A stretch of DNA of 64,000 bases from an uncultured Gemmatimonadota bacterium (lineage in GTDB: Bacteria > 4572-55), in contig CAYOLL010000011.1 in NCBI GenBank assembly GCA_964404765.1, forward strand, positions 773-64,772. The letters are read 5' to 3'. Within the stretch, counting starts at the first letter, position 1. Every line of letters starts with the position of its first letter. The notes under the pieces were generated by a model that saw nothing but the letters and a program-made list of their open reading frames with translations, made no database searches and had not been told where the DNA came from. The translations under genes were made by a program, and so were the position numbers. Of the stretch, positions 1-64,000 are shown piece by piece.

Positions 1-2552
1 TCATCCTGCGCTCGGATTTTCTGGGCGAATGCACCGAATTTGAGGGCTTGCCGGAGGCAATCAACGAGGCCCAGTATTTAATTCCGCGCATGAGCCGTGT
101 TGAAAAAAATCGGGCAATTACCGGCCCTATCGGCGTCGGGAAGGCCAAGATAACCGATCGTTTGATGGAGCGGCTTATTACGGATTTAGGCGATAATCCC
201 GATGAACTGCCGATCATGCAACATGCTTTGATGCGCACTTGGGATTATTGGGGAACGAATAGCAACCCGGACGAGCCGATTGATGTCCATCACTACGAAG
301 CGATTGGCACAACACGTAGCGCCCTTTCGATTCACGCCGAAGAAGCTTTTGCCGAATTGTCGGATGACCGCACGCGAAAAAATGCTGAAAAAATATTTAA
401 ATGTTTAACGGATCATGGCGCCGATAACAGGGGTGTCCGTCGGCCCACAGCGGTAAAAGATGTTTGCGAATATTTTGATTTTACGGTGTCCGATGTTCAG
501 GAGGTCACCGATTGTTTTCGTCAGGTGGATCGCTCTTTTTTGACACCACCCGCTCATGTAACGCTGCAGCCGGAAACGGTGCTGGATATTTCTCATGAAA
601 GTCTGATGCGGGTTTGGGAACGGTTTATTCAGTGGGTCGCCGAAGAAGCGGAATCCGCCCAAATCTATTTGCGCCTGGCCGCCGCCGCCGCCATGTATCA
701 GGAAGGAAAAGCAGCTCTATGGCGCGATCCGGAACTGGAATTAGCATTAAGATGGCAGGAGCAACAACAACCGACCCGCGGCTGGGCTCAGCGCTACGAT
801 CCTTCGTTTGAACGGGCGGTTGTTTTTCTGGATCACAGCCGGAGCGAGCGTGATTTTGCCGTTGCTACCCAAGAATTGCGGCAAAAGCAGGAATTGCAAC
901 GATCACGTCTGCTTGCTGCCGGTATGAGTTTGGCCGCAGTCTTTTTTCTGCTGGGGCTCCTTTATACGATCAATCTTTATACCGAATCCGAGTCGAATAA
1001 ACGCGAAGCCGTTCGGCAGCAAGAAAAGGCTGTCAAGCAGGAACAAATTGCTGTTAAAGAACGTGAACGCGCTGAAAAAGAGACAAAAAAAGCGGTTGAG
1101 CAGGAAAATATTGCCGTTAGCGAGCGACAACGCGCGGAGACAGAAAAAGAGCGGGCCATCACGCAAGAAAAAATTGCCGTTTCCGAACGTGAACACGCGC
1201 GTATCCAAGAAAAAATAGCCATAAATGAAAGGCAACGGGCCGAGCAGCAAAAAGAAAATGCCCAGGCGCAAGAAAAAATTGCCGTAAATGAACGATTGCG
1301 CGCTGAAAAAGAAAAAGAGAAAGCGGACAAATTGAGTTTGCTATCCTTAGCCCGCGCACTGGCTTTTCAAGCAGTACGAGCCAAAGGTTCGGAAAAAGAC
1401 GATCTGCCGGCTTTGCTGGCCGTGCAGGCTTATCGGCTTAATAAACAAAATAACGGGTCTTTGTATCAACCCGACATATATCACGGACTTCTCAATACTT
1501 CACGCCGTCTAAAAAAAGACCGCCCTGATTTGCGTATTAATCACACCGACAATGTCCGCAGTCTTGCGGCGAGCAGCAAAGGAACGCTGATTATTTCCGC
1601 CGGAGAAGATGGCGTCTTAAAACAATGGCAGATCAATGCTTCCGATGCGCCGACAATTCTTATGCATGCTCCTCAAACGCGCTTTCGCGTTGTCGCCATT
1701 AGCCCTGGCGATCAATATGTGGCTGCCGGGGCATCGGACGGGACGGTGCTGATCAAAAGTCTTGCAAATTCAGAAAAAGAATTCTTATCTGTTAAAGCAC
1801 ATACTGCGGTAATAAGCGGCCTCGTATTTCTCAGTAATTCCCAATTTTTAACGACAAGCCACGACAGTACTATTCGTGTCTGGCAATTACCGGCTACGGG
1901 TCAAATGAAAGTTAAAAATGTTCAGACATTTTCCTGTGCCGGCAGCGTTTTGTGCATGGCGCTTAGTTCGGACCAAAAAACGCTGGCTGTTGGATTGGAT
2001 ACTAATGTAATTGAACTACACAGCATCCAATCGCCGGATCACAATAAAACACATCGCACGGTTAATGCGCGGCTGAGCGCACTCGAATTTAGTACGGACG
2101 GACAAAAGTTAGCGGCTGGATTTGCAGATGGCATTATTCGGGTTTGGGAAGCCAACCATCTCGATGGCGAGTCTGTAATGTTTTTGGGCCATGCCTCCGG
2201 CATCACCGATATTGACTTTAATGCTGATAGCAACTTAATGGCCTCCGGCAGTCTGGATCACACAATTCGACTCTGGTCTGCTAAAAGCCCGGAAGACGAG
2301 CCGGTCGTTTTGGAAGGACATGATAATTGGGTTCTATCTATTGTTTTTGCCGCTGATGACTTAACCTTAATTTCAGGGAGTGCGGATCAAACCGTCCGCA
2401 CCTGGATTACGCAGCCGGATATTTTGGCGCAGCAAATTTGTCAACAAGTCCAACGTAATTTGGTCCTGAAAGAATGGCAAAAATATATAGGCGAAAATAT
2501 TCCGTATGAAGCTTCTTGCCCGGATTATCCAATTGAAACTAACGATAAATGA
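1..2552 (+). CDS. STAND-type NTPase (C-terminal part) - TM helix - E/R/K-rich helical repeat - WD40 beta-propeller protein; 5' partial, gene continues upstream of the window
   Basis: Frame is open from base 3 (the ORF-track 'M' at 48 is a TTG). Motifs LPIMQHALMRTWDYW and DISHESLMRVWERFIQWV...LWRDPELELALRWQ match the linker module that follows NACHT/nSTAND NTPases in bacterial WD40 proteins. Single hydrophobic segment LAAGMSLAAVFFLLGLLYTINLY. About 8 copies of a 13-aa unit QEKIAVSERQRAE. C-terminal WD40 repeats (IRVWQ, IRVWEA, IRLWSA, VRTWI). Confidence 0.7.
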   Translation, partial: ILRSDFLGECTEFEGLPEAINEAQYLIPRMSRVEKNRAITGPIGVGKAKITDRLMERLITDLGDNPDELPIMQHALMRTWDYWGTNSNPDEPIDVHHYEAIGTTRSALSIHAEEAFAELSDDRTRKNAEKIFKCLTDHGADNRGVRRPTAVKDVCEYFDFTVSDVQEVTDCFRQVDRSFLTPPAHVTLQPETVLDISHESLMRVWERFIQWVAEEAESAQIYLRLAAAAAMYQEGKAALWRDPELELALRWQEQQQPTRGWAQRYDPSFERAVVFLDHSRSERDFAVATQELRQKQELQRSRLLAAGMSLAAVFFLLGLLYTINLYTESESNKREAVRQQEKAVKQEQIAVKERERAEKETKKAVEQENIAVSERQRAETEKERAITQEKIAVSEREHARIQEKIAINERQRAEQQKENAQAQEKIAVNERLRAEKEKEKADKLSLLSLARALAFQAVRAKGSEKDDLPALLAVQAYRLNKQNNGSLYQPDIYHGLLNTSRRLKKDRPDLRINHTDNVRSLAASSKGTLIISAGEDGVLKQWQINASDAPTILMHAPQTRFRVVAISPGDQYVAAGASDGTVLIKSLANSEKEFLSVKAHTAVISGLVFLSNSQFLTTSHDSTIRVWQLPATGQMKVKNVQTFSCAGSVLCMALSSDQKTLAVGLDTNVIELHSIQSPDHNKTHRTVNARLSALEFSTDGQKLAAGFADGIIRVWEANHLDGESVMFLGHASGITDIDFNADSNLMASGSLDHTIRLWSAKSPEDEPVVLEGHDNWVLSIVFAADDLTLISGSADQTVRTWITQPDILAQQICQQVQRNLVLKEWQKYIGENIPYEASCPDYPIETNDK
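1000..1330 (+). repeat. Intragenic imperfect 39-bp (13-codon) tandem repeats encoding QEKIAV(S/N)ER(Q/E)RAE units with variable spacers
   Basis: Visible at both DNA and protein level (caagaaaaaattgccgtt..gaacg..cgcgc). The composition is E/R/K/Q-rich, consistent with a long single alpha-helix or coiled-coil spacer. Confidence 0.7.
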
Positions 2553-2744
2553 CCTTGTATATTATCGTCAACAGTTGATCGGGCGTCATTTTGAAAGAAT
2601 CTTTTTTGACGATAGCACAATGCTAATTTAAAAAAAGATTCCTACTGAATGACACCTGTTGCAGTTGAAATAACTCCCGACGAACTTCTGCCGGGCTGCA
2701 CTAGTGCAACGCGGCGTAAGTTCGTGTGAACTTTTTTACGATCA

Positions 2745-2777
2745 AAACCTGACGGGTTTCCAAAACCCGTCAGGTTT
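2745..2777. other. Perfect 15-bp stem / 3-nt loop hairpin (AAACCTGACGGGTTT cca AAACCCGTCAGGTTT), no T-tract
   Basis: Exact inverted repeat read from the sequence, about 190 bp downstream of the stop of CDS 1. Confidence 0.5.
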
Positions 2778-2860
2778 GAGGTCACCCAAACGTATGCCGA
2801 ACACCACTAGTACAATAAATTTTAAACTATCAGACTTTTAAAAAATCGGAAATTTTAAAA

Positions 2861-5086
2861 ATGGCTGATTTGTTCATCTCTTATTCACGACGAAATAAAG
2901 ATTTTGTCCGAAAATTATATGATGCGCTTGCCAACCGGACGGATATAAAAGTATGGGTGGATTGGGAAGGCATTCCGCCCACGGCGGATTGGATGGCCGA
3001 AATTCATTCAGCCATCCAGCAAGCCAATACATTTGTATTTATTATCAGCCCGGATTCGATTGCCTCACCGGTATGCAAGCTGGAGCTGGAACATGCCGTT
3101 AAGCATAACAAACGCCTGATCCCGATCCTGCACATCTTGGATCCAAATGTGCCAAAAGTACTGGCGGATCTGAATTGGATTTACTTTCAGGATACCGATG
3201 ATTTCGAAGCATCGTTTCGGAAACTGGATGAGGCGATTCACACCGATCTGGACTGGGTTAAAATGCACACCCGTCTGCTGGTCAAAGCCATCGAGTGGGA
3301 TGCCAAGCACAAAGACGAGAGTTTTCTATTACGCGGGCGCGATTTGCAGGACGCCAATAGCTGGATGCGCGATAGTACAAACAAAGAACCTATCCCGGCT
3401 CAGCTCCATACCCAATACCTGATTGCCAGCCGTGATGCCGAATCCGTGCGGCAGAAGCGGACCATGGGTTTTATTGCCGTATCGTTAATTGTTGCGGTAA
3501 TTCTGGCCATTTGGGCGGGTTATCAATCGCGCGTAGCGTTTGCCCAACGCGAAATTGCCGAGCAAAAACGAATGGAAGCCGATCAGCAGCGCAACGAAGC
3601 GCTGGTCCAGCGGGAGGAAGCCAATAAACAGCGCAGCCTCGCCATCGAACGGCAGCGGGAAGCGGAATGGGAACGGCTGCGGGCGGATTCGTTGCGCCTG
3701 ACGGCCGAGGCCAATAGCCGGATCGCTCAGGAAAACAGCCAGATCGCAGAAAAAAGACGCATCGAGGCGGAAAACCAAAAGCAACGTGCGGAAATGGAAA
3801 AAGCGAAGGCTGACAGCCTGAAAGGCATCGCCGAGATTAACGAGCGCATTGCGATTTCGCAAAAACAAAAAGCCGACAGCCTGCGCTACCTGTCCGTCGC
3901 CAGAACCATTGCCATTCAGTCCTTGCGGCTGCAGGGCGATGACGCCAATTTAAACGCGCTGCTGGCATTACAGGCTTATCGTATGAGCACGGAAAAAGGC
4001 GGTTCGGCCATGGACCCGGATATGTACAACGCGCTCCGTTCCGGCATTAATCGCTTGCAAAATCCGCAGTACCATATTTTGCGCGGTCATACTGACGAAG
4101 TCCGGCAGGTCATCTATGACCCGGACGGACATTTTTTGCTAAGCTGCAGCGATGACGGCCAAATTTTTATCTGGACAATTGCGGACAGCATCGGTCGGCC
4201 GCAGGTCATTAAAAATCTGAACAATCGTCCGCGCGCACTGGCGCTCTCACCCGATAAGCAATTGCTGGCCGCCGGCTGCGTGGACGGACAGATTCTCTTG
4301 ATTGACTTGCGAAATCCCGATATGATAAGGCAGAGCTTTCCGGCCCATAACGGAATGATAACTTCGCTGGCTTTTTCAGCAGACGGAAAGATGCTAATCA
4401 GCGGCGGTTATGACGGCTATCTTAAAGGCTGGCGCAAAACCGAAGGCCTGATGCCGATTTTGCCTTCACCAATACAGGCCGAGCATATCCCGCTACGAAT
4501 TAACTCCATAGCAATCAATCGAGATGGCCGGTTTTTGGCGGCAGCCTGCGATAGCGGCCTTATTCACTTATTAGATAAGACCACTGGTGAAGTTACAAAG
4601 ATTAGAACGCTTCGGGCGACCCGACTGTCTTCCATTGCATTTAGCAATAATGATCAGTATCTTGCCGTTGGAACGACCGATGGGGCCGTCTTGGTCTGGC
4701 CAATAGCCGATCTTTCCGTAGAACCACTTGGCTTTTTTGGTCATTCTTCGGGAATTACGCAAGTTGTTTTTAGCCGTGACAGTCAATTTCTGGCTTCCGC
4801 CAGTTTTGATAAAACCATCCGTATCTGGAGCATGGAAAAACCGGAAGATCGCCCGATTGTTTTGGAAGGCCATGATTACTGGGTTTGGTCCATCAGCTTT
4901 AATAGCGACGGCTCAAAGCTAATCTCCGGCAGCACGGATCGGACGATCCGAATCTGGATAACCCAACCGGCCCGGATTGCCGAAGAAATCTGTCATTACG
5001 TCAGCCGCAATCTAACCAAGAAAGAGTGGCAGAGCTATGTCGGCCAGGATATTGATTACGAAAAAGGATGTCCGGAATTGCCTTAG
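2861..5086 (+). CDS. TIR domain - TM helix - helical E/R/K-rich region - WD40 repeat protein; paralogous in its C-terminal two thirds to CDS 1..2552
   Basis: N-terminal FISYSRRNKDFVRKLYDAL...SPVCKLELEHAV is a TIR_2-type domain with the S-x-(W/V)C-x-x-E-L glutamate motif. HTRLLVKAIEWD...FLLRGRDLQDANSWM linker module. TM segment MGFIAVSLIVAVILAIWAGY. WD40 repeats (IFIWT, IRIWSM, IRIWIT). The C-terminal ~45 aa (WITQP..ICxxVxRNLxxKEWQxYxGxxIxYExxCP) are conserved with CDS 1. Confidence 0.8.
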   Translation: MADLFISYSRRNKDFVRKLYDALANRTDIKVWVDWEGIPPTADWMAEIHSAIQQANTFVFIISPDSIASPVCKLELEHAVKHNKRLIPILHILDPNVPKVLADLNWIYFQDTDDFEASFRKLDEAIHTDLDWVKMHTRLLVKAIEWDAKHKDESFLLRGRDLQDANSWMRDSTNKEPIPAQLHTQYLIASRDAESVRQKRTMGFIAVSLIVAVILAIWAGYQSRVAFAQREIAEQKRMEADQQRNEALVQREEANKQRSLAIERQREAEWERLRADSLRLTAEANSRIAQENSQIAEKRRIEAENQKQRAEMEKAKADSLKGIAEINERIAISQKQKADSLRYLSVARTIAIQSLRLQGDDANLNALLALQAYRMSTEKGGSAMDPDMYNALRSGINRLQNPQYHILRGHTDEVRQVIYDPDGHFLLSCSDDGQIFIWTIADSIGRPQVIKNLNNRPRALALSPDKQLLAAGCVDGQILLIDLRNPDMIRQSFPAHNGMITSLAFSADGKMLISGGYDGYLKGWRKTEGLMPILPSPIQAEHIPLRINSIAINRDGRFLAAACDSGLIHLLDKTTGEVTKIRTLRATRLSSIAFSNNDQYLAVGTTDGAVLVWPIADLSVEPLGFFGHSSGITQVVFSRDSQFLASASFDKTIRIWSMEKPEDRPIVLEGHDYWVWSISFNSDGSKLISGSTDRTIRIWITQPARIAEEICHYVSRNLTKKEWQSYVGQDIDYEKGCPELP

Positions 5087-5386
5087 TGACTTCATAAAAC
5101 AACAAGCCACAAGTTTTTAACCGCAAAGTTCGCAGAGTCACGCAAAGAAAAAAATATCAGCGTAAATTTGCGTTAAACTTGGCGATCTTTGCGGTAACGG
5201 TTCTCGCGCCCAACGCAAATGTTTGGGACTAATTTTATGATCCAGACGCCCGGAACCTTGAGTAGAATGGCCTGCAAATCATAAATATCTTGTTGACAAG
5301 TAGTCAGTGGACATATTAACTTTATCGTGCCGCTGAAATACAACTCTGAATCGTTTTCATAAACCAAATCCGCAAGTACTCCGACT

Positions 5387-8300
5387 ATGAAAAACATACT
5401 TCCCGGTCTCATACAAAATAAATTCTTAGCAGGCTCACTGCAAGGCACTCTGCAGGCGACGGCTATGTTTATTGATTTGTCCGGCTTTACCGCCATGACC
5501 GAAGCCTTAATGCGTCATGGTGATGAAGGCGCGGAAATCATGTCCGGCATTCTCAATCGCATTTTTAATCCTATTGTAAACCATGTATACCGGAGCGGTG
5601 GGTTTATTTCCACCTTTGCCGGCGATGCCTTTACCGCAATCTTTCCCAAAAAAGAAGTCCGTCCATTCGATGTATTGGTTTGTGCCAAAAAAATCCAGGC
5701 GGCCTTAAAACGCTTTGGCCGGCAGCAGACCCGATTTGGTGAATTTGTAATCAAAGGTAAAATCGGCATCTCCTTTGGCCAGGTGGAATGGGGTATTGCC
5801 GGCAGTGAGCACAAAGCCTACTTCTTCCGCGGCGAGGCAGTTGATTGCTGTGCGAAAGCTGAACATTGCGCGGAAATTAATGATATTATTTATGATAGCG
5901 CCGTTCAGACCCAATGTCCTTCAAAGTATTTGACCGCACAATCCTTGCCAGATGGTTTTTTTCGACTGAAAACTGTGGAGGCTCTGACCAAAATCAAGCC
6001 AATAAAAAAGCCACAGGCCGGTCGGTTGCGACGTACTGTCGCGGCCCAATTCTTCCCCGAAGCGGTGATCGGCTTTGCCCAACAGGGCGAATTTCGCAAC
6101 GTGGCCACCGTCTTTATCTCCTTTGCCGGTATAACCGCCAAGGCCGAATTAGATGCGTTAGTTTCCATCGCCATCAACCAGACCGAAACTTATGGCGGCT
6201 ACTTCAATAAAATTGACTTTGGCGACAAAGGCGGCGTAATGGTGGTCGTTTTTGGTGCGCCGGTCGCCTACGAAAATAATACCGATCGCGCTCTGGATTT
6301 TATCCTGGCCTTGTGCCATGAAGTTGCGGATGCCGCCCGGCTTAAGTCGCTTAAATTAAGGGCGGGTATTACCTACGGCCTGGCTTATGCCGGTTTTATC
6401 GGCGGGCTCAAGCGCTGTGAGTACACAGTTATTGCGGACGTTGTCAATTTAGCCGCCCGGTTTATGGCCAAGGCCGAATTTGGCCAGATCTGGACTTCCG
6501 AAAGCATCGCCAAAAACGCCGGCAGCGTCTTCCAATTCGAGCCGTTGGGCGCGTTTGCATTCAAAGGCAAAAGTGACAATATCCCCGCCTATAGCCTGAC
6601 CGGCAAACAAATCCGGGCGACCCAGGCCTTTGGCGGCAAACTGGTCGGGCGCAGCGAGGAGTTACAGCAAATCGCCCAAGCCTTCGCCCCGCTGCCGGCC
6701 GGAAAATTCGGCGGCATCGTTTATGTTTATGGCGAGCCCGGCGTAGGCAAATCGCGCTTAGTCTACGAACTCAAGCAGCAGCATGCTGACTACTTATGGC
6801 TATATCTGCCGTGTGACGGCATTCAACGCAAGCCTTTCAATCCCTTTTTACACTGTTTCCGCGGCCTGTTTAATCAAGACCCGGAACAGAATCAGGCGGC
6901 CAACCGCGAACAATTTGAGCGGGTTTATCAACATCTGACGCAACAGATGTCTGATGAAACGCAGCGCGAAGAACTTAAACGGCTGCAACCTTTTTTGGCC
7001 GAATTTCTGGGCATTGTGTATGAAGACTCACTCTTTAGTCAATTAGACGCCAAACTGCGCTATGACAACACCTTATACGCTATTAAGGAAACCCTGAAAT
7101 CGGTCTGTGCCCTGCGTCCGCTGATCCTGGAACTGGAAGATTTGCAGTGGATTGACGCCGACTCCCGCGAAGCCTTTAAAGTGCTGTGCCGCAATATTGG
7201 CGATATTTCGCTTCTAATCGTCTGCACCAGCCGCTACTTAGATGATGAGAGCAAGCCGACGCTGCCCATTGAAGGCCCGACGCTGGCCATAGACTTGAAC
7301 TCGCTTAGTGAAGCCGGTATGACCGAATTGGCTGAAACCTTGCTGAACGGCCCTATTTCGCCTGAACTACGTCAAAATCTCAAGCAAAAAACGGAGGGCA
7401 ACCCGTTCTTCGTCGAACAAACCCTGCTATATTATCGCGAATTTGGCATTATCGCTAATGCTGATGAGGTCTGGCGTATTGTTAAGGACGAGGCGGTCAT
7501 TCCGTCCAGCATCAACGACCTGCTGATTTCGCGCATCGACCGCCTGTCCGAAAAATTGAAGGAAGCCGTCCAAACTGCGTCCGTGCTAGGCAGCGAGTTT
7601 GATATCCAACTCCTGCAAAAAGTACTCGGCCAAATCAGCAAAAGCTGGAAAACCGCCGAAGTTAGAACCCAATTGAAAGAAGCGGAAGGCGTTCAGGTCT
7701 GGTCGATCCTATCCGAACTGCGCGGCATCTTTGCCCACGCTCTGATGCACGATGTGGTCTACCACATGCAGTTGCGGTCACGGTTGCGGCTGATCCACCG
7801 CACCATCGCCCAAATCATTGAAAAGCTTTTCGAGGACGACAAAAAAGTATACGCCGACCTGGCCTATCACTACGAACGCGCCGAAGAGACCGCCAAAGCC
7901 ATCGACTACCTGCACAAAGCCGGCGACTACGCCCGCGAAAACTACCACAATCAAGCCGCTCTTGACTACTTTGACCGCTTGTTGACCCTCCTGCAAAAGC
8001 AAATAAATATGCCGCTAAATGATTTGACCGTGGAGCAGGTAACCGCCGATAACCACCCGCTGATTGAGATCTTTGTCGATGCGTCTTTAAAGCGCGGCAA
8101 TGTTTCGCAGACGGTGGGGAAAGTTGAACAGGCGCGCCAGCATTTGGAGATCGCGCGGAAACTGGCGGAAACGCTTGGTGATGAGGATCGAATTACCCGG
8201 GCGAATGGGGAAATGGGCAAGTGGTTTTATTTTCAGGGCAAATATCCGGAAGCGATGGCATGTTACCAAAAACAACTTGAGATAAGCAAACGCTTAGATA

Positions 8301-9289
8301 TTCAAAAACAAATAGCATTGGCTTTAGACAATATTGGTATTATTAATGTACTTCGTAACGAAACAAACAATGCAATTGCAAGTTTTAATGAGGAGTTATC
8401 GATTAGTCAAAAGCTTGACTATACATTTGGAGTTTGCCAAGCAATTTGTAACATGGGTCAAGCCTACCTGAGTTCAGGTGATTTCAGCAGAGCATCCGAA
8501 AAATATGAAGAACTTATTCGGATAAGCAAGCAAGCTGGAAATATTAATTTTAGTTCACTCGGCATTGGCAATTTGGGCATCGTTCATTATCATCATGGCG
8601 ACTATACCAAGGCGATTGAATGTTTTGAGGAAAAGTTACGCCTGAGTTATGAAACAGGCAACATGAATGAAATTTCCGCGGCAGTTGGCAATTTAGGCGT
8701 AATGTACGCGGAAATTGGCGATTATGACAAAGCGCTACGCAGCCATCAGCGCAAGTTATTCTTGAGTCAGGAATTAGGAAATCGGGGCGGTATTGCGCTC
8801 GCGTATGGTAATATTGCCAACACCCTTAAAGCAATGGGAACCTACACGGATGCCCGCAATTACTATGAGCAAGCCATAGTGATCCTTCGTGATCTTAAAA
8901 GCAATTATCATTTAGTCGAATTTTTAATCGAAAGCGCTGACTTGGAAACTCGTCAACAGAGCTGGCAAATTGCAATTCAACTCTTGGAAGAAGGTCTTAG
9001 TTTAGCTGAGCAGACCAAGCGAAATGATTATATTTTAAAAAGCCAATTACTGCGAGAAAAAATCGACTTTATCAAAGGTGACCGGAACTCAGCGCTTCAA
9101 AATATAATTGCTATGACAGGCACAGTTAAGTCTTTGTCTGTGTTGAGTGATATTTATTATGAACTATGGCAAATGACCGGTAAAGCGGAGTACGCGGATA
9201 AAGCCAAAGAAACATATCGTCAATTATTCATTGAAACCCCAAAGGCGGAATATAAGCGCCGTCTTCAAGAATTGGAGAAATCCTTATGA
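5387..9289 (+). CDS. Class III adenylate/guanylate cyclase (tandem CHD domains) - AAA ATPase - TPR repeat protein
   Basis: First CHD has FIDLSGFTAMTE...FAGDAFTAIF (metal-binding D and GD present). The second CHD lacks the first Asp (FISFAGIT), which suggests an intramolecular pseudo-heterodimer. Walker A YVYGEPGVGKSRLV. The C-terminal third is TPR-like repeats (YHNQAALDYFDRLL, GDYDKALRSHQRKL, etc.). The AC-AAA-TPR architecture is well known, e.g. mycobacterial Rv0386-like proteins. Confidence 0.85.
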   Translation: MKNILPGLIQNKFLAGSLQGTLQATAMFIDLSGFTAMTEALMRHGDEGAEIMSGILNRIFNPIVNHVYRSGGFISTFAGDAFTAIFPKKEVRPFDVLVCAKKIQAALKRFGRQQTRFGEFVIKGKIGISFGQVEWGIAGSEHKAYFFRGEAVDCCAKAEHCAEINDIIYDSAVQTQCPSKYLTAQSLPDGFFRLKTVEALTKIKPIKKPQAGRLRRTVAAQFFPEAVIGFAQQGEFRNVATVFISFAGITAKAELDALVSIAINQTETYGGYFNKIDFGDKGGVMVVVFGAPVAYENNTDRALDFILALCHEVADAARLKSLKLRAGITYGLAYAGFIGGLKRCEYTVIADVVNLAARFMAKAEFGQIWTSESIAKNAGSVFQFEPLGAFAFKGKSDNIPAYSLTGKQIRATQAFGGKLVGRSEELQQIAQAFAPLPAGKFGGIVYVYGEPGVGKSRLVYELKQQHADYLWLYLPCDGIQRKPFNPFLHCFRGLFNQDPEQNQAANREQFERVYQHLTQQMSDETQREELKRLQPFLAEFLGIVYEDSLFSQLDAKLRYDNTLYAIKETLKSVCALRPLILELEDLQWIDADSREAFKVLCRNIGDISLLIVCTSRYLDDESKPTLPIEGPTLAIDLNSLSEAGMTELAETLLNGPISPELRQNLKQKTEGNPFFVEQTLLYYREFGIIANADEVWRIVKDEAVIPSSINDLLISRIDRLSEKLKEAVQTASVLGSEFDIQLLQKVLGQISKSWKTAEVRTQLKEAEGVQVWSILSELRGIFAHALMHDVVYHMQLRSRLRLIHRTIAQIIEKLFEDDKKVYADLAYHYERAEETAKAIDYLHKAGDYARENYHNQAALDYFDRLLTLLQKQINMPLNDLTVEQVTADNHPLIEIFVDASLKRGNVSQTVGKVEQARQHLEIARKLAETLGDEDRITRANGEMGKWFYFQGKYPEAMACYQKQLEISKRLDIQKQIALALDNIGIINVLRNETNNAIASFNEELSISQKLDYTFGVCQAICNMGQAYLSSGDFSRASEKYEELIRISKQAGNINFSSLGIGNLGIVHYHHGDYTKAIECFEEKLRLSYETGNMNEISAAVGNLGVMYAEIGDYDKALRSHQRKLFLSQELGNRGGIALAYGNIANTLKAMGTYTDARNYYEQAIVILRDLKSNYHLVEFLIESADLETRQQSWQIAIQLLEEGLSLAEQTKRNDYILKSQLLREKIDFIKGDRNSALQNIIAMTGTVKSLSVLSDIYYELWQMTGKAEYADKAKETYRQLFIETPKAEYKRRLQELEKSL

Positions 9290-10749
9290 AAGTATCGTAT
9301 TTTAAAAATTTTCGGTTCAGTTTTGTAGCAATGCTAATGTGTGCTAATCTCTTCGCTTTATTTGTAGGATTTGCTTATGCTGAACCACCCTTTGTTGTTC
9401 GCAACAGCCGCGGTGATACCCTGTTAATTGTTGATGAAAATGCCATCATCTTAAAAAAGGCTTTAAAAGTCTATGAGGGCAATAAGCTTGTCTCAAACAT
9501 TGGCGCCGATAGTGTTTTTTTTGATATTACCGGTTCCGGCCGGGCCTTAGAAAGCAGTTTTAGTGTTGGCGGCGGTGGTGTGCGAGCAGGCGAGAAAGCC
9601 GAATTAATGCGCCTTACACCACACCAATCCAACCAATTGTATGTAATTGAGCAAACATTAGCAAGCGATGACGGTGCTATTTGGGGACAACAAGCCGTCA
9701 CGGATTATTATGGTGTGGGTGTATTTGGACAAGGCGGTTGGACCGGGATGTTGGGCTATGTTTTCCCTTTTCCAACCGGTTTGGAGGAAAATGTGCAGGT
9801 CGATCCGGAACTCCGTGTTTATAATGGCGTCAAAGGAATTGTCTTCCCGAGGAATGACTTGCTTCGGAAGGGTGAATATCAGGGCGTTACCGGGTTTGCT
9901 CAGGGCAGCGCGTCGAACATCGGTGTTTATGGAAACGCCGGCGGACTTGGTGACTATAATCCTAACTATGAAAACGACCAGGGCGATCTTAATTTTGGCG
10001 TCTTTGCCCGGGCCAGAGACGGTAACGACGGAAATGTCGGGCTTTATGGGTACGCAAGTGGAGCGCCGACCGGTAACAATTTCGGTGTCTATGGGACTGT
10101 AAATGGTCTTCCCGGCGGAAAAAACTATGGTGTATACGGTTATGCTACAGGCGGTTTTTTGCAAAGCTATGCAATATATGGTGAAGCCGGTAATGCTTCC
10201 AACGATTGGGCCGGCTGGTTTAAAGGAGACATCAACGTAACAGGGAAGACCTACAACTTAAGTAGTGCAATGCGAATAGATAATCCACAGGACCCTGCAA
10301 ATCAATATCTGGAGCATGCTGTAGTTCATAGCGATGAATTAACAAATCTGTATAGCGGCAATATTGTATTGGATGGTAACGGGGAAGCGTTGGTGCAAAT
10401 GCCGGATTGGTTTGACGCGCTTAACACGGAAGTGCGATATCAATTAACACCCATTGGTGCGTCTATGCCAAGCCTGTATATTGCCAAAGAGCTAAGCAAA
10501 GGTGAGTTCAAAATTGCCGGCGGTGTGGCAGGCAAGAAAGTGTCATGGGCATTGACCAGCGTACGCAAGGATCCTTATGCCAAAGCGCATCCCATGTCCG
10601 TTGAAGTGCAAAAATCGGCGGATGAACGCGGTAAGTATCTTTCGCCGGAGCTTTATAATCAACCGCTCGAAAAACAAATCGGTCGTATCGATCCCGAAGC
10701 ACGGAAGCAAATAGAAAACGTCGGTACCAAACTTGAAAATCGTCAGTAA
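9286..10749 (+). CDS. Secreted Gly/Tyr-rich repeat protein (hypothetical)
   Basis: Start overlaps the upstream stop (ATGA at 9286-9289), suggesting translational coupling. N-terminal signal peptide MKVSYFKNFRFSFVAMLMCANLFALFVGFAYA. Repeated G-x-YG motifs (NFGVYGTVNGLPGGKNYGVYGYATGG). Confidence 0.55.
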   Translation: MKVSYFKNFRFSFVAMLMCANLFALFVGFAYAEPPFVVRNSRGDTLLIVDENAIILKKALKVYEGNKLVSNIGADSVFFDITGSGRALESSFSVGGGGVRAGEKAELMRLTPHQSNQLYVIEQTLASDDGAIWGQQAVTDYYGVGVFGQGGWTGMLGYVFPFPTGLEENVQVDPELRVYNGVKGIVFPRNDLLRKGEYQGVTGFAQGSASNIGVYGNAGGLGDYNPNYENDQGDLNFGVFARARDGNDGNVGLYGYASGAPTGNNFGVYGTVNGLPGGKNYGVYGYATGGFLQSYAIYGEAGNASNDWAGWFKGDINVTGKTYNLSSAMRIDNPQDPANQYLEHAVVHSDELTNLYSGNIVLDGNGEALVQMPDWFDALNTEVRYQLTPIGASMPSLYIAKELSKGEFKIAGGVAGKKVSWALTSVRKDPYAKAHPMSVEVQKSADERGKYLSPELYNQPLEKQIGRIDPEARKQIENVGTKLENRQ

Positions 10750-10759
10750 GGAAGGTTTT

Positions 10760-11776
10760 ATGATCCGGATCAAGTCATGCTTGATAATTTTAGTGAGTTG
10801 GTTAGGGCTTACCTCTACCGCATACTCTGCAAACTCCATTATCGTAAACGCTTCCGGTAAAGTCGATTTCGGCGCAAATGCGTTTGTTGATATTGCCGGA
10901 GATTTTACCAATAAAAGCCTTGCGTTCAATCCGGGAAGCGCCACCGTCAAGTTTTACGGCAGCCAAACCGGCGTGGTTAGCGGTACTGTCCCGCCGACCT
11001 TCAGCAAAGTGATTGTCAATAAATCCGGCGCAGCCATCGTTCAACTCAACACCGATGTCACCATCTCCAATAGCCTGACGTTTCTGGACGGCAATATCCA
11101 AACCGGCGCAAAAACGCTGACTCTGGGCAATGCGGCTACCCTGACCGGCGAAGGGGCCGGGCAATATGTCGTCGGTAACTTAAAGACAACGCGCGCGGTT
11201 GGTACGGCGGCGTCAACATTGGGCGGGCTTGGCTTGCAGTTGAGCAATGGCGCAGATGATCTCGGTCAAGTGACGGTGACGCGCGTCGCCGGCCCGACGG
11301 GAGTGACCCAGATCGGCGGCGTCAACGGCATTGCCCGGAACTGGCAAATCGGCTCGGAGCGCCAGCCGCTGCATGGCCGTGACATCACATTTAATTGGGT
11401 GCAGGACAATGATAATGGACTGAACTTGGCTTCCCTGCAGGTCTGGCGTGGTTCGGGCAATCTGTGGTATAAAGTAGGGTCAAACAAAAACGGCGTCGCC
11501 CGATCCGTAACGGTTAACACCGTCGCTTTTTCCACCTGGACGATGAATAACACCGTCGGGCGCGACAGCCGCGACATCAATGGCGACGGAGAACGCACGG
11601 TAGCGGATATCTTCGACATTGCCAATTATGTTTTGACCGGCCAGGGTTTGGACAGTTATCAGCGACAATTGGCTGACCGGAATGTCGATAATACGATTAA
11701 CATTAAAGACGTAGTGACGCTGGCCCAGCAATTTCGTGGCCGCGAAACCGGCGTTGATGTCGAAGTAATGGAATAG
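10760..11776 (+). CDS. Secreted beta-strand-repeat protein with C-terminal dockerin-like domain
   Basis: RBS GGAAGG 6 nt before ATG 10760; signal peptide MIRIKSCLIILVSWLGLTSTAYSA. The C-terminal DINGDGERTVADIFDIANYV...DRNVDNTINIKDVVTLAQ is a two-segment dockerin-like Ca-binding repeat. (The ORF track's earlier Met at 10733 is less likely.). Confidence 0.6.
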   Translation: MIRIKSCLIILVSWLGLTSTAYSANSIIVNASGKVDFGANAFVDIAGDFTNKSLAFNPGSATVKFYGSQTGVVSGTVPPTFSKVIVNKSGAAIVQLNTDVTISNSLTFLDGNIQTGAKTLTLGNAATLTGEGAGQYVVGNLKTTRAVGTAASTLGGLGLQLSNGADDLGQVTVTRVAGPTGVTQIGGVNGIARNWQIGSERQPLHGRDITFNWVQDNDNGLNLASLQVWRGSGNLWYKVGSNKNGVARSVTVNTVAFSTWTMNNTVGRDSRDINGDGERTVADIFDIANYVLTGQGLDSYQRQLADRNVDNTINIKDVVTLAQQFRGRETGVDVEVME

Positions 11777-11875
11777 CGCCTGCTCAATCTTTGACTGGCT
11801 TTCACCCCAAATGCAGTATTTATCGTCAAAAGGCGCATCACTTCCACGAAAATAAACCAGTGATTGCAATAGCAA

Positions 11876-14800
11876 TCAACCCTTCTCCATCTCCCGCTCC
11901 TCAAACTTCACCGACACTAACCGCGAGACGCCCGGCTCTTCCATCGTCACGCCGTAGAGCCGGTCGGCGATTTCCATGGTGCGCTTGTTGTGAGTGATCA
12001 TCACGAATTGCGAATGGCGGGTCAATTCGCGCAAAATTTTGGTGAAGCGGCCGATGTTGGCGTCGTCTAACGGCGCGTCGATTTCGTCTAAGATGCAGAA
12101 CGGGCTGGGTTTGACCAGATAGATGGCAAACAACAGGGCAATGGCTGTCAGCGCCCGCTCGCCGGCCGATAGCAGGGTGATGCTCTGCGGCTTCTTGCCT
12201 TTGGGCCGGGCAATAATGTCGATGGACGCTTCCAGCAAGTCTACATTTTCCTCGATTTTCAAGTCCGCCTCGCCGCCTTCAAACAGGGTCACGAACATGT
12301 TGATAAAGTTCAGTCGAATCTGCTCGTACGTCGTTCGGAAGCGCTCCCGCGCCTCTTTGTTGATCTCGCGCAGCGCCTTTTGCAACGAAGTTTTGGCCTC
12401 TTCCAAATCCTTTTTCTGCGTGGTCAGAAACTCGAACCGATCCGCTTCGGTCTTGTATTCTTCCAGCGCCATCAGGTTGACCGGCCCCAGGCCTTTCAGC
12501 CGCTGACGCAAATCCAGCGCGGTTTCTTCGCCCTTGTGCACATTAAGACCGCCATCCGTCTGCCAATCTTTAACAGCGGCCGGCGCTTCGGTAATCGCTT
12601 CTACATCAGCCTGATATTCTTCCAGCAATCGGGCCTTAATATTTTGCCGTTCCTGTTGCAGATGGGCCAATCGCAGCTCGATTTCATGCTCTTTTAGCTG
12701 CGCGTCTTCCCGTTCTTTGCGAACATGGCGAATCACCTTCTCAATGTCCTGAACTTGATTGGTTACCGTTTGCACAACACTATGTAGCTCGTCTGCCAGT
12801 TTGCGCTGATCTTCTTCTTTTCGGTGCCGCTCTTCCAATGAAATAGCCAGCACGCCATTACGCGACTTTAAGACTTCAATCTGCCTGCGGGCTTCCGCGC
12901 CTTCCTGCTCGTGGCGGACAATAATCTTTTCAGCGTCCTGCCGTGCCTCAGCGATGCGGCTCAAATCCGATTGCAGTTTTTCCAGTTGACCTTCGGCGGA
13001 AATCAAATCAATCTGAGCCTTATTCAACTGCGACGCCAGTTGCCCGGCTTTTTGGCGCACACCTTGCAACGTCTCGCGGGCGGTTTTCAACGCCTCTTCG
13101 GCCTGTTGGCTTTCCTTTGCCGCCTGCTGAAAAGCCAAATCCACCTGCCGAATCTTTTCGCCCGTCAGCTTTTGCTCGTTCCGCTGCTTATCGACCGTCA
13201 CGCTCAACTCTTCCTGGCGCTGATCCAGCGATCCGACCTGAAAAGTCAGGGCCTGAATCTGCCGCTCCATGGTCGTCGCCTTTTGCCGCTGTCGATTCAG
13301 CGTCTCCTGATCGTCTTTTTGCTGCTGATTCAGTTCGTTTAACTCCGCCTCAAGCCGGGAGCGCTTTTGGCCTAATTCACTCAGCCGGATTTGCAAAGCT
13401 TCGGCCTCTTTGGACAGCGAGGCGATTTGCCGTTTGCGGGCCAACAGGCTGCTATCCTTGCCCTGCTGCCCGTGCCCGCCGGTGATGATTCCCGTCCGCT
13501 CGACCGTTTCGCCGTTCAGCGTGGCCAGGTCCCATTGCGGATAATTTTTGTTGATGCGCATGGCCGTCGCCAGATCGTCCACGATCACGGTTTGGGCCAG
13601 TAAAATCCGGGCCAAATCGCCCGCCGGGCCTTTTGCTTCAATCAAATCCGCCGCCACGCCGCGCACACCCGCTTCGCGCAAAATATCGGAGTCGCGAACT
13701 TCCGTTGGCGAGGAATCCGACCGGACTTGCAAACTGAAGTTTGCTACTCCCGCGCCTTTTTCTAAGGGGGAATCCGTCGCATAAAAACCGGCTTGCCCGG
13801 CCTTATCCTTTTGCAAAGCTTCGATACCGGCCAAAATCGTCTCCGGTTTATCGGCAATAATGACCTGCACTTTTTGACCCAACGCCGCCTCAATCGCCGT
13901 CTCAAACTCCGGCTTCGTCGAAACGTAATCGGCCAGTACGCCGGCCAGACCGTCTAAGCCCCGTCCTGAGCCTGTCGAAGGGCGCGTCATAAGCTGCCGC
14001 ACGCCTTTTTGGAAACCTTCAAAACGATTCTGCAAATCCTCCAGCACCTTTAAGTTGGACTTGACCGAGGCCGCCTGCTCGCGATCCTGCTGCTCTTGCC
14101 GGGCAAGCTCGTTGCGCTGTGCCTGCTTGCGCTCCATTTCCGTCGTGCGGGATTTGATTTGATCGGTTAAGCGCTGCGCCGTTTTGTTGACTTCCTCAAA
14201 ATCTTTGGTCAGTTGGGTCAACTCTTTCTGGCGGGTTTGGCGCTCCTCGGCCATCGAGGCCAACTGCCGTTCGCCCTGCTGAAGCTGGACGGTCAAATCC
14301 TGAGCGCGCTGTTTAAAGTTTTTTAAATCATTCTCCAGGCCGAGCCGCTGCCGCAAAATCTCGCGCGTCTTCTCTTCAATCGTAATAATCTGCTTCTCGT
14401 GGACTTTGGTGTCTTCCGTTGCCCGGTCGCGCTCGACTTTGATGTGCTGAAACTGCTTTTGTAACTGACCGATTTTTTCTTGGGTGGCCGCGATGCCGCG
14501 TTCCGTCTCCACGCTGTCCTTTTTCAGCCGCTCCACTTTCGATTTCAGACCTTCGCGTTCCTGATCGAAGCGCGTGATTTGTGTTTCCAATGACTTCTGC
14601 CGCTCGCGGTTGACCAGCAATTCCTCGTCCAATTTGCGGGTTTCCTGCGCCATTTGAGCCAAAACCTGGCGGGCTTTGGTGGCATTTTCCTCTTGCCCAA
14701 GCATCTGTTGCCGTAGTGTTTCGATTTCGGCCTCGCGGCTTTCGATAGCCACGCCAAAACCGCTGATTTTATCGCCCAAATCCTGCTGTTGGCGCAGCAA

Positions 14801-15529
14801 CGGCTTTTCTTCCGCCAGCAATTGATGAAACTTGGCATAGGCCAGCGCCGTCTCCACGGCCAGCAAATCGTTGGAATACTGCTGATACATTTCCGCCCGC
14901 TTGACCTGCCGCTTGAGCGAATTGACCTGCTTGTCCACCTCGGTCACAATATCCTCGAGGCGGATCAAATCGGTTTCGGTGGCGGCCAATTTCTTTAAGG
15001 TGGACTTGCGGCGGGCTTTGTATTTCATGATGCCGGCGGCCTCGTCAAACAGAAAGCGGCGGTCTTCGGTGCGGTCGCTCAGGATGGAATCGACCATGCT
15101 CCGTTCCAGCAGCGAATAGGCGTTGGTGCCCATGCCCGTGTCCAGAAACAAGTCCACAATATCCTTGAGCCGGCATTGCTTGCGATTGATCAGATATTCG
15201 CTATCGCCGGAGCGGAACAGCCGCCGGGTCAGCGTCACGTCGGTGTATTCGAGCGGCAGCACGCCGCGGCTGTTGGTAAAGGTGATGGACACTTCGGCCA
15301 TGCCCGTCGCCGCCCGCTCCTTGGTGCCGACAAAGATGACATCCTCCATCTTTTCGCAGCGCAGGCCGCGCGCATTCTGCTCGCCCAACACCCAGCGAAT
15401 GGCCTCGCTGACATTGGACTTGCCGCAGCCGTTTGGCCCGATAATGGCCGTAATGCCGCTGCCGAAAGTCAATTCCGTTTTGTGATAAAAAGACTTAAAA
15501 CCAACCACTTCCAAATGGGTGAGTTCCAC
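11876..15529 (-). CDS. smc: Chromosome partition protein SMC
   Basis: N-terminal MELTHLEVVGFKSFYHKTELTFGSGITAIIGPNGCGKSNVSEAIRWVLGEQ (Walker A). Long coiled coils, a hinge, and a C-terminal LSGGERALTAIALLFAI...ILDEIDAPLDD (ABC signature / Walker B). 1217 aa. Confidence 0.95.
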   Translation of the reverse strand: MELTHLEVVGFKSFYHKTELTFGSGITAIIGPNGCGKSNVSEAIRWVLGEQNARGLRCEKMEDVIFVGTKERAATGMAEVSITFTNSRGVLPLEYTDVTLTRRLFRSGDSEYLINRKQCRLKDIVDLFLDTGMGTNAYSLLERSMVDSILSDRTEDRRFLFDEAAGIMKYKARRKSTLKKLAATETDLIRLEDIVTEVDKQVNSLKRQVKRAEMYQQYSNDLLAVETALAYAKFHQLLAEEKPLLRQQQDLGDKISGFGVAIESREAEIETLRQQMLGQEENATKARQVLAQMAQETRKLDEELLVNRERQKSLETQITRFDQEREGLKSKVERLKKDSVETERGIAATQEKIGQLQKQFQHIKVERDRATEDTKVHEKQIITIEEKTREILRQRLGLENDLKNFKQRAQDLTVQLQQGERQLASMAEERQTRQKELTQLTKDFEEVNKTAQRLTDQIKSRTTEMERKQAQRNELARQEQQDREQAASVKSNLKVLEDLQNRFEGFQKGVRQLMTRPSTGSGRGLDGLAGVLADYVSTKPEFETAIEAALGQKVQVIIADKPETILAGIEALQKDKAGQAGFYATDSPLEKGAGVANFSLQVRSDSSPTEVRDSDILREAGVRGVAADLIEAKGPAGDLARILLAQTVIVDDLATAMRINKNYPQWDLATLNGETVERTGIITGGHGQQGKDSSLLARKRQIASLSKEAEALQIRLSELGQKRSRLEAELNELNQQQKDDQETLNRQRQKATTMERQIQALTFQVGSLDQRQEELSVTVDKQRNEQKLTGEKIRQVDLAFQQAAKESQQAEEALKTARETLQGVRQKAGQLASQLNKAQIDLISAEGQLEKLQSDLSRIAEARQDAEKIIVRHEQEGAEARRQIEVLKSRNGVLAISLEERHRKEEDQRKLADELHSVVQTVTNQVQDIEKVIRHVRKEREDAQLKEHEIELRLAHLQQERQNIKARLLEEYQADVEAITEAPAAVKDWQTDGGLNVHKGEETALDLRQRLKGLGPVNLMALEEYKTEADRFEFLTTQKKDLEEAKTSLQKALREINKEARERFRTTYEQIRLNFINMFVTLFEGGEADLKIEENVDLLEASIDIIARPKGKKPQSITLLSAGERALTAIALLFAIYLVKPSPFCILDEIDAPLDDANIGRFTKILRELTRHSQFVMITHNKRTMEIADRLYGVTMEEPGVSRLVSVKFEEREMEKG

Positions 15530-15604
15530 AGGTTACCTCGTTAAAAGATTAAAAACAGGTGGATAGACTATAGGCTTTTAGGCTTTTAGCCTGAATTGCT
15601 CTCA

Positions 15605-16015
15605 TTATAAACCGACAACGCCATTTTGGACTAAATCGGTTTTGAGTGTCTGCCAAAGTTCCTGCGCCGTTTTGACGGCTTTGTTCGCGTCAGTCGGCGT
15701 CGCGGCCGGCCAATTTCCCGGATAGCGGGATTCAACAGCCCATTCGGTTAACTCGGACAAATCCGGCTGGGTTGTGTGAACTGTCCAATGATGCGGCAAT
15801 AAATTTCGTAAAGCATCCAAGTCGTGGCTACGCGGAAAACCTGTCCCAATTGCAATCAACGACGTTTTCAGCATTTTTTCGGCGGCTTGCTGCGCCAACC
15901 AACAGATGTGGCGCGGCGGCGCGATAAAAGGCTGATTCAGCAATTGCTCCGCGGCGGATAAGTCTTCCTGCGCGTAAGTCAGCCAGTTTTTGGCTTCAGG
16001 CGTGAGGCTGTTCAT
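15605..16015 (-). CDS. HEPN domain protein (toxin-like partner of the adjacent MNT)
   Basis: 136 aa, helical, with an ESRYP-type R-x4-6-H-like motif. Overlaps the upstream nucleotidyltransferase gene by 20 nt, the canonical HEPN/MNT arrangement. Confidence 0.65.
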   Translation of the reverse strand: MNSLTPEAKNWLTYAQEDLSAAEQLLNQPFIAPPRHICWLAQQAAEKMLKTSLIAIGTGFPRSHDLDALRNLLPHHWTVHTTQPDLSELTEWAVESRYPGNWPAATPTDANKAVKTAQELWQTLKTDLVQNGVVGL

Positions 16016-16319
16016 ACAACACTTTCCCTTCCCGTAAGGCCGGGCCTAAAAATGAGCCGATTTGCGTTTTGCTTTCTTTAATTTCCTCCGGCGTTGTGAC
16101 AAAAATATCCTTGCTGATCGGCATATCCGTGAGCAGACGGCGAATGGCCACCGCGCTGTGCCGCTTGTTGACCGTATACGGCAAAACAACCAGCAAATCA
16201 ATATCGCTGTCCGGCCCGGCCACACCCCGCGCATACGAGCCAAACAAAATGATCTGAAGCGGCTGAACCTGCCGGACAATGCGGGTAATCATTTCATTGA
16301 GATAGGCTTCAGTGGGCAT
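15996..16319 (-). CDS. Minimal nucleotidyltransferase (MNT) of a HEPN/MNT pair
   Basis: LFGSYARGVAGPDSDIDLLVVL, the GS...DxD nucleotidyltransferase motif. Confidence 0.8.
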   Translation of the reverse strand: MPTEAYLNEMITRIVRQVQPLQIILFGSYARGVAGPDSDIDLLVVLPYTVNKRHSAVAIRRLLTDMPISKDIFVTTPEEIKESKTQIGSFLGPALREGKVLYEQPHA

Positions 16320-16637
16320 TCAAGACTCCATTCGAAGATGCTTGATTACATACTTTATTAAATTCCGCGCCCAATATGGCATTTTTATGAAAGGCCTGGG
16401 ATTGAGTCATTGTTAAAACTCCTTCAAACAACCGCGCATCAAAATCATCCGCTAACCGAATCTTTCCCTTCAAGACGCGCCATCAACCTAAATTCCTGAC
16501 CCGGACTTGTCAAGCTTTTCTCTTCATCCGCCGTACACGACCACGCCACGCCGGATTTTTCCTGTTGCCATTGCCGTCGGTTTCTGTTACAATAAAGATG
16601 GGATTATTCTTACCAAACTTACACCGGAGTTCGCCCC

Positions 16638-17849
16638 ATGACCAACCAAATTCATGCCGTTTTTCGCCAGGCTTATAACGATTTTGATGTCAAGCCGTTG
16701 CGCGGCGAATTGCTGCGCAAATTCTACGTGGACAGCTTTGCCAAAGACACCGCCGCCGATATCAAAACGACCCTGGACATTTCGACCGCCAACGAGAAGA
16801 TTCTGGTCGTCGGCCACCGCGGCTGCGGCAAATCGACCGTGCTCAGCAAGATTGCCGAGGAGTTGGATGACCAATACTTCGTCATCATGTTTTCGGCATT
16901 GGACGATCTGAACATGATGGACGTGCAAACGCTGGACCTGCTGCTGATCATGTACATGAAGATCACTGAAATCATGGATCGCCGTAAGATTCCCGACTCC
17001 CTCAGCAAATTTGAAAAATTCATGGGTTTTGCCAAAAACAAAGTCAGGGTTGATGATGTGAGCGTGGGATTCTTTAAAGCGCTGTCCTTTAAGCTTAAGG
17101 TGGAACACGAGTTCCGCGATATGGTGCGGATCGAACTGCGCAATCGCTTGGATGAATTGCAAAAAAAGATTGCTGAAGCCTGCGTCGACATTCAGCAAAA
17201 GACGAAGAAGGAAGCGCTGATCATCATTGACGACCTGGATAAGCTGGCCTCGGACACAGCCCGCAAGATTTTTATTGAGGACAATCCGCTGATTACCGTG
17301 CCGGAAGCGCGCACCGTCTTTACCTTCCCGCTGGAAAGCTATTACAGCAAAGACTTTGCCAAAGTCAACAACGCCTACGACAGCGTGATGATTCCGGTCG
17401 TCAACCTGCATGATGCGGCCCAAAACTACCGGCCGGATGTGTTGGACGAGCTCAAAAAGCTGATCTGGAAGCGTTTAGATAAGCAATACATCACCGATTC
17501 GGCACTAAAATTGCTCATTGATAGCAGTGGCGGCTTGCTGCGCGACCTGGTCAAGTTCATGCAGGATGCCTGCAAAAAAGCCATCCTGGCCCAAACCGAG
17601 CAAATCACGGAAGAAATCGCTGCCCAAGTTGTCGCCGAATTGGCTAACCAATACCGTCGCTGGTTTGATTTTCCAAAATATAGACAGGCCGCGGAACAGA
17701 TTGCCAAAACCCGTGAAAAAGAGGCCATTGCCCAGGACATTTTTATCGAAATGCTGCATCACATGTTCGCCCTGGAATATCGCTACCAAAAAAAGATTTG
17801 GTTCAATCTGCACCCGTGTTTGGCGGCGGCAATGAGCAATGAGCAATGA
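16638..17849 (+). CDS. P-loop NTPase (AAA-like), hypothetical
   Basis: Walker A LVVGHRGCGKSTVLSK; Walker B-like LIIIDDLDKLA; helical C-terminus. The stop codon lies inside a heptamer tandem repeat. Confidence 0.55.
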   Translation: MTNQIHAVFRQAYNDFDVKPLRGELLRKFYVDSFAKDTAADIKTTLDISTANEKILVVGHRGCGKSTVLSKIAEELDDQYFVIMFSALDDLNMMDVQTLDLLLIMYMKITEIMDRRKIPDSLSKFEKFMGFAKNKVRVDDVSVGFFKALSFKLKVEHEFRDMVRIELRNRLDELQKKIAEACVDIQQKTKKEALIIIDDLDKLASDTARKIFIEDNPLITVPEARTVFTFPLESYYSKDFAKVNNAYDSVMIPVVNLHDAAQNYRPDVLDELKKLIWKRLDKQYITDSALKLLIDSSGGLLRDLVKFMQDACKKAILAQTEQITEEIAAQVVAELANQYRRWFDFPKYRQAAEQIAKTREKEAIAQDIFIEMLHHMFALEYRYQKKIWFNLHPCLAAAMSNEQ

Positions 17850-17869
17850 ACAATGAACAATGAACAATG
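17829..17869. repeat. Heptanucleotide tandem repeat (GCAATGA x3, ACAATGA x2, ACAATG) containing the TGA stop of the upstream P-loop gene
   Basis: Read directly: gcaatgagcaatgagcaatgaacaatgaacaatgaacaatg. Confidence 0.9.
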
Positions 17870-17881
17870 CGGAGGAATCGA

Positions 17882-18226
17882 ATGACAACGATCACCATTC
17901 AACTGACCAATGACCGGTTTACTTTTATCAAGCGGCAACTGAAGGACGGCGGATATAAAGATATCAACCAAATTTTTAGCCGTATGATTGACCGTGAAAG
18001 AGAAATTCAGGCCATCAATCAAGTCATGGAAAGAAATGTTCGGGCCTATCTTGACAAAGATGAAAAACCGCCCGTCCCGTATGCCGATCGTCTTGACGAA
18101 GCGGAAAGCCTTTTGGATGAAGTGGAAGACGAGCCGGTTGACATGACCGCAGCAGAGTGGGCCAATATAAATGCCGAAATCACCGCCCAATATCAAGCGC
18201 GTAAAAATCGCCGGAAAACCTCATGA
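17882..18226 (+). CDS. parD: ParD-like antitoxin (type II TA)
   Basis: RBS GGAGGA before ATG 17882. MTTITIQLTNDRFTFIKRQLKDGGYKDINQIFSRMIDRERE resembles the ParD/CC2985 antitoxin family. Stop overlaps the ParE start (ATGA). Confidence 0.55.
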   Translation: MTTITIQLTNDRFTFIKRQLKDGGYKDINQIFSRMIDREREIQAINQVMERNVRAYLDKDEKPPVPYADRLDEAESLLDEVEDEPVDMTAAEWANINAEITAQYQARKNRRKTS

Positions 18227-18540
18227 AAATACGCATTAGCCAACATCGGGAGGCGCGAGTCGATCTAATCGCCATTTCCCTGCAAATAGCCGTTAAGCTG
18301 AAAAAACCGACGGCGAGTCATCGCTTTACCGAAAATGTCAACGAGACCCTGAATACGCTGATTATGATGCCTTACTTGGGTTCCGGATGCAAATTCAAAA
18401 AGACAAAATATGCCAAAATGCGTTCATGCCCGGTAAAAGACTTTCCTAATATCCTGATTTTTTATACTCCGATCAAAGATGGCATTGAAGTCTATCGGAT
18501 CGTTTGCAGCGGCCCCTGTTTGGATGCCGTTTTTGCCTGA
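18223..18540 (+). CDS. parE: ParE/RelE-family toxin
   Basis: 105 aa; the C-terminal NILIFYTPIKDGIEVYRIVCSG fits the ParE/RelE fold consensus (ILIFY...I.I.RI.HG). Confidence 0.55.
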   Translation: MKIRISQHREARVDLIAISLQIAVKLKKPTASHRFTENVNETLNTLIMMPYLGSGCKFKKTKYAKMRSCPVKDFPNILIFYTPIKDGIEVYRIVCSGPCLDAVFA

Positions 18541-18542
18541 AC

Positions 18543-18566
18543 ATAACTCCATAACTCCATAACTCC
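18543..18566. repeat. Octanucleotide tandem repeat ATAACTCC x3, directly after the parE stop and upstream of the NACHT gene
   Basis: Read directly. Confidence 0.9.
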
Positions 18567-18597
18567 AACACCGCCTTCCATTTTTGAGGCAACGACC

Positions 18598-21213
18598 ATG
18601 AGACCCGCGCCGCGTTTGCGCCCCAACATCTATGACGAACTCAAGATTCACCTGCAAATCGCGCAGGTGGGCAGCTTTATCGTCGGGCTGTTCGCGGACA
18701 AGCTTGTCCCGGATGTGCTGATCGAGCGGCTCAAGCACGACCTGCCCGATCAGTTTCAGTTCACCATCCGCATTGACCCGCAAAAAGTGCATTTCCCGAC
18801 CTTTTTTAACATGAATTGGGAGCCTTTCGGCGTCAACAGCAACATCTTTCACATTATCGGCATTACCGAGTTGGCCGACGAGTGGGTCGAAAGCCTGTTC
18901 CAATATTTGCAATACGGCCGCGATCAGTTCAAGGCCCAGCCGTACGCCCTGGTCTTTTGGCTGGATGAGGCGCTGGAAAAAGAGCTGTTTTACAAAGCGC
19001 CTGACTTTCACCATTGGGTGACCGGCTCGTATGACTTTACCGATCTGGAGGCCGATGACGACGATCTGGCCGAGGCCAAAGCCGAAAATGCCGTGCCGAC
19101 GGACAAAATGGCCGCCTATCTGGACAAAACCGTCTGGCAGTTTGACCATTGGAGCGAGATCGAAAGCCGCGATTTCCTGCTGGAAGTGATGGGTCGGGTG
19201 GACTTGCGCCAATCGTATGTGCCGTCCAGCTACACCGACGAGACCGGGCGCAAGCAGCCGTTGAGCGAGTTGCTGGCCGATTTTTTGGATGACGAACAGC
19301 GCCATTTTCTGGCCTTGCTGGCCGATTTTGGCATGGGCAAATCGTCCTTTTCGCTATGCTATTTTGTGGAATTGGCCCGCAAATTTCTGGCCAAACAGAC
19401 TGATCGCATTCCCGTCTTTGTCACGCTCAAGGATTACCAGGGCGAGTTGGATTTGGAGCGCCTGATCCGGCGCGAGTTCTACGACCGTTATGGCATTGAA
19501 TTGTCCTTTTCCGTCTTTACTGAACTGGCTCTGCAAGGCCGCTTCGTCATCTTTGTTGACGGCTTTGATGAAATGACGGCCACCGCCGGTAACGCCGCGG
19601 CCATCCATAACCTGAACCAACTGACCCGCCTGACTTTTGAAAACATTCTCTTTTTAACCGAAAAAGTGGGCGCGCCGCGCCGGCCCAACAAAGTCGTGCT
19701 GACTTCGCGCACCCACTACTTTCTGACCGAGACGCAGGCGGACAAACTGCTGCGAATCAGCAAAACCCGGCTCTATCGGCTCTACGCTTATAAGGAAGAA
19801 CTGCCGCTGCCCAGCGTCCGGCTGAACGAATTTGACGAAAGCGACGTGCGCGCCTTTATCGCCCAAAAGTTTCCCCAAGCCGACGACCGCGCCTTTTTGG
19901 AAAAGACCATTGCCCAAACCTACAATTTGCAGGATTTGACGAAGCGACCGCTACTGTTGAAGATGATTAGTGAAAGCCTACCGACCCTGCAAACCAAACG
20001 TCAGATCAACGCCGCCGATCTCTACAAAGTTTACACCGACTTATGGATTGAGCAGGAAGACGCCAAATCCGTGTTGACCCCGGCCGGCAAACGCCAATTG
20101 ATGTGGAACATGGCCTGCCACATATTTGAGAAGGGTGGCGACTTTTCGCTGCACTATACCAAACTGATCGAGTCGCTCTCTGAAGGCGAGAAATTTTCCC
20201 CCTTAAAAGAGCCTGCCCTGAGCTTGTCGAAGGGGGAGGGTGTTCCGGCAATTTTTAAAGGCGAGTGGACGGAAGAAAAACTGCTCTACGACCTGACCAC
20301 CTGCTCCTTCCTGAACCGCGACGCTGCCGGCAACTTTAAATTCATGCACAAATCTTTTATGGAGTTTTTTATCGCCGAGAAGCTGGCCCGCGTCATTGAT
20401 CAATTGGACAAATCGCCTTTTTTCAAAAGCCCGGAAGTCCGCTTTTTTATTGACGGTCTAACCCGAAATGACATTTCCTTACGAAATGTCATTTCTAACG
20501 GCATGGAGGAGCGCGACGGGCGCTTTTTTAATCCTATCGCCGAGATTGAAATGGTTTACATCCCGCCAGGCCCATTTATTTATGGCGAAGGGGAAGAGCA
20601 GAAGACCGTGAATATCCAGCGCGGTTATTTTATCGGCAAATATCCGGTGACCAACGCCGATTTTAAGCGCTTTATGGACACGGGCGGTTATGCGCAGCAA
20701 GCGTTTTGGTCGACCGACGGTTGGCAGCGCAAAAGCGCAGACAAATGGTCCGAACCGCGCTATTGGCGCGATGAAAAATGGAAACAAGCCGATTGCCCGG
20801 CCGTGGGCGTGTCCTGGTATGAAGCCGAAGCTTATGCCAACTGGTGTGGCAGTCAATTACCAACCGAAGCGATGTGGGAAAAAGCAGCCCGCGGCAGCGA
20901 TGGCCGTAGATATCCGTGGGGCAACGAGGGACCGACCGATATGCATAGCAATTTTAGCAGCAAAGTTGGCCGAACCACGCCGGTCGACCGCTATCCAAGC
21001 GGTCAAAGTCCTTACGGTGTGTGGGATTTGAGCGGCAATGTGTGGGAATGGAATGCGGATTTATACAGTGTAAAAAATACACTTACGGCTCGCGTGTTGC
21101 GGGGCGGCTCGTGGGGCGGTGGCGGACTCAACTGCCGTTCGGCCTATCGCCTCAGGGACAACCCCGCCGATCGTGTCTACGACGGGGGTTTTCGCGTCGC
21201 CCGGGGATTTTAG
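18598..21213 (+). CDS. NACHT-family STAND NTPase fused to a C-terminal FGE-sulfatase (formylglycine-generating enzyme-like) domain; N-terminal ~230 aa of unknown function
   Basis: Walker A LADFGMGKSSF; Walker B FVIFVDGFDEM. The C-terminal 350 aa (VYIPPGPFIYGEGEE...YPVTNADFKRFM...WYEAEAYANWCG...LRGGSWGGGG...GFRVARGF) matches the FGE-sulfatase/SUMF1 fold. A NACHT-FGS architecture is known in STAND classifications. Confidence 0.85.
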   Translation: MRPAPRLRPNIYDELKIHLQIAQVGSFIVGLFADKLVPDVLIERLKHDLPDQFQFTIRIDPQKVHFPTFFNMNWEPFGVNSNIFHIIGITELADEWVESLFQYLQYGRDQFKAQPYALVFWLDEALEKELFYKAPDFHHWVTGSYDFTDLEADDDDLAEAKAENAVPTDKMAAYLDKTVWQFDHWSEIESRDFLLEVMGRVDLRQSYVPSSYTDETGRKQPLSELLADFLDDEQRHFLALLADFGMGKSSFSLCYFVELARKFLAKQTDRIPVFVTLKDYQGELDLERLIRREFYDRYGIELSFSVFTELALQGRFVIFVDGFDEMTATAGNAAAIHNLNQLTRLTFENILFLTEKVGAPRRPNKVVLTSRTHYFLTETQADKLLRISKTRLYRLYAYKEELPLPSVRLNEFDESDVRAFIAQKFPQADDRAFLEKTIAQTYNLQDLTKRPLLLKMISESLPTLQTKRQINAADLYKVYTDLWIEQEDAKSVLTPAGKRQLMWNMACHIFEKGGDFSLHYTKLIESLSEGEKFSPLKEPALSLSKGEGVPAIFKGEWTEEKLLYDLTTCSFLNRDAAGNFKFMHKSFMEFFIAEKLARVIDQLDKSPFFKSPEVRFFIDGLTRNDISLRNVISNGMEERDGRFFNPIAEIEMVYIPPGPFIYGEGEEQKTVNIQRGYFIGKYPVTNADFKRFMDTGGYAQQAFWSTDGWQRKSADKWSEPRYWRDEKWKQADCPAVGVSWYEAEAYANWCGSQLPTEAMWEKAARGSDGRRYPWGNEGPTDMHSNFSSKVGRTTPVDRYPSGQSPYGVWDLSGNVWEWNADLYSVKNTLTARVLRGGSWGGGGLNCRSAYRLRDNPADRVYDGGFRVARGF
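20203..20240. repeat. In-frame copy of the short repeat CCTGAGC(C/T)TGTCGAAGG inside the NACHT-FGE gene (encodes PALSLSKGEGV)
   Basis: The same 17-nt core also occurs at 13966-13990 (inside smc, opposite orientation, encoding STGSGRG) and 28646-28670 (inside the 880-aa gene, encoding STGSGHG). Confidence 0.6.
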
Positions 21214-21302
21214 ACTGTTTATTTTTTACACTTTTACGCTTTTTAATCTTCTTCCCCCTTTTCCCGCCATCAGGCGGGCGCAAAAATTTTGGGACAAATG
21301 GA

Positions 21303-21362
21303 GTAGCAAACTTCAGTTTGCAAGCCATGGCGCAATCTCGCTGCTTGCAAACTGAAGTTTGC
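21303..21362. repeat. Two inverted copies of palindromic repeat GCAAACT(T/G)(C/A)AGTTTGC (REP-like)
   Basis: gagtagcaaacttcagtttgcaagcc ... cttgcaaactgaagtttgcgattcc. Further copies at 13727-13749 (in frame inside smc) and 58391-58510 (3 copies). Confidence 0.8.
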
Positions 21363-21380
21363 GATTCCAAAATATTAAGC

Positions 21381-21418
21381 AAGATACCCACTTCCTTCAA
21401 GAAAGTGGGTATCTTTCG
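21381..21418. terminator. Bidirectional rho-independent-like terminator (12-bp stem GATACCCACTTT / AAAGTGGGTATC)
   Basis: Hairpin followed by a T-rich run, immediately 3' of the E2 gene and downstream of the NACHT gene. Confidence 0.6.
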
Positions 21419-21430
21419 TTTAGCGTATTC

Positions 21431-22669
21431 TTAAACCTGCAGCAGCAGCCGGGCCGGGTCTTCCATCAGTTCCTTGATCCGGATCAGGAAGGTCACCGAC
21501 TCGCGGCCGTCAATCAGCCGGTGGTCGTACGACAGCGCCACATACATCATCGGGCGGATCACCACCTGCCCGTCTAAGGCCACCGGCCGATCCTGTATCT
21601 TGTGCAAGCCCAAAATCGCCGTCTGCGGGATGTTGATAATCGGCGTAGACATCAGCGAGCCAAAAACGCCGCCGTTGGTGATCGTAAACGTGCCGCCGGT
21701 CATCTCATCCATCGTCAGTTGGCCGTCGCGGGCTTTTTTGGCCAGTCGGCCGATTTCGCCTTCAATTTGATGCAGGCCCATCTTCTCGGCCTGCCGCACA
21801 ATCGGCGTGACCAGACCGCGCGGCGTGGAAACAGCCACAGAAATATCGCAGTAGTCATGGTAGACAATTTCCGTCTCATCAATCGTGGCGTTGACAATCG
21901 GCTTTTCCAGCAGGGCCACGCAGGCCGCCCGCGTAAAAAACGACATAAAGCCCAGCTTGATGCCGTGCTTTTCCTCAAAAATATCCTTGTATTTCTTGCG
22001 CAAATCCATCACCGTGGTCATGTCGATCTCGTTAAAAGTCGTCAACATGGCCGTTTCGTTTTTGGCCTGCACCAATCGGCGGGCAATCGTCTTGCGCAGC
22101 GTAGACATCTTCTCGCGCCGTTCGCCACGCGGCACGGTTGGAGCCGGGGCTGCCTCGGCTTTTGGCGGCGCAGCCGGGGTCGGCGCAACAGGCAGCGCGC
22201 CCTTCTGACTCAGGGCCTGCAGGGCGTCCTCTTTTGTGATTCGCCCGTCCGCGCCGGTGCCTTTCACCTTTTCTAAAGCGATGCCGGCGCCATCCAGAAT
22301 GCCGGCGGCCAGCGGCGAAACCCGCACTTTGCGCTCCGTGACCAGCAGACCTTCGCTGCTGCTTTCGGGCTCGGCCGTTTTCGGCGCGGTCACATCTTTT
22401 AACGACGGTTTCGCCGGCGCGCTCACGGCTTTGGCATCGGTGTCCAAAAAGCCGACGGTGGCGCCTACGGCAATCGTCTCGCCGCTCTGCGTTTTAATCT
22501 CCAGTTGCCCGGCGGCTGTGGCCGGCACGGGCATGGAGGCCTTGTCCGATTCGATCTCCAAAACCGGCTCGTCCATTTTGACAAAGTCGCCATTGTTCTT
22601 GAGCCAACGGGCCAGCACGACTTCGCTGACCGATTCGCCAACCGATGGAATTTTGATTTCAACTTTCAT
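21431..22669 (-). CDS. 2-oxo-acid dehydrogenase E2 component (dihydrolipoyllysine-residue acyltransferase), single lipoyl domain, likely SucB-type
   Basis: Start taken at [16 protein letters not shown] (ATG 22669); the longer ORF-track start is unlikely. Lipoyl-lysine motif [12 protein letters not shown]; Ala/Pro-rich linker; catalytic DHRLIDG motif. Confidence 0.85.
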
Positions 22670-22694
22670 AATTTGCCCTCGTTGTAAGGATGCA

Positions 22695-22785
22695 GGTAAC
22701 CTTGCGAAGGTTAAATTTGTTGCGGAGTCAGGATTTTCAAGATTTGCCGAACTCCCAAGCGTAAACCTTCGCAAGGTTATTTTAA
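22695..22785. repeat. REP/MITE-like element: inverted copies of AACCTTGCGAAGGTTA / AACCTTCGCAAGGTTA flanking ~45 bp
   Basis: Related copies at 35178-35200 and 41397-41463, all intergenic. Confidence 0.7.
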
Positions 22786-22822
22786 AAACGGATGCGCTTT
22801 TTATGTTTGCGGCAGATCAAAT

Positions 22823-23032
22823 TTAACTTTTGACCGGCAGGACGTGAATTGCTTTGATCACCAATTCCACTTCATCGCCGATTTGCAGATTGAGGTCTTC
22901 TAACGATTCCGTGGTTAAAACGGATGCCATCTGCGCCGGCAGCGTGACCTCAAATTTTACCAGAGACATAATATCACCCTTTTTGACCGAGGTGACTTTG
23001 CCCGTTATCTTGTTTCGTGCGCCGTATTTCAT
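22823..23032 (-). CDS. mop: Molybdopterin-binding Mop / TOBE-domain protein
   Basis: 69 aa; MKYGARNKITGKVTSVKKG...GDEVELVIKAIHV matches Mop/TOBE single-domain proteins. Confidence 0.8.
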   Translation of the reverse strand: MKYGARNKITGKVTSVKKGDIMSLVKFEVTLPAQMASVLTTESLEDLNLQIGDEVELVIKAIHVLPVKS

Positions 23033-23084
23033 GATTCCTCCATAAAAACGAAAGTGGTTTTTCCGAAATAACAGAATGCAATTT

Positions 23085-23250
23085 TATCATCTATTCTCGT
23101 TAAGGGTTAGAAGTTGCAATTGTACAAAGTGTCATTCCGGCACGTTTTTAGCCGGAATCTTCTTACAGGTAAGCAAGATGCCGGATAGAAGCACTCCGGC
23201 ATGACATCGAATTGAAATGCAATTTCTAACCCTTAATCAGTATATATATG
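23085..23250. mobile_element. MITE-like element with ~25-bp terminal inverted repeats (CTATTCTCGTTAAGGGTTAGAAGTTGCAATT ... AATTTCTAACCCTTAATCAGTATATAT)
   Basis: Terminal inverted repeats read directly; no coding capacity. Confidence 0.6.
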
Positions 23251-23427
23251 AGTTCAGTCTAATAACCATGAAATACTCGAAACACACGAAAATAACGGAT
23301 TGCAGAGCGCTACGCCAGAATTTTGAGTTCTGCTTGTCCGAGCTACGCAAGGCTTTAATTCATAAACCTTTCGTGTATTATTTGTCTTTCGTGGTGAATA
23401 ATTCAGTGACTCGTATATGTTCAAATT

Positions 23428-24060
23428 TCAAAATCGGAGCTCGTGTACGTCCGGGTCGGCCAACAGTTTGGCGGTCAGGCGCTCGTGCGCTTTGGGTCGG
23501 CCACTGGCCAGCCAGCGACAGGTCATTTGATTGCCGGACTTTACCTGATGCCGTTCTTTAAGCAGTAGACCGTTGGCACGAAAAGTGCCTTCTAACTCCG
23601 CAATTTTGGGAATATTTAATGAACAAACCAGTTCGTAAGCCCGCACTTCCCAGATATTGTCAATCAAATGCTCGATCCACGGAAACAACCACAGTACAAT
23701 CAATGCCATCGCCAAACCAGCGCCGGCCAAAGCGTACTGCCCGCCGCCAATGGCCATGCCCAGCGCCGCCGTCAGCCAGATCGTGGCAGCGGTGGTCAAA
23801 CCGATCACCCGGCCGCCTTCGCGCAAAATCACGCCCGCGCCCAAAAAGCCGACCCCACTGACAATTTGGGCGGCAATGCGCGTCGGGTCCCGATCCTGCG
23901 CCAAATGACCGGACAGCATCGTAAACAGGGTGGCGCCGGTGCAGATAAAAATCAACGTGCGAAACCCGGCGGCTTTGTCACGAAACTCCCGCTCCAGGCC
24001 AATCATGCCGCCGGCTATTACCGCCAATATAATTCGGATAAAATCTTCATTGCTTAGCAT
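23428..24060 (-). CDS. MgtC/SapB family membrane protein
   Basis: MLSNEDFIRIILAVIAGGMIGLEREFRDKAAGFRTLIFICTGA is an MgtC-family N-terminus. ATG 24060 preferred over the upstream TTG. Confidence 0.85.
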   Translation of the reverse strand: MLSNEDFIRIILAVIAGGMIGLEREFRDKAAGFRTLIFICTGATLFTMLSGHLAQDRDPTRIAAQIVSGVGFLGAGVILREGGRVIGLTTAATIWLTAALGMAIGGGQYALAGAGLAMALIVLWLFPWIEHLIDNIWEVRAYELVCSLNIPKIAELEGTFRANGLLLKERHQVKSGNQMTCRWLASGRPKAHERLTAKLLADPDVHELRF

Positions 24061-24089
24061 AAAAACGACCAAATTGAAGGCTTGTGCTG

Positions 24090-24250
24090 ATTATATACTG
24101 ATTAAGGGTTAGAAGTTACATTTTAAACCCTTAGGGTTTCCGTTGCCGAAAGTGTAAAAATCGGCAAGGCTTAACCATCTCCGTAAAGAAAACCCTAAGG
24201 GTTTGTTCTGCCAAAAATAACCCTTAACGAGAATAGTGGATAGAAAATAT
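24090..24250. mobile_element. Second MITE-like element with the same termini as 23085-23250, in inverted orientation; internally contains AACCCTTAGGGTT palindromes
   Basis: TATATACTGATTAAGGGTTAGAAG ... AACCCTTAACGAGAATAGTGG are reverse complements of the termini of the first element. The two copies bracket the MgtC gene. Confidence 0.6.
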
Positions 24251-24423
24251 AAACCAATGGCTTGTCGCATCTAATCAATTTCCCGACGTGGTTTTGCTTT
24301 TTCCGGACATCTCGAATCATCTTGCCGCTGCGATAAACCAGCGTCGCCACGGTGTGTCGCAGGAATTGGCGGGTGCTTTCGGGGGATATGTTCCTTTTCT
24401 GCAACTCTACTTCAGATCGCGCT

Positions 24424-24470
24424 ACGAAAAATTATACCCTTATCTGCGGGTCATGTCAAGGAAATTTACT
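24424..24470 (+). repeat. Direct repeat R1 (AAAAATTATAC-N7-CTGCGGGTCATGTCAAGGAAATT), partner at 27586-27630
   Basis: About 40-nt near-identical direct repeats, 3.16 kb apart, delimiting a mosaic segment. Confidence 0.7.
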
Positions 24471-24588
24471 GCACAAAATGATCGTGACGGTTTGTGGTTA
24501 TTGCAGTTTCTTGACCCGTTGTTGAGTCAAGTCAATCAGGGTTTGGTAGCGGGCAGCGGTTTGGGCCAGTTTGTTGGGTTCGCGGTAG

Positions 24589-25065
<477 letters not shown>

Positions 25066-25346
25066 GCATTTTTCCCTATCTTTTGGCATGGCTTGCAGTT
25101 CCTTGCCCCGTTGTTGGGTTAGCTGAGCCAGAAAATCCCGCTATTGGTCAGCGGCACATTGGATCACAATGAGAGTGAGACGATGGTGGTGGCGGGGGTG
25201 GAGGTGATGCGAAAAACTTGCCAATGATGGTGGCGTGACGATGGATTTTGAAATATTATTAGGTTGAAAACAACCACGAGCTGATTATATTTACCAAAAG
25301 GATTGGGTTGAAGTGTCAACCGTGAACCCAAGAACGGAGGTGCGCT

Positions 25347-26198
25347 ATGCGCTTTCTGGATGTGCGAACCGATTATGCTTTTAAAAAGGTCTTTGGCTCC
25401 GAAGAGTCAAAACCGATTTTGATCAGCTTTTTGAATGGGATAATTGACTTTGTTGATGGCAGCAAAATCACCGACCTGACCATCGTTGACCCGTATCAGA
25501 TTCCGCTGATCAAGGGCATGAAGGATTCTTATGTGGATGTAAAAGCCATCCTGTCATCAGGCGGGCGAGTCATTATCGAGATGCAAGTGCTTAATTTTGA
25601 AGGTCTCGAAAAGCGCATTTTGTATAACGCCGCCAAAGCCTATTCCACCCAGTTAATGAAAGCGGAAGATCATACCCTGGAGCCAATTATTGCCATTACC
25701 ATTACGGACTTTGTCATGTTTTCCGACATTCAGCCGGTGATCACCTATTTCAAGCTGCGCGAGAAAGAAAAGTTGCTGACCTATAGCGACGACATTGAGT
25801 TGATTTTTGCCGAACTGCCGAAATTTACCAAAACCGAAGCCGAATTGCAGACGATCACGGACAAATGGCTTTATTTTGTCAAAAATGCCGGCAGCCTGGA
25901 ATATGTGCCGGCGGCGATGGCTGAGCCGGAACTGCGGCAGGCTTTTGAGATTGCCAATACCGCCGGATTGAGCGAGGCGGAGTTGGGAGAACAATTTAGG
26001 CGGCGCGATTTCATTATGGTGCAAAAGGGCATTGAACGAACCCATCGAAAACAACTGGAAAAGGCGCAGCAGGAGGCACAACAGGCCAGGCAAGAAGCCA
26101 ATAAACTGACGGCGCTGAAGATGAAAGCTAAGGGGTTAGACATGGCTTTGATTGCCGAAGTAACCGGCCTGACCCGCGAAGTGATAGAAACATTATGA
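25347..26198 (+). CDS. Rpn-family PD-(D/E)XK recombination-promoting nuclease / putative transposase (YhgA-like)
   Basis: The hallmark N-terminus MRFLDVRTDYAFKKVFGSEE and overall length fit the TIGR01784 / Rpn family. Confidence 0.8.
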   Translation: MRFLDVRTDYAFKKVFGSEESKPILISFLNGIIDFVDGSKITDLTIVDPYQIPLIKGMKDSYVDVKAILSSGGRVIIEMQVLNFEGLEKRILYNAAKAYSTQLMKAEDHTLEPIIAITITDFVMFSDIQPVITYFKLREKEKLLTYSDDIELIFAELPKFTKTEAELQTITDKWLYFVKNAGSLEYVPAAMAEPELRQAFEIANTAGLSEAELGEQFRRRDFIMVQKGIERTHRKQLEKAQQEAQQARQEANKLTALKMKAKGLDMALIAEVTGLTREVIETL

Positions 26199-26249
26199 TG
26201 ATTACGACGCTTCCAGAACTTGCTGAGCCAGGAGATGCCGCTGTTGGCT

Positions 26250-26462
26250 TCATACGGCAATCAACTCCTCGGCGTAGTCGGCGGCGGCGGCTTGCAACGC
26301 TTCCTGCCGGTTGAAGTCCAGCGCTTCTTGCAAGGTGATCTTCAAAGTCGCCAACAGTTCCTCGCGAGTTGCTTCCTGGCAGTTCACCCCCGGAACTTCT
26401 TCGATCCAGCCGATCCACCAATCACCGCTTTTTTTGACCACAGCCGTGTAAGTATTTTTCAT
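26250..26462 (-). CDS. hicB: HicB-like (UPF0150) antitoxin-type small protein, orphan (no HicA seen)
   Basis: MKNTYTAVVKKSGDWWIGWIEEVPGVNCQEATREELLATLKITLQEAL fits the HicB N-terminal domain. Confidence 0.5.
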   Translation of the reverse strand: MKNTYTAVVKKSGDWWIGWIEEVPGVNCQEATREELLATLKITLQEALDFNRQEALQAAAADYAEELIAV

Positions 26463-26509
26463 GCTAATTTTCCTTCTTAAATTTGGTCATCTTGAATTTT
26501 TCAATAGCA

Positions 26510-27205
26510 TTAGGCTGCAGGTACAGGCGGCACACTCTCCTCGTTGGTCTTGCGGCGGCGGCCCAGGGCTTTGACGCTGCGCAGGGTGCGATAGGCAGCG
26601 GCAAATTCGGGGTGTTTGGGCGCGATGACCTTGACCAATATATCCATTTCCTGACTGAGCAGGCTATCGGTTTGCCTGAACATGTCTTTCAAAGTGCCGC
26701 GGGCGGTAATGCGTTTGGCGACGGCGCTTTCCTTACCGGTTTGGGCGGCCTGATAAGCGTCAATTCGGGTTTTCAGATCGGCAACCTGGGTTTCGTTCAG
26801 GCCATACGCGGCCAAGTCGGTCAAATATTCCAGCGCGGTCTTGTGGCAGTCAGAAGTGATGGTCACTAATTCCGTATCTCGCAGGCGGCGTAAACCGGTT
26901 TTGGATAACTTCATCTGCTCGCGCAAGGCGGCATTCTCTTTGCTCAAGGCATACACGGATAAGGCTGCGGCAATCGGAATAACGCTGTCAATCAACCGGG
27001 TCTTGGCCTGCTCTTTTCCGGCTGTTTTGCCGGCGGCTACTTTACTGCGAGCTGTATCTTTCCGCCGAATCTCCTGAATCTGCTCGCTGAGGCGTTGAAT
27101 CACGGACATAAAGGCCGGCGCTTCGTCCGTAATCGTCTTATATTCATTAAGAAAGGTCAATAACCCTTCATACATGCTGAATTTGTTTTCTTGCATGTTA
27201 TTCAT
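26510..27205 (-). CDS. Hypothetical protein (231 aa)
   Basis: Long ORF on the same strand as hicB; no recognisable motifs. Confidence 0.4.
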   Translation of the reverse strand: MNNMQENKFSMYEGLLTFLNEYKTITDEAPAFMSVIQRLSEQIQEIRRKDTARSKVAAGKTAGKEQAKTRLIDSVIPIAAALSVYALSKENAALREQMKLSKTGLRRLRDTELVTITSDCHKTALEYLTDLAAYGLNETQVADLKTRIDAYQAAQTGKESAVAKRITARGTLKDMFRQTDSLLSQEMDILVKVIAPKHPEFAAAYRTLRSVKALGRRRKTNEESVPPVPAA

Positions 27206-27209
27206 GGCG

Positions 27210-27585
27210 CATCTCCTTATGAAAAAAAATGTTTTGTTGACAGAGAAAATGTTATTGCGTTGTTAGACCATGACAAATTATAATAATTACTACAATTTGT
27301 ATTCAGCAATAAATTTTTATATTTTAATAAAAAATTTATTTCTCGCGATAAATAATACATTTACGCTTAATGCGTTATTTATGCTGAGTATAAAAAATAT
27401 TTTTATTAGCGCATAAATTCTATTTAGCGTAATGTTGCTACCAATGCTTCAGTATACAAATAATTTTGCTTATGAGATAAAATATTTTGCTTTAAATTAA
27501 AATTTAATTGCTTGCGGCGCATAATATCTCGCCTTTTTGCACAAATCTCTATAACACACCGCGTAGACATTAGATAATGCCTACA
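27210..27585. other. AT-rich (~25 % GC) non-coding island with repeated TTAGCG(C/T)A(T)AA-like motifs
   Basis: Composition contrasts sharply with the ~50 % GC surroundings. Lies between the start of the 231-aa gene and repeat R2. Confidence 0.6.
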
Positions 27586-27630
27586 AAAAATTATACGCTC
27601 GCCTGCGGGTCATGTCAAGGAAATTCACTT
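27586..27630 (+). repeat. Direct repeat R2 (partner of R1 at 24424-24470)
   Basis: See R1. Confidence 0.7.
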
Positions 27631-27640
27631 GAGGATGCTC

Positions 27641-30283
27641 TCAAGCCTCATCCGCCCGCTTCTTCACTTCTTCCAGAATCAGCTTGATGCCGGGATTTTT
27701 GAGTGGATCGACGACCAATCTGGCCTTGGAGCCGTCGCGGCTGAGCTCGACCAATTGCAGCGGCAGGAGTACGCCTTCCAGCGCGCTTTTCAAGAAGGTG
27801 TGGTGCGGTGCGTCTAAGCCCTCAATCTTACCCGGCACAATGAATTTGGCGATGACTTCGTTGACTAAGGTGGCGGACTGTGCGGAGATGGCCGTTTCGA
27901 TGGTTTGATGTTTGGGGAACAGCTTTTTGAGTGGTTCGCGGATGATCAGGCCCAGCAAATCCTCAAAGTTTTTGTAAGCGGAGACGGCAAAATCAAACGG
28001 TGTACGGCCCTGTCCGGAGCCTGTCGCCGGGCCGGCGGCGGTCACAAACACGCCTTTTTGGTAGCAGGCTTTCAGCTCGTCCTGGGCCGGTTGTTTGAGG
28101 CGTTCCAGATTGTTTTCGGCCATACGGGCAATTTCGCGGCCTTCGTTGGTGGCGTCGTTGGCGTAGTCACGGGCCAGGCGGTGGGCGGCGTGCCATTCGC
28201 TCAACAACTCGGTTTGGGTAAAGGGCGCGGGCAGCCAGGCGATCACGCCGTGAATAAAGCGGTTTTCGAACTGCTGGAACAGTTCGGTCAAATGGGCTTG
28301 CTGTTCGTCCGTCTTCAGCGGCAGGCCGATCAACAGGAAAAAGTCATCTTCGGTGGCCCGCAGTTGCTGCAGGAAGTCGCGCACGGCTTTGTTGTCTACC
28401 TGCAGCAGGTCGGTCAGCCACACCTGGCCGCCGCGGGTGGTGTTCATCCAATGGGTGTGGTAGCGCACGGGTTTATCGACAAAGTTGGCCAGCGGCAATT
28501 GGCCGTAGTTGATGGTTTTGAGCAGAGCGGTCAGCATTTCCGGCGTTTTGGCCTGCTGACGGATGGCGCGGGCCTTGTCGGCATACAAATCGACGGCGGT
28601 GGCGGCCAGGTCGAACTCCAAAACAGCGTCCAACTCCGTCGCCCCGTGCCCTGAGCCTGTCGAAGAGCCGGGCGTCAGGCGCAAATAACTCAATTCGGTC
28701 GTCATTTTTTTGACCAGATGCTCGGCCAGATATTTATAATTGACGCCGCCGGCCAGATCGGTAAAGGCCTGATACAACAGCATGTTGGCCAATTGGCGAA
28801 TCGTCCGCTTGGACGGCAGGCTGGCCAGGCGCAGCAGCATCAAAATCTTGATCAGCCGCTGGGCGTAGACAACATCGCTGGGCTCGTCAGGAAACAGGCC
28901 GGAAATGCGCTTGGCAAAGTAATCGTGGTAATGATCGTAATATTTGCGCATGGCCGGTGATTCCTTGAGCCGCGTCTCAAAATGATCGAAGATACGGTCG
29001 GGCGTCAGCAGATGGGTGTAATCCTCGGCCAAAATGCCGGCGATGTTGCGGGTTGGATCGCCCTTGACCTGAAAATGGATGAAGTCCACTACGCCGCGTC
29101 GCTGGCTGAACAACTCGGCGCACACGTCCAGCAACTCGATGGTTTCGGGATGGACGGGGTAAATCTGGCGGAAGGCGTCCAGCGTCAGCGGAATGTCGTT
29201 GAAGCTGAATTTGAGCTGTTTGTAGGCTGCTTCGAGATGTGCCTGGCTACCCTCTTTTTTGAGAATCAGCCGGTAGTCGATTAGTTCTTTGATGTGGCGG
29301 GTGGACAGGCTCAGGCCGGAATGATAGCGATCCTTGATTTTGTCGATGACTTCTTTTTGGATGTCGCCGGTTTTTTCGATATGTTCCTGTAGGGCGGCCA
29401 CGACCCAGATGGGCCGGGTGGCGCTGCGTTCGCCCAAAAATTGCAGGAAGCGGGCGTCTTCGTTCAGGGCGGTTTTTTGACTTTTAGCCTTCAGAAACTC
29501 GGACAATTCGTCGATCAGCAGGACAAAGCCGTCGATTTTGTGCTGGGCCAGAATTTTCTCCAGCCGCTCAAAGCCTTCGCCGCGATCCAGCGCCAATTGG
29601 AACGGGACTTTTTGATCGAGGCCGGTCAAGTATTTTTTGGTCAGTTCGTAGGCGGCTTTTTGGTCTTTGTCCAGCAGGCGCTTCCAGGTGGTCAGGCCCG
29701 GATATTTGTCGCTGACGAGTTTGTCCAAATGGCGGGCGTGCAAGGGCAGGACGTGGACTTGAAATTGCTGCAGGAAGTAGGATTCCTCGGCTAAAGTGGC
29801 GTCGATTTTGTAGGGCGGTTTGGCCAGCCGGTTCTGGACGGCTTCGAAGACAATTTCCTCCAGCGGGCGGGCGGCTTTGTAGGCCAGCAGCGGAATTTCG
29901 ACAATCAGCAGTGTCTTTTTGCTGAGCGCAGTGAAGTGACTGCCCAGCTTGGGCTGCTGTTTAACCAGCGGTTCCCACATCTGCTTTTGGCGCTTGAGCG
30001 GCTGCAGCAACAGGCTGAGGATGCTGAGAAAGTGCGACTTGCCGGAGCCGAAGCTGCCTGATAAAAAAAAGCCTCGCCCTTGTGGACGGGCCAGGCTTTC
30101 CAGAATGATTTTCAGGTTGGTTTCAATATCTTCGGTCAGGACAAAAGAGGCGGTCAGGCCGTTGAGATATTGTTGTCCGGCCGGGTCGTCGGGCGCGGCG
30201 CTTTCGTTGACTTCGCGCAGTTTTTGCAGTTGAATGACCGTCTCCACCACGGGCAGACTGATCAGGTCTTGAATTTTTGGCAT
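27641..30283 (-). CDS. Large P-loop NTPase (880 aa), possibly defence-associated (BrxC/PglY-like is only a guess)
   Basis: Walker A FFLSGSFGSGKSHFLSIL; Walker B FVLLIDELSEFL; long helical C-terminal region. Contains two in-frame copies of Gly/Ser-rich inserts (STGSGHG, ATGSGQG) from the CCTGAGCCTGTCGAAG-type repeat. Family not recognisable from sequence alone. Confidence 0.6.
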   Translation of the reverse strand: MPKIQDLISLPVVETVIQLQKLREVNESAAPDDPAGQQYLNGLTASFVLTEDIETNLKIILESLARPQGRGFFLSGSFGSGKSHFLSILSLLLQPLKRQKQMWEPLVKQQPKLGSHFTALSKKTLLIVEIPLLAYKAARPLEEIVFEAVQNRLAKPPYKIDATLAEESYFLQQFQVHVLPLHARHLDKLVSDKYPGLTTWKRLLDKDQKAAYELTKKYLTGLDQKVPFQLALDRGEGFERLEKILAQHKIDGFVLLIDELSEFLKAKSQKTALNEDARFLQFLGERSATRPIWVVAALQEHIEKTGDIQKEVIDKIKDRYHSGLSLSTRHIKELIDYRLILKKEGSQAHLEAAYKQLKFSFNDIPLTLDAFRQIYPVHPETIELLDVCAELFSQRRGVVDFIHFQVKGDPTRNIAGILAEDYTHLLTPDRIFDHFETRLKESPAMRKYYDHYHDYFAKRISGLFPDEPSDVVYAQRLIKILMLLRLASLPSKRTIRQLANMLLYQAFTDLAGGVNYKYLAEHLVKKMTTELSYLRLTPGSSTGSGHGATELDAVLEFDLAATAVDLYADKARAIRQQAKTPEMLTALLKTINYGQLPLANFVDKPVRYHTHWMNTTRGGQVWLTDLLQVDNKAVRDFLQQLRATEDDFFLLIGLPLKTDEQQAHLTELFQQFENRFIHGVIAWLPAPFTQTELLSEWHAAHRLARDYANDATNEGREIARMAENNLERLKQPAQDELKACYQKGVFVTAAGPATGSGQGRTPFDFAVSAYKNFEDLLGLIIREPLKKLFPKHQTIETAISAQSATLVNEVIAKFIVPGKIEGLDAPHHTFLKSALEGVLLPLQLVELSRDGSKARLVVDPLKNPGIKLILEEVKKRADEA

Positions 30284-30343
30284 TGTTGTTTTCCTCTTGC
30301 TTGAATAATACTTTTTGTCTGAATGGCTTGCCCCCGCGTTCGA

Positions 30344-30946
30344 TCATGCCGCTTCCCTGCGATAAGCAGCTTTTGGCGACAGCAGCCCGACTTCTCTGGC
30401 AAAAACATCGAGACGGTTGGCGCTGCCCATGCCCAAAAAATGCCCTACCAGTTTTCGGAGTTTCGAGTATTGAACTCCCGCCACACGCAGCAAAGCTTTG
30501 GCGTCAAAATCATCTTTTGGCTCGCCGGAGACCATTTTCATGGTAATCAAATGATGCAGACCGACGACCGGAATCGCCTCATTAAAAAACACCACATCCT
30601 GCCGGGCTTCCTGAATGGCTTTGCTAAATAAACGATCCAGCCCGTCCACCCGTCGGTCAATAAAATCAACAAAAAAGTCCGGTTCACGAACCGCCACGCC
30701 GCCAATGGATAGCTGGTAAACTTGATAGCCTCTGGTTTTGAGCGCGGCTTCAATCGAAGCAATTTTTGTAGTCAAAATGGCGATGTCCACATCTTTGGTA
30801 AACTGGTGTGCGTCTTCGGGCAGATAAAGCCAGGTGGCAACCCGGCCGATCAGGGCAAATTCGGTTATGCCAAGATCGTTGAGCAGTTGGACGGCGGCCT
30901 TAAGCGAGGGATTTGGATCAAACGACGGGATTGCTTTGACAACCAT
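30344..30946 (-). CDS. Hypothetical protein, possible nucleotidyltransferase-fold (200 aa), first gene of a two-gene operon with the 880-aa P-loop protein
   Basis: IGRVATWLY...TKDVDIAIL is weakly reminiscent of the NTase GS/DxD motifs. 60-bp gap to the downstream gene on the same strand. Confidence 0.35.
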   Translation of the reverse strand: MVVKAIPSFDPNPSLKAAVQLLNDLGITEFALIGRVATWLYLPEDAHQFTKDVDIAILTTKIASIEAALKTRGYQVYQLSIGGVAVREPDFFVDFIDRRVDGLDRLFSKAIQEARQDVVFFNEAIPVVGLHHLITMKMVSGEPKDDFDAKALLRVAGVQYSKLRKLVGHFLGMGSANRLDVFAREVGLLSPKAAYRREAA

Positions 30947-30980
30947 TCTATTATATACCTCAATAGTTCTGATCTGCGTT

Positions 30981-31589
30981 CTATTTTTTTGAGTCGAATG
31001 GAGTATCGGGGTCAGAGGCGTTAGGCAGCGCTTTAGAACTTGCGGCTAACGGCGTTTCATGGTCGGATAGCGGCGCCGCCGGCTGTTCCTCAAACCAGAT
31101 CAGCACAAACAGAATCGCCACGCCGACCGAGATCGCAATATCCGCCACGTTGAAAATGGGCCAGCGGGTCATATAATAGCCGTCAAAAGCCAACGGGCCG
31201 ATCTGAAAAGGAGCAATGACAATATCGGGAAACTCAAAGTCGAAAAAATCGACTACTTTGGCCATGTAGATTCGGTCGGCCAAATTGCCCAACGCGCCGC
31301 CCAGAATCATACCCAGGCTAAGCGTGCTCCACAGATGCTGCTGGCCGTGCGTTACGTAAAGATACAGCAGCAGGCCGATCACAAAGATCGACACCAGCGG
31401 GTACGGAAATTGATGACCCAGCGAGATGCCAAAGGCGGCATTGGGATTGTAGATAAAGGTCAGCCGGAAAAAGTCGCCCCATACTTCAATCGACTCGCCG
31501 ATTTCGAAGCGGGCTTTGATGATGAATTTGGTAAGTTGATCGAGCGCCAGCACAAATACAGCCGTGCCGACAAAGAGCGAATGTCGCAT
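30981..31589 (-). CDS. lspA: Lipoprotein signal peptidase (signal peptidase II)
   Basis: MRHSLFVGTAVFVLALDQLTKFIIK...FNVADIAISVGVAILFV; four TM segments and the conserved NxGAAF/FNVAD motifs. Confidence 0.85.
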   Translation of the reverse strand: MRHSLFVGTAVFVLALDQLTKFIIKARFEIGESIEVWGDFFRLTFIYNPNAAFGISLGHQFPYPLVSIFVIGLLLYLYVTHGQQHLWSTLSLGMILGGALGNLADRIYMAKVVDFFDFEFPDIVIAPFQIGPLAFDGYYMTRWPIFNVADIAISVGVAILFVLIWFEEQPAAPLSDHETPLAASSKALPNASDPDTPFDSKK

Positions 31590-31721
31590 TCAGATATTCC
31601 ATTTCAGGCGTGAATTCAAGTTATGAGTGAAATATTACGTCCCAGTTTTTCAGCACATAAGCGAGGAACGAAAAACAAAATACGGCAATCTCAAACCCTG
31701 TCAAGCAAAATTCCAGATTGC

Positions 31722-31812
31722 ATCAAAACCCAACCGTCACGCTCCCATACCCATTCCGCCCGGCCGCCGGGTAGTAATAGTTGCCGCCCGCCCAATCGTC
31801 GTAATAGCCTGT
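31722..31812 (-). pseudogene. Duplicated 3'-end fragment of the TonB-dependent receptor gene (encodes YYDDWAGGNYYYPAAGRNGYGSVTVGF*)
   Basis: About 92 % identical over ~95 bp to 32360-32455, the true 3' end of the receptor gene. Lies immediately after the xisI stop. Confidence 0.8.
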
Positions 31813-31814
31813 TG

Positions 31815-32150
31815 TCAATTATCCCCATAACCCGTGTACTTGTGTTTATAAGGCGCCTGAAATCCCAGCACAATATCTTCCTTGGGGACGCCCATGCTCA
31901 CTAACTCGTCGGCTATGCCCAGTTCGGTGCCATTATGCTGAATCCAAATCTTCCCGTTTTTGATGTCTAAGTGAAGGATGCAGCCGTGTGTCCAGTCATA
32001 ATGATCCCACCCGACCAACATCATCTGATAGTGATCCCGCTGCGTATCAAAAATATACTGAGTTTCCACGCCTGCTGGCGGTGGAAGTTGTTGGCCCAGG
32101 TCTTGTATGAACCGGGTGATATGAGCGCGGTATTGGTCTAATTTTTCCAT
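31815..32150 (-). CDS. xisI: XisI family protein
   Basis: MEKLDQYRAHITRFIQ...IFDTQRDHYQMMLVGWDHYDWTHGCILHLDIKNGKIWIQHNGTELGIADELVSMGVPKEDIVLGFQAPYKHKYTGYGDN is a strong match to the XisI family. Confidence 0.85.
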   Translation of the reverse strand: MEKLDQYRAHITRFIQDLGQQLPPPAGVETQYIFDTQRDHYQMMLVGWDHYDWTHGCILHLDIKNGKIWIQHNGTELGIADELVSMGVPKEDIVLGFQAPYKHKYTGYGDN

Positions 32151-32362
32151 TTTAGAATCTCCTCTGTTCCGGGATCGAAAACAATCAACGTGATTTGCGT
32201 TTCTTCGCAGACCGTTTGCACAAACTGCTTCTGGAAAAAAGCTTTGTGCACATCAATCGGAATGGCCAGGTACAACCGTCTGTCCGGCTCTTTTTCACGC
32301 AGGGCAATGTTGCTTCCGCCGATATGATAGGCAAGATTTGCCTTGTCGTCAACAGAAAAGCA
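32138..32362 (-). pseudogene. xisH: XisH family protein, N-terminally truncated (C-terminal ~74 aa only); overlaps the xisI start
   Basis: Translation CFSVDDKANLAYHIGGSNIALREKEPDRRLYLAIPIDVHKAFFQKQFVQTVCEETQITLIVFDPGTEEILKWKN* matches the XisH C-terminus. It begins in frame immediately after the TGA stop of the TonB-receptor gene (32363-32365). The N-terminal half, with the PD-(D/E)XK catalytic residues, is absent. Confidence 0.7.
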
Positions 32363-34945
32363 TCAAAACCCCACCGTCACGCTGCCATACCCATTCCGCC
32401 CCGCCGCCGGGTAGTAATAGTTGCTGCCCGCCCAATCATCGTAATAGCCCGATGTTTCGTATTCCTTATCAAGCGCGTTATTCAGCCAGACCCTAAACGT
32501 CAGATCGCGCAGGCGGTTGACTTTGAGCGAAGCGTTCAGGTTGAGCACACCGTAGGGGTCAACTGTGCGCGTTTCGTCTTCCGTATTGTCCAAATACTGC
32601 TGGCCGGCATATTGATATTGGGCGGACAGGCTGACATTGCCCACAGCGGCCAATGTCCAATTCGCGGTAGCTCGCAGGTTGGCCAGTGCAGACGGAAATA
32701 AAGCAATGGTCTGGCCGTCCAACCGCTGCGGCTGCCCGTCCCACGAATAGGCGGTGAAATCCACAAACTCGTTCTGGCTGAAGGCGATGTTGCCGGATAA
32801 TTCCAACCCTAAGGGTCTCGCCTTTTGACCCTTAGGGTTTTTCCGTTGATCATCGTCAAACCCTAAGGGTTGAGAAACAAAACCCTTAGGGTTGATTTTG
32901 ATTGCCGTGCTCAATTCGAGGCCCTGGTGCAGCGTTTTGTCGGCGTTGCCGCGCACGGCCCGGCCTTCTTCCACTACCTGGCCGTAAGGTACCAGCTCGT
33001 TGCGGAAGTCCATGCGATACAGGTTTAGCTTGGCGTTCCAGCTCCACAGATTGCTAATCTGTGCTACACTAAGGCCGAGCTCGTAATCGTAAACTGTTTC
33101 GTGTTGGGTCAACGGGTCGCTCCATTCCACATAGCGAATCGAACCATCGGCCTTGTAGACGTTTTTGGATTTGGCAAAGAGCGGGTCCACGCCAAAATCG
33201 TCCGCGCCCTGCCATTGATCGAACATGTCGGCGTCGGTCGGCTCGCGCTGGCCGACGGAGAAATTGCCAAAGGCGCTGAGGCCGCTGGAAATTTCATAAT
33301 TCACGCCGAGCTTGGGATTGAAAAAAGTGTAGTCCACCACGTAATAATTGAGTTCTGCGCCGGAGAAATTACCGGCCGATTTTTGCTCCATCGTGCGCTT
33401 TTTGTATTGCAGTTGCAGCTCGGCCATTAGACGCACGGACGGGGTCAGGGCGTAGTTTTCGTGGGCGTAGACGGTGGCCCACCACTTTTTGCCGTCGTAG
33501 TCGTAATAGCGCAGATTCGGTTGCGCATCCGGCGGCAGATTGGACGCCCACTTGACCTCGCCCCAGTGCGACGACCAAAAATCGCTCAACTCGCCGCCGA
33601 TGGCCAATTGTCCGCGTCCGGCGCTGTGCCGCACATCTAAGCGCGGCAGCCAGCCGATTTGATCCTTGTCCACCCACTTTTGCCGCACAATGTCGAATTC
33701 GCTGATCGTTTGACCCGTGCCGCCCGGGTAATAATCGTAACCGTGTGCGACCAAATCCGCCCCGGTCTTGAACGTCTCGTAATAACCTTCGCCATGCACG
33801 TAAAACAAAGTGTTGCTCAAGGTCAGACCGTCGCGCAGCCGCCACTCGTGTTGCAACTGATATTGGGGCTGATTGAAATTGTCCGTGGTGGGCACATTGG
33901 CATGGTAATGCGTGGGATTGGCGCGATGATTCAGCTTCAAGTCGGCCTCGGCCACGGCGTCCCAGGCCGCGTCCAGATGAAACGGGCCGCTAAAGATGTT
34001 GACGCGCGTGGTCATGTTGGCGTCGAAGCGGGCCGCGCCGATAAAGTAAGCCCAGGCGTCCAGACCGGAACGCTCGCGATAGCCGTCAGTCAGCACTTTG
34101 GAATAGCGGCCATACACGGCGTAGGTGTTGTTGATCAGCCCGGAGCGGAACTGGGCCGTGTATTTGCGTGTGCCGTAACTGCCAAAACCGGTGGTCAGGC
34201 TCACGCCTTGCGCGCCGGTCAGATTGTCCGTGACAACGTTGACCGAGCCGCCAAAACCGCTCAGGCCGACCATGCCACCCACGCCACGCTGCACCTGAAT
34301 ATCCTGCACACTCTCGGCCACATCGGGCAAATCCACCCAATAGACTTGGTGATCTTCCGGGTCGTTGAGCGGCACGTTGTTGATCATGACATTGACGCGC
34401 TGCTGGCCAAAACCGCGAATCTTCAGATACGAATAGCCGATGCCGTTGCCCGATTCAGAATAGCTGAGCAGATTCGGCGTTTCCTGTAGCAGCATGGGGA
34501 TGTCCTGCCCCTGATTGGCCGCGGCAATACGCTCGTGATGCAGATTGGCAAAGGCCATAGGTGTGCGGCCGTCGGCCCGTGTGCCGGTGATGATCACTTC
34601 CTGGCCGGGCAGAATGGTCGGGGTTAATTGGAGCGTCAAAACGGCGCTTTGACTTACGGACACGCGCTGCTTGCCGACGCCGTAACCGAGATGACTGGCG
34701 CTGATCGTATATTGGCCGTCGAGGATATCAGCGATCTCGAATTGACCGGCGGCGTTGCTGACGGCTCCGCGGTTGAGCCCTTCCACCAGCACATTGACGC
34801 CGGGAATGATCGCACCGGAAACAGCGTCCGAAACCGTGCCGGAAACGGTAGCGCAATGGACAATGGACAATGGGCAATGGGCAATAAAAAGAAAAACGGC
34901 GAAAGTGCAGGTAAAAAATCGTAGATTAAAGATTGAAGATTGCAT
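32363..34945 (-). CDS. TonB-dependent receptor with N-terminal carboxypeptidase-regulatory-like domain
   Basis: CarboxypepD_reg-like TVSGTVSDAVSGAIIPGVNVLVEG...GQFEI; plug DIPMLLQETPNLLSYSESG...LKIRGF; barrel ending ...GSVTVGF. Start taken at the second Met (the ORF-track start is 34981). Confidence 0.85.
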   Translation of the reverse strand: MQSSIFNLRFFTCTFAVFLFIAHCPLSIVHCATVSGTVSDAVSGAIIPGVNVLVEGLNRGAVSNAAGQFEIADILDGQYTISASHLGYGVGKQRVSVSQSAVLTLQLTPTILPGQEVIITGTRADGRTPMAFANLHHERIAAANQGQDIPMLLQETPNLLSYSESGNGIGYSYLKIRGFGQQRVNVMINNVPLNDPEDHQVYWVDLPDVAESVQDIQVQRGVGGMVGLSGFGGSVNVVTDNLTGAQGVSLTTGFGSYGTRKYTAQFRSGLINNTYAVYGRYSKVLTDGYRERSGLDAWAYFIGAARFDANMTTRVNIFSGPFHLDAAWDAVAEADLKLNHRANPTHYHANVPTTDNFNQPQYQLQHEWRLRDGLTLSNTLFYVHGEGYYETFKTGADLVAHGYDYYPGGTGQTISEFDIVRQKWVDKDQIGWLPRLDVRHSAGRGQLAIGGELSDFWSSHWGEVKWASNLPPDAQPNLRYYDYDGKKWWATVYAHENYALTPSVRLMAELQLQYKKRTMEQKSAGNFSGAELNYYVVDYTFFNPKLGVNYEISSGLSAFGNFSVGQREPTDADMFDQWQGADDFGVDPLFAKSKNVYKADGSIRYVEWSDPLTQHETVYDYELGLSVAQISNLWSWNAKLNLYRMDFRNELVPYGQVVEEGRAVRGNADKTLHQGLELSTAIKINPKGFVSQPLGFDDDQRKNPKGQKARPLGLELSGNIAFSQNEFVDFTAYSWDGQPQRLDGQTIALFPSALANLRATANWTLAAVGNVSLSAQYQYAGQQYLDNTEDETRTVDPYGVLNLNASLKVNRLRDLTFRVWLNNALDKEYETSGYYDDWAGSNYYYPAAGRNGYGSVTVGF
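32800..32905. repeat. Four copies of palindrome CCCT(A/T)AGGGT(T) inserted in frame inside the TonB-receptor gene (encode ...NPKGFVSQPLGFDDDQRKNPKGQKARPLGLE...)
   Basis: The same palindrome family forms the MITE-like elements at 23085-24250 and 40185-40275. Confidence 0.75.
34854..34885. repeat. Heptamer tandem repeat (CAATGGA x2, CAATGGG x2) inside the 5' coding region (signal-peptide region) of the TonB receptor gene
   Basis: Read directly; on the coding strand it encodes IAHCPLSIVHC. Confidence 0.85.
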
Positions 34946-35250
34946 TGTTGCCTCCTTATAGAAATTGACGGAGGCAAACAAGCTGAAAGCGGATGGCTGG
35001 AAGCTGAGAGCTTGAATCCTGTTCCCTCCGCCGGTATGATCCGGATCAGGTTCGACGGGTGCGTTCTCAGCCCGCTTATGGCGGGCGCCCCGACAGGAAA
35101 TTTATGTGAATAACTGTTAGAATCAACCACACTTGCTAAGGTTAAAGTCGGTAAGAAATCAACAGTTTCAAGATCTTTGCAATCCTGAAGTGTAACCTTC
35201 GCAAGGGTACGCAACCTTTGGTCTATCCTTCATGTCGTCATATTTTCAAA

Positions 35251-36813
35251 TCAGATGAGCAATCCGGCGATAGCCGCGCACATAAAGGTAGCGAGACTGC
35301 CACCAATCATGGCGCGTAATCCCAGGCGGGCTAAATCGCTGCGACGCGTCGGCGCAATGCCGGCGATGCCTCCGATTTGGATGGCAATCGAAGCAAAATT
35401 GGCAAAACCACACAGGGCGTACGTCACAATAATTTTTGAGCGGTCGCTAATGGCATCCGGCGTATTTTGCAACAGCTGGCTTAAATCCAGATAAGCTACA
35501 AATTCGTTAAGAACGGTTTTGGTGCCAAGCAACTGTCCGGTGATAGCGCAATCCGAAGGCGAAATACCCATCAACCAGGCCAGCGGCCAGAAAACATAGC
35601 CAAAAACGACTTGCAGATTAACCTCCGGATGGCCAAAAATTCCCGCGACAGAACTAATGCCGGCGTTTAGTACGGCCACCAGCGCGATAAAAGCAATAAG
35701 CATGGCGGCTACATTCAGTGACAAGGTTAGGCCTTCGCTGGCGCCGCGGGCTGCAGCATCAATAACATTGGCATCAATTTTTTCAACATTCATTTTTACA
35801 TCGCCGCGGGTCATGGAAGGCTCGGTTTCGGGATGCATGAGTTTAGCAATCACCAGCGATGCCGGCGCGCTCATCACACTGACAGAAATCAGGTGTCCGG
35901 CAATGTCCGGAAAGTAGCCTTTCAACATGCCGACATAGGCGGCCAAAACACCACCGGCAGTATTGGCAAATCCTCCAACCATAATGGCCATCAACTCGGA
36001 ATTTGTCATGGTATTCACGTAAGGCTTTACGCACAAAGGCGCTTCGGTCTGTCCTAAAAAGATATTGGCGGCGGCTGAAAGCGTTTCGGAGCCGGATGTT
36101 TTCATTGTCCGCTGCATAATGCGGGTAAAAAAATTCACCACATGCTGCATAACGCCCAAATGATAAAGAACGGTCATCAGGGAAGAAAAAAAGATGATGG
36201 TTGGCAGCACATTAAAGGCAAAGAAACTGCCCACATTGGCCCATCCGGTCTGCATGTGAGGCAGGACAGGACTCATCAGCGGGCTGTCGGGATCAATAGG
36301 TGTTCCGACAGGCACGTTGTTGTGAATCAGATTGCCGAAAACAAAGCTTGCGCCCTGCTCAGTAAAGCCAAGCAGAGTGACAACGACATCATTCATTTTG
36401 GAAAAGAACCACCGACCGGGCGGCGTCACCAGAACCAAAAATGCGAAAATCAATTGCAAAGCCGTGCCCCACATCACCATTCGCCAATCTACGGCTTTTC
36501 GGTTGGTAGAAAGCAGCCAGGCCAGACCTAACAAGCCCAGTATACCAATAATGGATTGAAGGCGGTTCGCCCAGGTCGAATTCGTACCCCTGCTTTTGAG
36601 ATCGGCCAGATTGGTTTTTTTGATCTCGGACGAAGGCGTGGCTGGGCTTTCCTCGGTCGACGCGGCGGCGGGCGGCGGCGTAGAAGTGACGGCCGACTCG
36701 GCCACGGCGGACGCCGGCGCAACATCCTGAGCCTGGCCAGACCCGCACCACAGCAAACAGCCGCTCCAAAAAAGCAGGCCGCATAAAAAGAACTGAAACC
36801 GATTCGATCGCAT
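35251..36813 (-). CDS. Concentrative nucleoside transporter (CNT/NupC family) with extended low-complexity N-terminus
   Basis: The C-terminal ALCGFANFASIAIQIGGIAGIAPTRRSDLARLGLRAMIGGSLATFM matches the NupC family. Confidence 0.85.
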   Translation of the reverse strand: MRSNRFQFFLCGLLFWSGCLLWCGSGQAQDVAPASAVAESAVTSTPPPAAASTEESPATPSSEIKKTNLADLKSRGTNSTWANRLQSIIGILGLLGLAWLLSTNRKAVDWRMVMWGTALQLIFAFLVLVTPPGRWFFSKMNDVVVTLLGFTEQGASFVFGNLIHNNVPVGTPIDPDSPLMSPVLPHMQTGWANVGSFFAFNVLPTIIFFSSLMTVLYHLGVMQHVVNFFTRIMQRTMKTSGSETLSAAANIFLGQTEAPLCVKPYVNTMTNSELMAIMVGGFANTAGGVLAAYVGMLKGYFPDIAGHLISVSVMSAPASLVIAKLMHPETEPSMTRGDVKMNVEKIDANVIDAAARGASEGLTLSLNVAAMLIAFIALVAVLNAGISSVAGIFGHPEVNLQVVFGYVFWPLAWLMGISPSDCAITGQLLGTKTVLNEFVAYLDLSQLLQNTPDAISDRSKIIVTYALCGFANFASIAIQIGGIAGIAPTRRSDLARLGLRAMIGGSLATFMCAAIAGLLI

Positions 36814-37311
36814 GAATGATCTCTCCTTTCGAGTTATTCACCAGGGAAGCACAAAGGATACGAAAATGTTAGAAATATAATGTCAGCATAATCCGGCAAA
36901 ATTTTCTAAGTCAGATTTAGTTTTAATTTTAATTTCGGATTTTATCAATTCTTTTATGATACTTGGGTGTTGGCAAATTCCCGTAATAAATTAATAAACA
37001 TTGACAATATTATCGGGAATCTGGATCAGCAGCAATGTCTCATAGAAGCCGTATAAATTTGTATTAAAAAATAGGGGTAACAAGGAAATATGTCAAGAAG
37101 AGATTTAAGTTTTAAGTTAGTGCGACCTCACCGGGCGATAACGGCTACCGGTTAGTACAAGGCTGAAAATCAAACCGGTATTCTGGATGATAAATAGCAA
37201 CACTTTTGGCTTGCTGCCGGAAAATGCTTGACACTTTTCTCAAAACCTTTATACTGTCTGCCGTTCATTAACTGATTCAATATTTACCAACTCATTAGGG
37301 AGGTCAAGCTT

Positions 37312-38373
37312 ATGAGATCGTTCCGTTTCTATGCGCTTTTGCTGTTAATTGCCGCGTTTGCTACACTGACCGGCTGTCAAAGTACAGCGATGAGCAGCGC
37401 AAAACTTTATGAGCAACAAGGCAAACCGGAAGAAGCCATCCGTGTGCTGAAAGAAGGCACGGTCAAAGAACCGGCTAACGCCGAGATCTGGTATCAATTG
37501 GGTGTTTTGCACGGCAAGCAAAACCAATTTACAGAGATGAATGAAGCGTTAAACAAGGCCGCTTCCATGAACGCCGCATATCTGCCCAAAGCCGACGAGC
37601 AACGCAGCTTCTATTGGAAGACACATAATAACAACGGCATTACGCTGGGTAATGAAAACAAAAATGAAGAAGCGCTAAAAGAGTTCCAATTAGCGGCGCA
37701 AATTGATGATAAAAAAGCGCAAAGTCAATTTGGGATAGGCTGGATTTATGCCAAGTTAGGCAAGCATGAAGAAGCTGTCCCCCATTTAGTGAAAGCAACG
37801 GACATGGATCCGACTGACAAAAATGCCTGGCATCAGTTGATAAGTGAATACTATGTAATGAAGAAAGACGATGATTTAATAGCCGCATGCAAAAAACTGT
37901 TGCAAACACAGCCAACCGACGCTGTCGCGCTTGAATATGCCGCCCGTGCGTACGAAGCCAAGAAAGAAACGGACTCGGCAGTTCAATATTACGAACAAGT
38001 TGTAAAAGTTAAACCTAATGACGGCAATATCTGGTTTAATTTGGGCGCGCTTTACGGCACTTTGAAGAAATTTGATGACGCTGCCCGGTGCTTTAAAGAA
38101 ACACTCAAGTATAGCGCTAACGACAAAGACGCTTTATTCAATCTCACGCTGGTTTTGAATCGTCTGGAAAAATATGACGATGCACTGATGTACGCGGAGC
38201 AGCTTATCAAAGTGCAACCGGACAAGCCTGAAGGTCATCGTTTACAAGGTGAGGCCTATCGCGGGATGGCCGAAAAGTTTGAAAAGTCCGGCAACGAAGC
38301 TAAAGCCGACGAGTATAAGACAAAAACCGCCCAATCCTATAAAAAAGCTCAGGAATTAAGCGGTGGCGAATAA
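37312..38373 (+). CDS. TPR-repeat lipoprotein
   Basis: Signal peptide with lipobox LTGCQ; multiple TPR-like repeats (AEIWYQLGVL, KNAWHQLISEYY, GNIWFNLGALYG). Confidence 0.7.
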   Translation: MRSFRFYALLLLIAAFATLTGCQSTAMSSAKLYEQQGKPEEAIRVLKEGTVKEPANAEIWYQLGVLHGKQNQFTEMNEALNKAASMNAAYLPKADEQRSFYWKTHNNNGITLGNENKNEEALKEFQLAAQIDDKKAQSQFGIGWIYAKLGKHEEAVPHLVKATDMDPTDKNAWHQLISEYYVMKKDDDLIAACKKLLQTQPTDAVALEYAARAYEAKKETDSAVQYYEQVVKVKPNDGNIWFNLGALYGTLKKFDDAARCFKETLKYSANDKDALFNLTLVLNRLEKYDDALMYAEQLIKVQPDKPEGHRLQGEAYRGMAEKFEKSGNEAKADEYKTKTAQSYKKAQELSGGE

Positions 38374-38517
38374 GCGCGTTGTTTGTTAATCGAGGGAAAC
38401 ATTACCCTTTTGTAACCCCGGTAAGCACGCTCCGAAGATTTTATTTTAAATTTTAGAACACCCTGATTTTTTTATTGACATAAGCCTCAAACGTTACTAT
38501 TTTAAATGCACATTTAT

Positions 38518-38594
38518 GGGGTCGTAGTTCAGCTGGTTAGAACGCTGGCCTGTCAAGCCAGAGGTCGCGAGTTCAAGTCTCGTCGACCCCGCCA
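38518..38594 (+). tRNA. tRNA-Asp (GTC)
   Basis: Cloverleaf: acceptor GGGGTCG/CGACCCC, anticodon loop CTGTCAA, T-arm GCGAG TTCAAGT CTCGT, CCA encoded. Confidence 0.9.
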
Positions 38595-38604
38595 TTGAAT
38601 GAAA

Positions 38605-38637
38605 ATTGCAGAGGTCCAAAGCCTCTGCAATTTTTTA
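38605..38637 (+). terminator. Rho-independent terminator (stem ATTGCAGAGG / CCTCTGCAAT + T6)
   Basis: Follows tRNA-Asp. Confidence 0.75.
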
Positions 38638-38653
38638 CTATAAGGGGACTGAT

Positions 38654-38729
<76 letters not shown>

Positions 38730-38762
38730 TCCTCTTCTAACGGTAGGATTATTAAGTGGAAT

Positions 38763-38838
38763 GCTGGCGTAGCTCAGCTGGTAGAGCAGCTGATTCGTAA
38801 TCAGCAGGTCAACGGTTCAATTCCGCTCGCCAGCTCCA
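38763..38838 (+). tRNA. tRNA-Thr (CGT)
   Basis: Acceptor GCTGGCG/CGCCAGC, anticodon loop TTCGTAA, CCA encoded; one A-C mismatch in the T stem. Confidence 0.8.
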
Positions 38839-39065
38839 CTTGTCCTGCCGTTTTTTTATCAAAAATGTAACTATTCAGTAACCGAGGCCCCGCTGGGTCT
38901 TTTCCCATTCGTGTCTATTTGTGTTCATTAAGTGGCTGAATAGTTATTCAAAAATTCAAATTGTGTCATTTCGTAATTTGAGCTGGTCGGCTTTTCAACT
39001 AAAACGTTTTCAACTTCATAATCTTACATTTGTAATTACGAAGATACTACAAACAGGAGGTCTTC

Positions 39066-40163
39066 ATGGCAAACGTCATTTTGCCCGGTACATATATTAC
39101 CGTCCGGGATGAAGGTCTGATTAGCGCCGGCGCTGTTAGTGTCGGTAATGTTGGTGTGGTTGGTACTGCAGACAACGGCGATGTTAGCAAGCCTTATATT
39201 TTAAGCGGTTTTATGGCTGCCAGAGAAATATTCTCGCCGGTTCAGGAACAGGGCAAGGCGTCCAAGCCGGTAACCGGTAATTTACTTAGTACCTTAGAGC
39301 TTATTTTTGGTAATGGCGCTACCACTGTCTACGCCGTACGTGCCAAGGATGAAACAGCTGACGCCTATGCCGATGCGCTGGCCGCATTGGAGAAAGAAGT
39401 TGTTAACATCGTGCTGCTGGCCGGACAAGATGCCGGTAAAAGCGACATGGTGCTTAAACTTAAGAATCATTTGGATTTTACCGAAGGGATTCAGCGCGAA
39501 CGAGTCGGTGTTGTCGGCAGCAACGGCACAACGGACGCCAAGAAAATCAGCAATGGTATTGATCTCGTTACAAACGACAAAGGCCGCCTGATTTATGTCG
39601 CGCCCGGTCTAAAATTGAAGCGCCGCAATCCAGCCACCGGCGAAGAAACCGAGGATGTTCTTTCTGGGGCTTACACGGCAGCGGCTGTAGCCGGATTGAT
39701 TGCCTCTTTACCGGTTCAGACCAGCCCCACCAACAAGACCATCAATATCAGTGGATTGGGCGCCGAATTCAACCATGGCCAATTGGAAAGTCTTGTGACA
39801 AGCCGTGTACTAACGGTCGAAAAGCGGGAAGGTTTTCGGGTCGTTAAAGGCATCACCACTTCCACCAACACGGCCTGGGCCCAGGTGACAACACGGCGTA
39901 TTGTCGACAAAGCCATCTACGGCGTTCGATCCTCATGCAATCCCTACATTGGCAAGCTGAATAATGATCGTGTTCGTGGCGCAATGAAAGCCACAATAGA
40001 CGGCTTTTTGACCCGAATGGTTGAAGAAGAGGCACTTAAAACGTACAAGCTGGAAGTCAGCGCTACACGCGCCCAGGAAATTGCCGGGCAGTGTATGGTC
40101 AATATGACTTTGCAGCCCACGTTTAGCATTGATTACATCATGGTGACCATGTACTTAGGCTAA
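39066..40163 (+). CDS. Contractile tail sheath protein (phage / CIS-type)
   Basis: N-terminal VILPGTYITVRDEGLISAGAVSVGNVGVVGTADNG...FG fits the sheath N-terminal consensus (PGVY..E......GvsT...vG). The C-terminal ...NDRVRGAMKATIDGFLTRMVEE...CMVNMTLQPTFSIDYIMVTMYLG fits the sheath C-terminal domain. Confidence 0.7.
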   Translation: MANVILPGTYITVRDEGLISAGAVSVGNVGVVGTADNGDVSKPYILSGFMAAREIFSPVQEQGKASKPVTGNLLSTLELIFGNGATTVYAVRAKDETADAYADALAALEKEVVNIVLLAGQDAGKSDMVLKLKNHLDFTEGIQRERVGVVGSNGTTDAKKISNGIDLVTNDKGRLIYVAPGLKLKRRNPATGEETEDVLSGAYTAAAVAGLIASLPVQTSPTNKTINISGLGAEFNHGQLESLVTSRVLTVEKREGFRVVKGITTSTNTAWAQVTTRRIVDKAIYGVRSSCNPYIGKLNNDRVRGAMKATIDGFLTRMVEEEALKTYKLEVSATRAQEIAGQCMVNMTLQPTFSIDYIMVTMYLG

Positions 40164-40184
40164 TCATAAAGAAGAATATTCGTC

Positions 40185-40275
40185 TGACTAAACCCTAAGA
40201 GTTTTCCGTCAAACAGGGGCAAATACCTGAAAAAGTCTACAATTTCCAGGTAAAAAACCTTAGGATTTGGCCTTC
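40185..40275. repeat. Palindromic repeat element (AAACCCTAAGAGTTT ... AAAAACCTTAGGATTT) between the sheath and tube genes
   Basis: Same CCCTWAGGG family as 23085-24250. Confidence 0.6.
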
Positions 40276-40315
40276 GGTGGTGTTAAACGAATATTTGCAA
40301 TCATAAGGAGTTTTT

Positions 40316-40825
40316 ATGCCGAATAATAACGTATTCAGCGGCTCGGATGCAGCTTTGGTGCTGGCTGTTGATGACAGTTCAACCGAAGAAGGCAAGTTAG
40401 CCGACGGCATTCTGAATGAATATCAGTTGTCCAGCATTGTAGGTCGTTTACAAGAAGTCCAGGTCAAAGTCGAAAATGCAGTCCGACCCTATCATGAACT
40501 GGGAAAGCGTTTTCCGACTGAACTGCGCCCCGGTAATATCAACGTGACCGGCTTTGCCAAACGCGCCCATATCAATGGCGCCATGCTCAAGCTGCTACTT
40601 GGCGGCGGAGCACAAAGCCCGCCCGCAGCGGATCCGTTACCGCAGCCATCTTTTAACCTGGTCATTAGCATGAAAAATCCGGCCGTGCCGGGAAATAGCA
40701 GCAAGTTGGTTCTGTTTGGCGTCAAGTTTGATAGCTGGGCGTTTGCGCTGCCCGAAGACGATTTTGTGATGGAATCCGTCACCTTCAGAGCCATCCGCAT
40801 CAGCACTGAAGAAACCAGCGCATAA
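40316..40825 (+). CDS. Putative tail tube protein
   Basis: 169 aa. The position (sheath, then tube, then chaperone) is canonical for myovirus/tailocin clusters; primary-sequence similarity is weak. Confidence 0.5.
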   Translation: MPNNNVFSGSDAALVLAVDDSSTEEGKLADGILNEYQLSSIVGRLQEVQVKVENAVRPYHELGKRFPTELRPGNINVTGFAKRAHINGAMLKLLLGGGAQSPPAADPLPQPSFNLVISMKNPAVPGNSSKLVLFGVKFDSWAFALPEDDFVMESVTFRAIRISTEETSA

Positions 40826-40839
40826 TTTGTAAGGTCACG

Positions 40840-41187
40840 ATGAACACAATCCAGTTGACACCAGAAGATTTGCTGGCCGGCGCAGCCGTCACGTATGACA
40901 TTGTTGTGCCGCCGGACCTTCTGCAGCCTGGTGTTAATCCCACGCAAGCCGCGCAAGGCATTTTGCATCTGCGTCCGCTAAGCATTGGCGCTTTTCAACT
41001 GATTATGAAGGCCGCTAAAGCTGATTCGAGTTTAATACCGTTGCTGATGATCAAAGAAGCAGTGGTTCAGCCGACGCTGTCACTGGATCAAATTAAGCGG
41101 CTTCATCTGGGCCTGGTTAACTTTTTGATCAACCACATTCGCGAAATCAGCGGGCTTGAGCAAAAAAAAACTTTGCTGACGAATTGA
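40840..41187 (+). CDS. Tail assembly chaperone, G form (0-frame product)
   Basis: 115-aa ORF ending ...GLEQKKTLLTN* with an A9 run (41162-41170) 15 nt before the stop. A -1 shift reads on for 48 more codons. Confidence 0.65.
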   Translation: MNTIQLTPEDLLAGAAVTYDIVVPPDLLQPGVNPTQAAQGILHLRPLSIGAFQLIMKAAKADSSLIPLLMIKEAVVQPTLSLDQIKRLHLGLVNFLINHIREISGLEQKKTLLTN

Positions 41188-41315
41188 GTGCGTCCTATCT
41201 CGTCCGGGCGGCCTTTCGTCTGGCAAAAGAATTTGGCTGGACACCCTTAGATATTCAACAAATGACCATGGGGCAGATTGCCCTTTATATGGCCATGCTG
41301 GATAGGGATTTATGA
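41162..41315 (+). other. Programmed -1 ribosomal frameshift site (A AAA AAA) plus the -1 frame extension producing the GT-type fusion (…NFADELSASYLVRAAFRLAKEFGWTPLDIQQMTMGQIALYMAMLDRDL*)
   Basis: Manual translation. The -1 frame after the A-run is open for 48 codons to TGA 41313-41315. This is the hallmark of tail assembly chaperone G/GT pairs. Confidence 0.65.
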
Positions 41316-41396
41316 CTGTTTGATAGTGTGTAATTCTAAATTCCGTTTTGAGTTGTTGTGTCAGGTTGTAATTGCTCAAAAAGTAGCGGCGGATCA

Positions 41397-41463
41397 AACC
41401 TTGCGAAGGCTTTGGTGCGCAATCCCACAAGTTTTGCGGTGAAGCCTTCGCAAGGTTGCCCAC
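41397..41463. repeat. REP-like inverted pair AACCTTGCGAAGGCTT ... AAGCCTTCGCAAGGTTG
   Basis: Same family as 22695-22785. Confidence 0.7.
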
Positions 41464-41548
41464 AGTTTTTGAGCAATTACGTCAGGTTCAAAACAATGCT
41501 TTGGGTTACGAATCCTCTTTTGTGGCGAATAAGTAACATTTTAACCCA

Positions 41549-43063
41549 ATGGAATATAAACCGGAAGTTGATATAGCAGCCTTAGTTGCGTTGGGTGAAC
41601 GCCTGCGGGCCGATTTTGCATCAATGATGGTAAGACTTCAACCGCAAGGGATAATGCCGGCGGACATTCTTGCCATTGATTTGCAGCAAACCGGCTTGAT
41701 TGCGGGTGATGCGGCTGATTTTTTGCAGGAATTACTAAGCTGGCTGCGACTGGAACGCCTGCTAAATACCGGCCTAAGCAATGACATCCAATTTCATGAT
41801 GCTGTTTCTCCGCCCGATCCCCGCCAATTTGAAGATATTGTCCCGTCGATGGCATGGCCCGACGTAGAACGAACACCTTCAGCAGCAAATCCAACGATAC
41901 TCCGATCAGAAACCGTTTCAACCGCTTCGGCTATCCATCAAATTTCGTCCGAAGCAGACGCCATGTCGGTGTCGCAAAGTTTTGTAAATCACCGGCCCGC
42001 TTCCGGAGACGATCCGGTGTTGCTCCAAACGACAACTGAGCCGGTTGAAGTTGACTTTGATCGTCGTGACGCCGGGTACTCTGTCAGCGAGGCCACAGCT
42101 CTGGAAGCTATTCAAGACGCCGCGACATTTGGACGGGTTCTAACAGTTACAGAGGCGCCGATTTCTCTACCAACTGCATCGAACGCGAAAGTATCCCGAA
42201 GTCTAAAAGATTTAGCCCGCCTGGTCGAAAATACCCCTTTATTAGTGAACGACGCGCCAATTTTGTCGGTTACCGAAAAAATGCAAATCGCTTCGCCGAC
42301 ACCGATGGATAAGAAAAACATATCGAGCTTTAAACCGGTTGTAGATGTTGGAAATGTCCCTAATCCCGCCGTAATTTCTCCAATTCCGTCTGCCGGATAC
42401 GCTATGGATAATGATGCAATTGCGGAGCAGTTTACCGCTGAAAGTCCGTATACTTCGCCGGCTGACAAAATGTTGGCTTCTCAGCAACCGACTTTTGAGA
42501 TGGCGCGTAACAACCGGGTTACCTTGCAAAATAAACTTGCTACAGAAGATTCGGAATATCCGACCGATATTGTCTACAACCCGAAGGCGGGCACACAGCC
42601 TCAAATTCGGCGGGATCATTTGCAAGGCACAAGCTCCAAAAACAAGACATCACCATCCGTCACAACGTCGGCCTTGCAGCTACACGACTGGTTGCAATTG
42701 ACCTGGCAAGTACCACTGCTGGAGTCGATGCATAATAGCCCGGCAATTGCAGCAGAATCGCAAGCTTTGTCGCCAGGCAATAGCACTGCCGCTCCAGCGC
42801 AGCAAAAGGAGCAAGCGCCGCAAATTACGGCCGCGAAAGCCCGGTTGAATCCAACCACAACCGTGAAATCAAAAACAATTAGCCCGCAATTGCAAAAGCA
42901 ACCCTCTCCATCTGAATTTTCGGCCTCTGAAACTATAAACGAAGCCCGGTTTATTTATCGTCAGGATGAAGTAAAATCCCCGTCATCACTGGATGCGGAC
43001 GAGATCATGGAAGTGTTGCTAAAGGAAATTCAACTGGATTACAGACGCTTTTACGGAGTTTAA
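41549..43063 (+). CDS. Low-complexity Pro/Ser/Thr/Ala-rich protein in the position where a tape-measure protein would be expected
   Basis: 504 aa, mostly predicted disordered. Structured-looking N-terminal ~90 aa and C-terminal ~40 aa (EIMEVLLKEIQLDYRRFYGV). No typical tape-measure features. Confidence 0.35.
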   Translation: MEYKPEVDIAALVALGERLRADFASMMVRLQPQGIMPADILAIDLQQTGLIAGDAADFLQELLSWLRLERLLNTGLSNDIQFHDAVSPPDPRQFEDIVPSMAWPDVERTPSAANPTILRSETVSTASAIHQISSEADAMSVSQSFVNHRPASGDDPVLLQTTTEPVEVDFDRRDAGYSVSEATALEAIQDAATFGRVLTVTEAPISLPTASNAKVSRSLKDLARLVENTPLLVNDAPILSVTEKMQIASPTPMDKKNISSFKPVVDVGNVPNPAVISPIPSAGYAMDNDAIAEQFTAESPYTSPADKMLASQQPTFEMARNNRVTLQNKLATEDSEYPTDIVYNPKAGTQPQIRRDHLQGTSSKNKTSPSVTTSALQLHDWLQLTWQVPLLESMHNSPAIAAESQALSPGNSTAAPAQQKEQAPQITAAKARLNPTTTVKSKTISPQLQKQPSPSEFSASETINEARFIYRQDEVKSPSSLDADEIMEVLLKEIQLDYRRFYGV

Positions 43064-43075
43064 AAGGAGCCAGCC

Positions 43076-43651
43076 ATGCCCATTGAATTAGGGACGCTCA
43101 CCCTCAATCGAATTCATAAGATTGCCACGACCGAGCAAGCGGCTTTTGTCCATCACCCGATTCCCGGTTTAGAGGGCAGCGCCACCCAAAACCTGGGTCG
43201 GCAGCCTGTTCGTCTGACCATTGAGGGCATTTTTTTCGGCGTAACGGCCAAAGACGATCTGACCAAATTGCGTGAGTTGTATATCAAACGCGAGGCTCTG
43301 GACTTTGTGGCGGATATTGTCGGCGAGGCCTACATCGGCAAAGTACTGCTGGAAAAATTTGAAGTGATGGAATCCGCCGCCGATCCGACCCAATTCAGCT
43401 ACCTTGTGACCGTTGTCGAGTACACGCCCTCAACCAAAACCACCAGCGCCGCAGCGGCCACCAACCAGAAAGCAGCCGCCTTAGCCGCCGACCGCCTGTC
43501 CGCCATGTCTCTGCCGGATGACCTCTCCCTCGGCTCCATCCCGGAAATCAGCGACCCAATTACGCCCCTCAAAGCCTCCTTAGAACCCGTCCGCGAAGCC
43601 ACCACCGCTTTAACCGACTCCCTCGGCGCGCTCAAAAATCTGTTTGGGTGA
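43076..43651 (+). CDS. Hypothetical protein (191 aa) in the sheath-tube cluster, possible tail/baseplate-associated
   Basis: RBS AAGGAG before the ATG. Globular N-terminal 120 aa, then an Ala/Ser/Thr-rich tail. Confidence 0.4.
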   Translation: MPIELGTLTLNRIHKIATTEQAAFVHHPIPGLEGSATQNLGRQPVRLTIEGIFFGVTAKDDLTKLRELYIKREALDFVADIVGEAYIGKVLLEKFEVMESAADPTQFSYLVTVVEYTPSTKTTSAAAATNQKAAALAADRLSAMSLPDDLSLGSIPEISDPITPLKASLEPVREATTALTDSLGALKNLFG

Positions 43652-43756
43652 TATAGCGCAAGCTTATGCTGATAACTATCGCCTAACCGACAATCGGTGT
43701 AAAACCTGTTGCGCCATTGGCTTTAGCATGTAAATTACCTACCGTATCCTTGGCCA

Positions 43757-44953
43757 TTGCTAAAACCCCGTCACCCGGAACAACTTATGCCGTCCAAATC
43801 TACTGCGGACAATGCGGAATTATACGAACTGCTGTTTGCTAAAATGCACCAACTGCGCGAAGCGCATATTTTGGAAACAGACACCGCGACCAAGTTTAAA
43901 TTGACACAGCAAATTCAAGAAGCCGAACGAGAACTGGCTACACTGGAAATGCAGTTTAATTTGATTGCCAATACCTGGGTAAAGGAATTACTGGCGCAAG
44001 TGCCGCAGCTTTTGGCCGAAGCCCAAACGCTCCAGCAAAAAGGGGCATACGCCGAGGCGTTGGACAAATATGCCCGGATCGAAAAAATTTTGAGCAACAA
44101 ACTTTTGGAAGTGTACCGCCATACCCGTTATATTTACCTGCGGCAAGGCAAAACCAAGTCATTGGAACTCTATTTGGACAAGACCAAAAAACTGCTGGGC
44201 AAGAGGAAAAAAGCGGATGCGGAAACCGCCCGCTACAAGCTGGATCAGGCCAGGGTATGGGCGAACCGCGGAAAAATAGACCCGGCGATTGAATTGGCCA
44301 AAGAGGCCGTGCGAGATTATGGCAATCTGGTGAAAGATTTGGAGCAGGCTCGGGCGTTGATTAATTTGGGCAATATGTACCGCCAGAAAGACCGCGATGA
44401 ACAAAAAAACTGCTATGAAAAGGCCATCCGGTTATTAACGCCATTGCCCGATTCCCCTGAAAAAGATGAAACGACGGCCATTGCCAATAACTCCCTGGGC
44501 GCATGTTACCTTGATAGAGCGTATGTCCGACCTGCGGATGGGACGCTGGCATCCGGTGATTTTAAAAAAGCCATCGATTTCCTCCAAACGGCGCGGGAAT
44601 TGTTTCAAAAATTGGCCAATCCGCGCATGGTTTATGATTGTCTGTTCAATTTAACGCAGTGTGCGGCTGAAGTTCACGAGTTTGAGCTTGCGGATACTTA
44701 TTATGCGGAATTGCGCCAGGCCGCCCGTCAAATTGAAGAAGACCTGAGCAACCCGGAGGCGCGTTCTCGTTTTGCCAGGTTACTTAATACTCTTGGCAGT
44801 GTACATCTTGAAAAGGGAAATTTCCAAATCGCGCGAGTTCACCTGGAAGAAGCTCGCCAGATTACTCTGGATTTGCCAGAAAACTGTGCCGAAGAAAAAG
44901 AAGACTTGTTGGATGCAATTGGGGAAAATATAGATAAAATTCAGAGCAAATAA
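43757..44953 (+). CDS. TPR-repeat protein
   Basis: Multiple TPR-like helices (YAEALDKYARIEKIL, ARALINLGNMYRQK, SLGACYLDRAY). Confidence 0.6.
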   Translation: MLKPRHPEQLMPSKSTADNAELYELLFAKMHQLREAHILETDTATKFKLTQQIQEAERELATLEMQFNLIANTWVKELLAQVPQLLAEAQTLQQKGAYAEALDKYARIEKILSNKLLEVYRHTRYIYLRQGKTKSLELYLDKTKKLLGKRKKADAETARYKLDQARVWANRGKIDPAIELAKEAVRDYGNLVKDLEQARALINLGNMYRQKDRDEQKNCYEKAIRLLTPLPDSPEKDETTAIANNSLGACYLDRAYVRPADGTLASGDFKKAIDFLQTARELFQKLANPRMVYDCLFNLTQCAAEVHEFELADTYYAELRQAARQIEEDLSNPEARSRFARLLNTLGSVHLEKGNFQIARVHLEEARQITLDLPENCAEEKEDLLDAIGENIDKIQSK

Positions 44954-44963
44954 AATAGGGGGG

Positions 44964-47900
44964 ATGATGCGCCTCAATAATGCTGTAATTTTATTCCTCA
45001 CTGTGAGTTTCATTTTTTTTACAACGGTCGCCTTTGCGCGTACCTGGACCGTTAATGACAGCGGCGGCGCGGATTTTACCGACATCCAACCAGCAATTGA
45101 TGCTGCTTCTGCGGGTGATACAATTAAAGTTGCGGAAGGTCGGTACATTAATGCGAATACGACAGTGATTGACCGAAAAAGCAGTATCTTTTTATGCGGA
45201 GGTTGGTCCGAAGATTTTAGTCAATATGATCCAGATCACTACATATCCTATGTCGAAAATGTAAATACCGTTAAGGGAACAACATTTTCAATTACTTGGT
45301 GCGATTTTGTTGAGATTCAAGGCTTTGAAATTCACCTGACATCTGGAGCACCTGAATTGCCTCACGCTAACATTTATGCGAGCGACAATAGAAAGGTAGT
45401 TATACGTCGTAACAAACTCTATATGTCGTTAGCCGCAAATTACACAAATACGATATTAATTCACGCGCCAAATTTTTTAAATGAGGCTGTTGTTGATTCA
45501 AATATCTCAATTGATACTCAGCGACATCAAAACACGTATCAGCCCCACTTTGTTGCCGGGGCAATTATCCAAGGTAGAATCCATGCAGAGTTTAGATATA
45601 ATGAGATTCATGCAAGGGATGGTATTGGAATTGTCCTACAAACTGTTCCAGAAAGTAGGGTTCATACGTATGCTTCAGGGGTAATAGAAAATAACCTTGT
45701 ACGTTGTTACGGAACCGGTTGGGGATTGGCGGCATCGGCTCCTGTTGATTCGGTTGAGGTAACCATACGAAATAACGTGGTGATCAACTCAGGCTACTTG
45801 GCAATAGAAGCCACCACACCAAATCAAGGTGGGCATATAGCCGCTTTTATTTACAACAATACTGTTGACTCAGTTTTTGTAAGTTGGGCATCAGATCCCA
45901 TGGGAATTTATGCAAATAATTTGTCTGCTACCTCAACTGTTGATTTTCGTAACAACTTGGTAATGAATGCCGATAGAGCTATCGCTTGGACCGGCCAAGG
46001 ATCTGTTACAGCAGAGTACAACACGCTTTATAATAATCGTGTTAACGCCTACAATTTATCGCTAAACGCAACGCATCTTTTTACTGACCCGATTTTGACC
46101 AAATGCAATGATATTGGCAATCCTTTTGAAGACATTAGTTATTGCCTAAATGAGAACTCCCCCTGCATTGACGCCGGCGATCCAAGCCCAAGTTATACCG
46201 ACGCAGATGGCACCCGCAATGATACTGGAGCAATATACTATCGCCACCCGGCTACGCCGCCAGTTGTGTGGAAAGTCAATGACAACGGCGGGGTGGATTT
46301 TTCAACTCTGCAAGCTGCGATTGACGCTGCAAGTAATGGTGACACCATTAAAGTTGCCGAAGGTTTTTATTCAACAGAATGGCATACAGGATACATTGAT
46401 GGAAAACAAAATATTCATCTTATTGGAGGCTGGACGAATGATTTCAAAAACTTCGATCCCCAAAATTATCCTACGATACTTAAATCAGAAGATGTCCATG
46501 TCATCTCCATTATAAATTCATCCGATATTTCTGTAGAAGGTTTTGATATAATTGCTGACGGTGTTAATGAGCAATCCAGTGGAGTTGCTATAGCAAACAG
46601 TGACCGAATTCAGATTCAACATAACCGCGTTCAGCTAACAAATAAAGCATCTTTAGGAACAGCGATCTCTATTGTTTCATGGGGAGCCAATACTGCATCA
46701 GCAATTGTTCAGGAAAATATACTTATTAACCCAAAAACGACTTCAACGTTTGGCCAACGCCTGCTTCAGATATTCAGCGGTAATAGTGGAAGTACTCGAG
46801 CTATGATACAGCGTAATGTAATCATAGGTAATCAGGAAATAGGTTTGTTTTTTTTCTCAACTGCTGATAGCTACAATTCATGCTATGCAGAAGTATTAAA
46901 TAACACAATTGTCAGTTCAGGAGTTGGGATTAGTGCATGGTCTTCATCTTATACCCAAATGGACACTTTGATACTCAAAAATAATATAATCTTAGATTGC
47001 AGAGATGGCATTGTGAAAGGAACTGAGTTCGCATACTTTTCAGCCGAACATAACAATTCTTTCAATAACAACTCAAATTTCATGAATTTTGAGCCTACCG
47101 GGAGCAATATATCTTTTGATCCACAATTTGTATCTTGTCTCAACAAATCATTTCCTTTTGAAAATAAACCTTATTGTTTATCCTCTATTTCCCCTTGCAT
47201 AGATGCAGGCGACCCCAACCCCAAGTACAACGACCCGGATGGGACACAAAATGACATGGGCGCAATTTACCATCATCGCGCAGGTATTCCCCGGACATGG
47301 AAGGTAAATGACAGTGGAGGCGCAAATTTTACAGACATCCAAGCTGCTATTGATACAGCAGCGACTGGCGATACGATAAAAGTGGCGGCCGGAAATTATA
47401 TGATTCAAATACCTATCAGTATCCAAAAAAAGTCCAACATTTATATATCCGGCGGTTGGGCAGAAAACTTTAGTCAACAAAATTCGACGCAATTTGTCTC
47501 ACGGATTCAAAATACCAACGCCACCGATGGCTCTGTTTTCCTGATTGTCAATTCGAATAGTATCCAATTGGAAGGGTTTGAGATACATGTCACAAATGGT
47601 AGCTACCTTGCTGCCGATGGCATTAATATTAAAGATTGCTTGGATTTTGTGCTACGACAAAATACGATTTATGTGGAAACGGCCGCAATCTTGGCGCGTG
47701 GGATTATTGTCGCTTCTGATGTTACTGCTGCATCTGGAGTTGTGGAACATTGCACCATTAATGATACACAAACCAATCGTGTAAACCAACAATTATTGGT
47801 TGGGTATGCCAACACATTTGGAAACCTGGATATCACTTTCAGAAGGAATAAAGTTTACGTGCGTGATTCGGAAGCCATAACCCTTTATGCTGAACGAACT

Positions 47901-50900
47901 GTGGGCAGTGAACATCCTAAAATTAATGGACTTATCGAAGAAAACTATATTGTCGGTTATGATGAATGGTGGGCCAATGGGATTATTGCTAATGCCACTG
48001 ATAATTGCTCTATAACGACAACTATTCAACGGAACATAGTAAAAACAGTAGAAGGTCAGGGCATAACTGTAACCAGCAATGGCTCTGGTATTCTGAATTG
48101 TCTTGTGCAAAATAATACCATTGACCATGCGACTTCGCATGGTATTTATGCCTCTGCCGACTCTCCAGCAGCATCCATTTTCATCAAAAACAATATCGTG
48201 GTCAATTCCAATTTTGGTATTCGGCAAGTTAAAGGCCATGTATCAATTCAGTACAACAATTGCTTTGCCAGTTCTTCAAAAAATTACGAAGGCTTTACGC
48301 CAGATGTCACAAATATTTCAAACGATCCTCAGTTTATCATTTGCCAAAATCAGAGCTTTCTTTTTGAAAATCTTCCCTATTGCCTTTCGGGAACATCACC
48401 GTGTATTGGCACAGGCGATCCTGATCCTCAATTCAATGACCCGGATGGGACACAAAATGACATGGGCGCAATTTATTATCATCGTACACGTACGCCGGGC
48501 GTTTTGACTGTCAATGACGATGGTGGAGCTGATTTTTCTGATATTCAGGCGGCAATCAATGCGGCCCAGCCTGGTGATACGATCAAAGTTGCTGGGGGGA
48601 TGTATACAAACGATTCAGGCTACAGCTTGTGGAGCAAAGACAACATTATCATATTAGGTGGTTGGTCTGATGATTTTTGGCAAAGGAACACAATTCAACA
48701 TGTTTCTTTGCTCGAAAGTTCTCCATCCGCCACCTCGACTATTTTTATACTATTTTCGGGTTGTAGCAACGCAAAATTTGATGGCTTCAAAGTTCATGTT
48801 ATTCATGAGAATTGTACGGGTATCTCCATTCTTTCAGGTCCTGAAGTTACATCTGTAACGATTAGCAACAACGATGTAACTACAACAACCAGTGGGAGTG
48901 GCATTAATGTTTGGGCAGGTTTGAGTCAACGTGTTTCGGCCACAATCGAAGATAATACAGTTTCCGCTATTGAGGTATCAAATACGTACTCAACCAATAT
49001 TTCCGTCTCTGCCGGATTAGGCGGCGTATTAGAAAATATAATTGTAAGAAGGAACAAGGTTGATAATAAAAATACCAATGGAATTGTTTTTTACGGCTAT
49101 GTTGATAGTCTTAAGACTACGCGTATCAGCGGGATTATTGAAGAAAATTATATCAATTGTAATGGAAAAGGAAGCCGTGGCATATCAGTTGGAACAAATT
49201 TTACGGATGTTTCTTTAGATGTTACTATTTGTAAAAACATCATCGAAAATTCGCAGTGGGCGGGTGTTATAGTTTGGAGCGATCATGCTATCAAATCCTT
49301 TCGTTGTAAAGTGCTCAATAACACTGTTAAACAAATTGACGATGATGATACCAATACAGCAGGAGTTTATATTGATTTTCGAGAGTCGATGAGCGCATCG
49401 TTAGAAATTCGTAACAATGTCATGATTAATGGTGGTTATGGTATTCAAGCGCAAGCTATTCCAAGCGGCATAAATATACGTTTTAACAATGCTTTCGGAA
49501 ATAGACACCAAAACTATTTTGCTTCCAACTACACTTTTGACAATACAAATCTGCAAATAAACCCGCAGTTCACAAGCTGTACAAATCAAAATTTTCCGTT
49601 TGAAAACCTTCCCTATTGCCTTTCAGCAACTTCCCCATGCAAAAACACGGGCGACCCTGATCCCCAATACAACGACCCGGATGGCACACGCAACGACATC
49701 GGTGCATTGTATTTTCATCAAACACGTGGATTAGCGCCAATCGCCGTCATTGACGCCATCACCCCTGCGCCAGCTACCATCTTCGATGTCATTCATCTAC
49801 GTGGCCACGGTTACGATCCTGACCATCTGAATGATCCGCAAGCCATTACGGCCTATCGCTGGGCTCTCAAAGTCAATGACGCTGTCTATCAAATCGCCGC
49901 CAGCGCCGATACCACGCTGCGGGCCAATTATCCGTTTCAGTCGGGTTACAACGTCTTGCAATTTCAGGTACAAGATCAAGATGGGTTATGGTCCACGGCC
50001 GCGGAACAAACTTTGTATATCTTTGGCCCGTCGCGGGCCATTATCTGCGCCGGTCACCGCAATTTGAGCGGTTCTTGGCAAAGCGACGCCCTCTGGCCCT
50101 TAACCGATCAGGTCACCACCCACGCCTACCGCGTCCTGGACGAAGGCATCCATCCCGATACCACCCAAAGCAAGGCCAACATCTATTTTTTACATCCGGA
50201 TATTCAGCGACCCCAAACGGATGCCACATCCACTTTAGAAAATCTGCGCCAGGCCATTACGAATTGGGCTCCGACGCAAGGCGTGGGGCCGGGCATTCCT
50301 TTGCTCATTTACTTGACCGGACACGGCGGCAGCGATTACTTTGAAGTCAACGGCGCGTACGAACGCCTCTCCGCCGACACCCTCAATGTCTGGCTGAACG
50401 ACTTGCAGCAACGAACCGGCTGCGATCAGGTCATGGTCATCGCCGATTTTTGTTATTCCGGAACATTTTTAGACAATCTGCGCACCGCCGCCCGGCGGGA
50501 GCAATCAACCCAACAGCGCGTAGTCATTAGCAGCACCGGCTCACAAGTGGCCCATTTTCTGAGTGGCACGTCCTTCTCTCAAGTTTTCTTCAATCAAATG
50601 GCCGGCGGGCAAAAACGTATGATTGGCGATGCCTTTGCCGCCGCCAAAGACGAAATGGCCAAGAACAGTCTCTTTGGCAATCAAATTCCTTTGCTGGACG
50701 ATGACGGCAACGGTCAGGATAACCCCCCTGAGCAGGCCAGAAGAGTGCCGGTCATCGTTTATATTGACGCAGGCGAACCGCCGAAACTAATTCTCAGAAT
50801 GGCAGACCGCGAACTGCCCCGCCCCGGGTTGCCGGATACACTGCTAATGGATGTATCCTCGCCCCATAAAGATTTGGCTTACGTGGGCGTGTCCATCGTG

Positions 50901-51299
50901 CCGCCCAATATCGTCATTCCCGATAAGACGGAACAATTTCAAACGCCCATCTTGCAATTGGAAACCTTGCCCTTGCAAAATATAGGCGAAATCAGCCCCC
51001 GTTTATATCGCTATCGCCTTATCTACAACAAGCTGAATCAGTGCGGCATGTACACCTTCAACGTCTTTGCCTACGATACCGACGGCAACTATGCCCTGTC
51101 CGTCACCCACAAAGTCAAAGTCGCCGCCGGCCTCGGCGATGTCAATTTCGATTGCCGGACCAATCTCGCCGACGCTTTGTTAATCCTGCAACACATCCTC
51201 AAGCTGAACACGCTCACCGCCGCGCAACAAGCCAACGCCGATGTTAATCGTGACGGCACGGTCGATATCCGGGATGTGCTTGGTTTGCTTAATCGATAA
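44964..51299 (+). CDS. Giant secreted modular protein (2111 aa): 4 tandem right-handed beta-helix modules, Ig-like region, clan-CD cysteine-peptidase-like domain, C-terminal dockerin
   Basis: Signal peptide MMRLNNAVILFLTVSFIFFTTVAFA. Four ~350-aa modules each start W(T/K)VNDxGGxDF(S/T)DIQAAIDAAxxGDTIKVAxGxY and end SPCIDAGDPxPxYNDxDGTxNDxGAIYYH. Clan-CD-like His/Cys dyad (LIYLTGHGGSDYFE ... VIADFCYSGTF). C-terminal dockerin (GDVNFDCRTNLADALLILQ...ADVNRDGTVDIRDVLGLLNR). Confidence 0.75.
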   Translation: MMRLNNAVILFLTVSFIFFTTVAFARTWTVNDSGGADFTDIQPAIDAASAGDTIKVAEGRYINANTTVIDRKSSIFLCGGWSEDFSQYDPDHYISYVENVNTVKGTTFSITWCDFVEIQGFEIHLTSGAPELPHANIYASDNRKVVIRRNKLYMSLAANYTNTILIHAPNFLNEAVVDSNISIDTQRHQNTYQPHFVAGAIIQGRIHAEFRYNEIHARDGIGIVLQTVPESRVHTYASGVIENNLVRCYGTGWGLAASAPVDSVEVTIRNNVVINSGYLAIEATTPNQGGHIAAFIYNNTVDSVFVSWASDPMGIYANNLSATSTVDFRNNLVMNADRAIAWTGQGSVTAEYNTLYNNRVNAYNLSLNATHLFTDPILTKCNDIGNPFEDISYCLNENSPCIDAGDPSPSYTDADGTRNDTGAIYYRHPATPPVVWKVNDNGGVDFSTLQAAIDAASNGDTIKVAEGFYSTEWHTGYIDGKQNIHLIGGWTNDFKNFDPQNYPTILKSEDVHVISIINSSDISVEGFDIIADGVNEQSSGVAIANSDRIQIQHNRVQLTNKASLGTAISIVSWGANTASAIVQENILINPKTTSTFGQRLLQIFSGNSGSTRAMIQRNVIIGNQEIGLFFFSTADSYNSCYAEVLNNTIVSSGVGISAWSSSYTQMDTLILKNNIILDCRDGIVKGTEFAYFSAEHNNSFNNNSNFMNFEPTGSNISFDPQFVSCLNKSFPFENKPYCLSSISPCIDAGDPNPKYNDPDGTQNDMGAIYHHRAGIPRTWKVNDSGGANFTDIQAAIDTAATGDTIKVAAGNYMIQIPISIQKKSNIYISGGWAENFSQQNSTQFVSRIQNTNATDGSVFLIVNSNSIQLEGFEIHVTNGSYLAADGINIKDCLDFVLRQNTIYVETAAILARGIIVASDVTAASGVVEHCTINDTQTNRVNQQLLVGYANTFGNLDITFRRNKVYVRDSEAITLYAERTVGSEHPKINGLIEENYIVGYDEWWANGIIANATDNCSITTTIQRNIVKTVEGQGITVTSNGSGILNCLVQNNTIDHATSHGIYASADSPAASIFIKNNIVVNSNFGIRQVKGHVSIQYNNCFASSSKNYEGFTPDVTNISNDPQFIICQNQSFLFENLPYCLSGTSPCIGTGDPDPQFNDPDGTQNDMGAIYYHRTRTPGVLTVNDDGGADFSDIQAAINAAQPGDTIKVAGGMYTNDSGYSLWSKDNIIILGGWSDDFWQRNTIQHVSLLESSPSATSTIFILFSGCSNAKFDGFKVHVIHENCTGISILSGPEVTSVTISNNDVTTTTSGSGINVWAGLSQRVSATIEDNTVSAIEVSNTYSTNISVSAGLGGVLENIIVRRNKVDNKNTNGIVFYGYVDSLKTTRISGIIEENYINCNGKGSRGISVGTNFTDVSLDVTICKNIIENSQWAGVIVWSDHAIKSFRCKVLNNTVKQIDDDDTNTAGVYIDFRESMSASLEIRNNVMINGGYGIQAQAIPSGINIRFNNAFGNRHQNYFASNYTFDNTNLQINPQFTSCTNQNFPFENLPYCLSATSPCKNTGDPDPQYNDPDGTRNDIGALYFHQTRGLAPIAVIDAITPAPATIFDVIHLRGHGYDPDHLNDPQAITAYRWALKVNDAVYQIAASADTTLRANYPFQSGYNVLQFQVQDQDGLWSTAAEQTLYIFGPSRAIICAGHRNLSGSWQSDALWPLTDQVTTHAYRVLDEGIHPDTTQSKANIYFLHPDIQRPQTDATSTLENLRQAITNWAPTQGVGPGIPLLIYLTGHGGSDYFEVNGAYERLSADTLNVWLNDLQQRTGCDQVMVIADFCYSGTFLDNLRTAARREQSTQQRVVISSTGSQVAHFLSGTSFSQVFFNQMAGGQKRMIGDAFAAAKDEMAKNSLFGNQIPLLDDDGNGQDNPPEQARRVPVIVYIDAGEPPKLILRMADRELPRPGLPDTLLMDVSSPHKDLAYVGVSIVPPNIVIPDKTEQFQTPILQLETLPLQNIGEISPRLYRYRLIYNKLNQCGMYTFNVFAYDTDGNYALSVTHKVKVAAGLGDVNFDCRTNLADALLILQHILKLNTLTAAQQANADVNRDGTVDIRDVLGLLNR

Positions 51300-51310
51300 A
51301 GGAAATTACG

Positions 51311-51652
51311 ATGCCAAAAAAAAACCGCCGTTCATCGGCGCTCTTGAAAGAACCGTCCGTCGCTTATGAAACCGCCATGCCAACGGATGCTCGCGCGAAC
51401 GATTTTATCCACAATCTTCACCTGCAGTTTGTTACCAATGCCGCCGGCATCCAGACGGCGGTTGTCATTCCTATATCCGAATGGCAGCGTTTGGTCAGGG
51501 CATACCAGGCTCTTTTGCGTCGTTATTCCACAACGACTGAAGAAATTACCTTCTGGTCCGATGCGGAAATAGATTACCTTGGTGAAATACTGCCGTTTAG
51601 CCATGACGAAAATGAGGAGGACACCGGGGAATGGTTCGAAAAATCTATTTAA
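51311..51652 (+). CDS. Putative antitoxin partner of the MazF-like gene (hypothetical)
   Basis: 113 aa; 3' end overlaps the MazF-like start by 22 nt; no clear family match. Confidence 0.3.
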   Translation: MPKKNRRSSALLKEPSVAYETAMPTDARANDFIHNLHLQFVTNAAGIQTAVVIPISEWQRLVRAYQALLRRYSTTTEEITFWSDAEIDYLGEILPFSHDENEEDTGEWFEKSI

Positions 51653-51969
51653 CCAGAATTTACTACACCAGTATGACCGATTATAAAGATCGACCGGTGT
51701 TAATCGTCAAAGAATATGAGAAATTCGATGTGCTATTTGCGCCTTTGACAACTAATTTGCAGCGCGGCGGCATTGAAATTACCACTGCCGATCTGGAACA
51801 TGGCTCGCTTTTACGTCCATCGGTTGTTATTGCGGCAAAGTTGGCCACCATTAGTCAGACATTATTGTTGAAAGAACTTGCCACACTCAAGCAAGAGACG
51901 TTTGCAAAAGTGATGCGTCAGATTTGCCAGGGTTTTGCGTGCACCGATTTTTTAGGGAATCAGGGGTGA
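51631..51969 (+). CDS. MazF/PemK-family toxin-like protein
   Basis: DYKDRPVLIVKEYEKFDVLFAPLTTNLQRGGIEITTADLEHGSLLRPSVVIAAKLATISQTLLLKELATLKQETFAKVMRQI fits the MazF/PemK pattern (RP.LVV...........PLTS...........L.....V......TI....L.). Confidence 0.5.
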   Translation: MVRKIYLTRIYYTSMTDYKDRPVLIVKEYEKFDVLFAPLTTNLQRGGIEITTADLEHGSLLRPSVVIAAKLATISQTLLLKELATLKQETFAKVMRQICQGFACTDFLGNQG

Positions 51970-51978
51970 AAAAAAACC

Positions 51979-54198
51979 ATGCCACACTCACTTGCCGATC
52001 ACATCCATTTTATCGTAGGCGACTTGCACGAGGGATTCATTTATCCCGGCGCCAAGATCGCCCTCCTCACCGACCATCAGATATTTGCCCGCTTTCATCG
52101 ACGGCATCGCCGGTTGAAGTTTGGCGGCGGCGTCAGCCTGAGTAGCTTGTCCGCGCTCAATCCGGGTGATTACGTCGTGCACGTGCAGCACGGCATCGGC
52201 GTGTACAAAGGCGTGGAGCGTATCAGCGTCCAGGGCGTCAGCGGCGATTATTTGACGGTCGAATACAGCAACGGCAAGCTGCGCGTACCGGTCGATCAAT
52301 TCAATCAGGTGCAGAAATACGCCAAAGAAGGCGCGGAAGGCGGCGTCAAGCTGCACAAGCTGGGCGGCACGGATTGGGAACGCACCAAGGCCAAAACCCG
52401 CCAGGCCCTGAAGCTAAAAGCCGAGGAGTTGCTGCGCCTCCACGCCGAACGCGAACTACACGCCGGCCACGCTTTTCCGCCGGATGCGTCCGATATGCGC
52501 CAATTGGAAGCCTCTTTCCCGTGGCAGGAAACGCCCGATCAAATCCGGGCCATCGGCGATGTCAAAACCGATATGGAAAAGGGCCGACCTATGGATCGGC
52601 TGATCTGCGGCGACGTGGGTTTCGGCAAGACCGAGGTGGCGATTCGCGCGGCTTTTAAGGCGTTTACAGACGGCAAGCAAACCGCCGTCCTCGTGCCCAC
52701 AACGATTCTGGCCCAGCAGCATCTCAACACCTTTAGCGAGCGGCTGCGCGATTTTCCGGTCACGATTGAGATGCTGTCCCGTTTCCGCGATGCCGCCCAG
52801 CAAAAGGACATTATCAAGCGGCTGAACGAGGGCAAGATCGACATTATCATCGGCACCCATCGGCTGTTTTCCAAAGACGTGCAGTATCCGCGACTGGGCC
52901 TGGTGGTGGTGGACGAGGAGCATCGCTTTGGGGTCAAGGACAAGCTGCGGCTCAAGGAATTGCGCCGCACGGTCGACTTTATGACCATGACCGCCACGCC
53001 GATTCCGCGCACGCTGCAAATGGGTCTGATGTCGATTTGGGATATGTCGGTCATCAACACGCCGCCGCGCAACCGCTACCCGATTCATACCGAAATCGCC
53101 TCCTTTCACGACGACGTGATTCGGCGGGCGGTGGAGCGCGAGTTGAGTCGCAACGGCCAGGTCTATTTTGTCCACAACCGGGTGGAGACGATTCCGGCCA
53201 TGTACAATTATCTCAAGCAGATTTTGCCGGACACACGGATTTGCGTCGCCCACGGCCAGATGAACGAGCACGAATTGGAGCAGTCCATGATTGACTTTTA
53301 CGACCGCAAATACGACATGCTGCTGGCCACGACGATTATCGAAAGCGGCCTGGACAATCCCAACGCCAACACGATTTTGATCAACCGCGCCGACAAGTTT
53401 GGTCTGGCCCAATTGTATCAGTTGCGCGGGCGGGTGGGCCGGTCGTTTCATCATGCTTACGCTTATTTGCTGATTCCGCCGGATCGGACGCTGAGCATGG
53501 TTGCCCGGCGGCGGTTGCGGGCGCTGGAAGAAGCGGAAGAGTTGGGCAGCGGTTTAAAATTAGCCATGAGCGATTTGGAGATTCGCGGGGCCGGCAATTT
53601 GCTGGGCGCGGAACAGAGCGGGCATGTGGCCGCGGTCGGCTTCGATCTCTACAGCAAGCTGCTCAAAGAGGAAGTGGAACGTCTGCGCGGCAAGCCACGC
53701 CACGAACGGCCGGAAGTCAAGATCGAAACGGATTTTGAATGCCTGCTGCCCGACGAATTTATCACCGACAGCGAGGAAAAAATCATCATCTATCAACGAT
53801 TGTCCGAGTGCGAAAACATCACGCAAGTGGAGGATATCGGCAAGGAGTTAAAAGACCGGTTTGGCGATGTGCCGCTGCAGGCGGTCAATCTGCTGGATTT
53901 TATCGCGCTCAAGAAAGTGTGCGAGCAAACGCCTATTGCCCATCTGGATTTGCGCAACGATCAAATCTACTTCGAGTTCCGCGATCCACAAAATCCGCCC
54001 TTGCGCCCGTTTGAAAAAGCGTTCAAGGAAGTCAAAATCGAGCTTCGCCCCTATCCGACCAAAAAGGGCATTGCCGTCGTCGGCAAGATGGGCGGGATTG
54101 AGCGAGCAAGCCAGTTGATGACGCTGCGGTTGGCGTTGGAAGGGTTGGTGGCGAAGGGGGAGCAACAAAGCGGGGTTTTGTCATCGCCATCTCGCTGA
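51979..54198 (+). CDS. mfd: Transcription-repair coupling factor Mfd homologue lacking the N-terminal UvrB-homology module (corresponds to about E. coli Mfd residues 430-1148)
   Basis: RNAP-interacting domain motif GDYVVHVQHGIGVYKG; superfamily-2 translocase motifs LICGDVGFGKTEVAIRA and VVDEEHRFG; C-terminal TRCF domain (LEIRGAGNLLGAEQSGHVAAVGFDLY...). Only 739 aa. There is no room upstream (the TA module ends at 51969) for the ~450-aa N-terminal domains. Confidence 0.8.
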   Translation: MPHSLADHIHFIVGDLHEGFIYPGAKIALLTDHQIFARFHRRHRRLKFGGGVSLSSLSALNPGDYVVHVQHGIGVYKGVERISVQGVSGDYLTVEYSNGKLRVPVDQFNQVQKYAKEGAEGGVKLHKLGGTDWERTKAKTRQALKLKAEELLRLHAERELHAGHAFPPDASDMRQLEASFPWQETPDQIRAIGDVKTDMEKGRPMDRLICGDVGFGKTEVAIRAAFKAFTDGKQTAVLVPTTILAQQHLNTFSERLRDFPVTIEMLSRFRDAAQQKDIIKRLNEGKIDIIIGTHRLFSKDVQYPRLGLVVVDEEHRFGVKDKLRLKELRRTVDFMTMTATPIPRTLQMGLMSIWDMSVINTPPRNRYPIHTEIASFHDDVIRRAVERELSRNGQVYFVHNRVETIPAMYNYLKQILPDTRICVAHGQMNEHELEQSMIDFYDRKYDMLLATTIIESGLDNPNANTILINRADKFGLAQLYQLRGRVGRSFHHAYAYLLIPPDRTLSMVARRRLRALEEAEELGSGLKLAMSDLEIRGAGNLLGAEQSGHVAAVGFDLYSKLLKEEVERLRGKPRHERPEVKIETDFECLLPDEFITDSEEKIIIYQRLSECENITQVEDIGKELKDRFGDVPLQAVNLLDFIALKKVCEQTPIAHLDLRNDQIYFEFRDPQNPPLRPFEKAFKEVKIELRPYPTKKGIAVVGKMGGIERASQLMTLRLALEGLVAKGEQQSGVLSSPSR

Positions 54199-54487
54199 AA
54201 ATACGTTGCTCCAAACTGGCTTTGAATTATCGTTATACGCGTGATTTTGATACCCAACCTTATAGTGAGGACAAAATCGACATGGGCCTGCTAACCCGGC
54301 TCGGTCTCAAAACGTTGATCGGCCAACTGCACCCGCTCCGTTTGAGCGCCTGGACCGCGCGCCGAACGCTGTCATAACCGCCGTCATAGCCCAAACTCCG
54401 TAGCCGATCATAAATCCAGGTTGCCCGATACGCCCCGTCCTCGTTCAGCCAGGCTCAAATGCGGCAACAAGATTTCAGCATTCAGAC

Positions 54488-54527
54488 CCGACGGGTTTCA
54501 AAAACCGGCCGGGTCTGAATTTGCCAC
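54488..54527. terminator. Hairpin TTCAGACCCGACGG-loop-CCGGCCGGGTCTGAA downstream of the minus-strand ABC gene
   Basis: Inverted repeat read directly. Confidence 0.5.
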
Positions 54528-56486
54528 TTATTCTGCACTTGTAAAATCAGCAATCGCCTCTTGCTGGAATTGATTCGTATATAAATGATAATACCGCCCA
54601 CGTTGATGAATCAACTCATGGTGATTACCGGATTCCAGAATTTTGCCTTGGTCGATGACCAGAATGCGATCCGCAGCGCGAATGGTCGAGAGCCGATGGG
54701 CGATGATAAAGCTGGTCCGGTTTTCAAGAACTTTCCCGATGGCTTTTTGAATCAACTGCTCCGTTTCGGTATCCACCGACGAAGTCGCTTCATCCATTAC
54801 AAACAAGCGCGGATTGGCCAGTAACGCCCGGGCAAACGAAATTAGCTGCTTTTGGCCGGTCGATAACAGGCTGCCGCCTTCGCCTACCTGGTTTTGATAG
54901 CCTTTTTCAAAATTCCGGATAAAAGCGTCGGCATGAACCACCTGCGCCGCGCCGATCACCTCTTCATCCGTTGCTTCCAGGCGGCCATAGCGAATATTTT
55001 CCAGAATGGTGCCGCCGAACAGATGCGGCGTTTGCAAGACCACGCCCAGGTTGGATTGCAGCCAGTGCAAGCTGCGTTGGCGATAGTCTGTGCCGTCAAT
55101 TAAAATATGACCGGCAGTCGGCTCGTAAAAGCGGCAGGCCAGATTCACAATCGTACTCTTACCGCTGCCGGTTTCGCCCACCAGGGCAATGGTTTCACCT
55201 GCTTCAACGATTAAGTTGAAATTGTCAAGCACTGCCCGGCCATTTTTGTAGCCAAAACATACATTGCGAAATTCAACCCGGCCCGCCATAACATCTTCCT
55301 TAGAAGAGTTCTTTTCTATGCCGGACAATCCCCGTGCCTCATTTTTTAAGGAGGAATTACCGAGTGTTTGCGTGAGATGAAAATCAGGCATGTGTCCGTT
55401 GCCGTTTCCATTGGGATGCGCTTTAAGATAGTTCGCAGCCGGCACAATATGCAACGACTCACGGACTTCAGATCCATCAACTATTTCCGGCTCGGTTTCA
55501 ATCAGGGTAAAGATGCGCTCAGCCGATGCCTGCGCATTTTGTAGCTCGGCAAAAACACGGGCCACCTCCTGAACCGGTTCGAAAAAACGGGTGGCATACG
55601 AAATAAATGCCACCAGGGTACCATACGTGATCGTCTCATGAATGACGCCGCTGCCGCCAAACCATACGGCCAGCGCCGAGCCAATAGCGCCCAGCAACAG
55701 CACCAATGGCAGATAGGTGGCGGATTGCACGGCTGCCAGAACCGATGACTTAAACATGGTGTCGGTCAGGCCTTCAAATTCGGTCAGATTTGCCTGTTCC
55801 CGCACTAATGTCTTGGTTGTTTTTGCGCCGGTAATGCCTTCATTAAATGCGCCGGTGATTTTAGAGTTCGTTTTACGCACCGTGCGATAGCTGCTCAAAA
55901 TCCGTTTTTGGAAAACGCCGCTGATCCAAACCAGCGGCGGCACAACAGATAGAACAATCAAGGCCAGCTTCCAGTTAAGATAAAACATAACGGCGGCGAT
56001 GGCCAACATCATGGTATGACCCCAGACAATATCCACCACACCCCAGGCCAGAATATTGCCTAACCGGCTCACATCCGAGCCCATTCGTGCCATCAGCCAG
56101 CCCACATGCGTCCGGTCAAAATAGGAAAACGAAAGCTGTTGCAGCTTTTTAAAACCGGCCTGGCGAATGTCGTAGCAAATCCATTGATTCACCTTGCCGG
56201 CCAAGGTGATAAGCAGCCAAACCACCAGACCCAGCATGACATTGAGGAGCATAAAAACCAGGCCGAATAATCCCAAACCGTCCGTTTGACGCGGCACGAT
56301 AAAATGATCAATAGCAATTTTGGTAAGCAGGGGATATATGGCATCCAGCATACCAACAAACATCATAACCCCTGCCAGACTTATAACATAGGCGCGATAT
56401 GGTCGCATAAAAACGAGAACCTTTCGCCATAAGCCAAAGTCAAATCGCTTATTATATTCTTGCTCATAAAAATCTTCATGTGACAT
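54528..56486 (-). CDS. ABC exporter, fused permease / ATP-binding subunit (MsbA-like), with a ~40-aa insert between the TMD and NBD
   Basis: Six TM helices; Walker A GETGSGKST; signature LSTGQKQLISFARAL; Walker B LFVMDEATSSVD. Confidence 0.85.
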   Translation of the reverse strand: MSHEDFYEQEYNKRFDFGLWRKVLVFMRPYRAYVISLAGVMMFVGMLDAIYPLLTKIAIDHFIVPRQTDGLGLFGLVFMLLNVMLGLVVWLLITLAGKVNQWICYDIRQAGFKKLQQLSFSYFDRTHVGWLMARMGSDVSRLGNILAWGVVDIVWGHTMMLAIAAVMFYLNWKLALIVLSVVPPLVWISGVFQKRILSSYRTVRKTNSKITGAFNEGITGAKTTKTLVREQANLTEFEGLTDTMFKSSVLAAVQSATYLPLVLLLGAIGSALAVWFGGSGVIHETITYGTLVAFISYATRFFEPVQEVARVFAELQNAQASAERIFTLIETEPEIVDGSEVRESLHIVPAANYLKAHPNGNGNGHMPDFHLTQTLGNSSLKNEARGLSGIEKNSSKEDVMAGRVEFRNVCFGYKNGRAVLDNFNLIVEAGETIALVGETGSGKSTIVNLACRFYEPTAGHILIDGTDYRQRSLHWLQSNLGVVLQTPHLFGGTILENIRYGRLEATDEEVIGAAQVVHADAFIRNFEKGYQNQVGEGGSLLSTGQKQLISFARALLANPRLFVMDEATSSVDTETEQLIQKAIGKVLENRTSFIIAHRLSTIRAADRILVIDQGKILESGNHHELIHQRGRYYHLYTNQFQQEAIADFTSAE

Positions 56487-56505
56487 AAAAACCCCTTGTT
56501 GAAAA

Positions 56506-56568
56506 ATTAGGAATTAGAAATTAGAAATTAGGAGTTAAATTACCCATTGCTCATTGCCCATTGTCTAT
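56506..56568. repeat. Two heptamer tandem arrays: AATTAGR x4 (56506-56533) and CATTGYY x3 (56548-56568); the latter contains the stop codon of the upstream ABC gene
   Basis: Read directly; on the minus strand it reads CAATGGG CAATGAG CAATGGG. Confidence 0.85.
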
Positions 56569-58374
56569 TACATTTTGAAAGTCGGCTTCCAGTGAATTTT
56601 GAATATCCCAGACCCTGCGGTACATTCCGGCCCGATTCACTAATTCGTCGTGTGTGCCGATTTCAACAATCCGCCCGTGCTCCAGAACAGCAATCAAATC
56701 GGCGGCCATGACCGTTGTCAGGCGATGCGCAATCACAAATGTTGTGGCCAGGCCGCGCCGGGATTTCAGCGCTTGTTGAATTCTAACTTCGGTTTCTGTA
56801 TCGACCGCGCTGAGTGAGTCATCAAAAATCAGAATAGCCGGGTTTTTGATAATGGCGCGGGCAATGGCTACGCGCTGTTTTTGGCCGCCGGAAAGGGTCA
56901 CGCCGCGCTCGCCCACCAGCGTCTCATAGCCTTTTTCAAAACCGGTAATCACCTGATGGATGGCGGCTGCGCCGGCGGCTTCTTCGACTTGTCGCAAATC
57001 GGCCAACGGATTACCAAAGCGGATGTTATCGCCAATTGTTTTGGAGAAAAGAAACGGTTCCTGCAACACGATGCCGATTTGACTACGCAGCCACTTGCGG
57101 TCAAATGTTTGTAACTCCTGACCATCCAATGTGATACGCCCGCTTTGATAGTTATAGAGTCGCGGCAGCAAGTTAACCAGCGACGTTTTGCCTGAGCCGG
57201 TCGGACCCATAATGGCCATCGTTTGGCCGGCCCTGACCCGAAAATGAATGTCGCGTAAAATCGGAATGTCATCGTGATAAGCAAAGTTGACCCGATCAAA
57301 AACAATCTCGCCGCGCACTTCGGTCAGCCGGATATTGGCGGCAGGTTCGGCCGATCCTTCCAGTGGCGTCTGCAAAATTTCCTTGATGCGCGTCAGTGAA
57401 ACAACGGCCATGCCCAGATCGGTCAAAATTTTGCCCAAATGACGCACCGGCCACATCAACATCCCGTTATAAGTGATAAAAACAACTAGTGTGCCCAACG
57501 AAATGATTCCGTCAACAGCCCGCATGACGCCGACCACAGTGACCAGCGCAATCTGCGTCATGCACAGAAAATCAGAAAATGACCAATAAGTTGCCAAAAG
57601 CAGCATCACGCGGAAGTTTTTATCCCGAAAGCCTCTGTTTTTAGCCTCATATTTGGCGATTTCATAGTCTTGCCGGGCAAAAGCGCGCACGACCCGAACG
57701 CCGGTCAGATTTTCCTGCAAGACCGTGGAGAGTTCGCCCTCGGCTTCGTCGGCCAGTTCAAACGTGCTTTTGACTCTGGAATAGAATGCAACGGCAATGG
57801 TCAGGATAACCGGCACAATAGCCAGCGACAATAAAGCCATCGTCACATCCAGCGAAACGATGATCGGAATCATCAGCGCCAGCATGATGATAGCCCGGCC
57901 TATTTCCGGGAGTTGCAGCACGACGAAGTTGCGCACGGTGTCCACGTCCGATGTGCAGCGCTGAATCAGATCGCCTGTCGCTGCTTTGGCGTGATAGCTA
58001 AACGGCAGATGTTGCAAGTGGTCGTATAATTGCTCGCGCAGGTCGCGCGCCAGATTTTCGGCAGCGAGAGCGGACCAACGGCCTTTCAAATACGTAAAAA
58101 ATCCCTGAAGTACCGCCGCCAGAATGAGAATGCCGCTGCAAATCCACAGATTCTTTGCCAGCGCCGATCTGCCGCCGATCCACTCGATCCATGCAACAAT
58201 AAATGTGGGCGCTTCGATGACTTGATCGCCAATGATCGAATCCAGCGTCAGGCGAATGATCAGCGGCGCGATGTAGGAAAATGTTGTGGCTAATGCTACC
58301 GCCGCCAACGAGCCCAGGTAAAGCCAACGATTGGTTTTGAGCCATTCCCAAATCGTCTTTAGATGTACAAACAT
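56551..58374 (-). CDS. ABC exporter, fused permease / ATP-binding subunit (partner of 54528..56486)
   Basis: Walker A GPTGSGKTS; signature LSGGQKQRVAIARAI; Walker B LIFDDSLSAVD. Confidence 0.85.
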   Translation of the reverse strand: MFVHLKTIWEWLKTNRWLYLGSLAAVALATTFSYIAPLIIRLTLDSIIGDQVIEAPTFIVAWIEWIGGRSALAKNLWICSGILILAAVLQGFFTYLKGRWSALAAENLARDLREQLYDHLQHLPFSYHAKAATGDLIQRCTSDVDTVRNFVVLQLPEIGRAIIMLALMIPIIVSLDVTMALLSLAIVPVILTIAVAFYSRVKSTFELADEAEGELSTVLQENLTGVRVVRAFARQDYEIAKYEAKNRGFRDKNFRVMLLLATYWSFSDFLCMTQIALVTVVGVMRAVDGIISLGTLVVFITYNGMLMWPVRHLGKILTDLGMAVVSLTRIKEILQTPLEGSAEPAANIRLTEVRGEIVFDRVNFAYHDDIPILRDIHFRVRAGQTMAIMGPTGSGKTSLVNLLPRLYNYQSGRITLDGQELQTFDRKWLRSQIGIVLQEPFLFSKTIGDNIRFGNPLADLRQVEEAAGAAAIHQVITGFEKGYETLVGERGVTLSGGQKQRVAIARAIIKNPAILIFDDSLSAVDTETEVRIQQALKSRRGLATTFVIAHRLTTVMAADLIAVLEHGRIVEIGTHDELVNRAGMYRRVWDIQNSLEADFQNVIDNGQ

Positions 58375-58390
58375 GTATGCCTCCTGTTAA

Positions 58391-58510
58391 TAATGGAATA
58401 GCCAACTTCAGTTTGCGCGTAGTTTATGTGACCAAATGCCGCGCATTTGTTTGCAAACTGAAGGTTTGCTACCCCGGGTTGTCTTTATTTGCAAACTGAA
58501 GTTTGCAACT
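58391..58510. repeat. Three copies of palindromic repeat GCAAACTKMAGTTTGC (REP-like) in the intergenic region
   Basis: agccaacttcagtttgcg / tttgcaaactgaaggtttgc / tttgcaaactgaagtttgcaac. The ORF-track ORF 58436..58639 is an artefact of these repeats. Confidence 0.8.
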
Positions 58511-58965
58511 CCGGTTTTGGAAAACAAAAAACCACGAATTCACAGGGAATCCGTGGCTATGGCGGTTGCCGAATATAAAAAAGCCACGGACGTTAAGATA
58601 TTGTGCGTTCGTGGCTTAGAAGAATTTTTACTAAATTGAACTTAGTGTCGCATCTTCACCACGGTGCACAAAACGGCCCGATAATCACTGTAAACTAAAA
58701 ACATTACAGTGCGCGGGAACCTTTGCACAAAAGTTGTGGTGAATTTTAACATGCAATAAACTCCTAAAGAGAGTTATTAATTATATTCGTTTTTATCTAT
58801 AAAAAGTCCGGTTGGACTATAACCTAAAATTATCAGCGGGTTAAAGATATTTTTTCTTAAAACGATGTCAAGCGGATTTTTTAAATTTTTAGCCAATGAC
58901 GAAAAAATTTAAAATGGATCCCAGCCCCGCATGAGCCGGGACCGGGATGCAAAAGTCTGTCAACG

Positions 58966-59075
58966 CAACAGCGCCATCTTCTTCGTCTCCGTGCCGGACG
59001 GCGTTTGCAGGCGATAGACATTGACGCCGCCGCGCACGGCTTGACCGTCGTCCGCGCCGCCGTCCCATATTCCAC
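58966..59075 (-). pseudogene. Fragment of a T9SS C-terminal sorting domain coding end (…WDGGADDGQAVRGGVNVYRLQTPSGTETKKMALLR*)
   Basis: About 90 % identical to the 3' ends of the LVIVD genes at 60055-60180 and 61618-61750. Confidence 0.7.
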
Positions 59076-59080
59076 AACAA

Positions 59081-59431
59081 TCAACGTGTTTCAGCAAAAT
59101 CTTGTTTCGAAGAGCCAATTCGCTTCCGCTGTTTGGTTCGCTTTTCCAGGCCGGGTAGCTGAGCCATTAATCCCATCAACGAACGCAATGCCCGGTTGAC
59201 GGATTGTGAATCCGGGAAACAGGTCAACACATCGGGATCAAGCCGCACGGTGCCCGCTTCATAACGCACTTGTTGAACTTCCGTGGTCCCGTCCGCTTTG
59301 TGGATTTCAATGGTATAACCTTCGTGCAGCGGGCGATAGTGCCGGCCACGCACGGCTCCCCGTAAATCGTATTCCGAGCGAAGTTCGTCCACTTCGTTTT
59401 TGATAGGCGGGTTAGATGCTTTCTTCTTCAT
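59081..59431 (-). CDS. brnA: BrnA-like antitoxin
   Basis: 116 aa; ...LRSEYDLRGAVRGRHYRP... motif. Overlaps the brnT stop, the canonical BrnT-BrnA order. Confidence 0.65.
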   Translation of the reverse strand: MKKKASNPPIKNEVDELRSEYDLRGAVRGRHYRPLHEGYTIEIHKADGTTEVQQVRYEAGTVRLDPDVLTCFPDSQSVNRALRSLMGLMAQLPGLEKRTKQRKRIGSSKQDFAETR

Positions 59432-59696
59432 ACATTTTCCTCTCTTGCCGTGTTGCTCGGCGGCAGCTAATGATCCGAATACATCCTCTGCGTTCAGTGT
59501 AATTTATCAGTAGCAGTCGTCCCAGGGACGAATAGCCAACCCCAATGAAACGATCCTCATCCTCCGAATGGTCCGGATCGTGAATTGTCGCAATATGCGT
59601 ATCGTTAAAGATGGTCGCGCCTTCTTGAAAGCTTACGTCATGTTTTTTGAGATTGGTCTTTGCTTTTTCCTCATCCCATACAAATACAGAACTCAT
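59412..59696 (-). CDS. brnT: BrnT (DUF497) ribonuclease toxin
   Basis: MSSVFVWDEEKAKTNLKKHDVSFQEGATIFND...DPDHSEDEDRFIGVGYSSLGRLLLINYTERRGCIRIISCRRATRQERKMYEE is a strong match to the BrnT family; start chosen at the internal Met. Confidence 0.8.
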   Translation of the reverse strand: MSSVFVWDEEKAKTNLKKHDVSFQEGATIFNDTHIATIHDPDHSEDEDRFIGVGYSSLGRLLLINYTERRGCIRIISCRRATRQERKMYEEESI

Positions 59697-59762
59697 AAAA
59701 ACTTCCGATAACCCTTTCTCTGGTAAATGGTTTTCTCTCACGTTACTTCAGCAAAACCGGCA

Positions 59763-59830
59763 CGTTTTGAGGATCAGCATAACAGCGCCATCTTCCCGGT
59801 TTCCAGGCCATCCGGCGTTTGCAGGCGATA
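59763..59830 (-). pseudogene. Second degenerate T9SS-CTD 3'-end fragment (MQIYRLQTPDGLETGKMALLC*)
   Basis: Homologous to 58966-59075 and to the LVIVD gene ends. Confidence 0.6.
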
Positions 59831-60049
59831 AATTTGCATGTTTGATCCTTTTCAGAGTGTTACGAATGGGCACTTGAATAGGAGTAAAATAGGACTGCGC
59901 CAATTTATTGTCAATACCAAACGGCAGGCAGGATAAAAAGAAAAAGCCGCTCTCCATTTCAAGAGAGCGGCTTTGTCCCATGTCCCCGGCACTTTTTGTA
60001 CAACTATGGATACGGCACACTTCCGGTAAGTGCCGGGGACATTTCAGAA

Positions 60050-61360
60050 TCAGCGCAGCAAAACCATCTTCTTCGTCTCCGTGCCGGCCGGGGTTTGCAG
60101 GCGATAGAGATAGACGCCGCTGCTCACGGCTTGACCGTCGTCCGTGCGGCCGTCCCAGGTGAGTTCATGCGACCCGGCGGCTAAGCGCTCCCGGGCCAGG
60201 GTCTTGACCAGCCGACCGGCGGCGTTATAGATGCGCAGGTGGATTGCGCCGGCCCGGGCGAGTTGGAAGCGGATGGAGGTTTGCTCGGTAAAAGGATTGG
60301 GATAATTGCCGGTGGTGAGCGCTGCGGTTGGCTGCGGTTGCGGGTCGTCTTCGATGGCGGTGAGGTCGGTATAATACAGGATGACCAACCCGCCATACCA
60401 ATTGGCCACGTAGGCATAGTTACCGCTGACCGCCACGCCAACAGCATCGATCGGCGTGTCGTAAGAGCCTATTTCGACGGGCGCAACCGGGTTACTGACG
60501 TTGATCACCCGCAGCCCGGAACCATAATCGGCCACGCAGGCATAGCCGCCACTGACCGCCACGTCAACAGCAACGCCCGGCGTGTCGTAATAGCCAACCT
60601 CGCTGGGCGCAGCCGGGTTGCTGACGTTGATCACCCGCAGCCCGCCATGACCATCGGCCACGTAGGCATAGCCGCCACTGACCGCCACGCCATAAGCACC
60701 GCCCGGCGTGTCGTAAGAGCCCGCCTCGCTTGGCGCGGCCGGGTTGTTGACGTTGATCACCCGCAGTCCGGAATCATAATCGGCTACGTAGGCGTAACCG
60801 CCGCTGACCACCACGGCTAAAGCGCCCGGCGTGTCGTAATAGCCAACCTCGCTGGGCGCAGCCGGGTTGCTGACGTTGATCACCCGCAGTCCGCCATAAC
60901 CATCGGCCACGTAGGCATAGCCGCCGCTGACCGCCACGTCCCCAGCATAGCCCGGAGTGTCGTAATAACCAACTTCGCTGGGCACGGCCGGGTTGCTGAC
61001 GTTGATTACCCGCAGCCCGGCATAATAATCGGCCACGTAGGCATAGCTGCCGCTGACCGCCACGCTATAAGCAGCGCCCGGTGTGTCGTAAGAACCAACT
61101 TGGCTGGGCGCGCCCGGGTTGCTGACGTTGATTACCCTTAGCCCGACAGAACCCGCGGCCACGTAGGCGTAGTCGCCGCTGACCGCCACGTCATGAGCAT
61201 AGCCCGGGGTGTTGTAAATACTCACCGCGCTGGGTGCGCCCTGCACCGCGCCTTCGGGAGCATCTACAAACGCCAAATTTTGGCTCCAGCCTGCTATCGG
61301 ACATAAGGCCAACGCCGTAAAAATCATAAACATCGCCGCATACAGCAGTTTCGTAAACAT
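60050..61360 (-). CDS. LVIVD-repeat protein with T9SS C-terminal sorting domain
   Basis: RBS GAGGGGGA before ATG 61360; signal peptide [26 protein letters not shown]. About 8 LVIVD repeats ([32 protein letters not shown]). C-terminal [37 protein letters not shown]...[20 protein letters not shown]. Confidence 0.8.
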
Positions 61361-61614
61361 ATTGTCCCCCTCGTTTGATAGGTGAACTTCAAAAAATCCG
61401 GAAAAATCATACTCGAAAATTAAACAATTACCAGGTCTTTGCAAGAAAAATCGGCCTATCCGCTGACGGATCACTTGGAACACCGGCAGTTTCTAAAACC
61501 CGGCGGCTCGCCGACCGGATAAAAAGAAAAGCCGCTCTCCATTCTCCGAGAGCGGCTTTTAGATAAACAACGGCGTTAGATGGACGCCACCTTTGAGGTG
61601 GTGTCCATCTAAAA

Positions 61615-63777
61615 TCAACGCAACAAAACCATCTTCTTCGTCTCCGCGCCGGACGGCGTTTGCAGGCGGTAGACATAGACACCGCTGCCCACGGCTTGAC
61701 CGTCGTCCGTGCGGCCGTCCCAGGTGAGTTCATGCGACCCGGAGGCCAGGCGTTCATTGGCCAAGGTCTTGATTAGCCGACCGGCGGCGTCATAGATGCG
61801 CAGGTGGATTGCGCCGGCCCGGGCGAGTTGGAAGCGGATGGCGGTTTGCTCGGTAAAGGGATTGGGATAATTGCCGGCGGTGAGCGCGGCGGTTGGTTGC
61901 GGCTGCGGGTCTTCGATGGCGGTCGAGCCGCTGTATTGCAATGTAAACAGCCCCCCACTGCCATTAGCCATATAAACGTAATTGCCAGACAAAGCAATAC
62001 CTTCTACTCTATTTGAAGTCTCGTAAAATCCAACCTCTTTTGGATGCGTTGGATCACTAATATTAACAACCCGCAGACTAACGCCATCCTTGGCTACATA
62101 CGCATGAATTCCGGAAATAACGATCTGACCTGCATAATTGCCCGATATAAAACCAGTTTCTGCGGGAGTGGAAGGCGTTGCAATATTGAGAATTCGTAAG
62201 GCGGATGTACCTGCGACATAAGCATAGTTGCCGGCAATTGCGACTCCCCTGGCATCATCGGGGGTAACGTAATGCTTAACTTCCGTGAGAGATTGCACAT
62301 TACTGATGTCAATGATTCGCAAATCACCGTCGGCTATATAGGCGTAATTTCCGGATATGGCAACATCAGATGCATTTTTGGGAGGGTCGTAATATCCGGC
62401 TTGACGAGGCGACGCTGGATTGCTAACATCAATAACACGTAAGCCCTTACTGGAACCGCCAACAACATAGGCGTAGGCCCCAGAAATGGTCACAGCATCA
62501 CCACGGTCGCCTAAATTAATCTCGGCTACGCCTTGTGGATTCATCGGATCACCTATGTTGATAATGTTCAAATTGCCATTGCGGTTACTCACGTTGTTAT
62601 TAATCAAATACGCATAATTGCCGGATACGGCAATGTCCATGGCGTAAAATGACACCGGACTTGCAAGCTGCCCTATTGGATTCGGATATACGGGATTGCT
62701 GATATTGAGGATACGCAACCCTCCATTCTGATCAGCTACGTAGGCGTAGTTGTTTACAACGGCCAAATTCTGTGCATAGCCTGGTGTGTTGAAATAGCTA
62801 TACTCGGAAGGATTGACAGGATCGCTCACATTTACAATTGATAAACCCCGCAGACCGGCCGCTATGTAGGCATAGTTGCCTGATACGGTTAGATCCAGAG
62901 GTTCAGTCTGTGTATCATAAAAATTGAAAAAACGTGGTGTCGTAGGATTACTGACATCAATGATGTACAACGCTCCAGATTGACCAGCAACATAAGAAAC
63001 ATAGGCAAGGTTGCCTGAGACAACAACATCTAATGGGCCACCTAAGCCGGATGTCAGATCAAAAAATCCAACTTCTGTAGGACTAGCCGGATTGTTAATG
63101 TTGAGTATTCTCAAGCCGCTTTTATGTTCGGTGATGTACGCGTAATTGCCAGAGATGAATAATCCAATAATGGGCACGGATGCTGTAAACTTACCAATCT
63201 CGATCGGGTTTGTGGGATCATTAACATTTAATATCCTCAAGTCGGGACCGGCAGCAAAATACGCATAATTTCCAGAAACAGCGACAGAGACCGGAACACC
63301 AAAATTAACATTATTACTAAATTGACCGACTTCATTGGGCTTTTCGGGATTGCTGATATTAATGATCCGCAACTTACCGCCTTTTTCGGTTACGTAAGCA
63401 TAATTTCCAGAGACAGCAAGATCATCTGTGAAACTCAAATCAATATGGCCAATTTCTGTAGGGTGGACAGGTGCATTCCCAATAACGTGCAACCCGCGTT
63501 CTCCAATGACGTAAGCATAATTACCGCTGACAGCTATTCCCTTGACGTCCACGATGGAATAGCCCAATGTTACAGCCGCGGCTGGATTACTCGCATCTAG
63601 GACACGTAAAGAGCCTCCCGTGCCTACATAGGCAATATTGCCCTGCACAACAACAGCGTTTGTGGCGCCATGGGGCCAATGCCCAATTAAATTCACATTC
63701 TGGCTCTGCTGGCCAAAAACCGCGCTGCTCCAACTCGCCAACAGCGCAAACCATAAAGCGATCCGAAACTTCATCAT
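61615..63777 (-). CDS. LVIVD-repeat protein with T9SS C-terminal sorting domain (paralog)
   Basis: RBS GGAGGAGG before ATG 63777; signal peptide MMKFRIALWFALLASWSSAVFG; many LVIVD-type repeats; the same C-terminal sorting domain. Confidence 0.8.
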   Translation of the reverse strand: MMKFRIALWFALLASWSSAVFGQQSQNVNLIGHWPHGATNAVVVQGNIAYVGTGGSLRVLDASNPAAAVTLGYSIVDVKGIAVSGNYAYVIGERGLHVIGNAPVHPTEIGHIDLSFTDDLAVSGNYAYVTEKGGKLRIINISNPEKPNEVGQFSNNVNFGVPVSVAVSGNYAYFAAGPDLRILNVNDPTNPIEIGKFTASVPIIGLFISGNYAYITEHKSGLRILNINNPASPTEVGFFDLTSGLGGPLDVVVSGNLAYVSYVAGQSGALYIIDVSNPTTPRFFNFYDTQTEPLDLTVSGNYAYIAAGLRGLSIVNVSDPVNPSEYSYFNTPGYAQNLAVVNNYAYVADQNGGLRILNISNPVYPNPIGQLASPVSFYAMDIAVSGNYAYLINNNVSNRNGNLNIINIGDPMNPQGVAEINLGDRGDAVTISGAYAYVVGGSSKGLRVIDVSNPASPRQAGYYDPPKNASDVAISGNYAYIADGDLRIIDISNVQSLTEVKHYVTPDDARGVAIAGNYAYVAGTSALRILNIATPSTPAETGFISGNYAGQIVISGIHAYVAKDGVSLRVVNISDPTHPKEVGFYETSNRVEGIALSGNYVYMANGSGGLFTLQYSGSTAIEDPQPQPTAALTAGNYPNPFTEQTAIRFQLARAGAIHLRIYDAAGRLIKTLANERLASGSHELTWDGRTDDGQAVGSGVYVYRLQTPSGAETKKMVLLR

Positions 63778-63936
63778 AACCTCCTCCTTTGAATGAATTG
63801 AATGAACTTCCCAAAAACCCGGTGACCTAAACAAAAAATCCCCACCTCGCCATCGGCTCACCGCCCGACAACGAAATAGGGATCAAATCGAAAAATCGCA
63901 CTAAATGGAACGCCAAAACGCGGGTTAGGTGATATA

Positions 63937-63951
63937 CCCCCCCCCCCCCCC
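63937..63951. repeat. Homopolymeric C15 tract
   Basis: Read directly; about 160 bp upstream of the start of the LVIVD gene 61615..63777 (on its promoter side). Confidence 0.9.
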
Positions 63952-64000
63952 TTTTACTTCTCCCCAAAATTTCTTACGCAAAATAACCCCTTTCACATGG

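Follow-up and report, generated by a model that had tools for sequence, protein, structure and literature searches.

Short repeats, probably of REP/MITE type, inserted in frame in smc and other genes of an uncultured FCB-type bacterium

In-frame insertion of small repeats in working genes is best known from Rickettsia. A stretch of 64,000 nucleotides (the window) from an uncultured bacterium, whose nearest relatives are FCB-type MAGs such as 'Ca. Cloacimonetes bacterium 4572_55', raises the question of whether genes outside Rickettsia have been lengthened in a similar way, and by what kind of element. A preliminary description of this DNA claimed that four short repeat families recur there; all four were found at or near the positions that it gave, in numbers far above chance (Table 1). 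In the 64-kb window, family 1 (GCAAACTKMAGTTTGC) has 5 matches against 0.01 expected, family 2 (CCCTWAGGGTT) 10 against 0.03, and family 3 7 against 0.02. Family 4 has 3 matches with at most two mismatches against 0.01 expected, and a fourth copy, at 28014, has 3 mismatches.

Table 1. Repeat copies and their host genes in the 64-kb window
Feature	Position	Strand	Remarks
smc, host gene	11876..15529	-	1217 aa, intact; Pfam SMC_N and SMC_hinge
NTPase, host gene	18598..21213	+	871 aa; C-terminal FGE-sulfatase domain
BrxC/PglY_N (DUF6079) ATPase, host gene	27641..30283	-	880 aa
TonB-dependent receptor, host gene	32363..34945	-	860 aa from ATG; Pfam Plug and TonB_dep_Rec_b-barrel
Family-1 REP doublet in smc hinge	13688..13750		63 nt, 21 codons; encodes GVANFSLQVRSDSSPTEVRDS
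Intergenic family-1 REPIN-like doublet	21300..21368		arms 25-27 nt, spacer 17 nt; between convergent gene ends
Intergenic family-1 cluster, three arms	58395..58512		upstream of ABC transporter gene start; fold z -4.7
Family-2 compound insert in TonB-dependent receptor gene	32804..32894		four AAACCCTWAGGGTTT hairpins; fold z -6.2
Intergenic family-2 doublet	24125..24204		nested in repeat element 24094-24235; fold z -6.2
Degenerate intergenic family-2 doublet	40190..40270		
Intergenic family-3 doublet, TAACCTTGCGAAGGTTA arms	22696..22780		upstream of E2 acyltransferase gene
Intergenic family-3 doublet	41397..41457		fold z -6.2
Family-3 singlet	35193..35210		upstream of TPP riboswitch
Family-4 unit in smc	13959..13982	+	encodes (P)STGSGRG just before hinge
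Family-4 unit in P-loop NTPase/FGE-sulfatase gene	20211..20234	+	encodes PALSLSKG
Family-4 unit, variant CCGGAGCCTGTCGCCGG, in BrxC/PglY-like ATPase gene	28008..28031	+	encodes PATGSGQG
Family-4 unit in BrxC/PglY-like ATPase gene	28644..28667	+	encodes (S)STGSGHG

The preliminary description proposed comparison with orthologues as the test of insertion, and the peptides that it had read from the repeats were right (SMC: VANFSLQ and STGSGRG; 871-aa protein: PALSLSKGE); the family-4 peptides of the 880-aa protein are STGSGHG and ATGSGQG. The repeat peptides are absent from 119 SMC, 117 TonB-receptor, 55 BrxC/PglY-like and 14 NTPase homologues, and all six intragenic copies coincide with insertions found in no orthologue. 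Lineage-unique insertion segments number 11 across the four proteins; six are at repeat copies, and in each protein the longest such segment is one at a repeat copy, the family-4 segment of SMC being tied for longest. Since each intragenic copy lengthens its protein relative to every orthologue, the copies arrived by insertion and not by codon drift. The reading frame was kept and no stop codon was introduced in 6/6 cases.

Among the 119 orthologues to which SMC was aligned at full length, the hinge loop that holds the family-1 site has a median of 27 aa and a maximum of 35, against 43 aa here; at the family-4 site there is an insertion of 4-5 aa, and SGRG is occupied in 0/119. Codon alignment of the TonB receptor gene with the empty site of a relative gave a net insertion of 78 nt, or 26 aa (KGFVSQPLGFDDDQRKNPKGQKARPL), which is absent from 13 aligned orthologues as well as from the 117 homologues. 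In the NTPase-FGE protein the family-4 segment is exactly 8 aa, and in the BrxC/PglY-like ATPase the insertions are 8 aa (copy at 28008) and 7 aa (copy at 28644); none of these occurs in the respective homologues. The former of these genes had been labelled a NACHT gene, a label that Pfam does not verify, giving FGE-sulfatase only and no NACHT at E <= 0.001. Structure models had also been suggested as a check, and in those from AlphaFold the inserted peptides form loops of low confidence (pLDDT <50) outside the well-folded cores: residues 519-523 of SMC, at the family-4 site, and residues 687-707 of the TonB receptor (overall pLDDT 82.6) are examples. Together, the four proteins show where loops can take up 4-26 additional residues.

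The hairpin unit of families 1-3 has a stem of 6-7 bp and a loop of 3-4 nt, and inverted doublets of these units fold into one long hairpin in single-stranded DNA (ssDNA), with z from -5 to -8.6, and -3.4 for the doublet in smc. The preliminary description called all four families palindromic; in ssDNA, families 1-3 fold, but the window copies of family 4 do not (z about 0). Similarly, its statement that families 1, 2 and 4 are found both between genes and in frame within them holds for families 1 and 2, but not for family 4, for which 4/4 window copies are intragenic. A comparison with Rfam gave no match to any repeat of the window or of ten repeat-rich loci.

The family-1 copy noticed at 13727 in smc is present, but it is actually a whole 63-nt doublet, with an intact right arm (CTTGCAAACTGAAGTTTGCTACTCC) and a degenerate left arm (GGAGTCGCGAACTTCCGTTGGCGAG; 5/25 mismatches, against 0.0 control hits). 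Its ssDNA hairpin has a z of -3.4, and its architecture is the same as that of the intergenic family-1 doublet at 21300, where the inverted repeat is 93% complementary and the hairpin reaches -28.6 kcal/mol (z -8.6). Of the family-1 arms, two (13726 and 21300) have GGAGTAGC ahead of the stem, and the variant near 58450 has GGGGTAGC; the other arms read GGAGTC, GGAATC, GGAATA or GGAGTT at that place, and families 2-4 have no GTAG/CGTC-type tetranucleotide 5' of the palindrome.

Loci retrieved with the family-1 18-mer connect this family with a transposase. In 4/49 of them, from four unrelated genomes, genes for REP-associated tyrosine transposases (RAYTs) adjoin clusters of the identical hairpin GCAAACTTCAGTTTGC, and at one (L006) the hairpin lies on both sides of the RAYT gene. 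These RAYTs score 74-97 bits against NF047646 and match Pfam Y1_Tnp, and the one at L006 shares 30% identity with E. coli RayT. Judged by this link between the exact hairpin and RAYT genes in four unrelated genomes, family 1 is a true REP, and in the present genome it was probably moved by a RAYT. The 64-kb window contains no RAYT or other transposase gene, which is a point against such an explanation. The link offers a testable pair of enzyme and substrate (ssDNA hairpin GGAGTAGCAAACTTCAGTTTGC).

Families 2 and 3 were found nowhere outside this window, so the argument for their presumed mobility is their architecture alone. The four family-2 copies reported in the TonB receptor gene, which is preceded by a TPP riboswitch (RF00059, 78 bits), are present and in frame, but they are four hairpins of one compound insert. 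A MITE-like stretch described at 23085-24250 is better divided into two separate elements flanking mgtC (23089-23247 and 24094-24235), which share both ends, partly inverted, with no clear duplication seen; only the second has the exact family-2 motif. The family-3 copy placed at 35178-35200 does exist as a single copy, at 35193-35210. The arms of the family-3 doublet at 22696, 16 nt each, are 100% complementary (fold z -5.1). A search of the nearest relatives (SMC 56-61% identical), covering about 38 kb of non-redundant sequence, gave 0 copies of any of the four families. Target-site duplications, excision and empty-site polymorphisms were not seen, and this counts against a mobile-element explanation.

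Family 4 is of a different kind. Its unit is 24 nt, or 8 codons, and is stop-free in 5/6 frames, which makes it suited to survival in genes. The four window copies share 15-17 of 17 core nucleotides, are read in two frames (PSTGSG and LSLSKG) in unrelated genes, and all lie on the same DNA strand, with no inverted partner within 120 nt. Elsewhere there is a very widespread doublet, one arm of which family 4 matches; it occurs in metagenomes from soil and water, in viral contigs, and in replicons of Sphingobium and Moraxella. The core was found in >120 metagenome contigs, >120 viral contigs and Proteobacterial plasmids, and 18 nt of it are exactly conserved among contigs with a GC content of 33-73%, in viral contigs and in several Proteobacterial genera. 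Inverted doublets make up 33/143 of the copies elsewhere, and 24-nt tandem arrays also occur (metagenome contigs L073 and L105). The copy at 20211 has the prefix AGAGCCTGC, which is more frequent among metagenome copies than any other 9-nt left flank (10/140). Covarying stems around family 4, with the core as their conserved loop, were also considered and rejected: the complementarity of the flanks (0.33-0.40) is only slightly above that of shuffled sequences (0.26-0.36), and the core is one arm of inverted doublets instead of a loop between such stems. Copies in genes of other organisms include those in an ABC1 kinase gene and in a gene for a PFL-like enzyme.

None of about 240 family-4 loci has an adjacent RAYT. 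In L061 there is a RAYT at a distance of 1.9 kb from a family-4 copy, but a different palindrome flanks that RAYT, and tblastn of two RAYTs against plasmids gave none in the Sphingobium and Moraxella replicons that carry family 4. In literature searches we found no name for family 4 and nothing relevant to its DNA or peptide strings. Under a REPIN model, the window copies would be immobile remnants, and clean insertions of 21-24 nt would not be easily explained thereby. A tentative alternative, to which we give a rather low but real probability, is that family 4 is a widespread unnamed repeat, (CCGTTCGC)CCTGAGCYTGTCGAAGGG, 24 nt long and frame-keeping, which inserts in the genes of many bacterial phyla and of (pro)viruses, leaves PSTGSG, LSLSKG, PFDKLR, LRQAQG and PELVEG in unrelated proteins, and owes its movement to some enzyme or process distinct from the RAYTs detected here. 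If so, loop insertions and spurious 'hypothetical proteins' would have in it a general source that has gone unrecognised. Translations of family 4 recur in many predicted proteins, and thus the spread of the 24-nt unit matters for annotation; one may also ask by what route such a short sequence comes to be dispersed over several phyla.

The explanation that we favor, and consider likely, is that selfish DNA of the REP/REPIN/MITE class, small and non-autonomous, has spread in this lineage. The replicating unit of families 1-3 would be the inverted doublet, which forms one long hairpin in single-stranded DNA, and family 1 was probably mobilised in trans by a REP-associated tyrosine (HUH/Y1) transposase whose gene lies in another part of the genome. 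In family 4 we have a 24-nt singlet equal to one arm of the widespread REPIN-like doublet. With families 2-4 taken to be mobile as well, the presumed order of events is that repeats inserted in genes, that most such insertions were lost, and that the survivors are those that add a multiple of three bases, have no stop codon in the frame read and sit in loops tolerant of extra residues. Here, SMC offers its hinge loop and pre-hinge linker, the barrel of the TonB receptor a tight beta-turn, and the two ATPases their variable linkers.

Might the motifs instead be functional sites selected by the host, for protein binding, uptake, recombination or RNA stability (cf. HIP1, DUS and Chi), which stand in genes since the DNA or RNA signal is useful there, with no selfish insertion? 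The breadth of the family-4 core, from 33-73% GC contigs to viral contigs and Proteobacterial genera, is more than one would expect of a repeat that is purely selfish and evolves vertically, and the location of its four window copies on one strand would suit such a signal. However, the lengthening of every host protein relative to all orthologues points to insertion, family 1 is physically tied to RAYT genes elsewhere, and neither an Rfam match nor copies in the nearest relatives were found; we therefore regard selected sites as improbable. A slightly smaller chance is given to spread with no dedicated transposase, by which hairpin-prone sequence would be copied into breaks or stalled forks through template switching, gene conversion or slippage, family 4 being the seed of a 24-nt minisatellite. 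The tandem arrays in L073 and L105 agree with this, as do the lack of a transposase near about 240 family-4 loci and of visible target-site duplications, and the empty site in the TonB-receptor gene of the relative (CAACCG/GGCCTC) resembles the outer half-stems of the insert (CAACCC...GGGTTG). Slippage, however, does not yield single isolated units in unrelated genes, and the tie of family 1 to RAYTs also speaks against such spread.

A further possibility, very hard to believe, is that the peptides are low-complexity linkers of ancestral or convergent origin, or that assembly or binning of the MAG produced the intragenic copies as artefacts. The SMC hinge loop and the ATPase linkers do vary in length across families, and the source is a MAG contig; however, no homologue has the peptides, the family-4 copies agree in their core nucleotides yet are read in two frames in unrelated genes, and the conserved domains continue downstream of 6/6 in-frame insertions, which chimeric joins would not give.

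Among the closest known systems, REPs are short palindromic units (about 20-40 nt) that are over-represented in genomes, and their doublets, REPINs, are mobilised by RAYTs; by definition both are extragenic, with GTAG (or CGTC) conserved 5' of the palindrome (Bertels & Rainey 2011, PMC3116915). Families 1-3 are likewise short, palindromic and over-represented as counted in 64 kb, with several families in one genome; they form spaced inverted doublets that fold into one ssDNA hairpin, singlets also occur, and the identical family-1 hairpin adjoins RAYT genes in other genomes. They differ in that here there are six intragenic in-frame copies (two of doublet type, from families 1 and 2, and four family-4 singlets), in that no cognate RAYT was seen in the 64-kb window, and in that the host is not a proteobacterium but belongs to an uncultured FCB-type lineage.

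Cyanobacterial small dispersed repeats, which Elhai et al. reportedly described in Genome Res in 2008 (cited in PMC3116915), are said to be 21-27 nt long. Family 4, dispersed at 24 nt, in genes and with no obvious transposase, is like them in size and placement, and family 2 is likewise nested in another repeat element. The hosts differ, however, and so presumably does the sequence. Family 4 extends over many phyla and viral contigs, does not fold as a singlet, and forms inverted doublets elsewhere. Intragenic MITEs (ERIC, BOX and Anabaena MITEs) exceed 100 bp and have terminal inverted repeats derived from insertion sequences (review PMC10969869). They too are non-autonomous and sometimes create in-frame fusions with host ORFs (PMC10969869). 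Unlike MITEs, the intragenic inserts here are bare hairpin doublets or the 24-nt unit, with no duplication and no terminal inverted repeats beyond their own hairpins; shared, partly inverted ends were seen only in the pair that flanks mgtC.

As far as the account of Ogata et al. 2000 given in PMC10969869 goes, ten families of Rickettsia palindromic elements are described, of about 100-150 bp, which add about 30-50 aa, occur in Rickettsia only and have no known mobilising enzyme. The likeness to these elements, first pointed out in the preliminary description, holds for the in-frame insertion behaviour: repeats stand in frame in unrelated functional genes, and their peptides are compatible with the protein fold and lie at the surface. 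It is a likeness of behaviour only, since the inserts here are much shorter (24, 63 and 78-91 nt, or 4-26 aa) and occur in an unrelated host, and one of the families is a RAYT-linked REP. The elements of the window are most likely selfish DNA of REP/MITE type with in-frame insertions like those of Rickettsia palindromic elements. Although REPs and REPINs are treated as strictly extragenic, the copies in smc, in a riboswitch-controlled TonB receptor gene and in two ATPase genes show that this class can remodel proteins outside Rickettsia, here in a poorly known FCB-type lineage.

A motif scan of the 64-kb window recovered all four recurring families claimed in the preliminary description, at non-random frequencies: 5 matches against 0.01 expected for family 1 (GCAAACTKMAGTTTGC), 10 against 0.03 for family 2 (CCCTWAGGGTT), 7 against 0.02 for family 3 (AACCTTSSGAAGGTT) and 3 against 0.01 for family 4 (CCTGAGCCTGTCGAAGG), which has a fourth, more diverged copy at 28014. 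These 64 kb were the host-genome scope of the repeat analysis; a k-mer census of them found no further dispersed short families of this kind, and the repeats left over were internal protein repeats. Coordinates, including those of other features of the window, are listed in the table.

Hairpin units, host genes, RAYT genes and other features (window positions unless a locus is named)
Feature	Position	Strand	Description
Family-1 hairpin			GCAAAC-TGAA-GTTTGC
Family-2 hairpin			AAACCC-TWA-GGGTTT
Family-3 hairpin			(T)AACCTT-GCG-AAGGTT(A)
SMC gene	11876-15529	minus	intact ORF
Family-1 copy in smc	13688-13750		63 nt, 21 codons
NTPase gene, 871 aa	18598-21213	plus	FGE-sulfatase domain at C-terminus (Pfam)
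Intergenic family-1 doublet	21300-21368
Elements with common ends	23089-23247; 24094-24235		~150 nt each
mgtC gene	23428-24072
49-nt direct repeat, 88% identical	24422-24470; 27581-27629		brackets 3.1-kb segment by 3' end of BrxC/PglY-like gene; perhaps a regulatory region occurring twice, or the termini of an inserted segment
BrxC/PglY_N (DUF6079) ATPase gene, 880 aa	27641-30283	minus	ORF
96-nt direct repeat, 93% identical	31720-31815; 32360-32455		copy of TonB-receptor gene 3' end ~640 nt downstream; possibly a gene fragment or paralogue end
TonB-dependent receptor gene	32363-34945	minus	ORF
TPP riboswitch RF00059	35006-35102	minus	78 bits
Three clustered tRNA genes	38518-38835	plus
2111-aa ORF	44964-51299	plus	four diverged internal repeats, ~1.0-1.2 kb spacing
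At least three ORFs or gene ends	58952-59067; 60042-60347; 61607-61912	minus	conserved 3' terminal segment in common (108 nt in three, 300 nt in two); possibly a shared C-terminal sorting domain
Repeats in 477-aa gene	60293-61219		six copies of 126 nt (42 aa) in tandem
Run of at least 15 C bases	63937-63951		near window end; may be a homopolymer tract or contig-end effect
RAYT gene, 'Vin_4' MAG	L006 692-1258
RAYT gene, Chloroflexota MAG	L017 3274-3978
RAYT gene, Anaerolineales MAG	L028 1966-2784
RAYT gene, another Anaerolineales MAG	L044 379-1074

The description of the families as palindromic holds for families 1-3, which form hairpins (stem 6-7 bp, loop 3-4 nt), and fails for family 4, whose window copies do not fold (z ~0). 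Families 1-3 are arranged in inverted pairs 17-74 nt apart, each of which folds as single-stranded DNA into one long hairpin (z-scores -8.6, -6.2, -6.2, -5.1 and -6.2). The smc copy of family 1 is not a single palindrome; it aligns arm by arm with the intergenic doublet, the right arm matching the family consensus perfectly and the left arm differing at 5 of 25 nt, a stringency at which controls gave 0.0 hits, and it still folds (z -3.4). The insert in the TonB-receptor gene comprises four family-2 hairpins, as two short hairpin pairs, and since a relative's empty site, CAACCG/GGCCTC, resembles the outermost half-stems of the insert, CAACCC...GGGTTG, the net insertion is 78 nt. The two ~150-nt elements have both ends in common (CTATTCTCGTTAAGGGTT ... 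TTCTAACCCTTAATCAGTATATA) and different cores, that of the second being a nested family-2 doublet; mgtC lies between them and they are inverted relative to each other, an arrangement resembling a small composite transposon.

All six intragenic copies tested, all within the window, proved to be insertions absent from homologues when compared with orthologues as the preliminary description had proposed. At the family-4 site of SMC, SGRG occurs in 0 of 119 orthologues, and the hinge loop with family 1 has 43 aa; the two nearest relatives, at 61% and 56% identity, have loops of 27 and 23 aa there, and all 119 together give a median of 27 and a maximum of 35 aa. The 26-aa insert of the TonB receptor (KGFVSQPLGFDDDQRKNPKGQKARPL) occurs in none of the 13 aligned orthologues (identity 63-40%) and in none of 117 homologues. 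Both family-4 segments of the BrxC/PglY-like protein, TGSGHGA (7 aa) and PATGSGQG (8 aa), are unique against 55 homologues, as is PALSLSKG (8 aa) of the NTPase against 14. Repeat copies account for 6 of the 11 lineage-unique segments of at least 3 aa in the four host proteins, and the longest such segment of each protein sits at a repeat copy, except in SMC, whose family-4 segment is joint longest. None of the four families was found near the relatives' smc genes (0 copies in ~38 kb, non-redundant), and families 2 and 3 were absent from 1.16 Mb of other retrieved DNA. That the repeat-encoded peptides are ancestral linkers has no appreciable probability.

Conserved domains continue downstream of the inserts in all four host genes, which thus look functional; we give no appreciable probability to the intragenic copies being assembly artefacts. 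The NACHT label earlier given to the 871-aa gene was not borne out, as Pfam reported no NACHT domain there. In the AlphaFold model of the TonB receptor (mean pLDDT 82.6), residues 687-707, where pLDDT drops under 50, fall in the link from strand 663-684 to strand 713-729, a connection of only 2 residues in orthologues. Counting strands back from the C-terminal strand, by secondary structure rather than coordinates, together with the way long loops (23, 17, 7) alternate with short turns (3, 4, 4), would make this connection periplasmic turn T7. The TPP riboswitch directly upstream of the gene suggests that the receptor is a thiamine-related outer-membrane transporter; just upstream of the riboswitch is a singlet of family 3. 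In the SMC hinge fragment (residues 490-700, mean pLDDT 83.9), pLDDT falls below 50 only at 519-523 (family 4) and in three short stretches within 596-610 (family 1).

The family-1 18-mer matched 49 loci in 185,579 species-representative genomes, several of them within the same unrelated MAGs (Desulfococcaceae HSG9, Chloroflexota, Anaerolineales and others). These loci often have a GGAGT head in common, and also bear sister hairpins with other stems and the same CTGAAG/CTTCAG loop. At four of the 49, clusters of the exact hairpin adjoin an ORF that has HUH and Y motifs, and at L006 they stand on both sides of it. The four ORFs match Pfam Y1_Tnp and the NCBIfam model 'REP-associated tyrosine transposase' (RAYT; 74-97 bits, cut-off 80), and the one at L006 shares 30% identity with E. 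coli RayT. As exact hairpin clusters adjoin RAYT ORFs in these four loci, family 1 is, judged from sequence, a REP of a RAYT family. The arrays of CTGAAG-loop hairpins beside the four genes alternate two stem types, e.g. GCAAAC and GACGAAC, and look like a REP superfamily that spans phyla and conserves its loop.

Family 4 has an extended unit of 24 nt, (G/C)CC(T/C)G(T/C)CCTGAGCYTGTCGAAGGG, which agrees with its 7-8-codon insertions. All four window copies are on the plus strand, and they are read in two frames, giving PSTGSG-type peptides where the gene is on the minus strand and LSLSKG where it is on the plus strand; the motif is stop-free in five of six frames. Its core occurs in at least 120 stretches of the metagenome collection, and in plasmids or chromids of Sphingobium (as many as 7 copies on one replicon), Moraxella osloensis, Comamonas and Variovorax, typically as an inverted doublet, CCGTTCGC-CCTGAGCYTGTCGAAGGG, spacer, CCCTTCGACARGCTCAGG-GCGAACGG. 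A partner lies within 80 nt of 33 of 143 copies, and tandem 24-nt arrays are present at two loci (L073, L105). Family 4 is rarer in long open frames (at least 450 nt) than random positions are (53% vs 84%), yet some copies do lie within ORFs that carry genuine Pfam domains (ABC1, MacB/FtsX, PFL-like, MutS). No RAYT adjoined it at the ~240 family-4 loci listed, no Rfam family matched it, and a literature search matched neither its DNA nor its peptide strings. The core is also common on predicted viral or proviral contigs (IMG/VR, L179-L258; at least 120 stretches), some with 4-5 copies (L218, L251), and phage-borne spread is a possibility. Family 4 is possibly an unnamed, cross-phylum 24-nt element that preserves the reading frame. 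In scale, its nearest counterparts are the small dispersed repeats of cyanobacteria.

The account with the most support takes the four families to be selfish REP/REPIN/MITE-type elements, a class in which architecture alone would place families 2 and 3. What moves family 1 is probably a RAYT whose gene lies in another part of the host genome, acting through a hairpin intermediate of single-stranded DNA. Insertions within genes would normally be purged, and the surviving copies would be those that added a multiple of three bases, had no stop in the frame read and lay in loops that tolerate them. Later erosion or trimming, with selection acting on the protein, would fit both the unequal decay of the two arms in smc and the shortness of the family-4 remnants. 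The family-4 singlets here neither fold nor pair, which is hard to square with the REPIN rule, under which the mobile unit is a doublet. Two other explanations, that the repeats are functional DNA or RNA sites or that they spread by transposase-free template switching, have appreciable probability, mainly for this family.

Compared with known systems, family 1 works like REP/REPIN (PMC10969869, PMC3116915), although REPs are by definition extragenic and copies here also lie inside genes. Although they differ in size from what defines Rickettsia palindromic elements, the intragenic copies behave like them (PMC10969869, PMC3116915), and the likeness drawn earlier stands for this behaviour, in-frame insertion at sites where homologues have none.

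Follow-up and report, generated by a model that had tools for sequence, protein, structure and literature searches.

CAATGRR heptamer arrays at gene junctions and in a receptor signal peptide: probable slippage-generated microsatellites in an uncultured bacterium

Heptamer tandem arrays of the CAATGRR family occur at three places in the window, the whole 64,000-nucleotide stretch of DNA analyzed here: where a P-loop NTPase gene meets a putative antitoxin gene (site 1), at an ABC exporter junction (site 2) and in the signal peptide of a TonB-dependent receptor (site 3). These arrays are probably heptamer microsatellites generated by slippage, of the same kind as the STRR, TAACTGA and GGGAATC repeats, and retained where they are tolerated. 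Replication slippage in a genome prone to slip by 7 nt would produce them, and they would persist only where the harm done is small; both slippage and its rate at the arrays are what we infer. The arrays would not be dedicated switches, and any effect on expression would be a by-product. The recurrence of one unit family within the genome is left unaccounted for by this reading: the 64 kb contain five heptamer arrays, three of them with the CAATG core, which slippage from random seeds does not explain, and these three have no flanks in common. A larger MITE-like mobile element was rejected for want of such shared flanking sequence at the three CAATGRR arrays.

The array at site 1, (CAATGAG)2(CAATGAA)3CAATG, comprises 5.7 units on the plus strand (17830-17869) and was studied by repeat scan, shuffles and unit simulation. 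Repeat scanning also located the three units of site 2, CAATGGG CAATGAG CAATGGG, on the minus strand (56543-56563), and the 4.6 units of site 3, (CAATGGA)2(CAATGGG)2CAAT, on the plus strand (34854-34885). All three had been reported in the preliminary description and are present in the sequence; the coordinates given there for site 2, 56548-56568, are slightly displaced from 56543-56563. TRF matches were 96% over 5.7 units, 96% over 4.6 units and 83% over 3.6 units. The two-unit pattern CAATGRRCAATGRR, with at most one mismatch, was matched 11 times versus 0.51 expected in shuffles, none of which reached 11, and period-7 runs that were perfect over 2.5 copies or more numbered five, versus 0.01 in shuffles, so that periodicity of 7 is far above chance. 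A single perfect period-8 run was seen (versus 0.01); enrichment in the window is limited to periods 7 and 8, with periods 4 and 5 at the level of chance. Single copies of CAATGRR are not enriched, at 25 on both strands versus approximately 31 expected by our own arithmetic. The 13 CAATGRR units differ at positions 6-7 only, and like variants are grouped in blocks (GAG GAG GAA GAA GAA at site 1; GGA GGA GGG GGG at site 3), as expected from local duplication of adjacent units.

Other short repeats accompany these arrays. A second heptamer array lies at the ABC junction, (CTAATTY)4 when read on the minus strand (56505-56532), or AATTAGR x4, and a second one in the receptor gene, CAATCTT CAATCTT TAATCTA (34922-34942, minus strand). 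The octamer array (CATAACTC)3.2 (18542-18567, plus strand) begins 1 nt past the parE stop codon and runs to 30 nt short of an ATG at 18598, and another, (CTAAAAGC)2.4 (15571-15589, minus strand), separates the stop of a HEPN gene from the start of an SMC gene. On the minus strand, (TTCATTCAA)2 (63789-63806) stands directly 5' of the SD AGGAGGAGG and the ATG (63775-63777) of an LVIVD-repeat gene, and a C15 homopolymer occupies 63937-63951. The AATTAGR, CATAACTC and C15 repeats had been listed before and are real. Although ORFs make up approximately 88% of the window, every array of at least 2.9 units is intergenic, at a stop codon or in a signal peptide, with none in a protein core: those starting at 17830, 18542, 56505 and 56543 lie between genes or run across a stop codon, and the two exceptions both fall in one signal peptide. 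The arrays show three features of prokaryotic long simple sequence repeats with 5-11 nt units (heptameric SSRs), namely head-to-tail, perfect or near-perfect iteration, excess over composition, and a mainly intergenic position near where the upstream ORF ends.

At sites 1 and 2, the array occupies the short spacer that separates the upstream stop from the SD of the following, co-oriented gene. The NTPase gene (16638-17849, plus strand), with weak matches to KAP/AAA and the Sll1717 family, has its TGA (17847-17849) inside the site 1 array, from which its last four codons and stop (given as MSNEQ*) are derived. The spacer between this stop and the next gene is 32 nt, and the array ends 12 nt before the ATG (17882) of a 114-aa ORF (17871-18226, inclusive of its SD, GGAGG at 17871-17875, with a spacing of 6 nt). 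This ORF has no family match; its position upstream of a ParE-family toxin gene (18223-18540, plus strand) and its stop overlapping the ParE start make it a putative antitoxin gene. In simulated arrays of three to eight units, the NTPase was always 403 aa in length and ended in ...AAAMSNEQ* or AAAMNNEQ*, because CAATGAR has TGA in all three frames. The forward CAATGAR unit, with its TGA and overlapping ATGA, closes each frame within seven codons. With zero units, the simulated NTPase frame reads through into the antitoxin. A split NTPase-antitoxin gene was nonetheless rejected, as such read-through is a one-in-three coincidence, and the ORF that follows starts from an SD and ATG of its own and has a stop overlapping the parE start, an arrangement usual in antitoxin genes. 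A promoter or terminator role for the site 1 array was likewise ruled out, as no promoter-like or terminator-like site was found there.

The arrangement at site 2 is similar on the minus strand. ABC exporter gene 1 (56551-58374; ABC_membrane and ABC_tran) ends with a TGA (56551-56553) inside the second unit of the array, and is followed in turn by the (CTAATTY)4 array, the SD AAGGGG (56492-56497) and the ATG (56486) of its downstream partner, ABC exporter gene 2 (54528-56486), which lies 56 nt beyond the end of the CAATGRR array. The presence of stop codons within two of the arrays, noted previously, is thereby confirmed. The further suggestion that a change in unit number would meaningfully extend or alter the C-terminus does not survive computation of the alternative ends: the NTPase is constant at three or more units, and unit gain or loss simulated at site 2 shifts the length of ABC exporter 1 by six residues at most. 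That shift falls in a tail that is non-conserved in relatives, in which the conserved C-terminus of the exporter stops before the array-coded portion. Where the array provides the upstream stop, unit gain or loss therefore alters only the length of the spacer and leaves the proteins unaffected. Folding of the spacer RNAs is weaker than that of shuffles (z = +0.66, +1.77 and +1.12), and an Rfam search found nothing at the arrays; structured RNA was rejected on both counts. Unstructured spacer RNA may be compatible with ribosome re-initiation at the downstream SD.

Several known repeat systems resemble these arrays. The cyanobacterial STRR of Mazel and colleagues (1990) are said to be tandem heptanucleotide arrays scattered through the genome, with function unknown; the arrays of the window are similarly scattered, although their unit sequences differ from those of STRR and their host is no cyanobacterium. 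The likeness to STRR-type heptamers drawn in the preliminary description is upheld in this sense. The TAACTGA repeats of marine Beggiatoaceae, some cyanobacteria and Bacteroidetes are likewise built on one heptamer that dominates in its genome and forms arrays of 2-6 units, most of which are intergenic; other heptamers are found with it in one spacer, and singletons are not enriched. Their forward units, with a stop in each of the three frames, overlap the stop of the upstream gene and stand before the next one, while reverse units occur only at ORF beginnings or ends (MacGregor 2015, PMC4679880). The window differs in its unit, CAATGRR, of which the CAATGAR form closes all frames in the TAACTGA manner and the CAATGGR variants, lacking a stop codon, do not. 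Additionally, SDs are rare in the intergenic regions that bear TAACTGA repeats in the genome described (PMC4679880), whereas GGAGG or AAGGGG stands between array and ATG in the window, and TAACTGA repeats lie within a few nucleotides of the start codon, whereas the window arrays end 12 nt and 56 nt before the ATG. The GGGAATC repeats of Xanthomonas and GGGGA(C/T)T repeats of Nostoc, compared together with the long simple sequence repeats of Mrazek et al. (2007; 5-11 nt units), share the over-representation of heptamers relative to other unit lengths and an approximately 90% intergenic position near the upstream ORF end; their length varies between close relatives, and polymerase slippage has been proposed as their origin (Rehm et al. 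2015, PMC4692102). These repeats are G-rich and quadruplex-capable, whereas CAATGRR is not G-rich and its spacers fold less well than shuffles. In Xanthomonas, the mean distance of the heptamers from the 5' neighbouring ORF is 28 nt (PMC4692102), which contradicts the earlier view that association with gene termini is unusual.

The nearest named relative of the host is 'Candidatus Cloacimonetes bacterium 4572_55', with 56% SMC identity; the uncultured bacteria closest to it by SMC carry the labels Cloacimonetes 4572_55, Latescibacteria, KSB1 and Zixibacteria, and type IX secretion sorting domains are present in genes of the window. Relatives at approximately 60% identity carry no arrays at the ABC-ABC junction, and approximately 65 kb from the two nearest lineages hold no heptamer arrays anywhere. 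At least 120 stretches with CAATGRR arrays were found in contigs of other genomes. Single short matches are weak, as we estimate approximately 70 chance matches to a 2.7-unit pattern in 596 Gb, and arrays of at least 3.7 units are beyond chance in 596 Gb of genome contigs. Among the matches listed, 833 kb around the CAATGRR arrays of other genomes has period 7 as the dominant period, with approximately 100 different units. The CAATGRR unit is not globally special, since same-composition control heptamers are as common or commoner in viral contigs (18 arrays of at least 3.7 units versus 10, 10, 91 and 46 for four controls), and a globally privileged status for it was rejected accordingly. Full-text literature searches with dimers of four CAATGRR units and two reverse complements returned only irrelevant matches.

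The arrays could instead be selected cis-acting leader or intercistronic elements, whose unstructured RNA 5' of the SD tunes coupling or binds a single-strand RNA-binding protein (S1, Csp or CsrA-like), a reading we consider rather unlikely. The arrays at sites 1 and 2 are both forward, start in the upstream stop and lead to an SD (at site 2, after the second array), their RNA is less structured than shuffles, and one unit family recurs within the genome. A Chloroflexota genome also has CAATGAA arrays at three consecutive cox operon junctions, with the stop-array-SD-ATG layout of the window at the first two, which could mean selection of this unit at operon junctions. Translational tuning or RNA-protein binding has been proposed for TAACTGA repeats (PMC4679880), and for other heptamers the hypothesis is on record together with partial reporter data (PMC4679880; bioRxiv 10.1101/2022.06.06.494920). 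Against such selection, the 141 arrays of other genomes among the matches listed display no orientation preference (co-directional forward 19, reverse 25, convergent 23, divergent 19), as classified by a rough gene caller based on the longest ORF, which put site 1 of the window in the wrong class, and 23 of them lie between convergent genes. The nearest relatives lack arrays at the same junction, the site 3 array is reverse-oriented and inside a coding region, and the canonical SDs make a special initiation mechanism unnecessary. No protein is known to bind any such repeat. Slippage with retention where harm is small remains the preferred reading of these junctions.

Site 3 differs in that the array is read as protein. 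The TonB-dependent receptor gene (32363-34945, minus strand; CarboxypepD_reg, Plug and beta-barrel) encodes 860 aa, as does the NCBI copy, and its ATG (34943-34945) is preceded by the SD GGAGG (34951-34955). On the gene's strand, the array reads ATTGCCC ATTGCCC ATTGTCC ATTGTCC ATTG and encodes residues 21-31 (IAHCPLSIVHC) of the signal peptide, as had been recognized, with the first Pfam domain beginning just past it at residue 33-34. The second array follows the ATG directly and encodes QSSIFNL. A TPP riboswitch aptamer lies upstream (35006-35102, minus strand; Rfam), and a UGCCUCC/GGAGGCA hairpin at approximately 34950-34978 is predicted to be able to sequester the SD. The reverse unit, free of stops, encodes the hydrophobic heptad I-A/V-H-C-P/S-L-S/P. 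Residues before the conserved Gly number 35 in the receptor versus a median of 28 in 119 homologues, and this 7-residue excess equals exactly three units, which fits a fixed in-frame expansion. The array in the cleavage-proximal part of the signal peptide may accordingly be read as an in-frame three-unit expansion (+7 aa).

All three arrays had been proposed as candidate phase-variable switches, which sites 1 and 2 are unable to be; at site 3, a change of one or two units in either direction does frameshift the receptor in simulation, as was predicted, giving truncated products of 67-101 aa, and the reading frame is preserved only at plus or minus three units. On this basis the receptor array might be a contingency locus, at which one- or two-unit slippage toggles the surface receptor in a subpopulation, although we hold this to be improbable. 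Recovery of the frame at three units is in keeping with it, as is the gene product, an outer-membrane receptor that is a likely phage or colicin target, and the second heptamer array directly after the ATG. A classic layout for phase variation has the repeats in the 5' coding part of a TonB-dependent receptor gene, for example CCAA in the Haemophilus hgp genes, but known heptamer switches use many more units, with a dozen or more in HMW1A. The site 3 array has only 4.6 units split into two two-unit blocks, so that its longest perfect tract is 20 nt. The gene is already under a TPP riboswitch, and its length excess of exactly three units is that of a fixed in-frame insertion. No variant sequences of the receptor array were present in the collections searched: the 100%-identity matches to three window proteins each fall on one and the same single contig, and flank-anchored, variable-gap scans of JGI metagenome contigs for sites 1 and 3 gave no matches. 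Compared with the contingency loci of host-adapted pathogens, which act by slipped-strand mispairing (review PMC11868660), the receptor array is alike in its non-triplet repeat, 5' coding position and surface receptor, and unlike in its low repeat number, while the arrays of sites 1 and 2 cannot change the reading frame of any protein.

A bolder reading, to which we give little credence, joins both roles in a lineage-specific, sequence-selected system, with CAATGRR as an operon-junction element when forward and a receptor on/off switch when reverse. If so, forward arrays would supply a frame-independent stop and an unstructured re-initiation track, the reverse array would be a slippage-driven switch of a riboswitch-controlled, thiamine-type outer-membrane receptor, and recurrence of the unit family in this FCB-related bacterium would reflect a mechanism of spread or binding that is specific for the sequence. 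The omega repressor of pSM19035 binds arrays of 7-bp heptads, (A/T)ATCAC(A/T), that overlap the promoter of the regulated operon. It is very improbable that the site 1 array is a comparable operator, to which the antitoxin of the neighbouring parDE-like module binds, even with 5.7 heptads stopping 12 nt before the putative antitoxin start, given that CAATGRR is unlike the omega consensus and also occurs between ABC genes and within the receptor gene, that nothing promoter-like is seen at the array or close to it, that the 32-nt spacer after the NTPase gene suggests co-transcription and that the putative antitoxin has no family assignment.

Reports of genome-dominant heptamer microsatellites in cyanobacteria, Beggiatoaceae and Xanthomonas go back decades, with no accepted mechanism of spread or function. 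As probable slippage-generated repeats of this kind, the arrays of the window add a further host lineage and a new unit, CAATGRR. Their position on stop codons is explained by a unit that closes all three frames, since only such units can overlap a gene end. The receptor array offers a testable candidate for slippage switching in an environmental bacterium, with a low prior. For annotation, heptamer arrays spanning stop codons should not be scored as phase-variable C-termini, and the three-unit, in-frame expansion in the signal peptide illustrates how heptamer arrays can enter coding sequence.

The three CAATGRR arrays of the preliminary description are present in the window and lie far above chance. 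The array at the stop codon of the P-loop NTPase gene (site 1; 17830-17869, plus strand) consists of two CAATGAG and three CAATGAA units followed by CAATG, and that in the signal-peptide region of the TonB-dependent receptor gene (site 3; 34854-34885) of two CAATGGA and two CAATGGG units followed by CAAT. The array at the ABC exporter stop (site 2; CAATGGG CAATGAG CAATGGG, minus strand) is also real, its position being corrected from 56548-56568 to 56543-56563. The further repeats described were likewise recovered, namely four AATTAGR units (56505-56532; (CTAATTY)4 on the minus strand), an octamer array of 3.2 copies of CATAACTC (18542-18567) starting 1 nt past the parE stop, and a C15 homopolymer (63937-63951; G15 on the strand of an LVIVD-repeat gene). 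Period 7 has five perfect runs of 2.5 copies or more and period 8 has one, vs 0.01 each in shuffles, and periods 4 and 5 show no excess in the window, with perfect runs at the shuffle mean. The two-unit CAATGRR pattern, with at most one mismatch, occurs 11 times vs 0.51 in dinucleotide-preserving shuffles; single copies are not enriched in the window (25 on both strands vs ~31 expected from its length by arithmetic estimate).

At site 1, the NTPase ORF (16638-17849, plus strand), with weak KAP/AAA and Sll1717-family matches, ends at a TGA in the third unit. The Shine-Dalgarno (SD) sequence GGAGG (17871-17875, plus strand) lies 3' of the array, 6 nt before the ATG (17882) of a 114-aa ORF on the same strand. 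The stop of this ORF overlaps the start of a ParE-toxin gene (18223-18540, plus strand), and thus it probably encodes the antitoxin. Two toxin-antitoxin modules stand beside the NTPase, HEPN/nucleotidyltransferase (15605-16319) and ParE with its upstream partner (17882-18540). The parDE-like cassette lies between the CAATGAR array and the CATAACTC array, and an octamer array lies on the downstream side of the HEPN pair. When site 1 is rebuilt with 3-8 units, the NTPase is always 403 aa and ends in AAAMSNEQ or AAAMNNEQ, because CAATGAR carries TGA in every frame. With all complete units removed and the trailing CAATG kept, it continues in frame through the antitoxin ORF (517 aa; simulation, 16638-18226), probably a one-in-three coincidence.

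At site 2, ABC exporter gene 1 (56551-58374, minus strand) has its TGA in the second unit; there follow on that strand 5 nt, the (CTAATTY)4 array, AAGGGG and the ATG (56486) of ABC exporter gene 2, and the 64-nt spacer is nearly all repeat. Simulated loss or gain of one unit gives an exporter of 606-613 aa vs 607, and the residues altered lie beyond the last conserved motif, DFQ, as placed against an ortholog from another genome (L126). Given this and the invariant NTPase end, the two stop-codon arrays cannot act as C-terminal switches, and the earlier proposal that unit gain or loss there alters C-termini is refuted.

The arrays are probably, though by no means securely, slippage-generated heptamer microsatellites that selection has filtered to harmless places. 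Replication slippage would give rise to heptamer arrays, which selection would leave in spacers, in the very last codons of a gene and in a signal peptide. The unit at sites 1 and 2 supplies a stop whatever the frame and leaves the spacer unstructured, and the spacer RNA folds less well than shuffles (z = +0.66 and +1.77, respectively); re-initiation at the downstream SD may also be affected. Counting against neutrality, of the five heptamer arrays in the 64 kb, three have CAATG as an invariant core and no flanks in common, and all unit variation in the CAATGRR arrays of the window falls at positions 6-7. A leader or coupling element selected at the RNA level is rather unlikely.

The receptor gene (32363-34945, minus strand; SD GGAGG, 34951-34955) carries the site 3 array in reverse orientation, with a second heptamer array, CAATCTT CAATCTT TAATCTA, directly 3' of its ATG; the NCBI copy of the protein likewise has 860 aa, in agreement with this start. 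The site 3 array codes for residues 21-31 (IAHCPLSIVHC), and the first Pfam domain begins at residue 33-34. In simulation, a change of one or two units in either direction truncates the product to 67-101 aa, and a change of three keeps the frame. In principle the array could work as the suggested off-switch. It comprises just 4.6 units, arranged as two blocks of two units with a longest perfect tract of 20 nt, and a true contingency switch here is distinctly doubtful. Across an alignment with 119 homologues, 35 residues precede the conserved first-domain glycine vs a median of 28, an excess of exactly three units that fits an in-frame expansion fixed in the stretch of the signal peptide nearest the cleavage site. 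Directly upstream lies a TPP riboswitch (Rfam RF00059; 35006-35102, minus strand; 78.1 bits, E = 1e-13), and a UGCCUCC/GGAGGCA hairpin (~34950-34978) can mask the receptor SD. Accordingly, the receptor is probably an outer-membrane transporter, thiamine-related and controlled by the riboswitch at the level of translation.

The C15 tract lies ~160 nt 5' of where an LVIVD-repeat gene with a type IX secretion sorting domain starts. At this length it is a better candidate for slippage than the heptamer arrays; in a short-read assembly the length itself is uncertain. On the minus strand, (TTCATTCAA)2 (63789-63806) stands immediately 5' of the SD AGGAGGAGG and the ATG of this gene (63775-63777); its plus strand, TTGAATGAA, includes GAATGAA, one base off CAATGAA. 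Two adjoining LVIVD-repeat genes (60050-63777, minus strand) have FlgD-Ig and type IX secretion C-terminal domains, and the 126-nt periodicity reported by TRF (60389-61217) is the repeat encoded in the first gene. Elsewhere, three consecutive large genes of signalling or defence type (48-9289) encode a STAND NTPase with WD40 repeats, a TIR-WD40 protein and a 1300-aa adenylate/guanylate cyclase-AAA-TPR protein. Three tRNA genes (38518-38835) cluster just 5' of a phage-tail-sheath-like gene, which with the several unassigned ORFs and the 2111-aa ORF that come after it (39066-51299) may form a contractile injection system.

The SMC, receptor and ABC proteins of this uncultured bacterium each have one 100%-identity match, on a single 64,777-bp NCBI contig; the next relatives stand at 61-64% (Logan assemblies) and 56-62% ('Candidatus Cloacimonetes bacterium 4572_55'). 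No heptamer arrays were found in ~65 kb of these nearest relatives, whose spacers between the two ABC genes (146 and 130 nt) are of unrelated sequence, so that the window arrays are young or lineage-specific. Three CAATGRR units, sought in genomes sampled at one per species, occur in at least 120 stretches; by arithmetic estimate, a pattern of such information content would arise by chance ~70 times in 596 Gb. Among the matches listed are nevertheless many long homogeneous arrays, reaching 17.7 units, and the hosts of the listed matches include cyanobacteria, Bacteroidota, Chloroflexota, Ignavibacteria, Planctomycetes and others. Period 7 dominates the tandem repeats in 833 kb around the listed matches (248 arrays, 136 of them with ~100 other units). 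At these matches ~88% of classifiable arrays lie outside long ORFs and no orientation bias was seen, both results being approximate since the crude longest-ORF caller misclassified site 1. Complete counts of arrays of at least 3.7 units in viral contigs give 18 CAATGRR stretches vs 10 for ACTAGRR, 10 for CATAGRR, 91 for ATCAGRR and 46 for AACTGRR; CAATGRR is thus not globally privileged.

Each of the three junctions in coxB-coxA-coxC-coxD, the cytochrome c oxidase operon of the Chloroflexota MAG278 (L073, JBFMFT010000156.1), carries CAATGAA arrays (1935-1960, 3702-3727 and 4361-4406). Junctions 1 and 2 show the stop-array-SD-ATG layout of the window. At junction 3, forward units lie at the coxD start, with the start codon inside CAATGAG, and reverse units code the coxD N-terminus; at junctions 2 and 3 the forward array faces reverse units, and a hairpin is possible. 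A sequence-selected operon-junction or switch system built of CAATGRR arrays is improbable, and an antitoxin operator at site 1, where the array precedes the putative antitoxin ORF, is very improbable. In Ignavibacteria and Bacteroidota MAGs (L066, L078), reverse CAATGRR arrays seem to add the hydrophobic heptads IVHCSLL and FIVHCSL to signal-peptide-like N-termini of other proteins, and in several other loci the array lies just 5' of the real start codon.

Comparable heptamers have been described. The Maribeggiatoa genome has 169 TAACTGA sets, mostly intergenic and forward relative to the nearby start, of which 13 overlap the upstream gene's stop, since the forward unit closes every frame; sets in reverse orientation are tolerated at the ends of proteins alone, and 7-nt-step indels separate two Cyanothece strains (MacGregor 2015, PMC4679880). 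GGGAATC and GGGGAYT heptamers are 89-93% intergenic, near the end of the upstream ORF, and vary in length among close relatives (Rehm et al. 2015, PMC4692102, citing Mrazek et al. 2007 for an explanation by slippage). Regulatory effects near start codons were suggested, not established, by Nostoc reporter work (preprint, bioRxiv 10.1101/2022.06.06.494920). The window arrays match this class in every structural respect and differ in unit, host lineage and the ordinary SD sites 3' of the arrays. Why one unit family recurs within a genome is a puzzle that the literature reports for other genomes too, to our knowledge with no answer there. The special trait of CAATGRR is this recurrence inside one genome.

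Follow-up and report, generated by a model that had tools for sequence, protein, structure and literature searches.

The 3′ end of a TonB-dependent receptor gene is present twice in the 64-kb stretch of DNA analyzed here (referred to as the window), and between the two copies lie a truncated xisH (xisH′) and an intact xisI. We consider, with a probability of roughly 0.55, that this insert is a degenerate, horizontally mobile, toxin–antitoxin (TA)-like module of xisH (nuclease) and xisI, and that it arrived by recombination behind a receptor gene controlled by a TPP riboswitch, in the configuration called long target duplication.

Structure of the duplicated 3′-end region

The features of the locus are as follows, in the order of transcription.

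35006–35102, minus strand: TPP riboswitch, directly 5′ of the receptor gene (Rfam RF00059, bit score 78.1, gathering threshold 54.3)
32363–34981, minus strand: TonB-dependent receptor, the longest ORF of 872 codons with a TTG start at 34981 (Pfam domains)
32360–32455, minus strand: repeat copy A1, attached to the receptor: its final 30 codons, TGA and TGC (alignment)
32309–32359, minus strand: 51-nt segment between the receptor stop and recognizable xisH (similarity comparison)
32138–32308, minus strand: xisH′, the 3′ part of xisH (approximately residues 84–140 of a 140-aa protein), with no ATG (PF08814)
31815–32150, minus strand: xisI, intact, 111 aa (PF08869)
31720–31815, minus strand: repeat copy A2, the orphan, starting at, or at most 5 nt from, the xisI stop codon (alignment)
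30981–31589, minus strand: lspA, encoding signal peptidase II, which is native to the locus and its next gene downstream (PF01252)

A repeat search of the window and alignment of the copies gave a 96-nt direct repeat at 31720–31815 and 32360–32455, with 89 of the 96 positions identical (93%) and a spacing of 640 nt. A preliminary description of this DNA, which had proposed that alignment, put the last ~30 receptor codons twice in the locus at ~92% identity over ~91–95 bp; the duplication and its degree of identity were reproduced, while the length is 96 nt. The repeat takes in the final 30 receptor codons with their stop and 3 further nucleotides, and both copies read, on the minus strand, ...GYYDDWAG(S/G)NYYYPAAGRNGYGSVTVGF*, followed by TGC. 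Its 37-nt core (at most 3 mismatches) was found at only two sites in the window, with none expected from 100 shuffles. The insert between the copies is 544 nt long and is composed of the 51-nt segment, the last 57 xisH codons and the full-length xisI, with nothing else. The junctions at both of its ends are abrupt, with no more than 2–3 nt of shared sequence, and the orphan copy runs on directly into the native upstream region of lspA, where a promoter-like TTGACA-16-TATTTT occurs (31704→31677). The same structure was recovered in a Logan contig (L001; run SRR8670877, 1810 nt) that is 100% identical over the receptor end, both copies, the cassette and lspA, which confirmed that the duplicated end at 31720–32455 is real and not an artifact of one assembly pipeline.

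The receptor ORF is uninterrupted and, compared with P0002, the nearest homologue (63% identity), full length as far as the C-terminal F; the product called by NCBI (P0001) has 860 aa, for which the start would be 34945. It carries the CarbopepD_reg_2, Plug and TonB_dep_Rec_b-barrel domains, and its C-terminus, ...VTVGF as in the homologues, ends in the aromatic residue that, together with the Plug and β-barrel domains, is characteristic of TonB-dependent receptors. The earlier view of the locus as a recombination footprint that left the receptor 3′ end complete thus holds, and because the receptor stays whole through the upstream copy, the insertion would cost the host nothing. The riboswitch implies that the receptor is a thiamine-related transporter, and hence that its frame is under selection. 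Homologues nearest to the receptor occur in KSB1, Calditrichota and 'Cloacimonetes'-labelled MAGs; identities of 63% and 57%, with no synteny, were found for the nearest. Since the search gave no close relative or empty site (the best receptor homologue being 63% identical) and no alternative contig with lspA or the receptor, the direction of the event, whether insertion or other, is one that we infer.

The two cassette genes are in different states: xisI covers PF08869 at profile positions 1–109 of 110 (140.5 bits, cut-off 25), whereas xisH′ covers PF08814 only at positions 83–133 of 134 (51.6 bits, cut-off 25; E 1.4e-13). This agrees with the preliminary description, in which xisI was intact and xisH lacked its N-terminal catalytic half. 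XisI also matches the PDB entry 2NLV ('XisI protein-like', E 5e-31), is unchanged at the 19 columns that are invariant in an alignment of 22 sequences, and is preceded by a Shine–Dalgarno-like GAGGAG. When xisH′ was aligned with the 140-aa XisH proteins of three other loci (L086, L092 and L094) and with 2OKF, only residues ~84–140 were found to be left, and a custom XisH HMM covered positions 83–138. The absent N-terminal half is the one that carries the D...E-x-K core (IDLAAE ... VEIK in relatives); judging from the PD-(D/E)XK classification, the catalytic residues are probably located there. xisI lies directly downstream of xisH′ and overlaps its stop codon by 13 nt, and an overlap of the same length is found in L086, L092 and L094.

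A 74-codon frame (32138–32362, minus strand) is open in phase from the receptor TGA, as had been described, but its first 17–18 codons (32359–32309) are not recognizable as xisH, and the in-phase start therefore carries no weight. The 51-nt segment that they occupy is not significantly similar either to xisH DNA from relatives or to what follows the orphan on its downstream side; it contains a sigma-70-like TTGACG-17-TATCAT (32352→32324; 10 of 12 matches). The insert, its neighbors and the larger ORFs scanned across the window yielded no integrase or recombinase domain, in line with the earlier remark that the locus has no integrase. An integron gene cassette was considered and rejected: the repeats of the window are receptor coding sequence, and no integrase was found in the window. 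Folding of the flanking repeats of relatives also gave no attC-like hairpin beyond the shuffled controls.

Loci with the same layout

Duplicated 3′ gene ends were also found at other loci, two of them XisI-anchored and from unrelated metagenomes. One of these is L175, where the 3′ end of an M20 peptidase gene and its terminator hairpin are duplicated (at least 139 nt, 92.8% identical) around an intact solo xisI. Here, a stub of ~13–15 codons of the xisH 3′ end is left, the orphan begins 7 nt past the xisI stop, and the repeat extends through the non-coding terminator at 100% identity. Another is L135, in which the 3′ region of an AP_endonuc_2-family gene is duplicated (at least 261 nt, 90.4% identical) around a full xisHI, and the orphan copy contains a nonsense codon. 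These two are the only host-3′-end cases, beyond the present locus, among ~82 testable XisI loci, a sample selected on XisI. The last is located in the window itself and carries a BrnT cassette.

60050–61483, minus strand: LVIVD / T9SS-sorting-domain gene (Pfam LVIVD, Por_Secre_tail), with the attached 3′-end copy A1 at 60050–60157
58960–60157, minus strand: the whole second locus of the same layout (repeats and Pfam)
59766–59830, minus strand: degenerate partial (third) copy of the T9SS-domain 3′ end (repeat comparison)
59412–59741, minus strand: BrnT toxin gene (BrnT_toxin, E 6e-26)
59081–59431, minus strand: ORF overlapping the BrnT gene (position)
58960–59067, minus strand: orphan copy of the T9SS C-terminal-domain 3′ end, 13 nt past the stop of the 59081–59431 ORF (repeat comparison)

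The BrnT-locus repeats are 88–90% identical over 108 nt. This locus adjoins true tandem LVIVD paralogues, and the orphan copy there resembles the other paralogue slightly more (89.8% vs 88%); the third degenerate copy and the tandem paralogues make a paralogue-remnant history plausible for it. In the window, L175 and L135, the orphan is always a 3′ end, downstream and co-oriented, and none of the three retains a 5′ remnant of a second gene. The earlier suggestion that the xisHI pair may be mobile gains support from the recurrence of this layout in L175, L135 and the BrnT locus.

In two of the loci, the differences between the copies fall mostly at synonymous sites. For the receptor end, the 7 differences comprise 5 synonymous and 2 non-synonymous ones (pS 0.24, pN 0.03), and a similar bias is seen in L135 (25 differences; pS 0.22, pN 0.05); no synonymous bias is seen in L175 (pN/pS ~1.3). 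Under duplication in situ followed by neutral decay of the orphan, the binomial estimates are p ~0.06 for the window and p ~0.04 for L135. The mostly synonymous differences weakly suggest that the copies diverged as working genes before being joined, and gene conversion between the copies may distort this signal.

xisHI cassettes elsewhere

To our knowledge, xisH and xisI are widespread outside the fdxN element of Anabaena and have no known role there. The closest XisI proteins (68–78% identity) are scattered in Chloroflexota, Desulfobacterales, Moduliflexus and cyanobacteria, and their genes have PIN, HigB, PemK, HepT/MNT, Gp49 and MmeI-type genes as neighbors; XisI is also present on 48 cyanobacterial plasmids, and this distribution speaks for a mobile module. 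No PADLOC model matched XisH or XisI, and our literature search found no paper describing xisHI as a toxin–antitoxin pair. Among the 88 xisI loci away from contig edges, xisH was intact in 57, split or truncated in 20 and undetected in 11, and loss of the N-terminal half of XisH is, as read from these genes, recurrent.

Tight flanking direct repeats were found for 7 of 85 xisHI cassettes against 38 of 2404 sliding controls, an enrichment that is only indicative because the control windows overlap. Direct-repeat pairs of at least 80 nt number ~126 per Mb in xisI loci vs 8.5 per Mb in receptor-type loci. Other repeat-flanked xisHI cassettes (L094, L100 and L108) lie between dispersed or array repeats, which are not target duplications.

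Origin of the duplicated gene end

The duplication may have been made by the insertion, brought in with the cassette, or left from a deleted paralogue. In the history that we favor, the cassette would have entered by recombination, with no dedicated transposase or integrase. It probably came with a diverged receptor 3′ end from a related donor, by Campbell-type or homology-facilitated recombination inside the 96 nt; an alternative route is that staggered chromosome breaks were joined. The downstream copy would then be a non-functional orphan, and the nuclease (catalytic) half of xisH would have been lost during or after entry. Transcription of xisI might depend on read-through from the receptor gene or on the promoter-like site in the 51-nt junction segment.

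The strongest of the competing explanations, although we regard it as unlikely, is that a second, adjacent and similar TonB receptor gene was replaced by xisHI together with deletions, leaving its last 96 nt as the orphan. Mostly synonymous differences are what would be expected of two functional genes, and the BrnT cassette, with its tandem LVIVD paralogues, its orphan nearer the other paralogue and its third copy, gives such a history a counterpart in the window. However, among the matches listed there is no second receptor with a similar C-terminus, only P0002 (63% identical, from another sample) having a near-identical tail. This explanation also requires that 2.6 kb were duplicated, that an insertion followed, and that deletions ended 3 nt past one stop codon and at another. 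The consistent lack of a 5′ remnant and the placement of the orphan in the window, L175 and L135 argue against it, as does the L175 repeat, which passes through a non-coding terminator at full identity.

A decayed site-specific integrative (CIME-like) element appears distinctly improbable. By this account, an integrase-bearing element entered the receptor 3′ end through an attP with a replacement end, the 96-bp repeats are attL and attR, and an internal deletion left xisH′-xisI. Integrative elements typically have att sites that are direct repeats of ~100 bp, ~93% identical, at a gene's 3′ end; the present repeats resemble them, and their divergence fits an element-borne surrogate end. That xisHI assist a large serine recombinase in Anabaena, according to the quoted literature, also speaks for the element. 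Against it, serine recombinases leave no long repeats. Moreover, the scanned ORFs hold no integrase or recombinase, all of the inserts are just 0.4–1.4 kb, and the host genes of the parallel loci (peptidase, AP_endonuc_2-family and T9SS-domain) are unrelated, which argues against one site-specific system.

A local accident of replication or repair, in which slippage or template switching copied the 96 nt across an xisHI already located downstream and deleted the 5′ half of xisH, is very unlikely: the abrupt junctions (at most 2–3 nt shared) agree with it, and the 51-nt segment could be filler DNA, but it does not explain the recurrence with different cassettes and hosts, and copies identical at birth with a neutrally decaying orphan predict more non-synonymous change (a weak test). 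That strain variants of a metagenome-assembled genome were misjoined is scarcely credible, although the contig is metagenome-derived and ~100-nt repeats can cause misjoins, since the independent Logan contig runs through both copies as well as the cassette with 100% identity and the 7 differing positions show that the copies do not stem from a single sequence whose reads were collapsed or duplicated.

A more general proposal, which we regard as unlikely, is that xisHI and small TA cassettes at large are recombinase-free mobile units, each carrying a surrogate 3′ end of its last host gene. Recombination between the flanking repeats would free a circle of cassette plus gene end, which, once in a related cell, would re-integrate into the same gene by homologous recombination, restoring the reading frame and turning the resident 3′ end into the orphan. 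The initiating break might be made by the XisH nuclease, and XisH itself may drive the movement of the cassette. This proposal would account for the constant downstream, co-oriented position of the orphan, for the prevalence of synonymous differences between the copies, and for a right cassette end that is 0–13 nt from the last stop codon in three loci.

The present locus and its parallels suggest that xisHI are selfish TA-like cassettes that are gained and lost by recombination, with the nuclease partner decaying first. If RM units, xisHI and classical TA modules share this mode of insertion, it would be a general transposase-independent route for the spread of small addiction modules. In metagenome-assembled genomes, orphan 3′ gene fragments beside small cassettes are a useful sign of a recent insertion, and synonymous-biased divergence could separate duplication on the spot from a gene end carried in with the cassette.

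Comparison with known systems

Three known systems other than long target duplication share some features with the locus. What it shares with integrase-less cis-mobilizable elements (CIMEs) and genomic islets that att repeats bound at a gene's 3′ end is that the direct repeats derive from the end of a protein-coding gene and that the host gene survives whole thanks to the upstream copy. It differs in that no integrase lies nearby, the host genes of the parallel cases vary, and the inserts are as small as 0.4–0.5 kb. With the fdxN system of Anabaena (XisF, XisH and XisI) it shares the Pfam families and matches to the structures 2NLV, 3D7Q, 2OKF and 2INB. In contrast to that system, no XisF-like serine recombinase was found in the scanned ORFs of the window, no gene is split by a large element, the receptor being intact, and the host is not a cyanobacterium. 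The resemblance to chromosomal type II TA cassettes of TA/defense islands is found in the two small, overlapping and co-oriented genes with a patchy phylogenetic distribution, in the neighboring PIN, HigB, PemK and HepT/MNT modules, in the frequent breakage of the putative toxin gene xisH beside an intact xisI, and in the same flanking duplication around a true TA toxin cassette (BrnT) in the window. The roles of XisH as toxin and XisI as antitoxin are putative, and neither protein has a PADLOC match.

The closest parallel is the insertion with long target duplication of restriction-modification (RM) gene units, reportedly described by Nobusato et al. in 2000. Furuta, Abe and Kobayashi (2010; PMC2853133) found RM units without mobility genes between direct repeats of 46–423 bp with 93–100% identity, some of which extend into a host gene's 3′ end. 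Their criteria were repeats of >30 bp that are not multi-copy, an insert of <20 kb free of transposase, integrase and phage genes, a related genome whose empty site carries a single copy, and R and M cargo. The present locus likewise has a small nuclease-type selfish unit (544 nt, xisH′-xisI) without transposase or integrase, repeats far exceeding transposon target duplications (96 bp at 93%), and a repeat that overlaps the host 3′ end and is unique in the region, occurring twice in the 64-kb window on a single contig. Differences were also noted. One is that the published definition rests on an empty-site genome, while the present locus was classed from one genome. Another is that the mainly synonymous differences hint that one copy arrived along with the insert, a step absent from the published model. 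The last is that the cargo is xisH′-xisI, with a truncated nuclease gene, rather than R and M, so the locus works like the long-target-duplication class and is not a member as originally defined. The layout had already been named for RM units, a precedent that the preliminary description had missed; it is seen again around the xisHI and BrnT cassettes.

Anatomy of the receptor-xisHI locus

On the minus strand, the TonB-dependent receptor gene is followed by a 74-codon open frame (xisH′), xisI, an orphan copy of the receptor end, and lspA.

Features of the receptor-xisHI locus
32363..34981, minus: TonB-dependent receptor gene with Pfam CarbopepD_reg_2, Plug and beta-barrel domains
32359-32309, minus: 51-nt segment, directly 3′ of the receptor stop and in frame
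32138..32362, minus: 74-codon open frame (holding xisH′), matching only positions 83-133 of the 134 in the XisH profile
31815..32150, minus: xisI, PF08869 over its full length (140.5 bits)
downstream of xisI and before lspA, minus: 31-codon orphan repeating the receptor C-terminus
30981..31589, minus: lspA

A repeat search of the window gave a direct repeat of 96 nt (31720-31815 and 32360-32455; spacing 640), identical at 89 of the 96 positions. It comprises the last 30 receptor codons with their TGA stop and the next three bases (TGC), and its 37-nt core occurs at two sites only in the window, where none is expected by chance. At the right junction, the orphan copy starts at the xisI stop codon or at most 5 nt from it. 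A Logan contig (L001, run SRR8670877) is 100% identical across 1810 nt that include both repeat copies; therefore, the two-copy structure is not peculiar to a single assembly, and the duplication of the receptor 3′ end around xisH′-xisI, as given in the preliminary description, is confirmed. The GC contents of the insert (47.6%), the receptor (56%) and the window as a whole (mean 49.9%) are not discriminating.

The xisI gene is intact: its product retains all columns that are invariant in an alignment of 22 sequences and matches solved XisI-like structures (e.g., 2NLV, E 5e-31). In relatives, XisH has 140 aa, and the end of its gene shares 13 nt with the start of xisI, the same as in the window; the full-length XisH of a relative has matches to 2OKF and 2INB, both solved structures of XisH. 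XisH is classified as a PD-(D/E)XK nuclease, and the D...E-x-K core (IDLAAE...VEIK in relatives) would lie in the missing N-terminal half. Neither XisH nor XisI had a match in the PADLOC and NCBIfam libraries. The 51-nt segment contains a sigma-70-like motif (TTGACG-17-TATCAT), and local alignment of this segment with the xisH DNA of relatives and with the native downstream sequence of the receptor gave no similarity above shuffled controls. A MAFFT alignment had placed the xisH break immediately behind the E-x-K motif, with a GC microhomology; this placement was withdrawn since the 51 nt are not demonstrably of either origin.

The receptor and its surroundings

A TPP riboswitch (RF00059, 78 bits; 35006-35102, minus) is located directly upstream of the receptor gene, so that the receptor is probably a thiamine-related outer-membrane transporter in which the C-terminal strand probably matters; the cassette may be co-transcribed with it under TPP control. 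The receptor is of full length, terminal F included, as compared with its nearest homologue (P0002). Inside the receptor frame, the 13-nt palindrome AACCCT(A/T)AGGGTT is present four times at 32804-32894, and its copies make up two 37-nt inverted arms. Read in frame, they form a 26-aa insertion (KGFVSQPLGFDDDQRKNPKGQKARPL) that is absent from P0002 and has the look of a small palindromic element that a receptor loop tolerates.

In agreement with the earlier statement that no integrase is present, integrase, resolvase and classical transposase domains were found neither in or beside the insert nor in the larger ORFs scanned across the window; a gene of the PDDEXK_2 ‘transposase’ family lies 5.5 kb from the insert (25347-26198). 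No tRNA or other known RNA was found at the insert junctions. Elsewhere in the window, an 880-aa BrxC/PglY-like (DUF6079) ATPase is encoded at 27641-30283, with no other BREX genes among the ORFs scanned, and a tRNA-Asp/Phe/Thr cluster is followed by a phage-tail-sheath gene (38518-40163), which could come from a contractile injection system or from the remains of a prophage.

A BrnT locus in the same window

Features of the BrnT locus
60050..61483, minus: LVIVD-repeat gene with a T9SS sorting domain
60050-60157, minus: attached copy of the T9SS end
59766-59830, minus: third, degenerate copy of the T9SS end
59412..59741, minus: BrnT toxin gene (PF04365), flanked by copies of the 3′ end that encodes the T9SS sorting domain
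59081..59431, minus: ORF overlapping brnT, downstream of it
58960-59067, minus: orphan copy of the T9SS end (108 nt), 88% identical to the attached copy

Judged from its sequence, the BrnT locus (58960-60157, minus) has the architecture of the xisHI locus with a different cargo. The orphan begins 13 nt past the last stop codon, and it is 89.8% identical to the paralogue at 61615-61722. The adjacent LVIVD/T9SS genes share 314 nt of their 3′ ends (60048-60361 and 61613-61923; 91% identity), with internal repeats of 126-nt period; the two genes look like tandem paralogues whose ends have been homogenised.

xisHI pairs in other genomes

The closest XisI proteins (68-78% identity) were found in Caldilinea, Desulfobacterales, Moduliflexus and unbinned contigs, and the cyanobacterial ones are more distant. 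The neighbours of the closest xisI genes encode PIN, HigB, PemK, HepT/MNT, Gp49, DUF4160/DUF2442 and an MmeI-type enzyme, and these neighbourhoods are toxin-antitoxin/defence islands. XisI is present on 48 cyanobacterial plasmids and was found in none of 50,697 phage records. In Anabaena, xisHI are accessory factors of the XisF recombinase, and many xisHI pairs without xisF have been noted in other bacteria; we found no report of xisHI mobility or toxin-antitoxin behaviour in the literature.

When contig-edge loci were left out, xisH was intact at 57 of 88 XisI loci, was split, internally deleted or 5′-truncated at 20, and was not present within 900 nt at 11. XisI was the basis on which these loci were chosen, and frameshifts in metagenome sequence swell the ‘split’ class, so that the excess of damaged xisH beside xisI is only suggestive. 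At several loci, the N-terminal half of xisH is damaged beside an intact or near-intact xisI: a frameshift follows EIKSF in L096 (249-672), where a 98-nt direct repeat flanks the pair (1-98 and 1262-1358); xisH is 5′-truncated to profile positions 53-64 in L103, L130 and L165; and residues ~20-46/53 are lost in L164 and L176-L178 (690-990). Addiction modules of toxin-antitoxin systems decay toxin first. The loss of the nuclease half of xisH with xisI kept, as in the window, would fit such decay, and it also fits the recurrent N-terminal losses at these loci.

Recurrence of the layout

The comparison set came from a metagenome scan with an XisI alignment (80 loci). Of 89 xisHI cassettes, 15 have flanking direct repeats that measure 30 nt or more and lie within 1.5 kb; tight ones (within 300 nt) were found for 7 of 85 cassettes, as against 38 of 2404 sliding control positions, the windows of which overlap. 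Direct-repeat pairs of at least 80 nt were about 15 times denser in the XisI loci than in receptor-type loci. Most of the flanking repeats are array or dispersed repeats, and two metagenome loci share the architecture of the window. One is L175, in which the 3′ end of an M20 peptidase gene and its terminator hairpin are duplicated (at least 139 nt, reaching the contig end; 92.8% identity); the repeat continues through the non-coding terminator, with 100% identity there. The insert carries an intact xisI, upstream of which xisH is reduced to about 13-15 codons of its 3′ end, and the orphan begins 7 nt after the xisI stop. Another is L135, in which the 3′ part of an AP_endonuc_2-family gene (at least 261 nt, 90.4% identity) is duplicated around a full xisHI pair, and the downstream copy has a nonsense codon. 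In all three loci, an intact host gene lies upstream, the cassette is co-oriented with it, and the orphan lies downstream.

Five other candidates for target duplication (L100, L108, L114, L141 and L171) were ruled out, since their flanks are dispersed small-ORF or promoter repeats. A dispersed repeat of ~135 nt flanks cyanobacterial xisHI in L108 (1136-1281, 2456-2589 and 3370-3500), and also in L100 and L114; it combines a promoter (TTGACA) and a ribosome-binding site with the beginning of a small ORF (MTQKNLKPQQAAPVQREINTT...). In L147 (2447-2583, 3601-3738 and 4538-4630), whole and fragmentary copies of a short gene with a TIR domain (83-95% identity) are interspersed with an xisHI pair and another small cassette, a pattern that may represent repeated cassette insertions with duplication into the TIR gene.

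Origin of the locus

A receptor search of genome contigs gave 80 loci with a best identity of 57%, none of which has xisHI or lspA nearby, and a receptor protein search gave nothing above 63% identity except the source contig. The best homologues, at 63% (Logan) and 57% (a MAG labelled ‘Cloacimonetes 4572_55’), have different downstream genes (Yip1, YjbQ), and the gene contexts of the receptor homologues P0002 and P0004 are not syntenic with the window locus. Exact look-ups of the LspA and receptor sequences returned L001 or nothing, with no alternative contig. No close sequenced relative and no empty site were found among these homologues, and the direction of the event is therefore inferred.

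The differences between the repeat copies bear on the history of the locus. In the window, five of the seven are synonymous (pS 0.24, pN 0.03), and the L135 copies show pS 0.22 and pN 0.05, plus the one nonsense codon; no synonymous bias was seen in L175. Duplication in place followed by drift of the orphan predicts ~36% synonymous differences, and by binomial estimates the excess has p ~0.06 for the window and ~0.04 for L135. This excess weakly favours the view that the copies belonged to functional genes while they diverged and were joined only later. The cassette would have come with the gene end of a related donor and been integrated by homologous or homology-facilitated recombination.

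We prefer this arrival to the alternative that the orphan is the remainder of a tandem receptor paralogue, because no similar receptor paralogue was detected among the homologues listed, remnants of a 5′ part are absent from every case, all cases share one orientation, and the L175 repeat extends through the terminator at 100% identity. The tandem origin is less likely on these grounds; it would also fit the synonymous-biased divergence, and the BrnT locus, which adjoins true tandem paralogues, speaks for it. An integron cassette was rejected for the window, as its repeat is coding sequence.

Among the close relatives, L094 (1-2550; Caldilinea sp. CFX5 contig QWII01000179) and L086 contain repeated intergenic units of 100-380 nt (88-99% identity) between xisHI, PIN and PemK modules. 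These make up a cassette array without recognisable attC sites; the array repeats of both loci fold no better than shuffles and have no R″/R′ boxes. A 45-nt repeat in L086 (3661-3705, 4447-4491 and 9951-9995) starts at the upstream glycosyltransferase gene's stop codon and is found again at cassette borders. A presence/absence polymorphism of the PIN cassette between L086 and L087 was rejected; the two sequences are the same apart from a run of N in L087.

The preliminary description had regarded the locus as a recombination footprint that regenerated the receptor 3′ end, with xisHI as a possible mobile or selfish unit. This reading is partly supported: the preserved host gene speaks for the former part, and the recurrence of small cassettes in the same layout lends support to the latter; self-mobility driven by XisH goes beyond what these loci show. 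A surrogate gene end that moves along with such small cassettes, with no need for a recombinase of their own, is a possibility that we regard as quite improbable (roughly 0.15).

Comparison with insertion with long target duplication

For restriction-modification units, ‘insertion with long target duplication’ has been described (Furuta, Abe, Kobayashi 2010, PMC2853133). These insertions lie between direct repeats that are 46-423 bp long and, as a rule, 93-100% identical, and they carry no mobility genes; some of the repeats overlap the 3′ end of a host gene. Their mechanism is unexplained, double-strand breaks are thought to be involved, and a cycle of insertion, amplification via the repeats, and release has been proposed (PMC2853133). 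The window locus resembles this class in that its repeat exceeds 30 bp and its insert is small and gene-poor; within the 64-kb window, the repeat occurs at these two sites only. It differs in cargo, which is xisH′-xisI and no restriction-modification pair. It works like the class with a new type of cargo that falls outside the original definition. The layout has a published precedent in restriction-modification units, and what is new here is the xisHI cargo.
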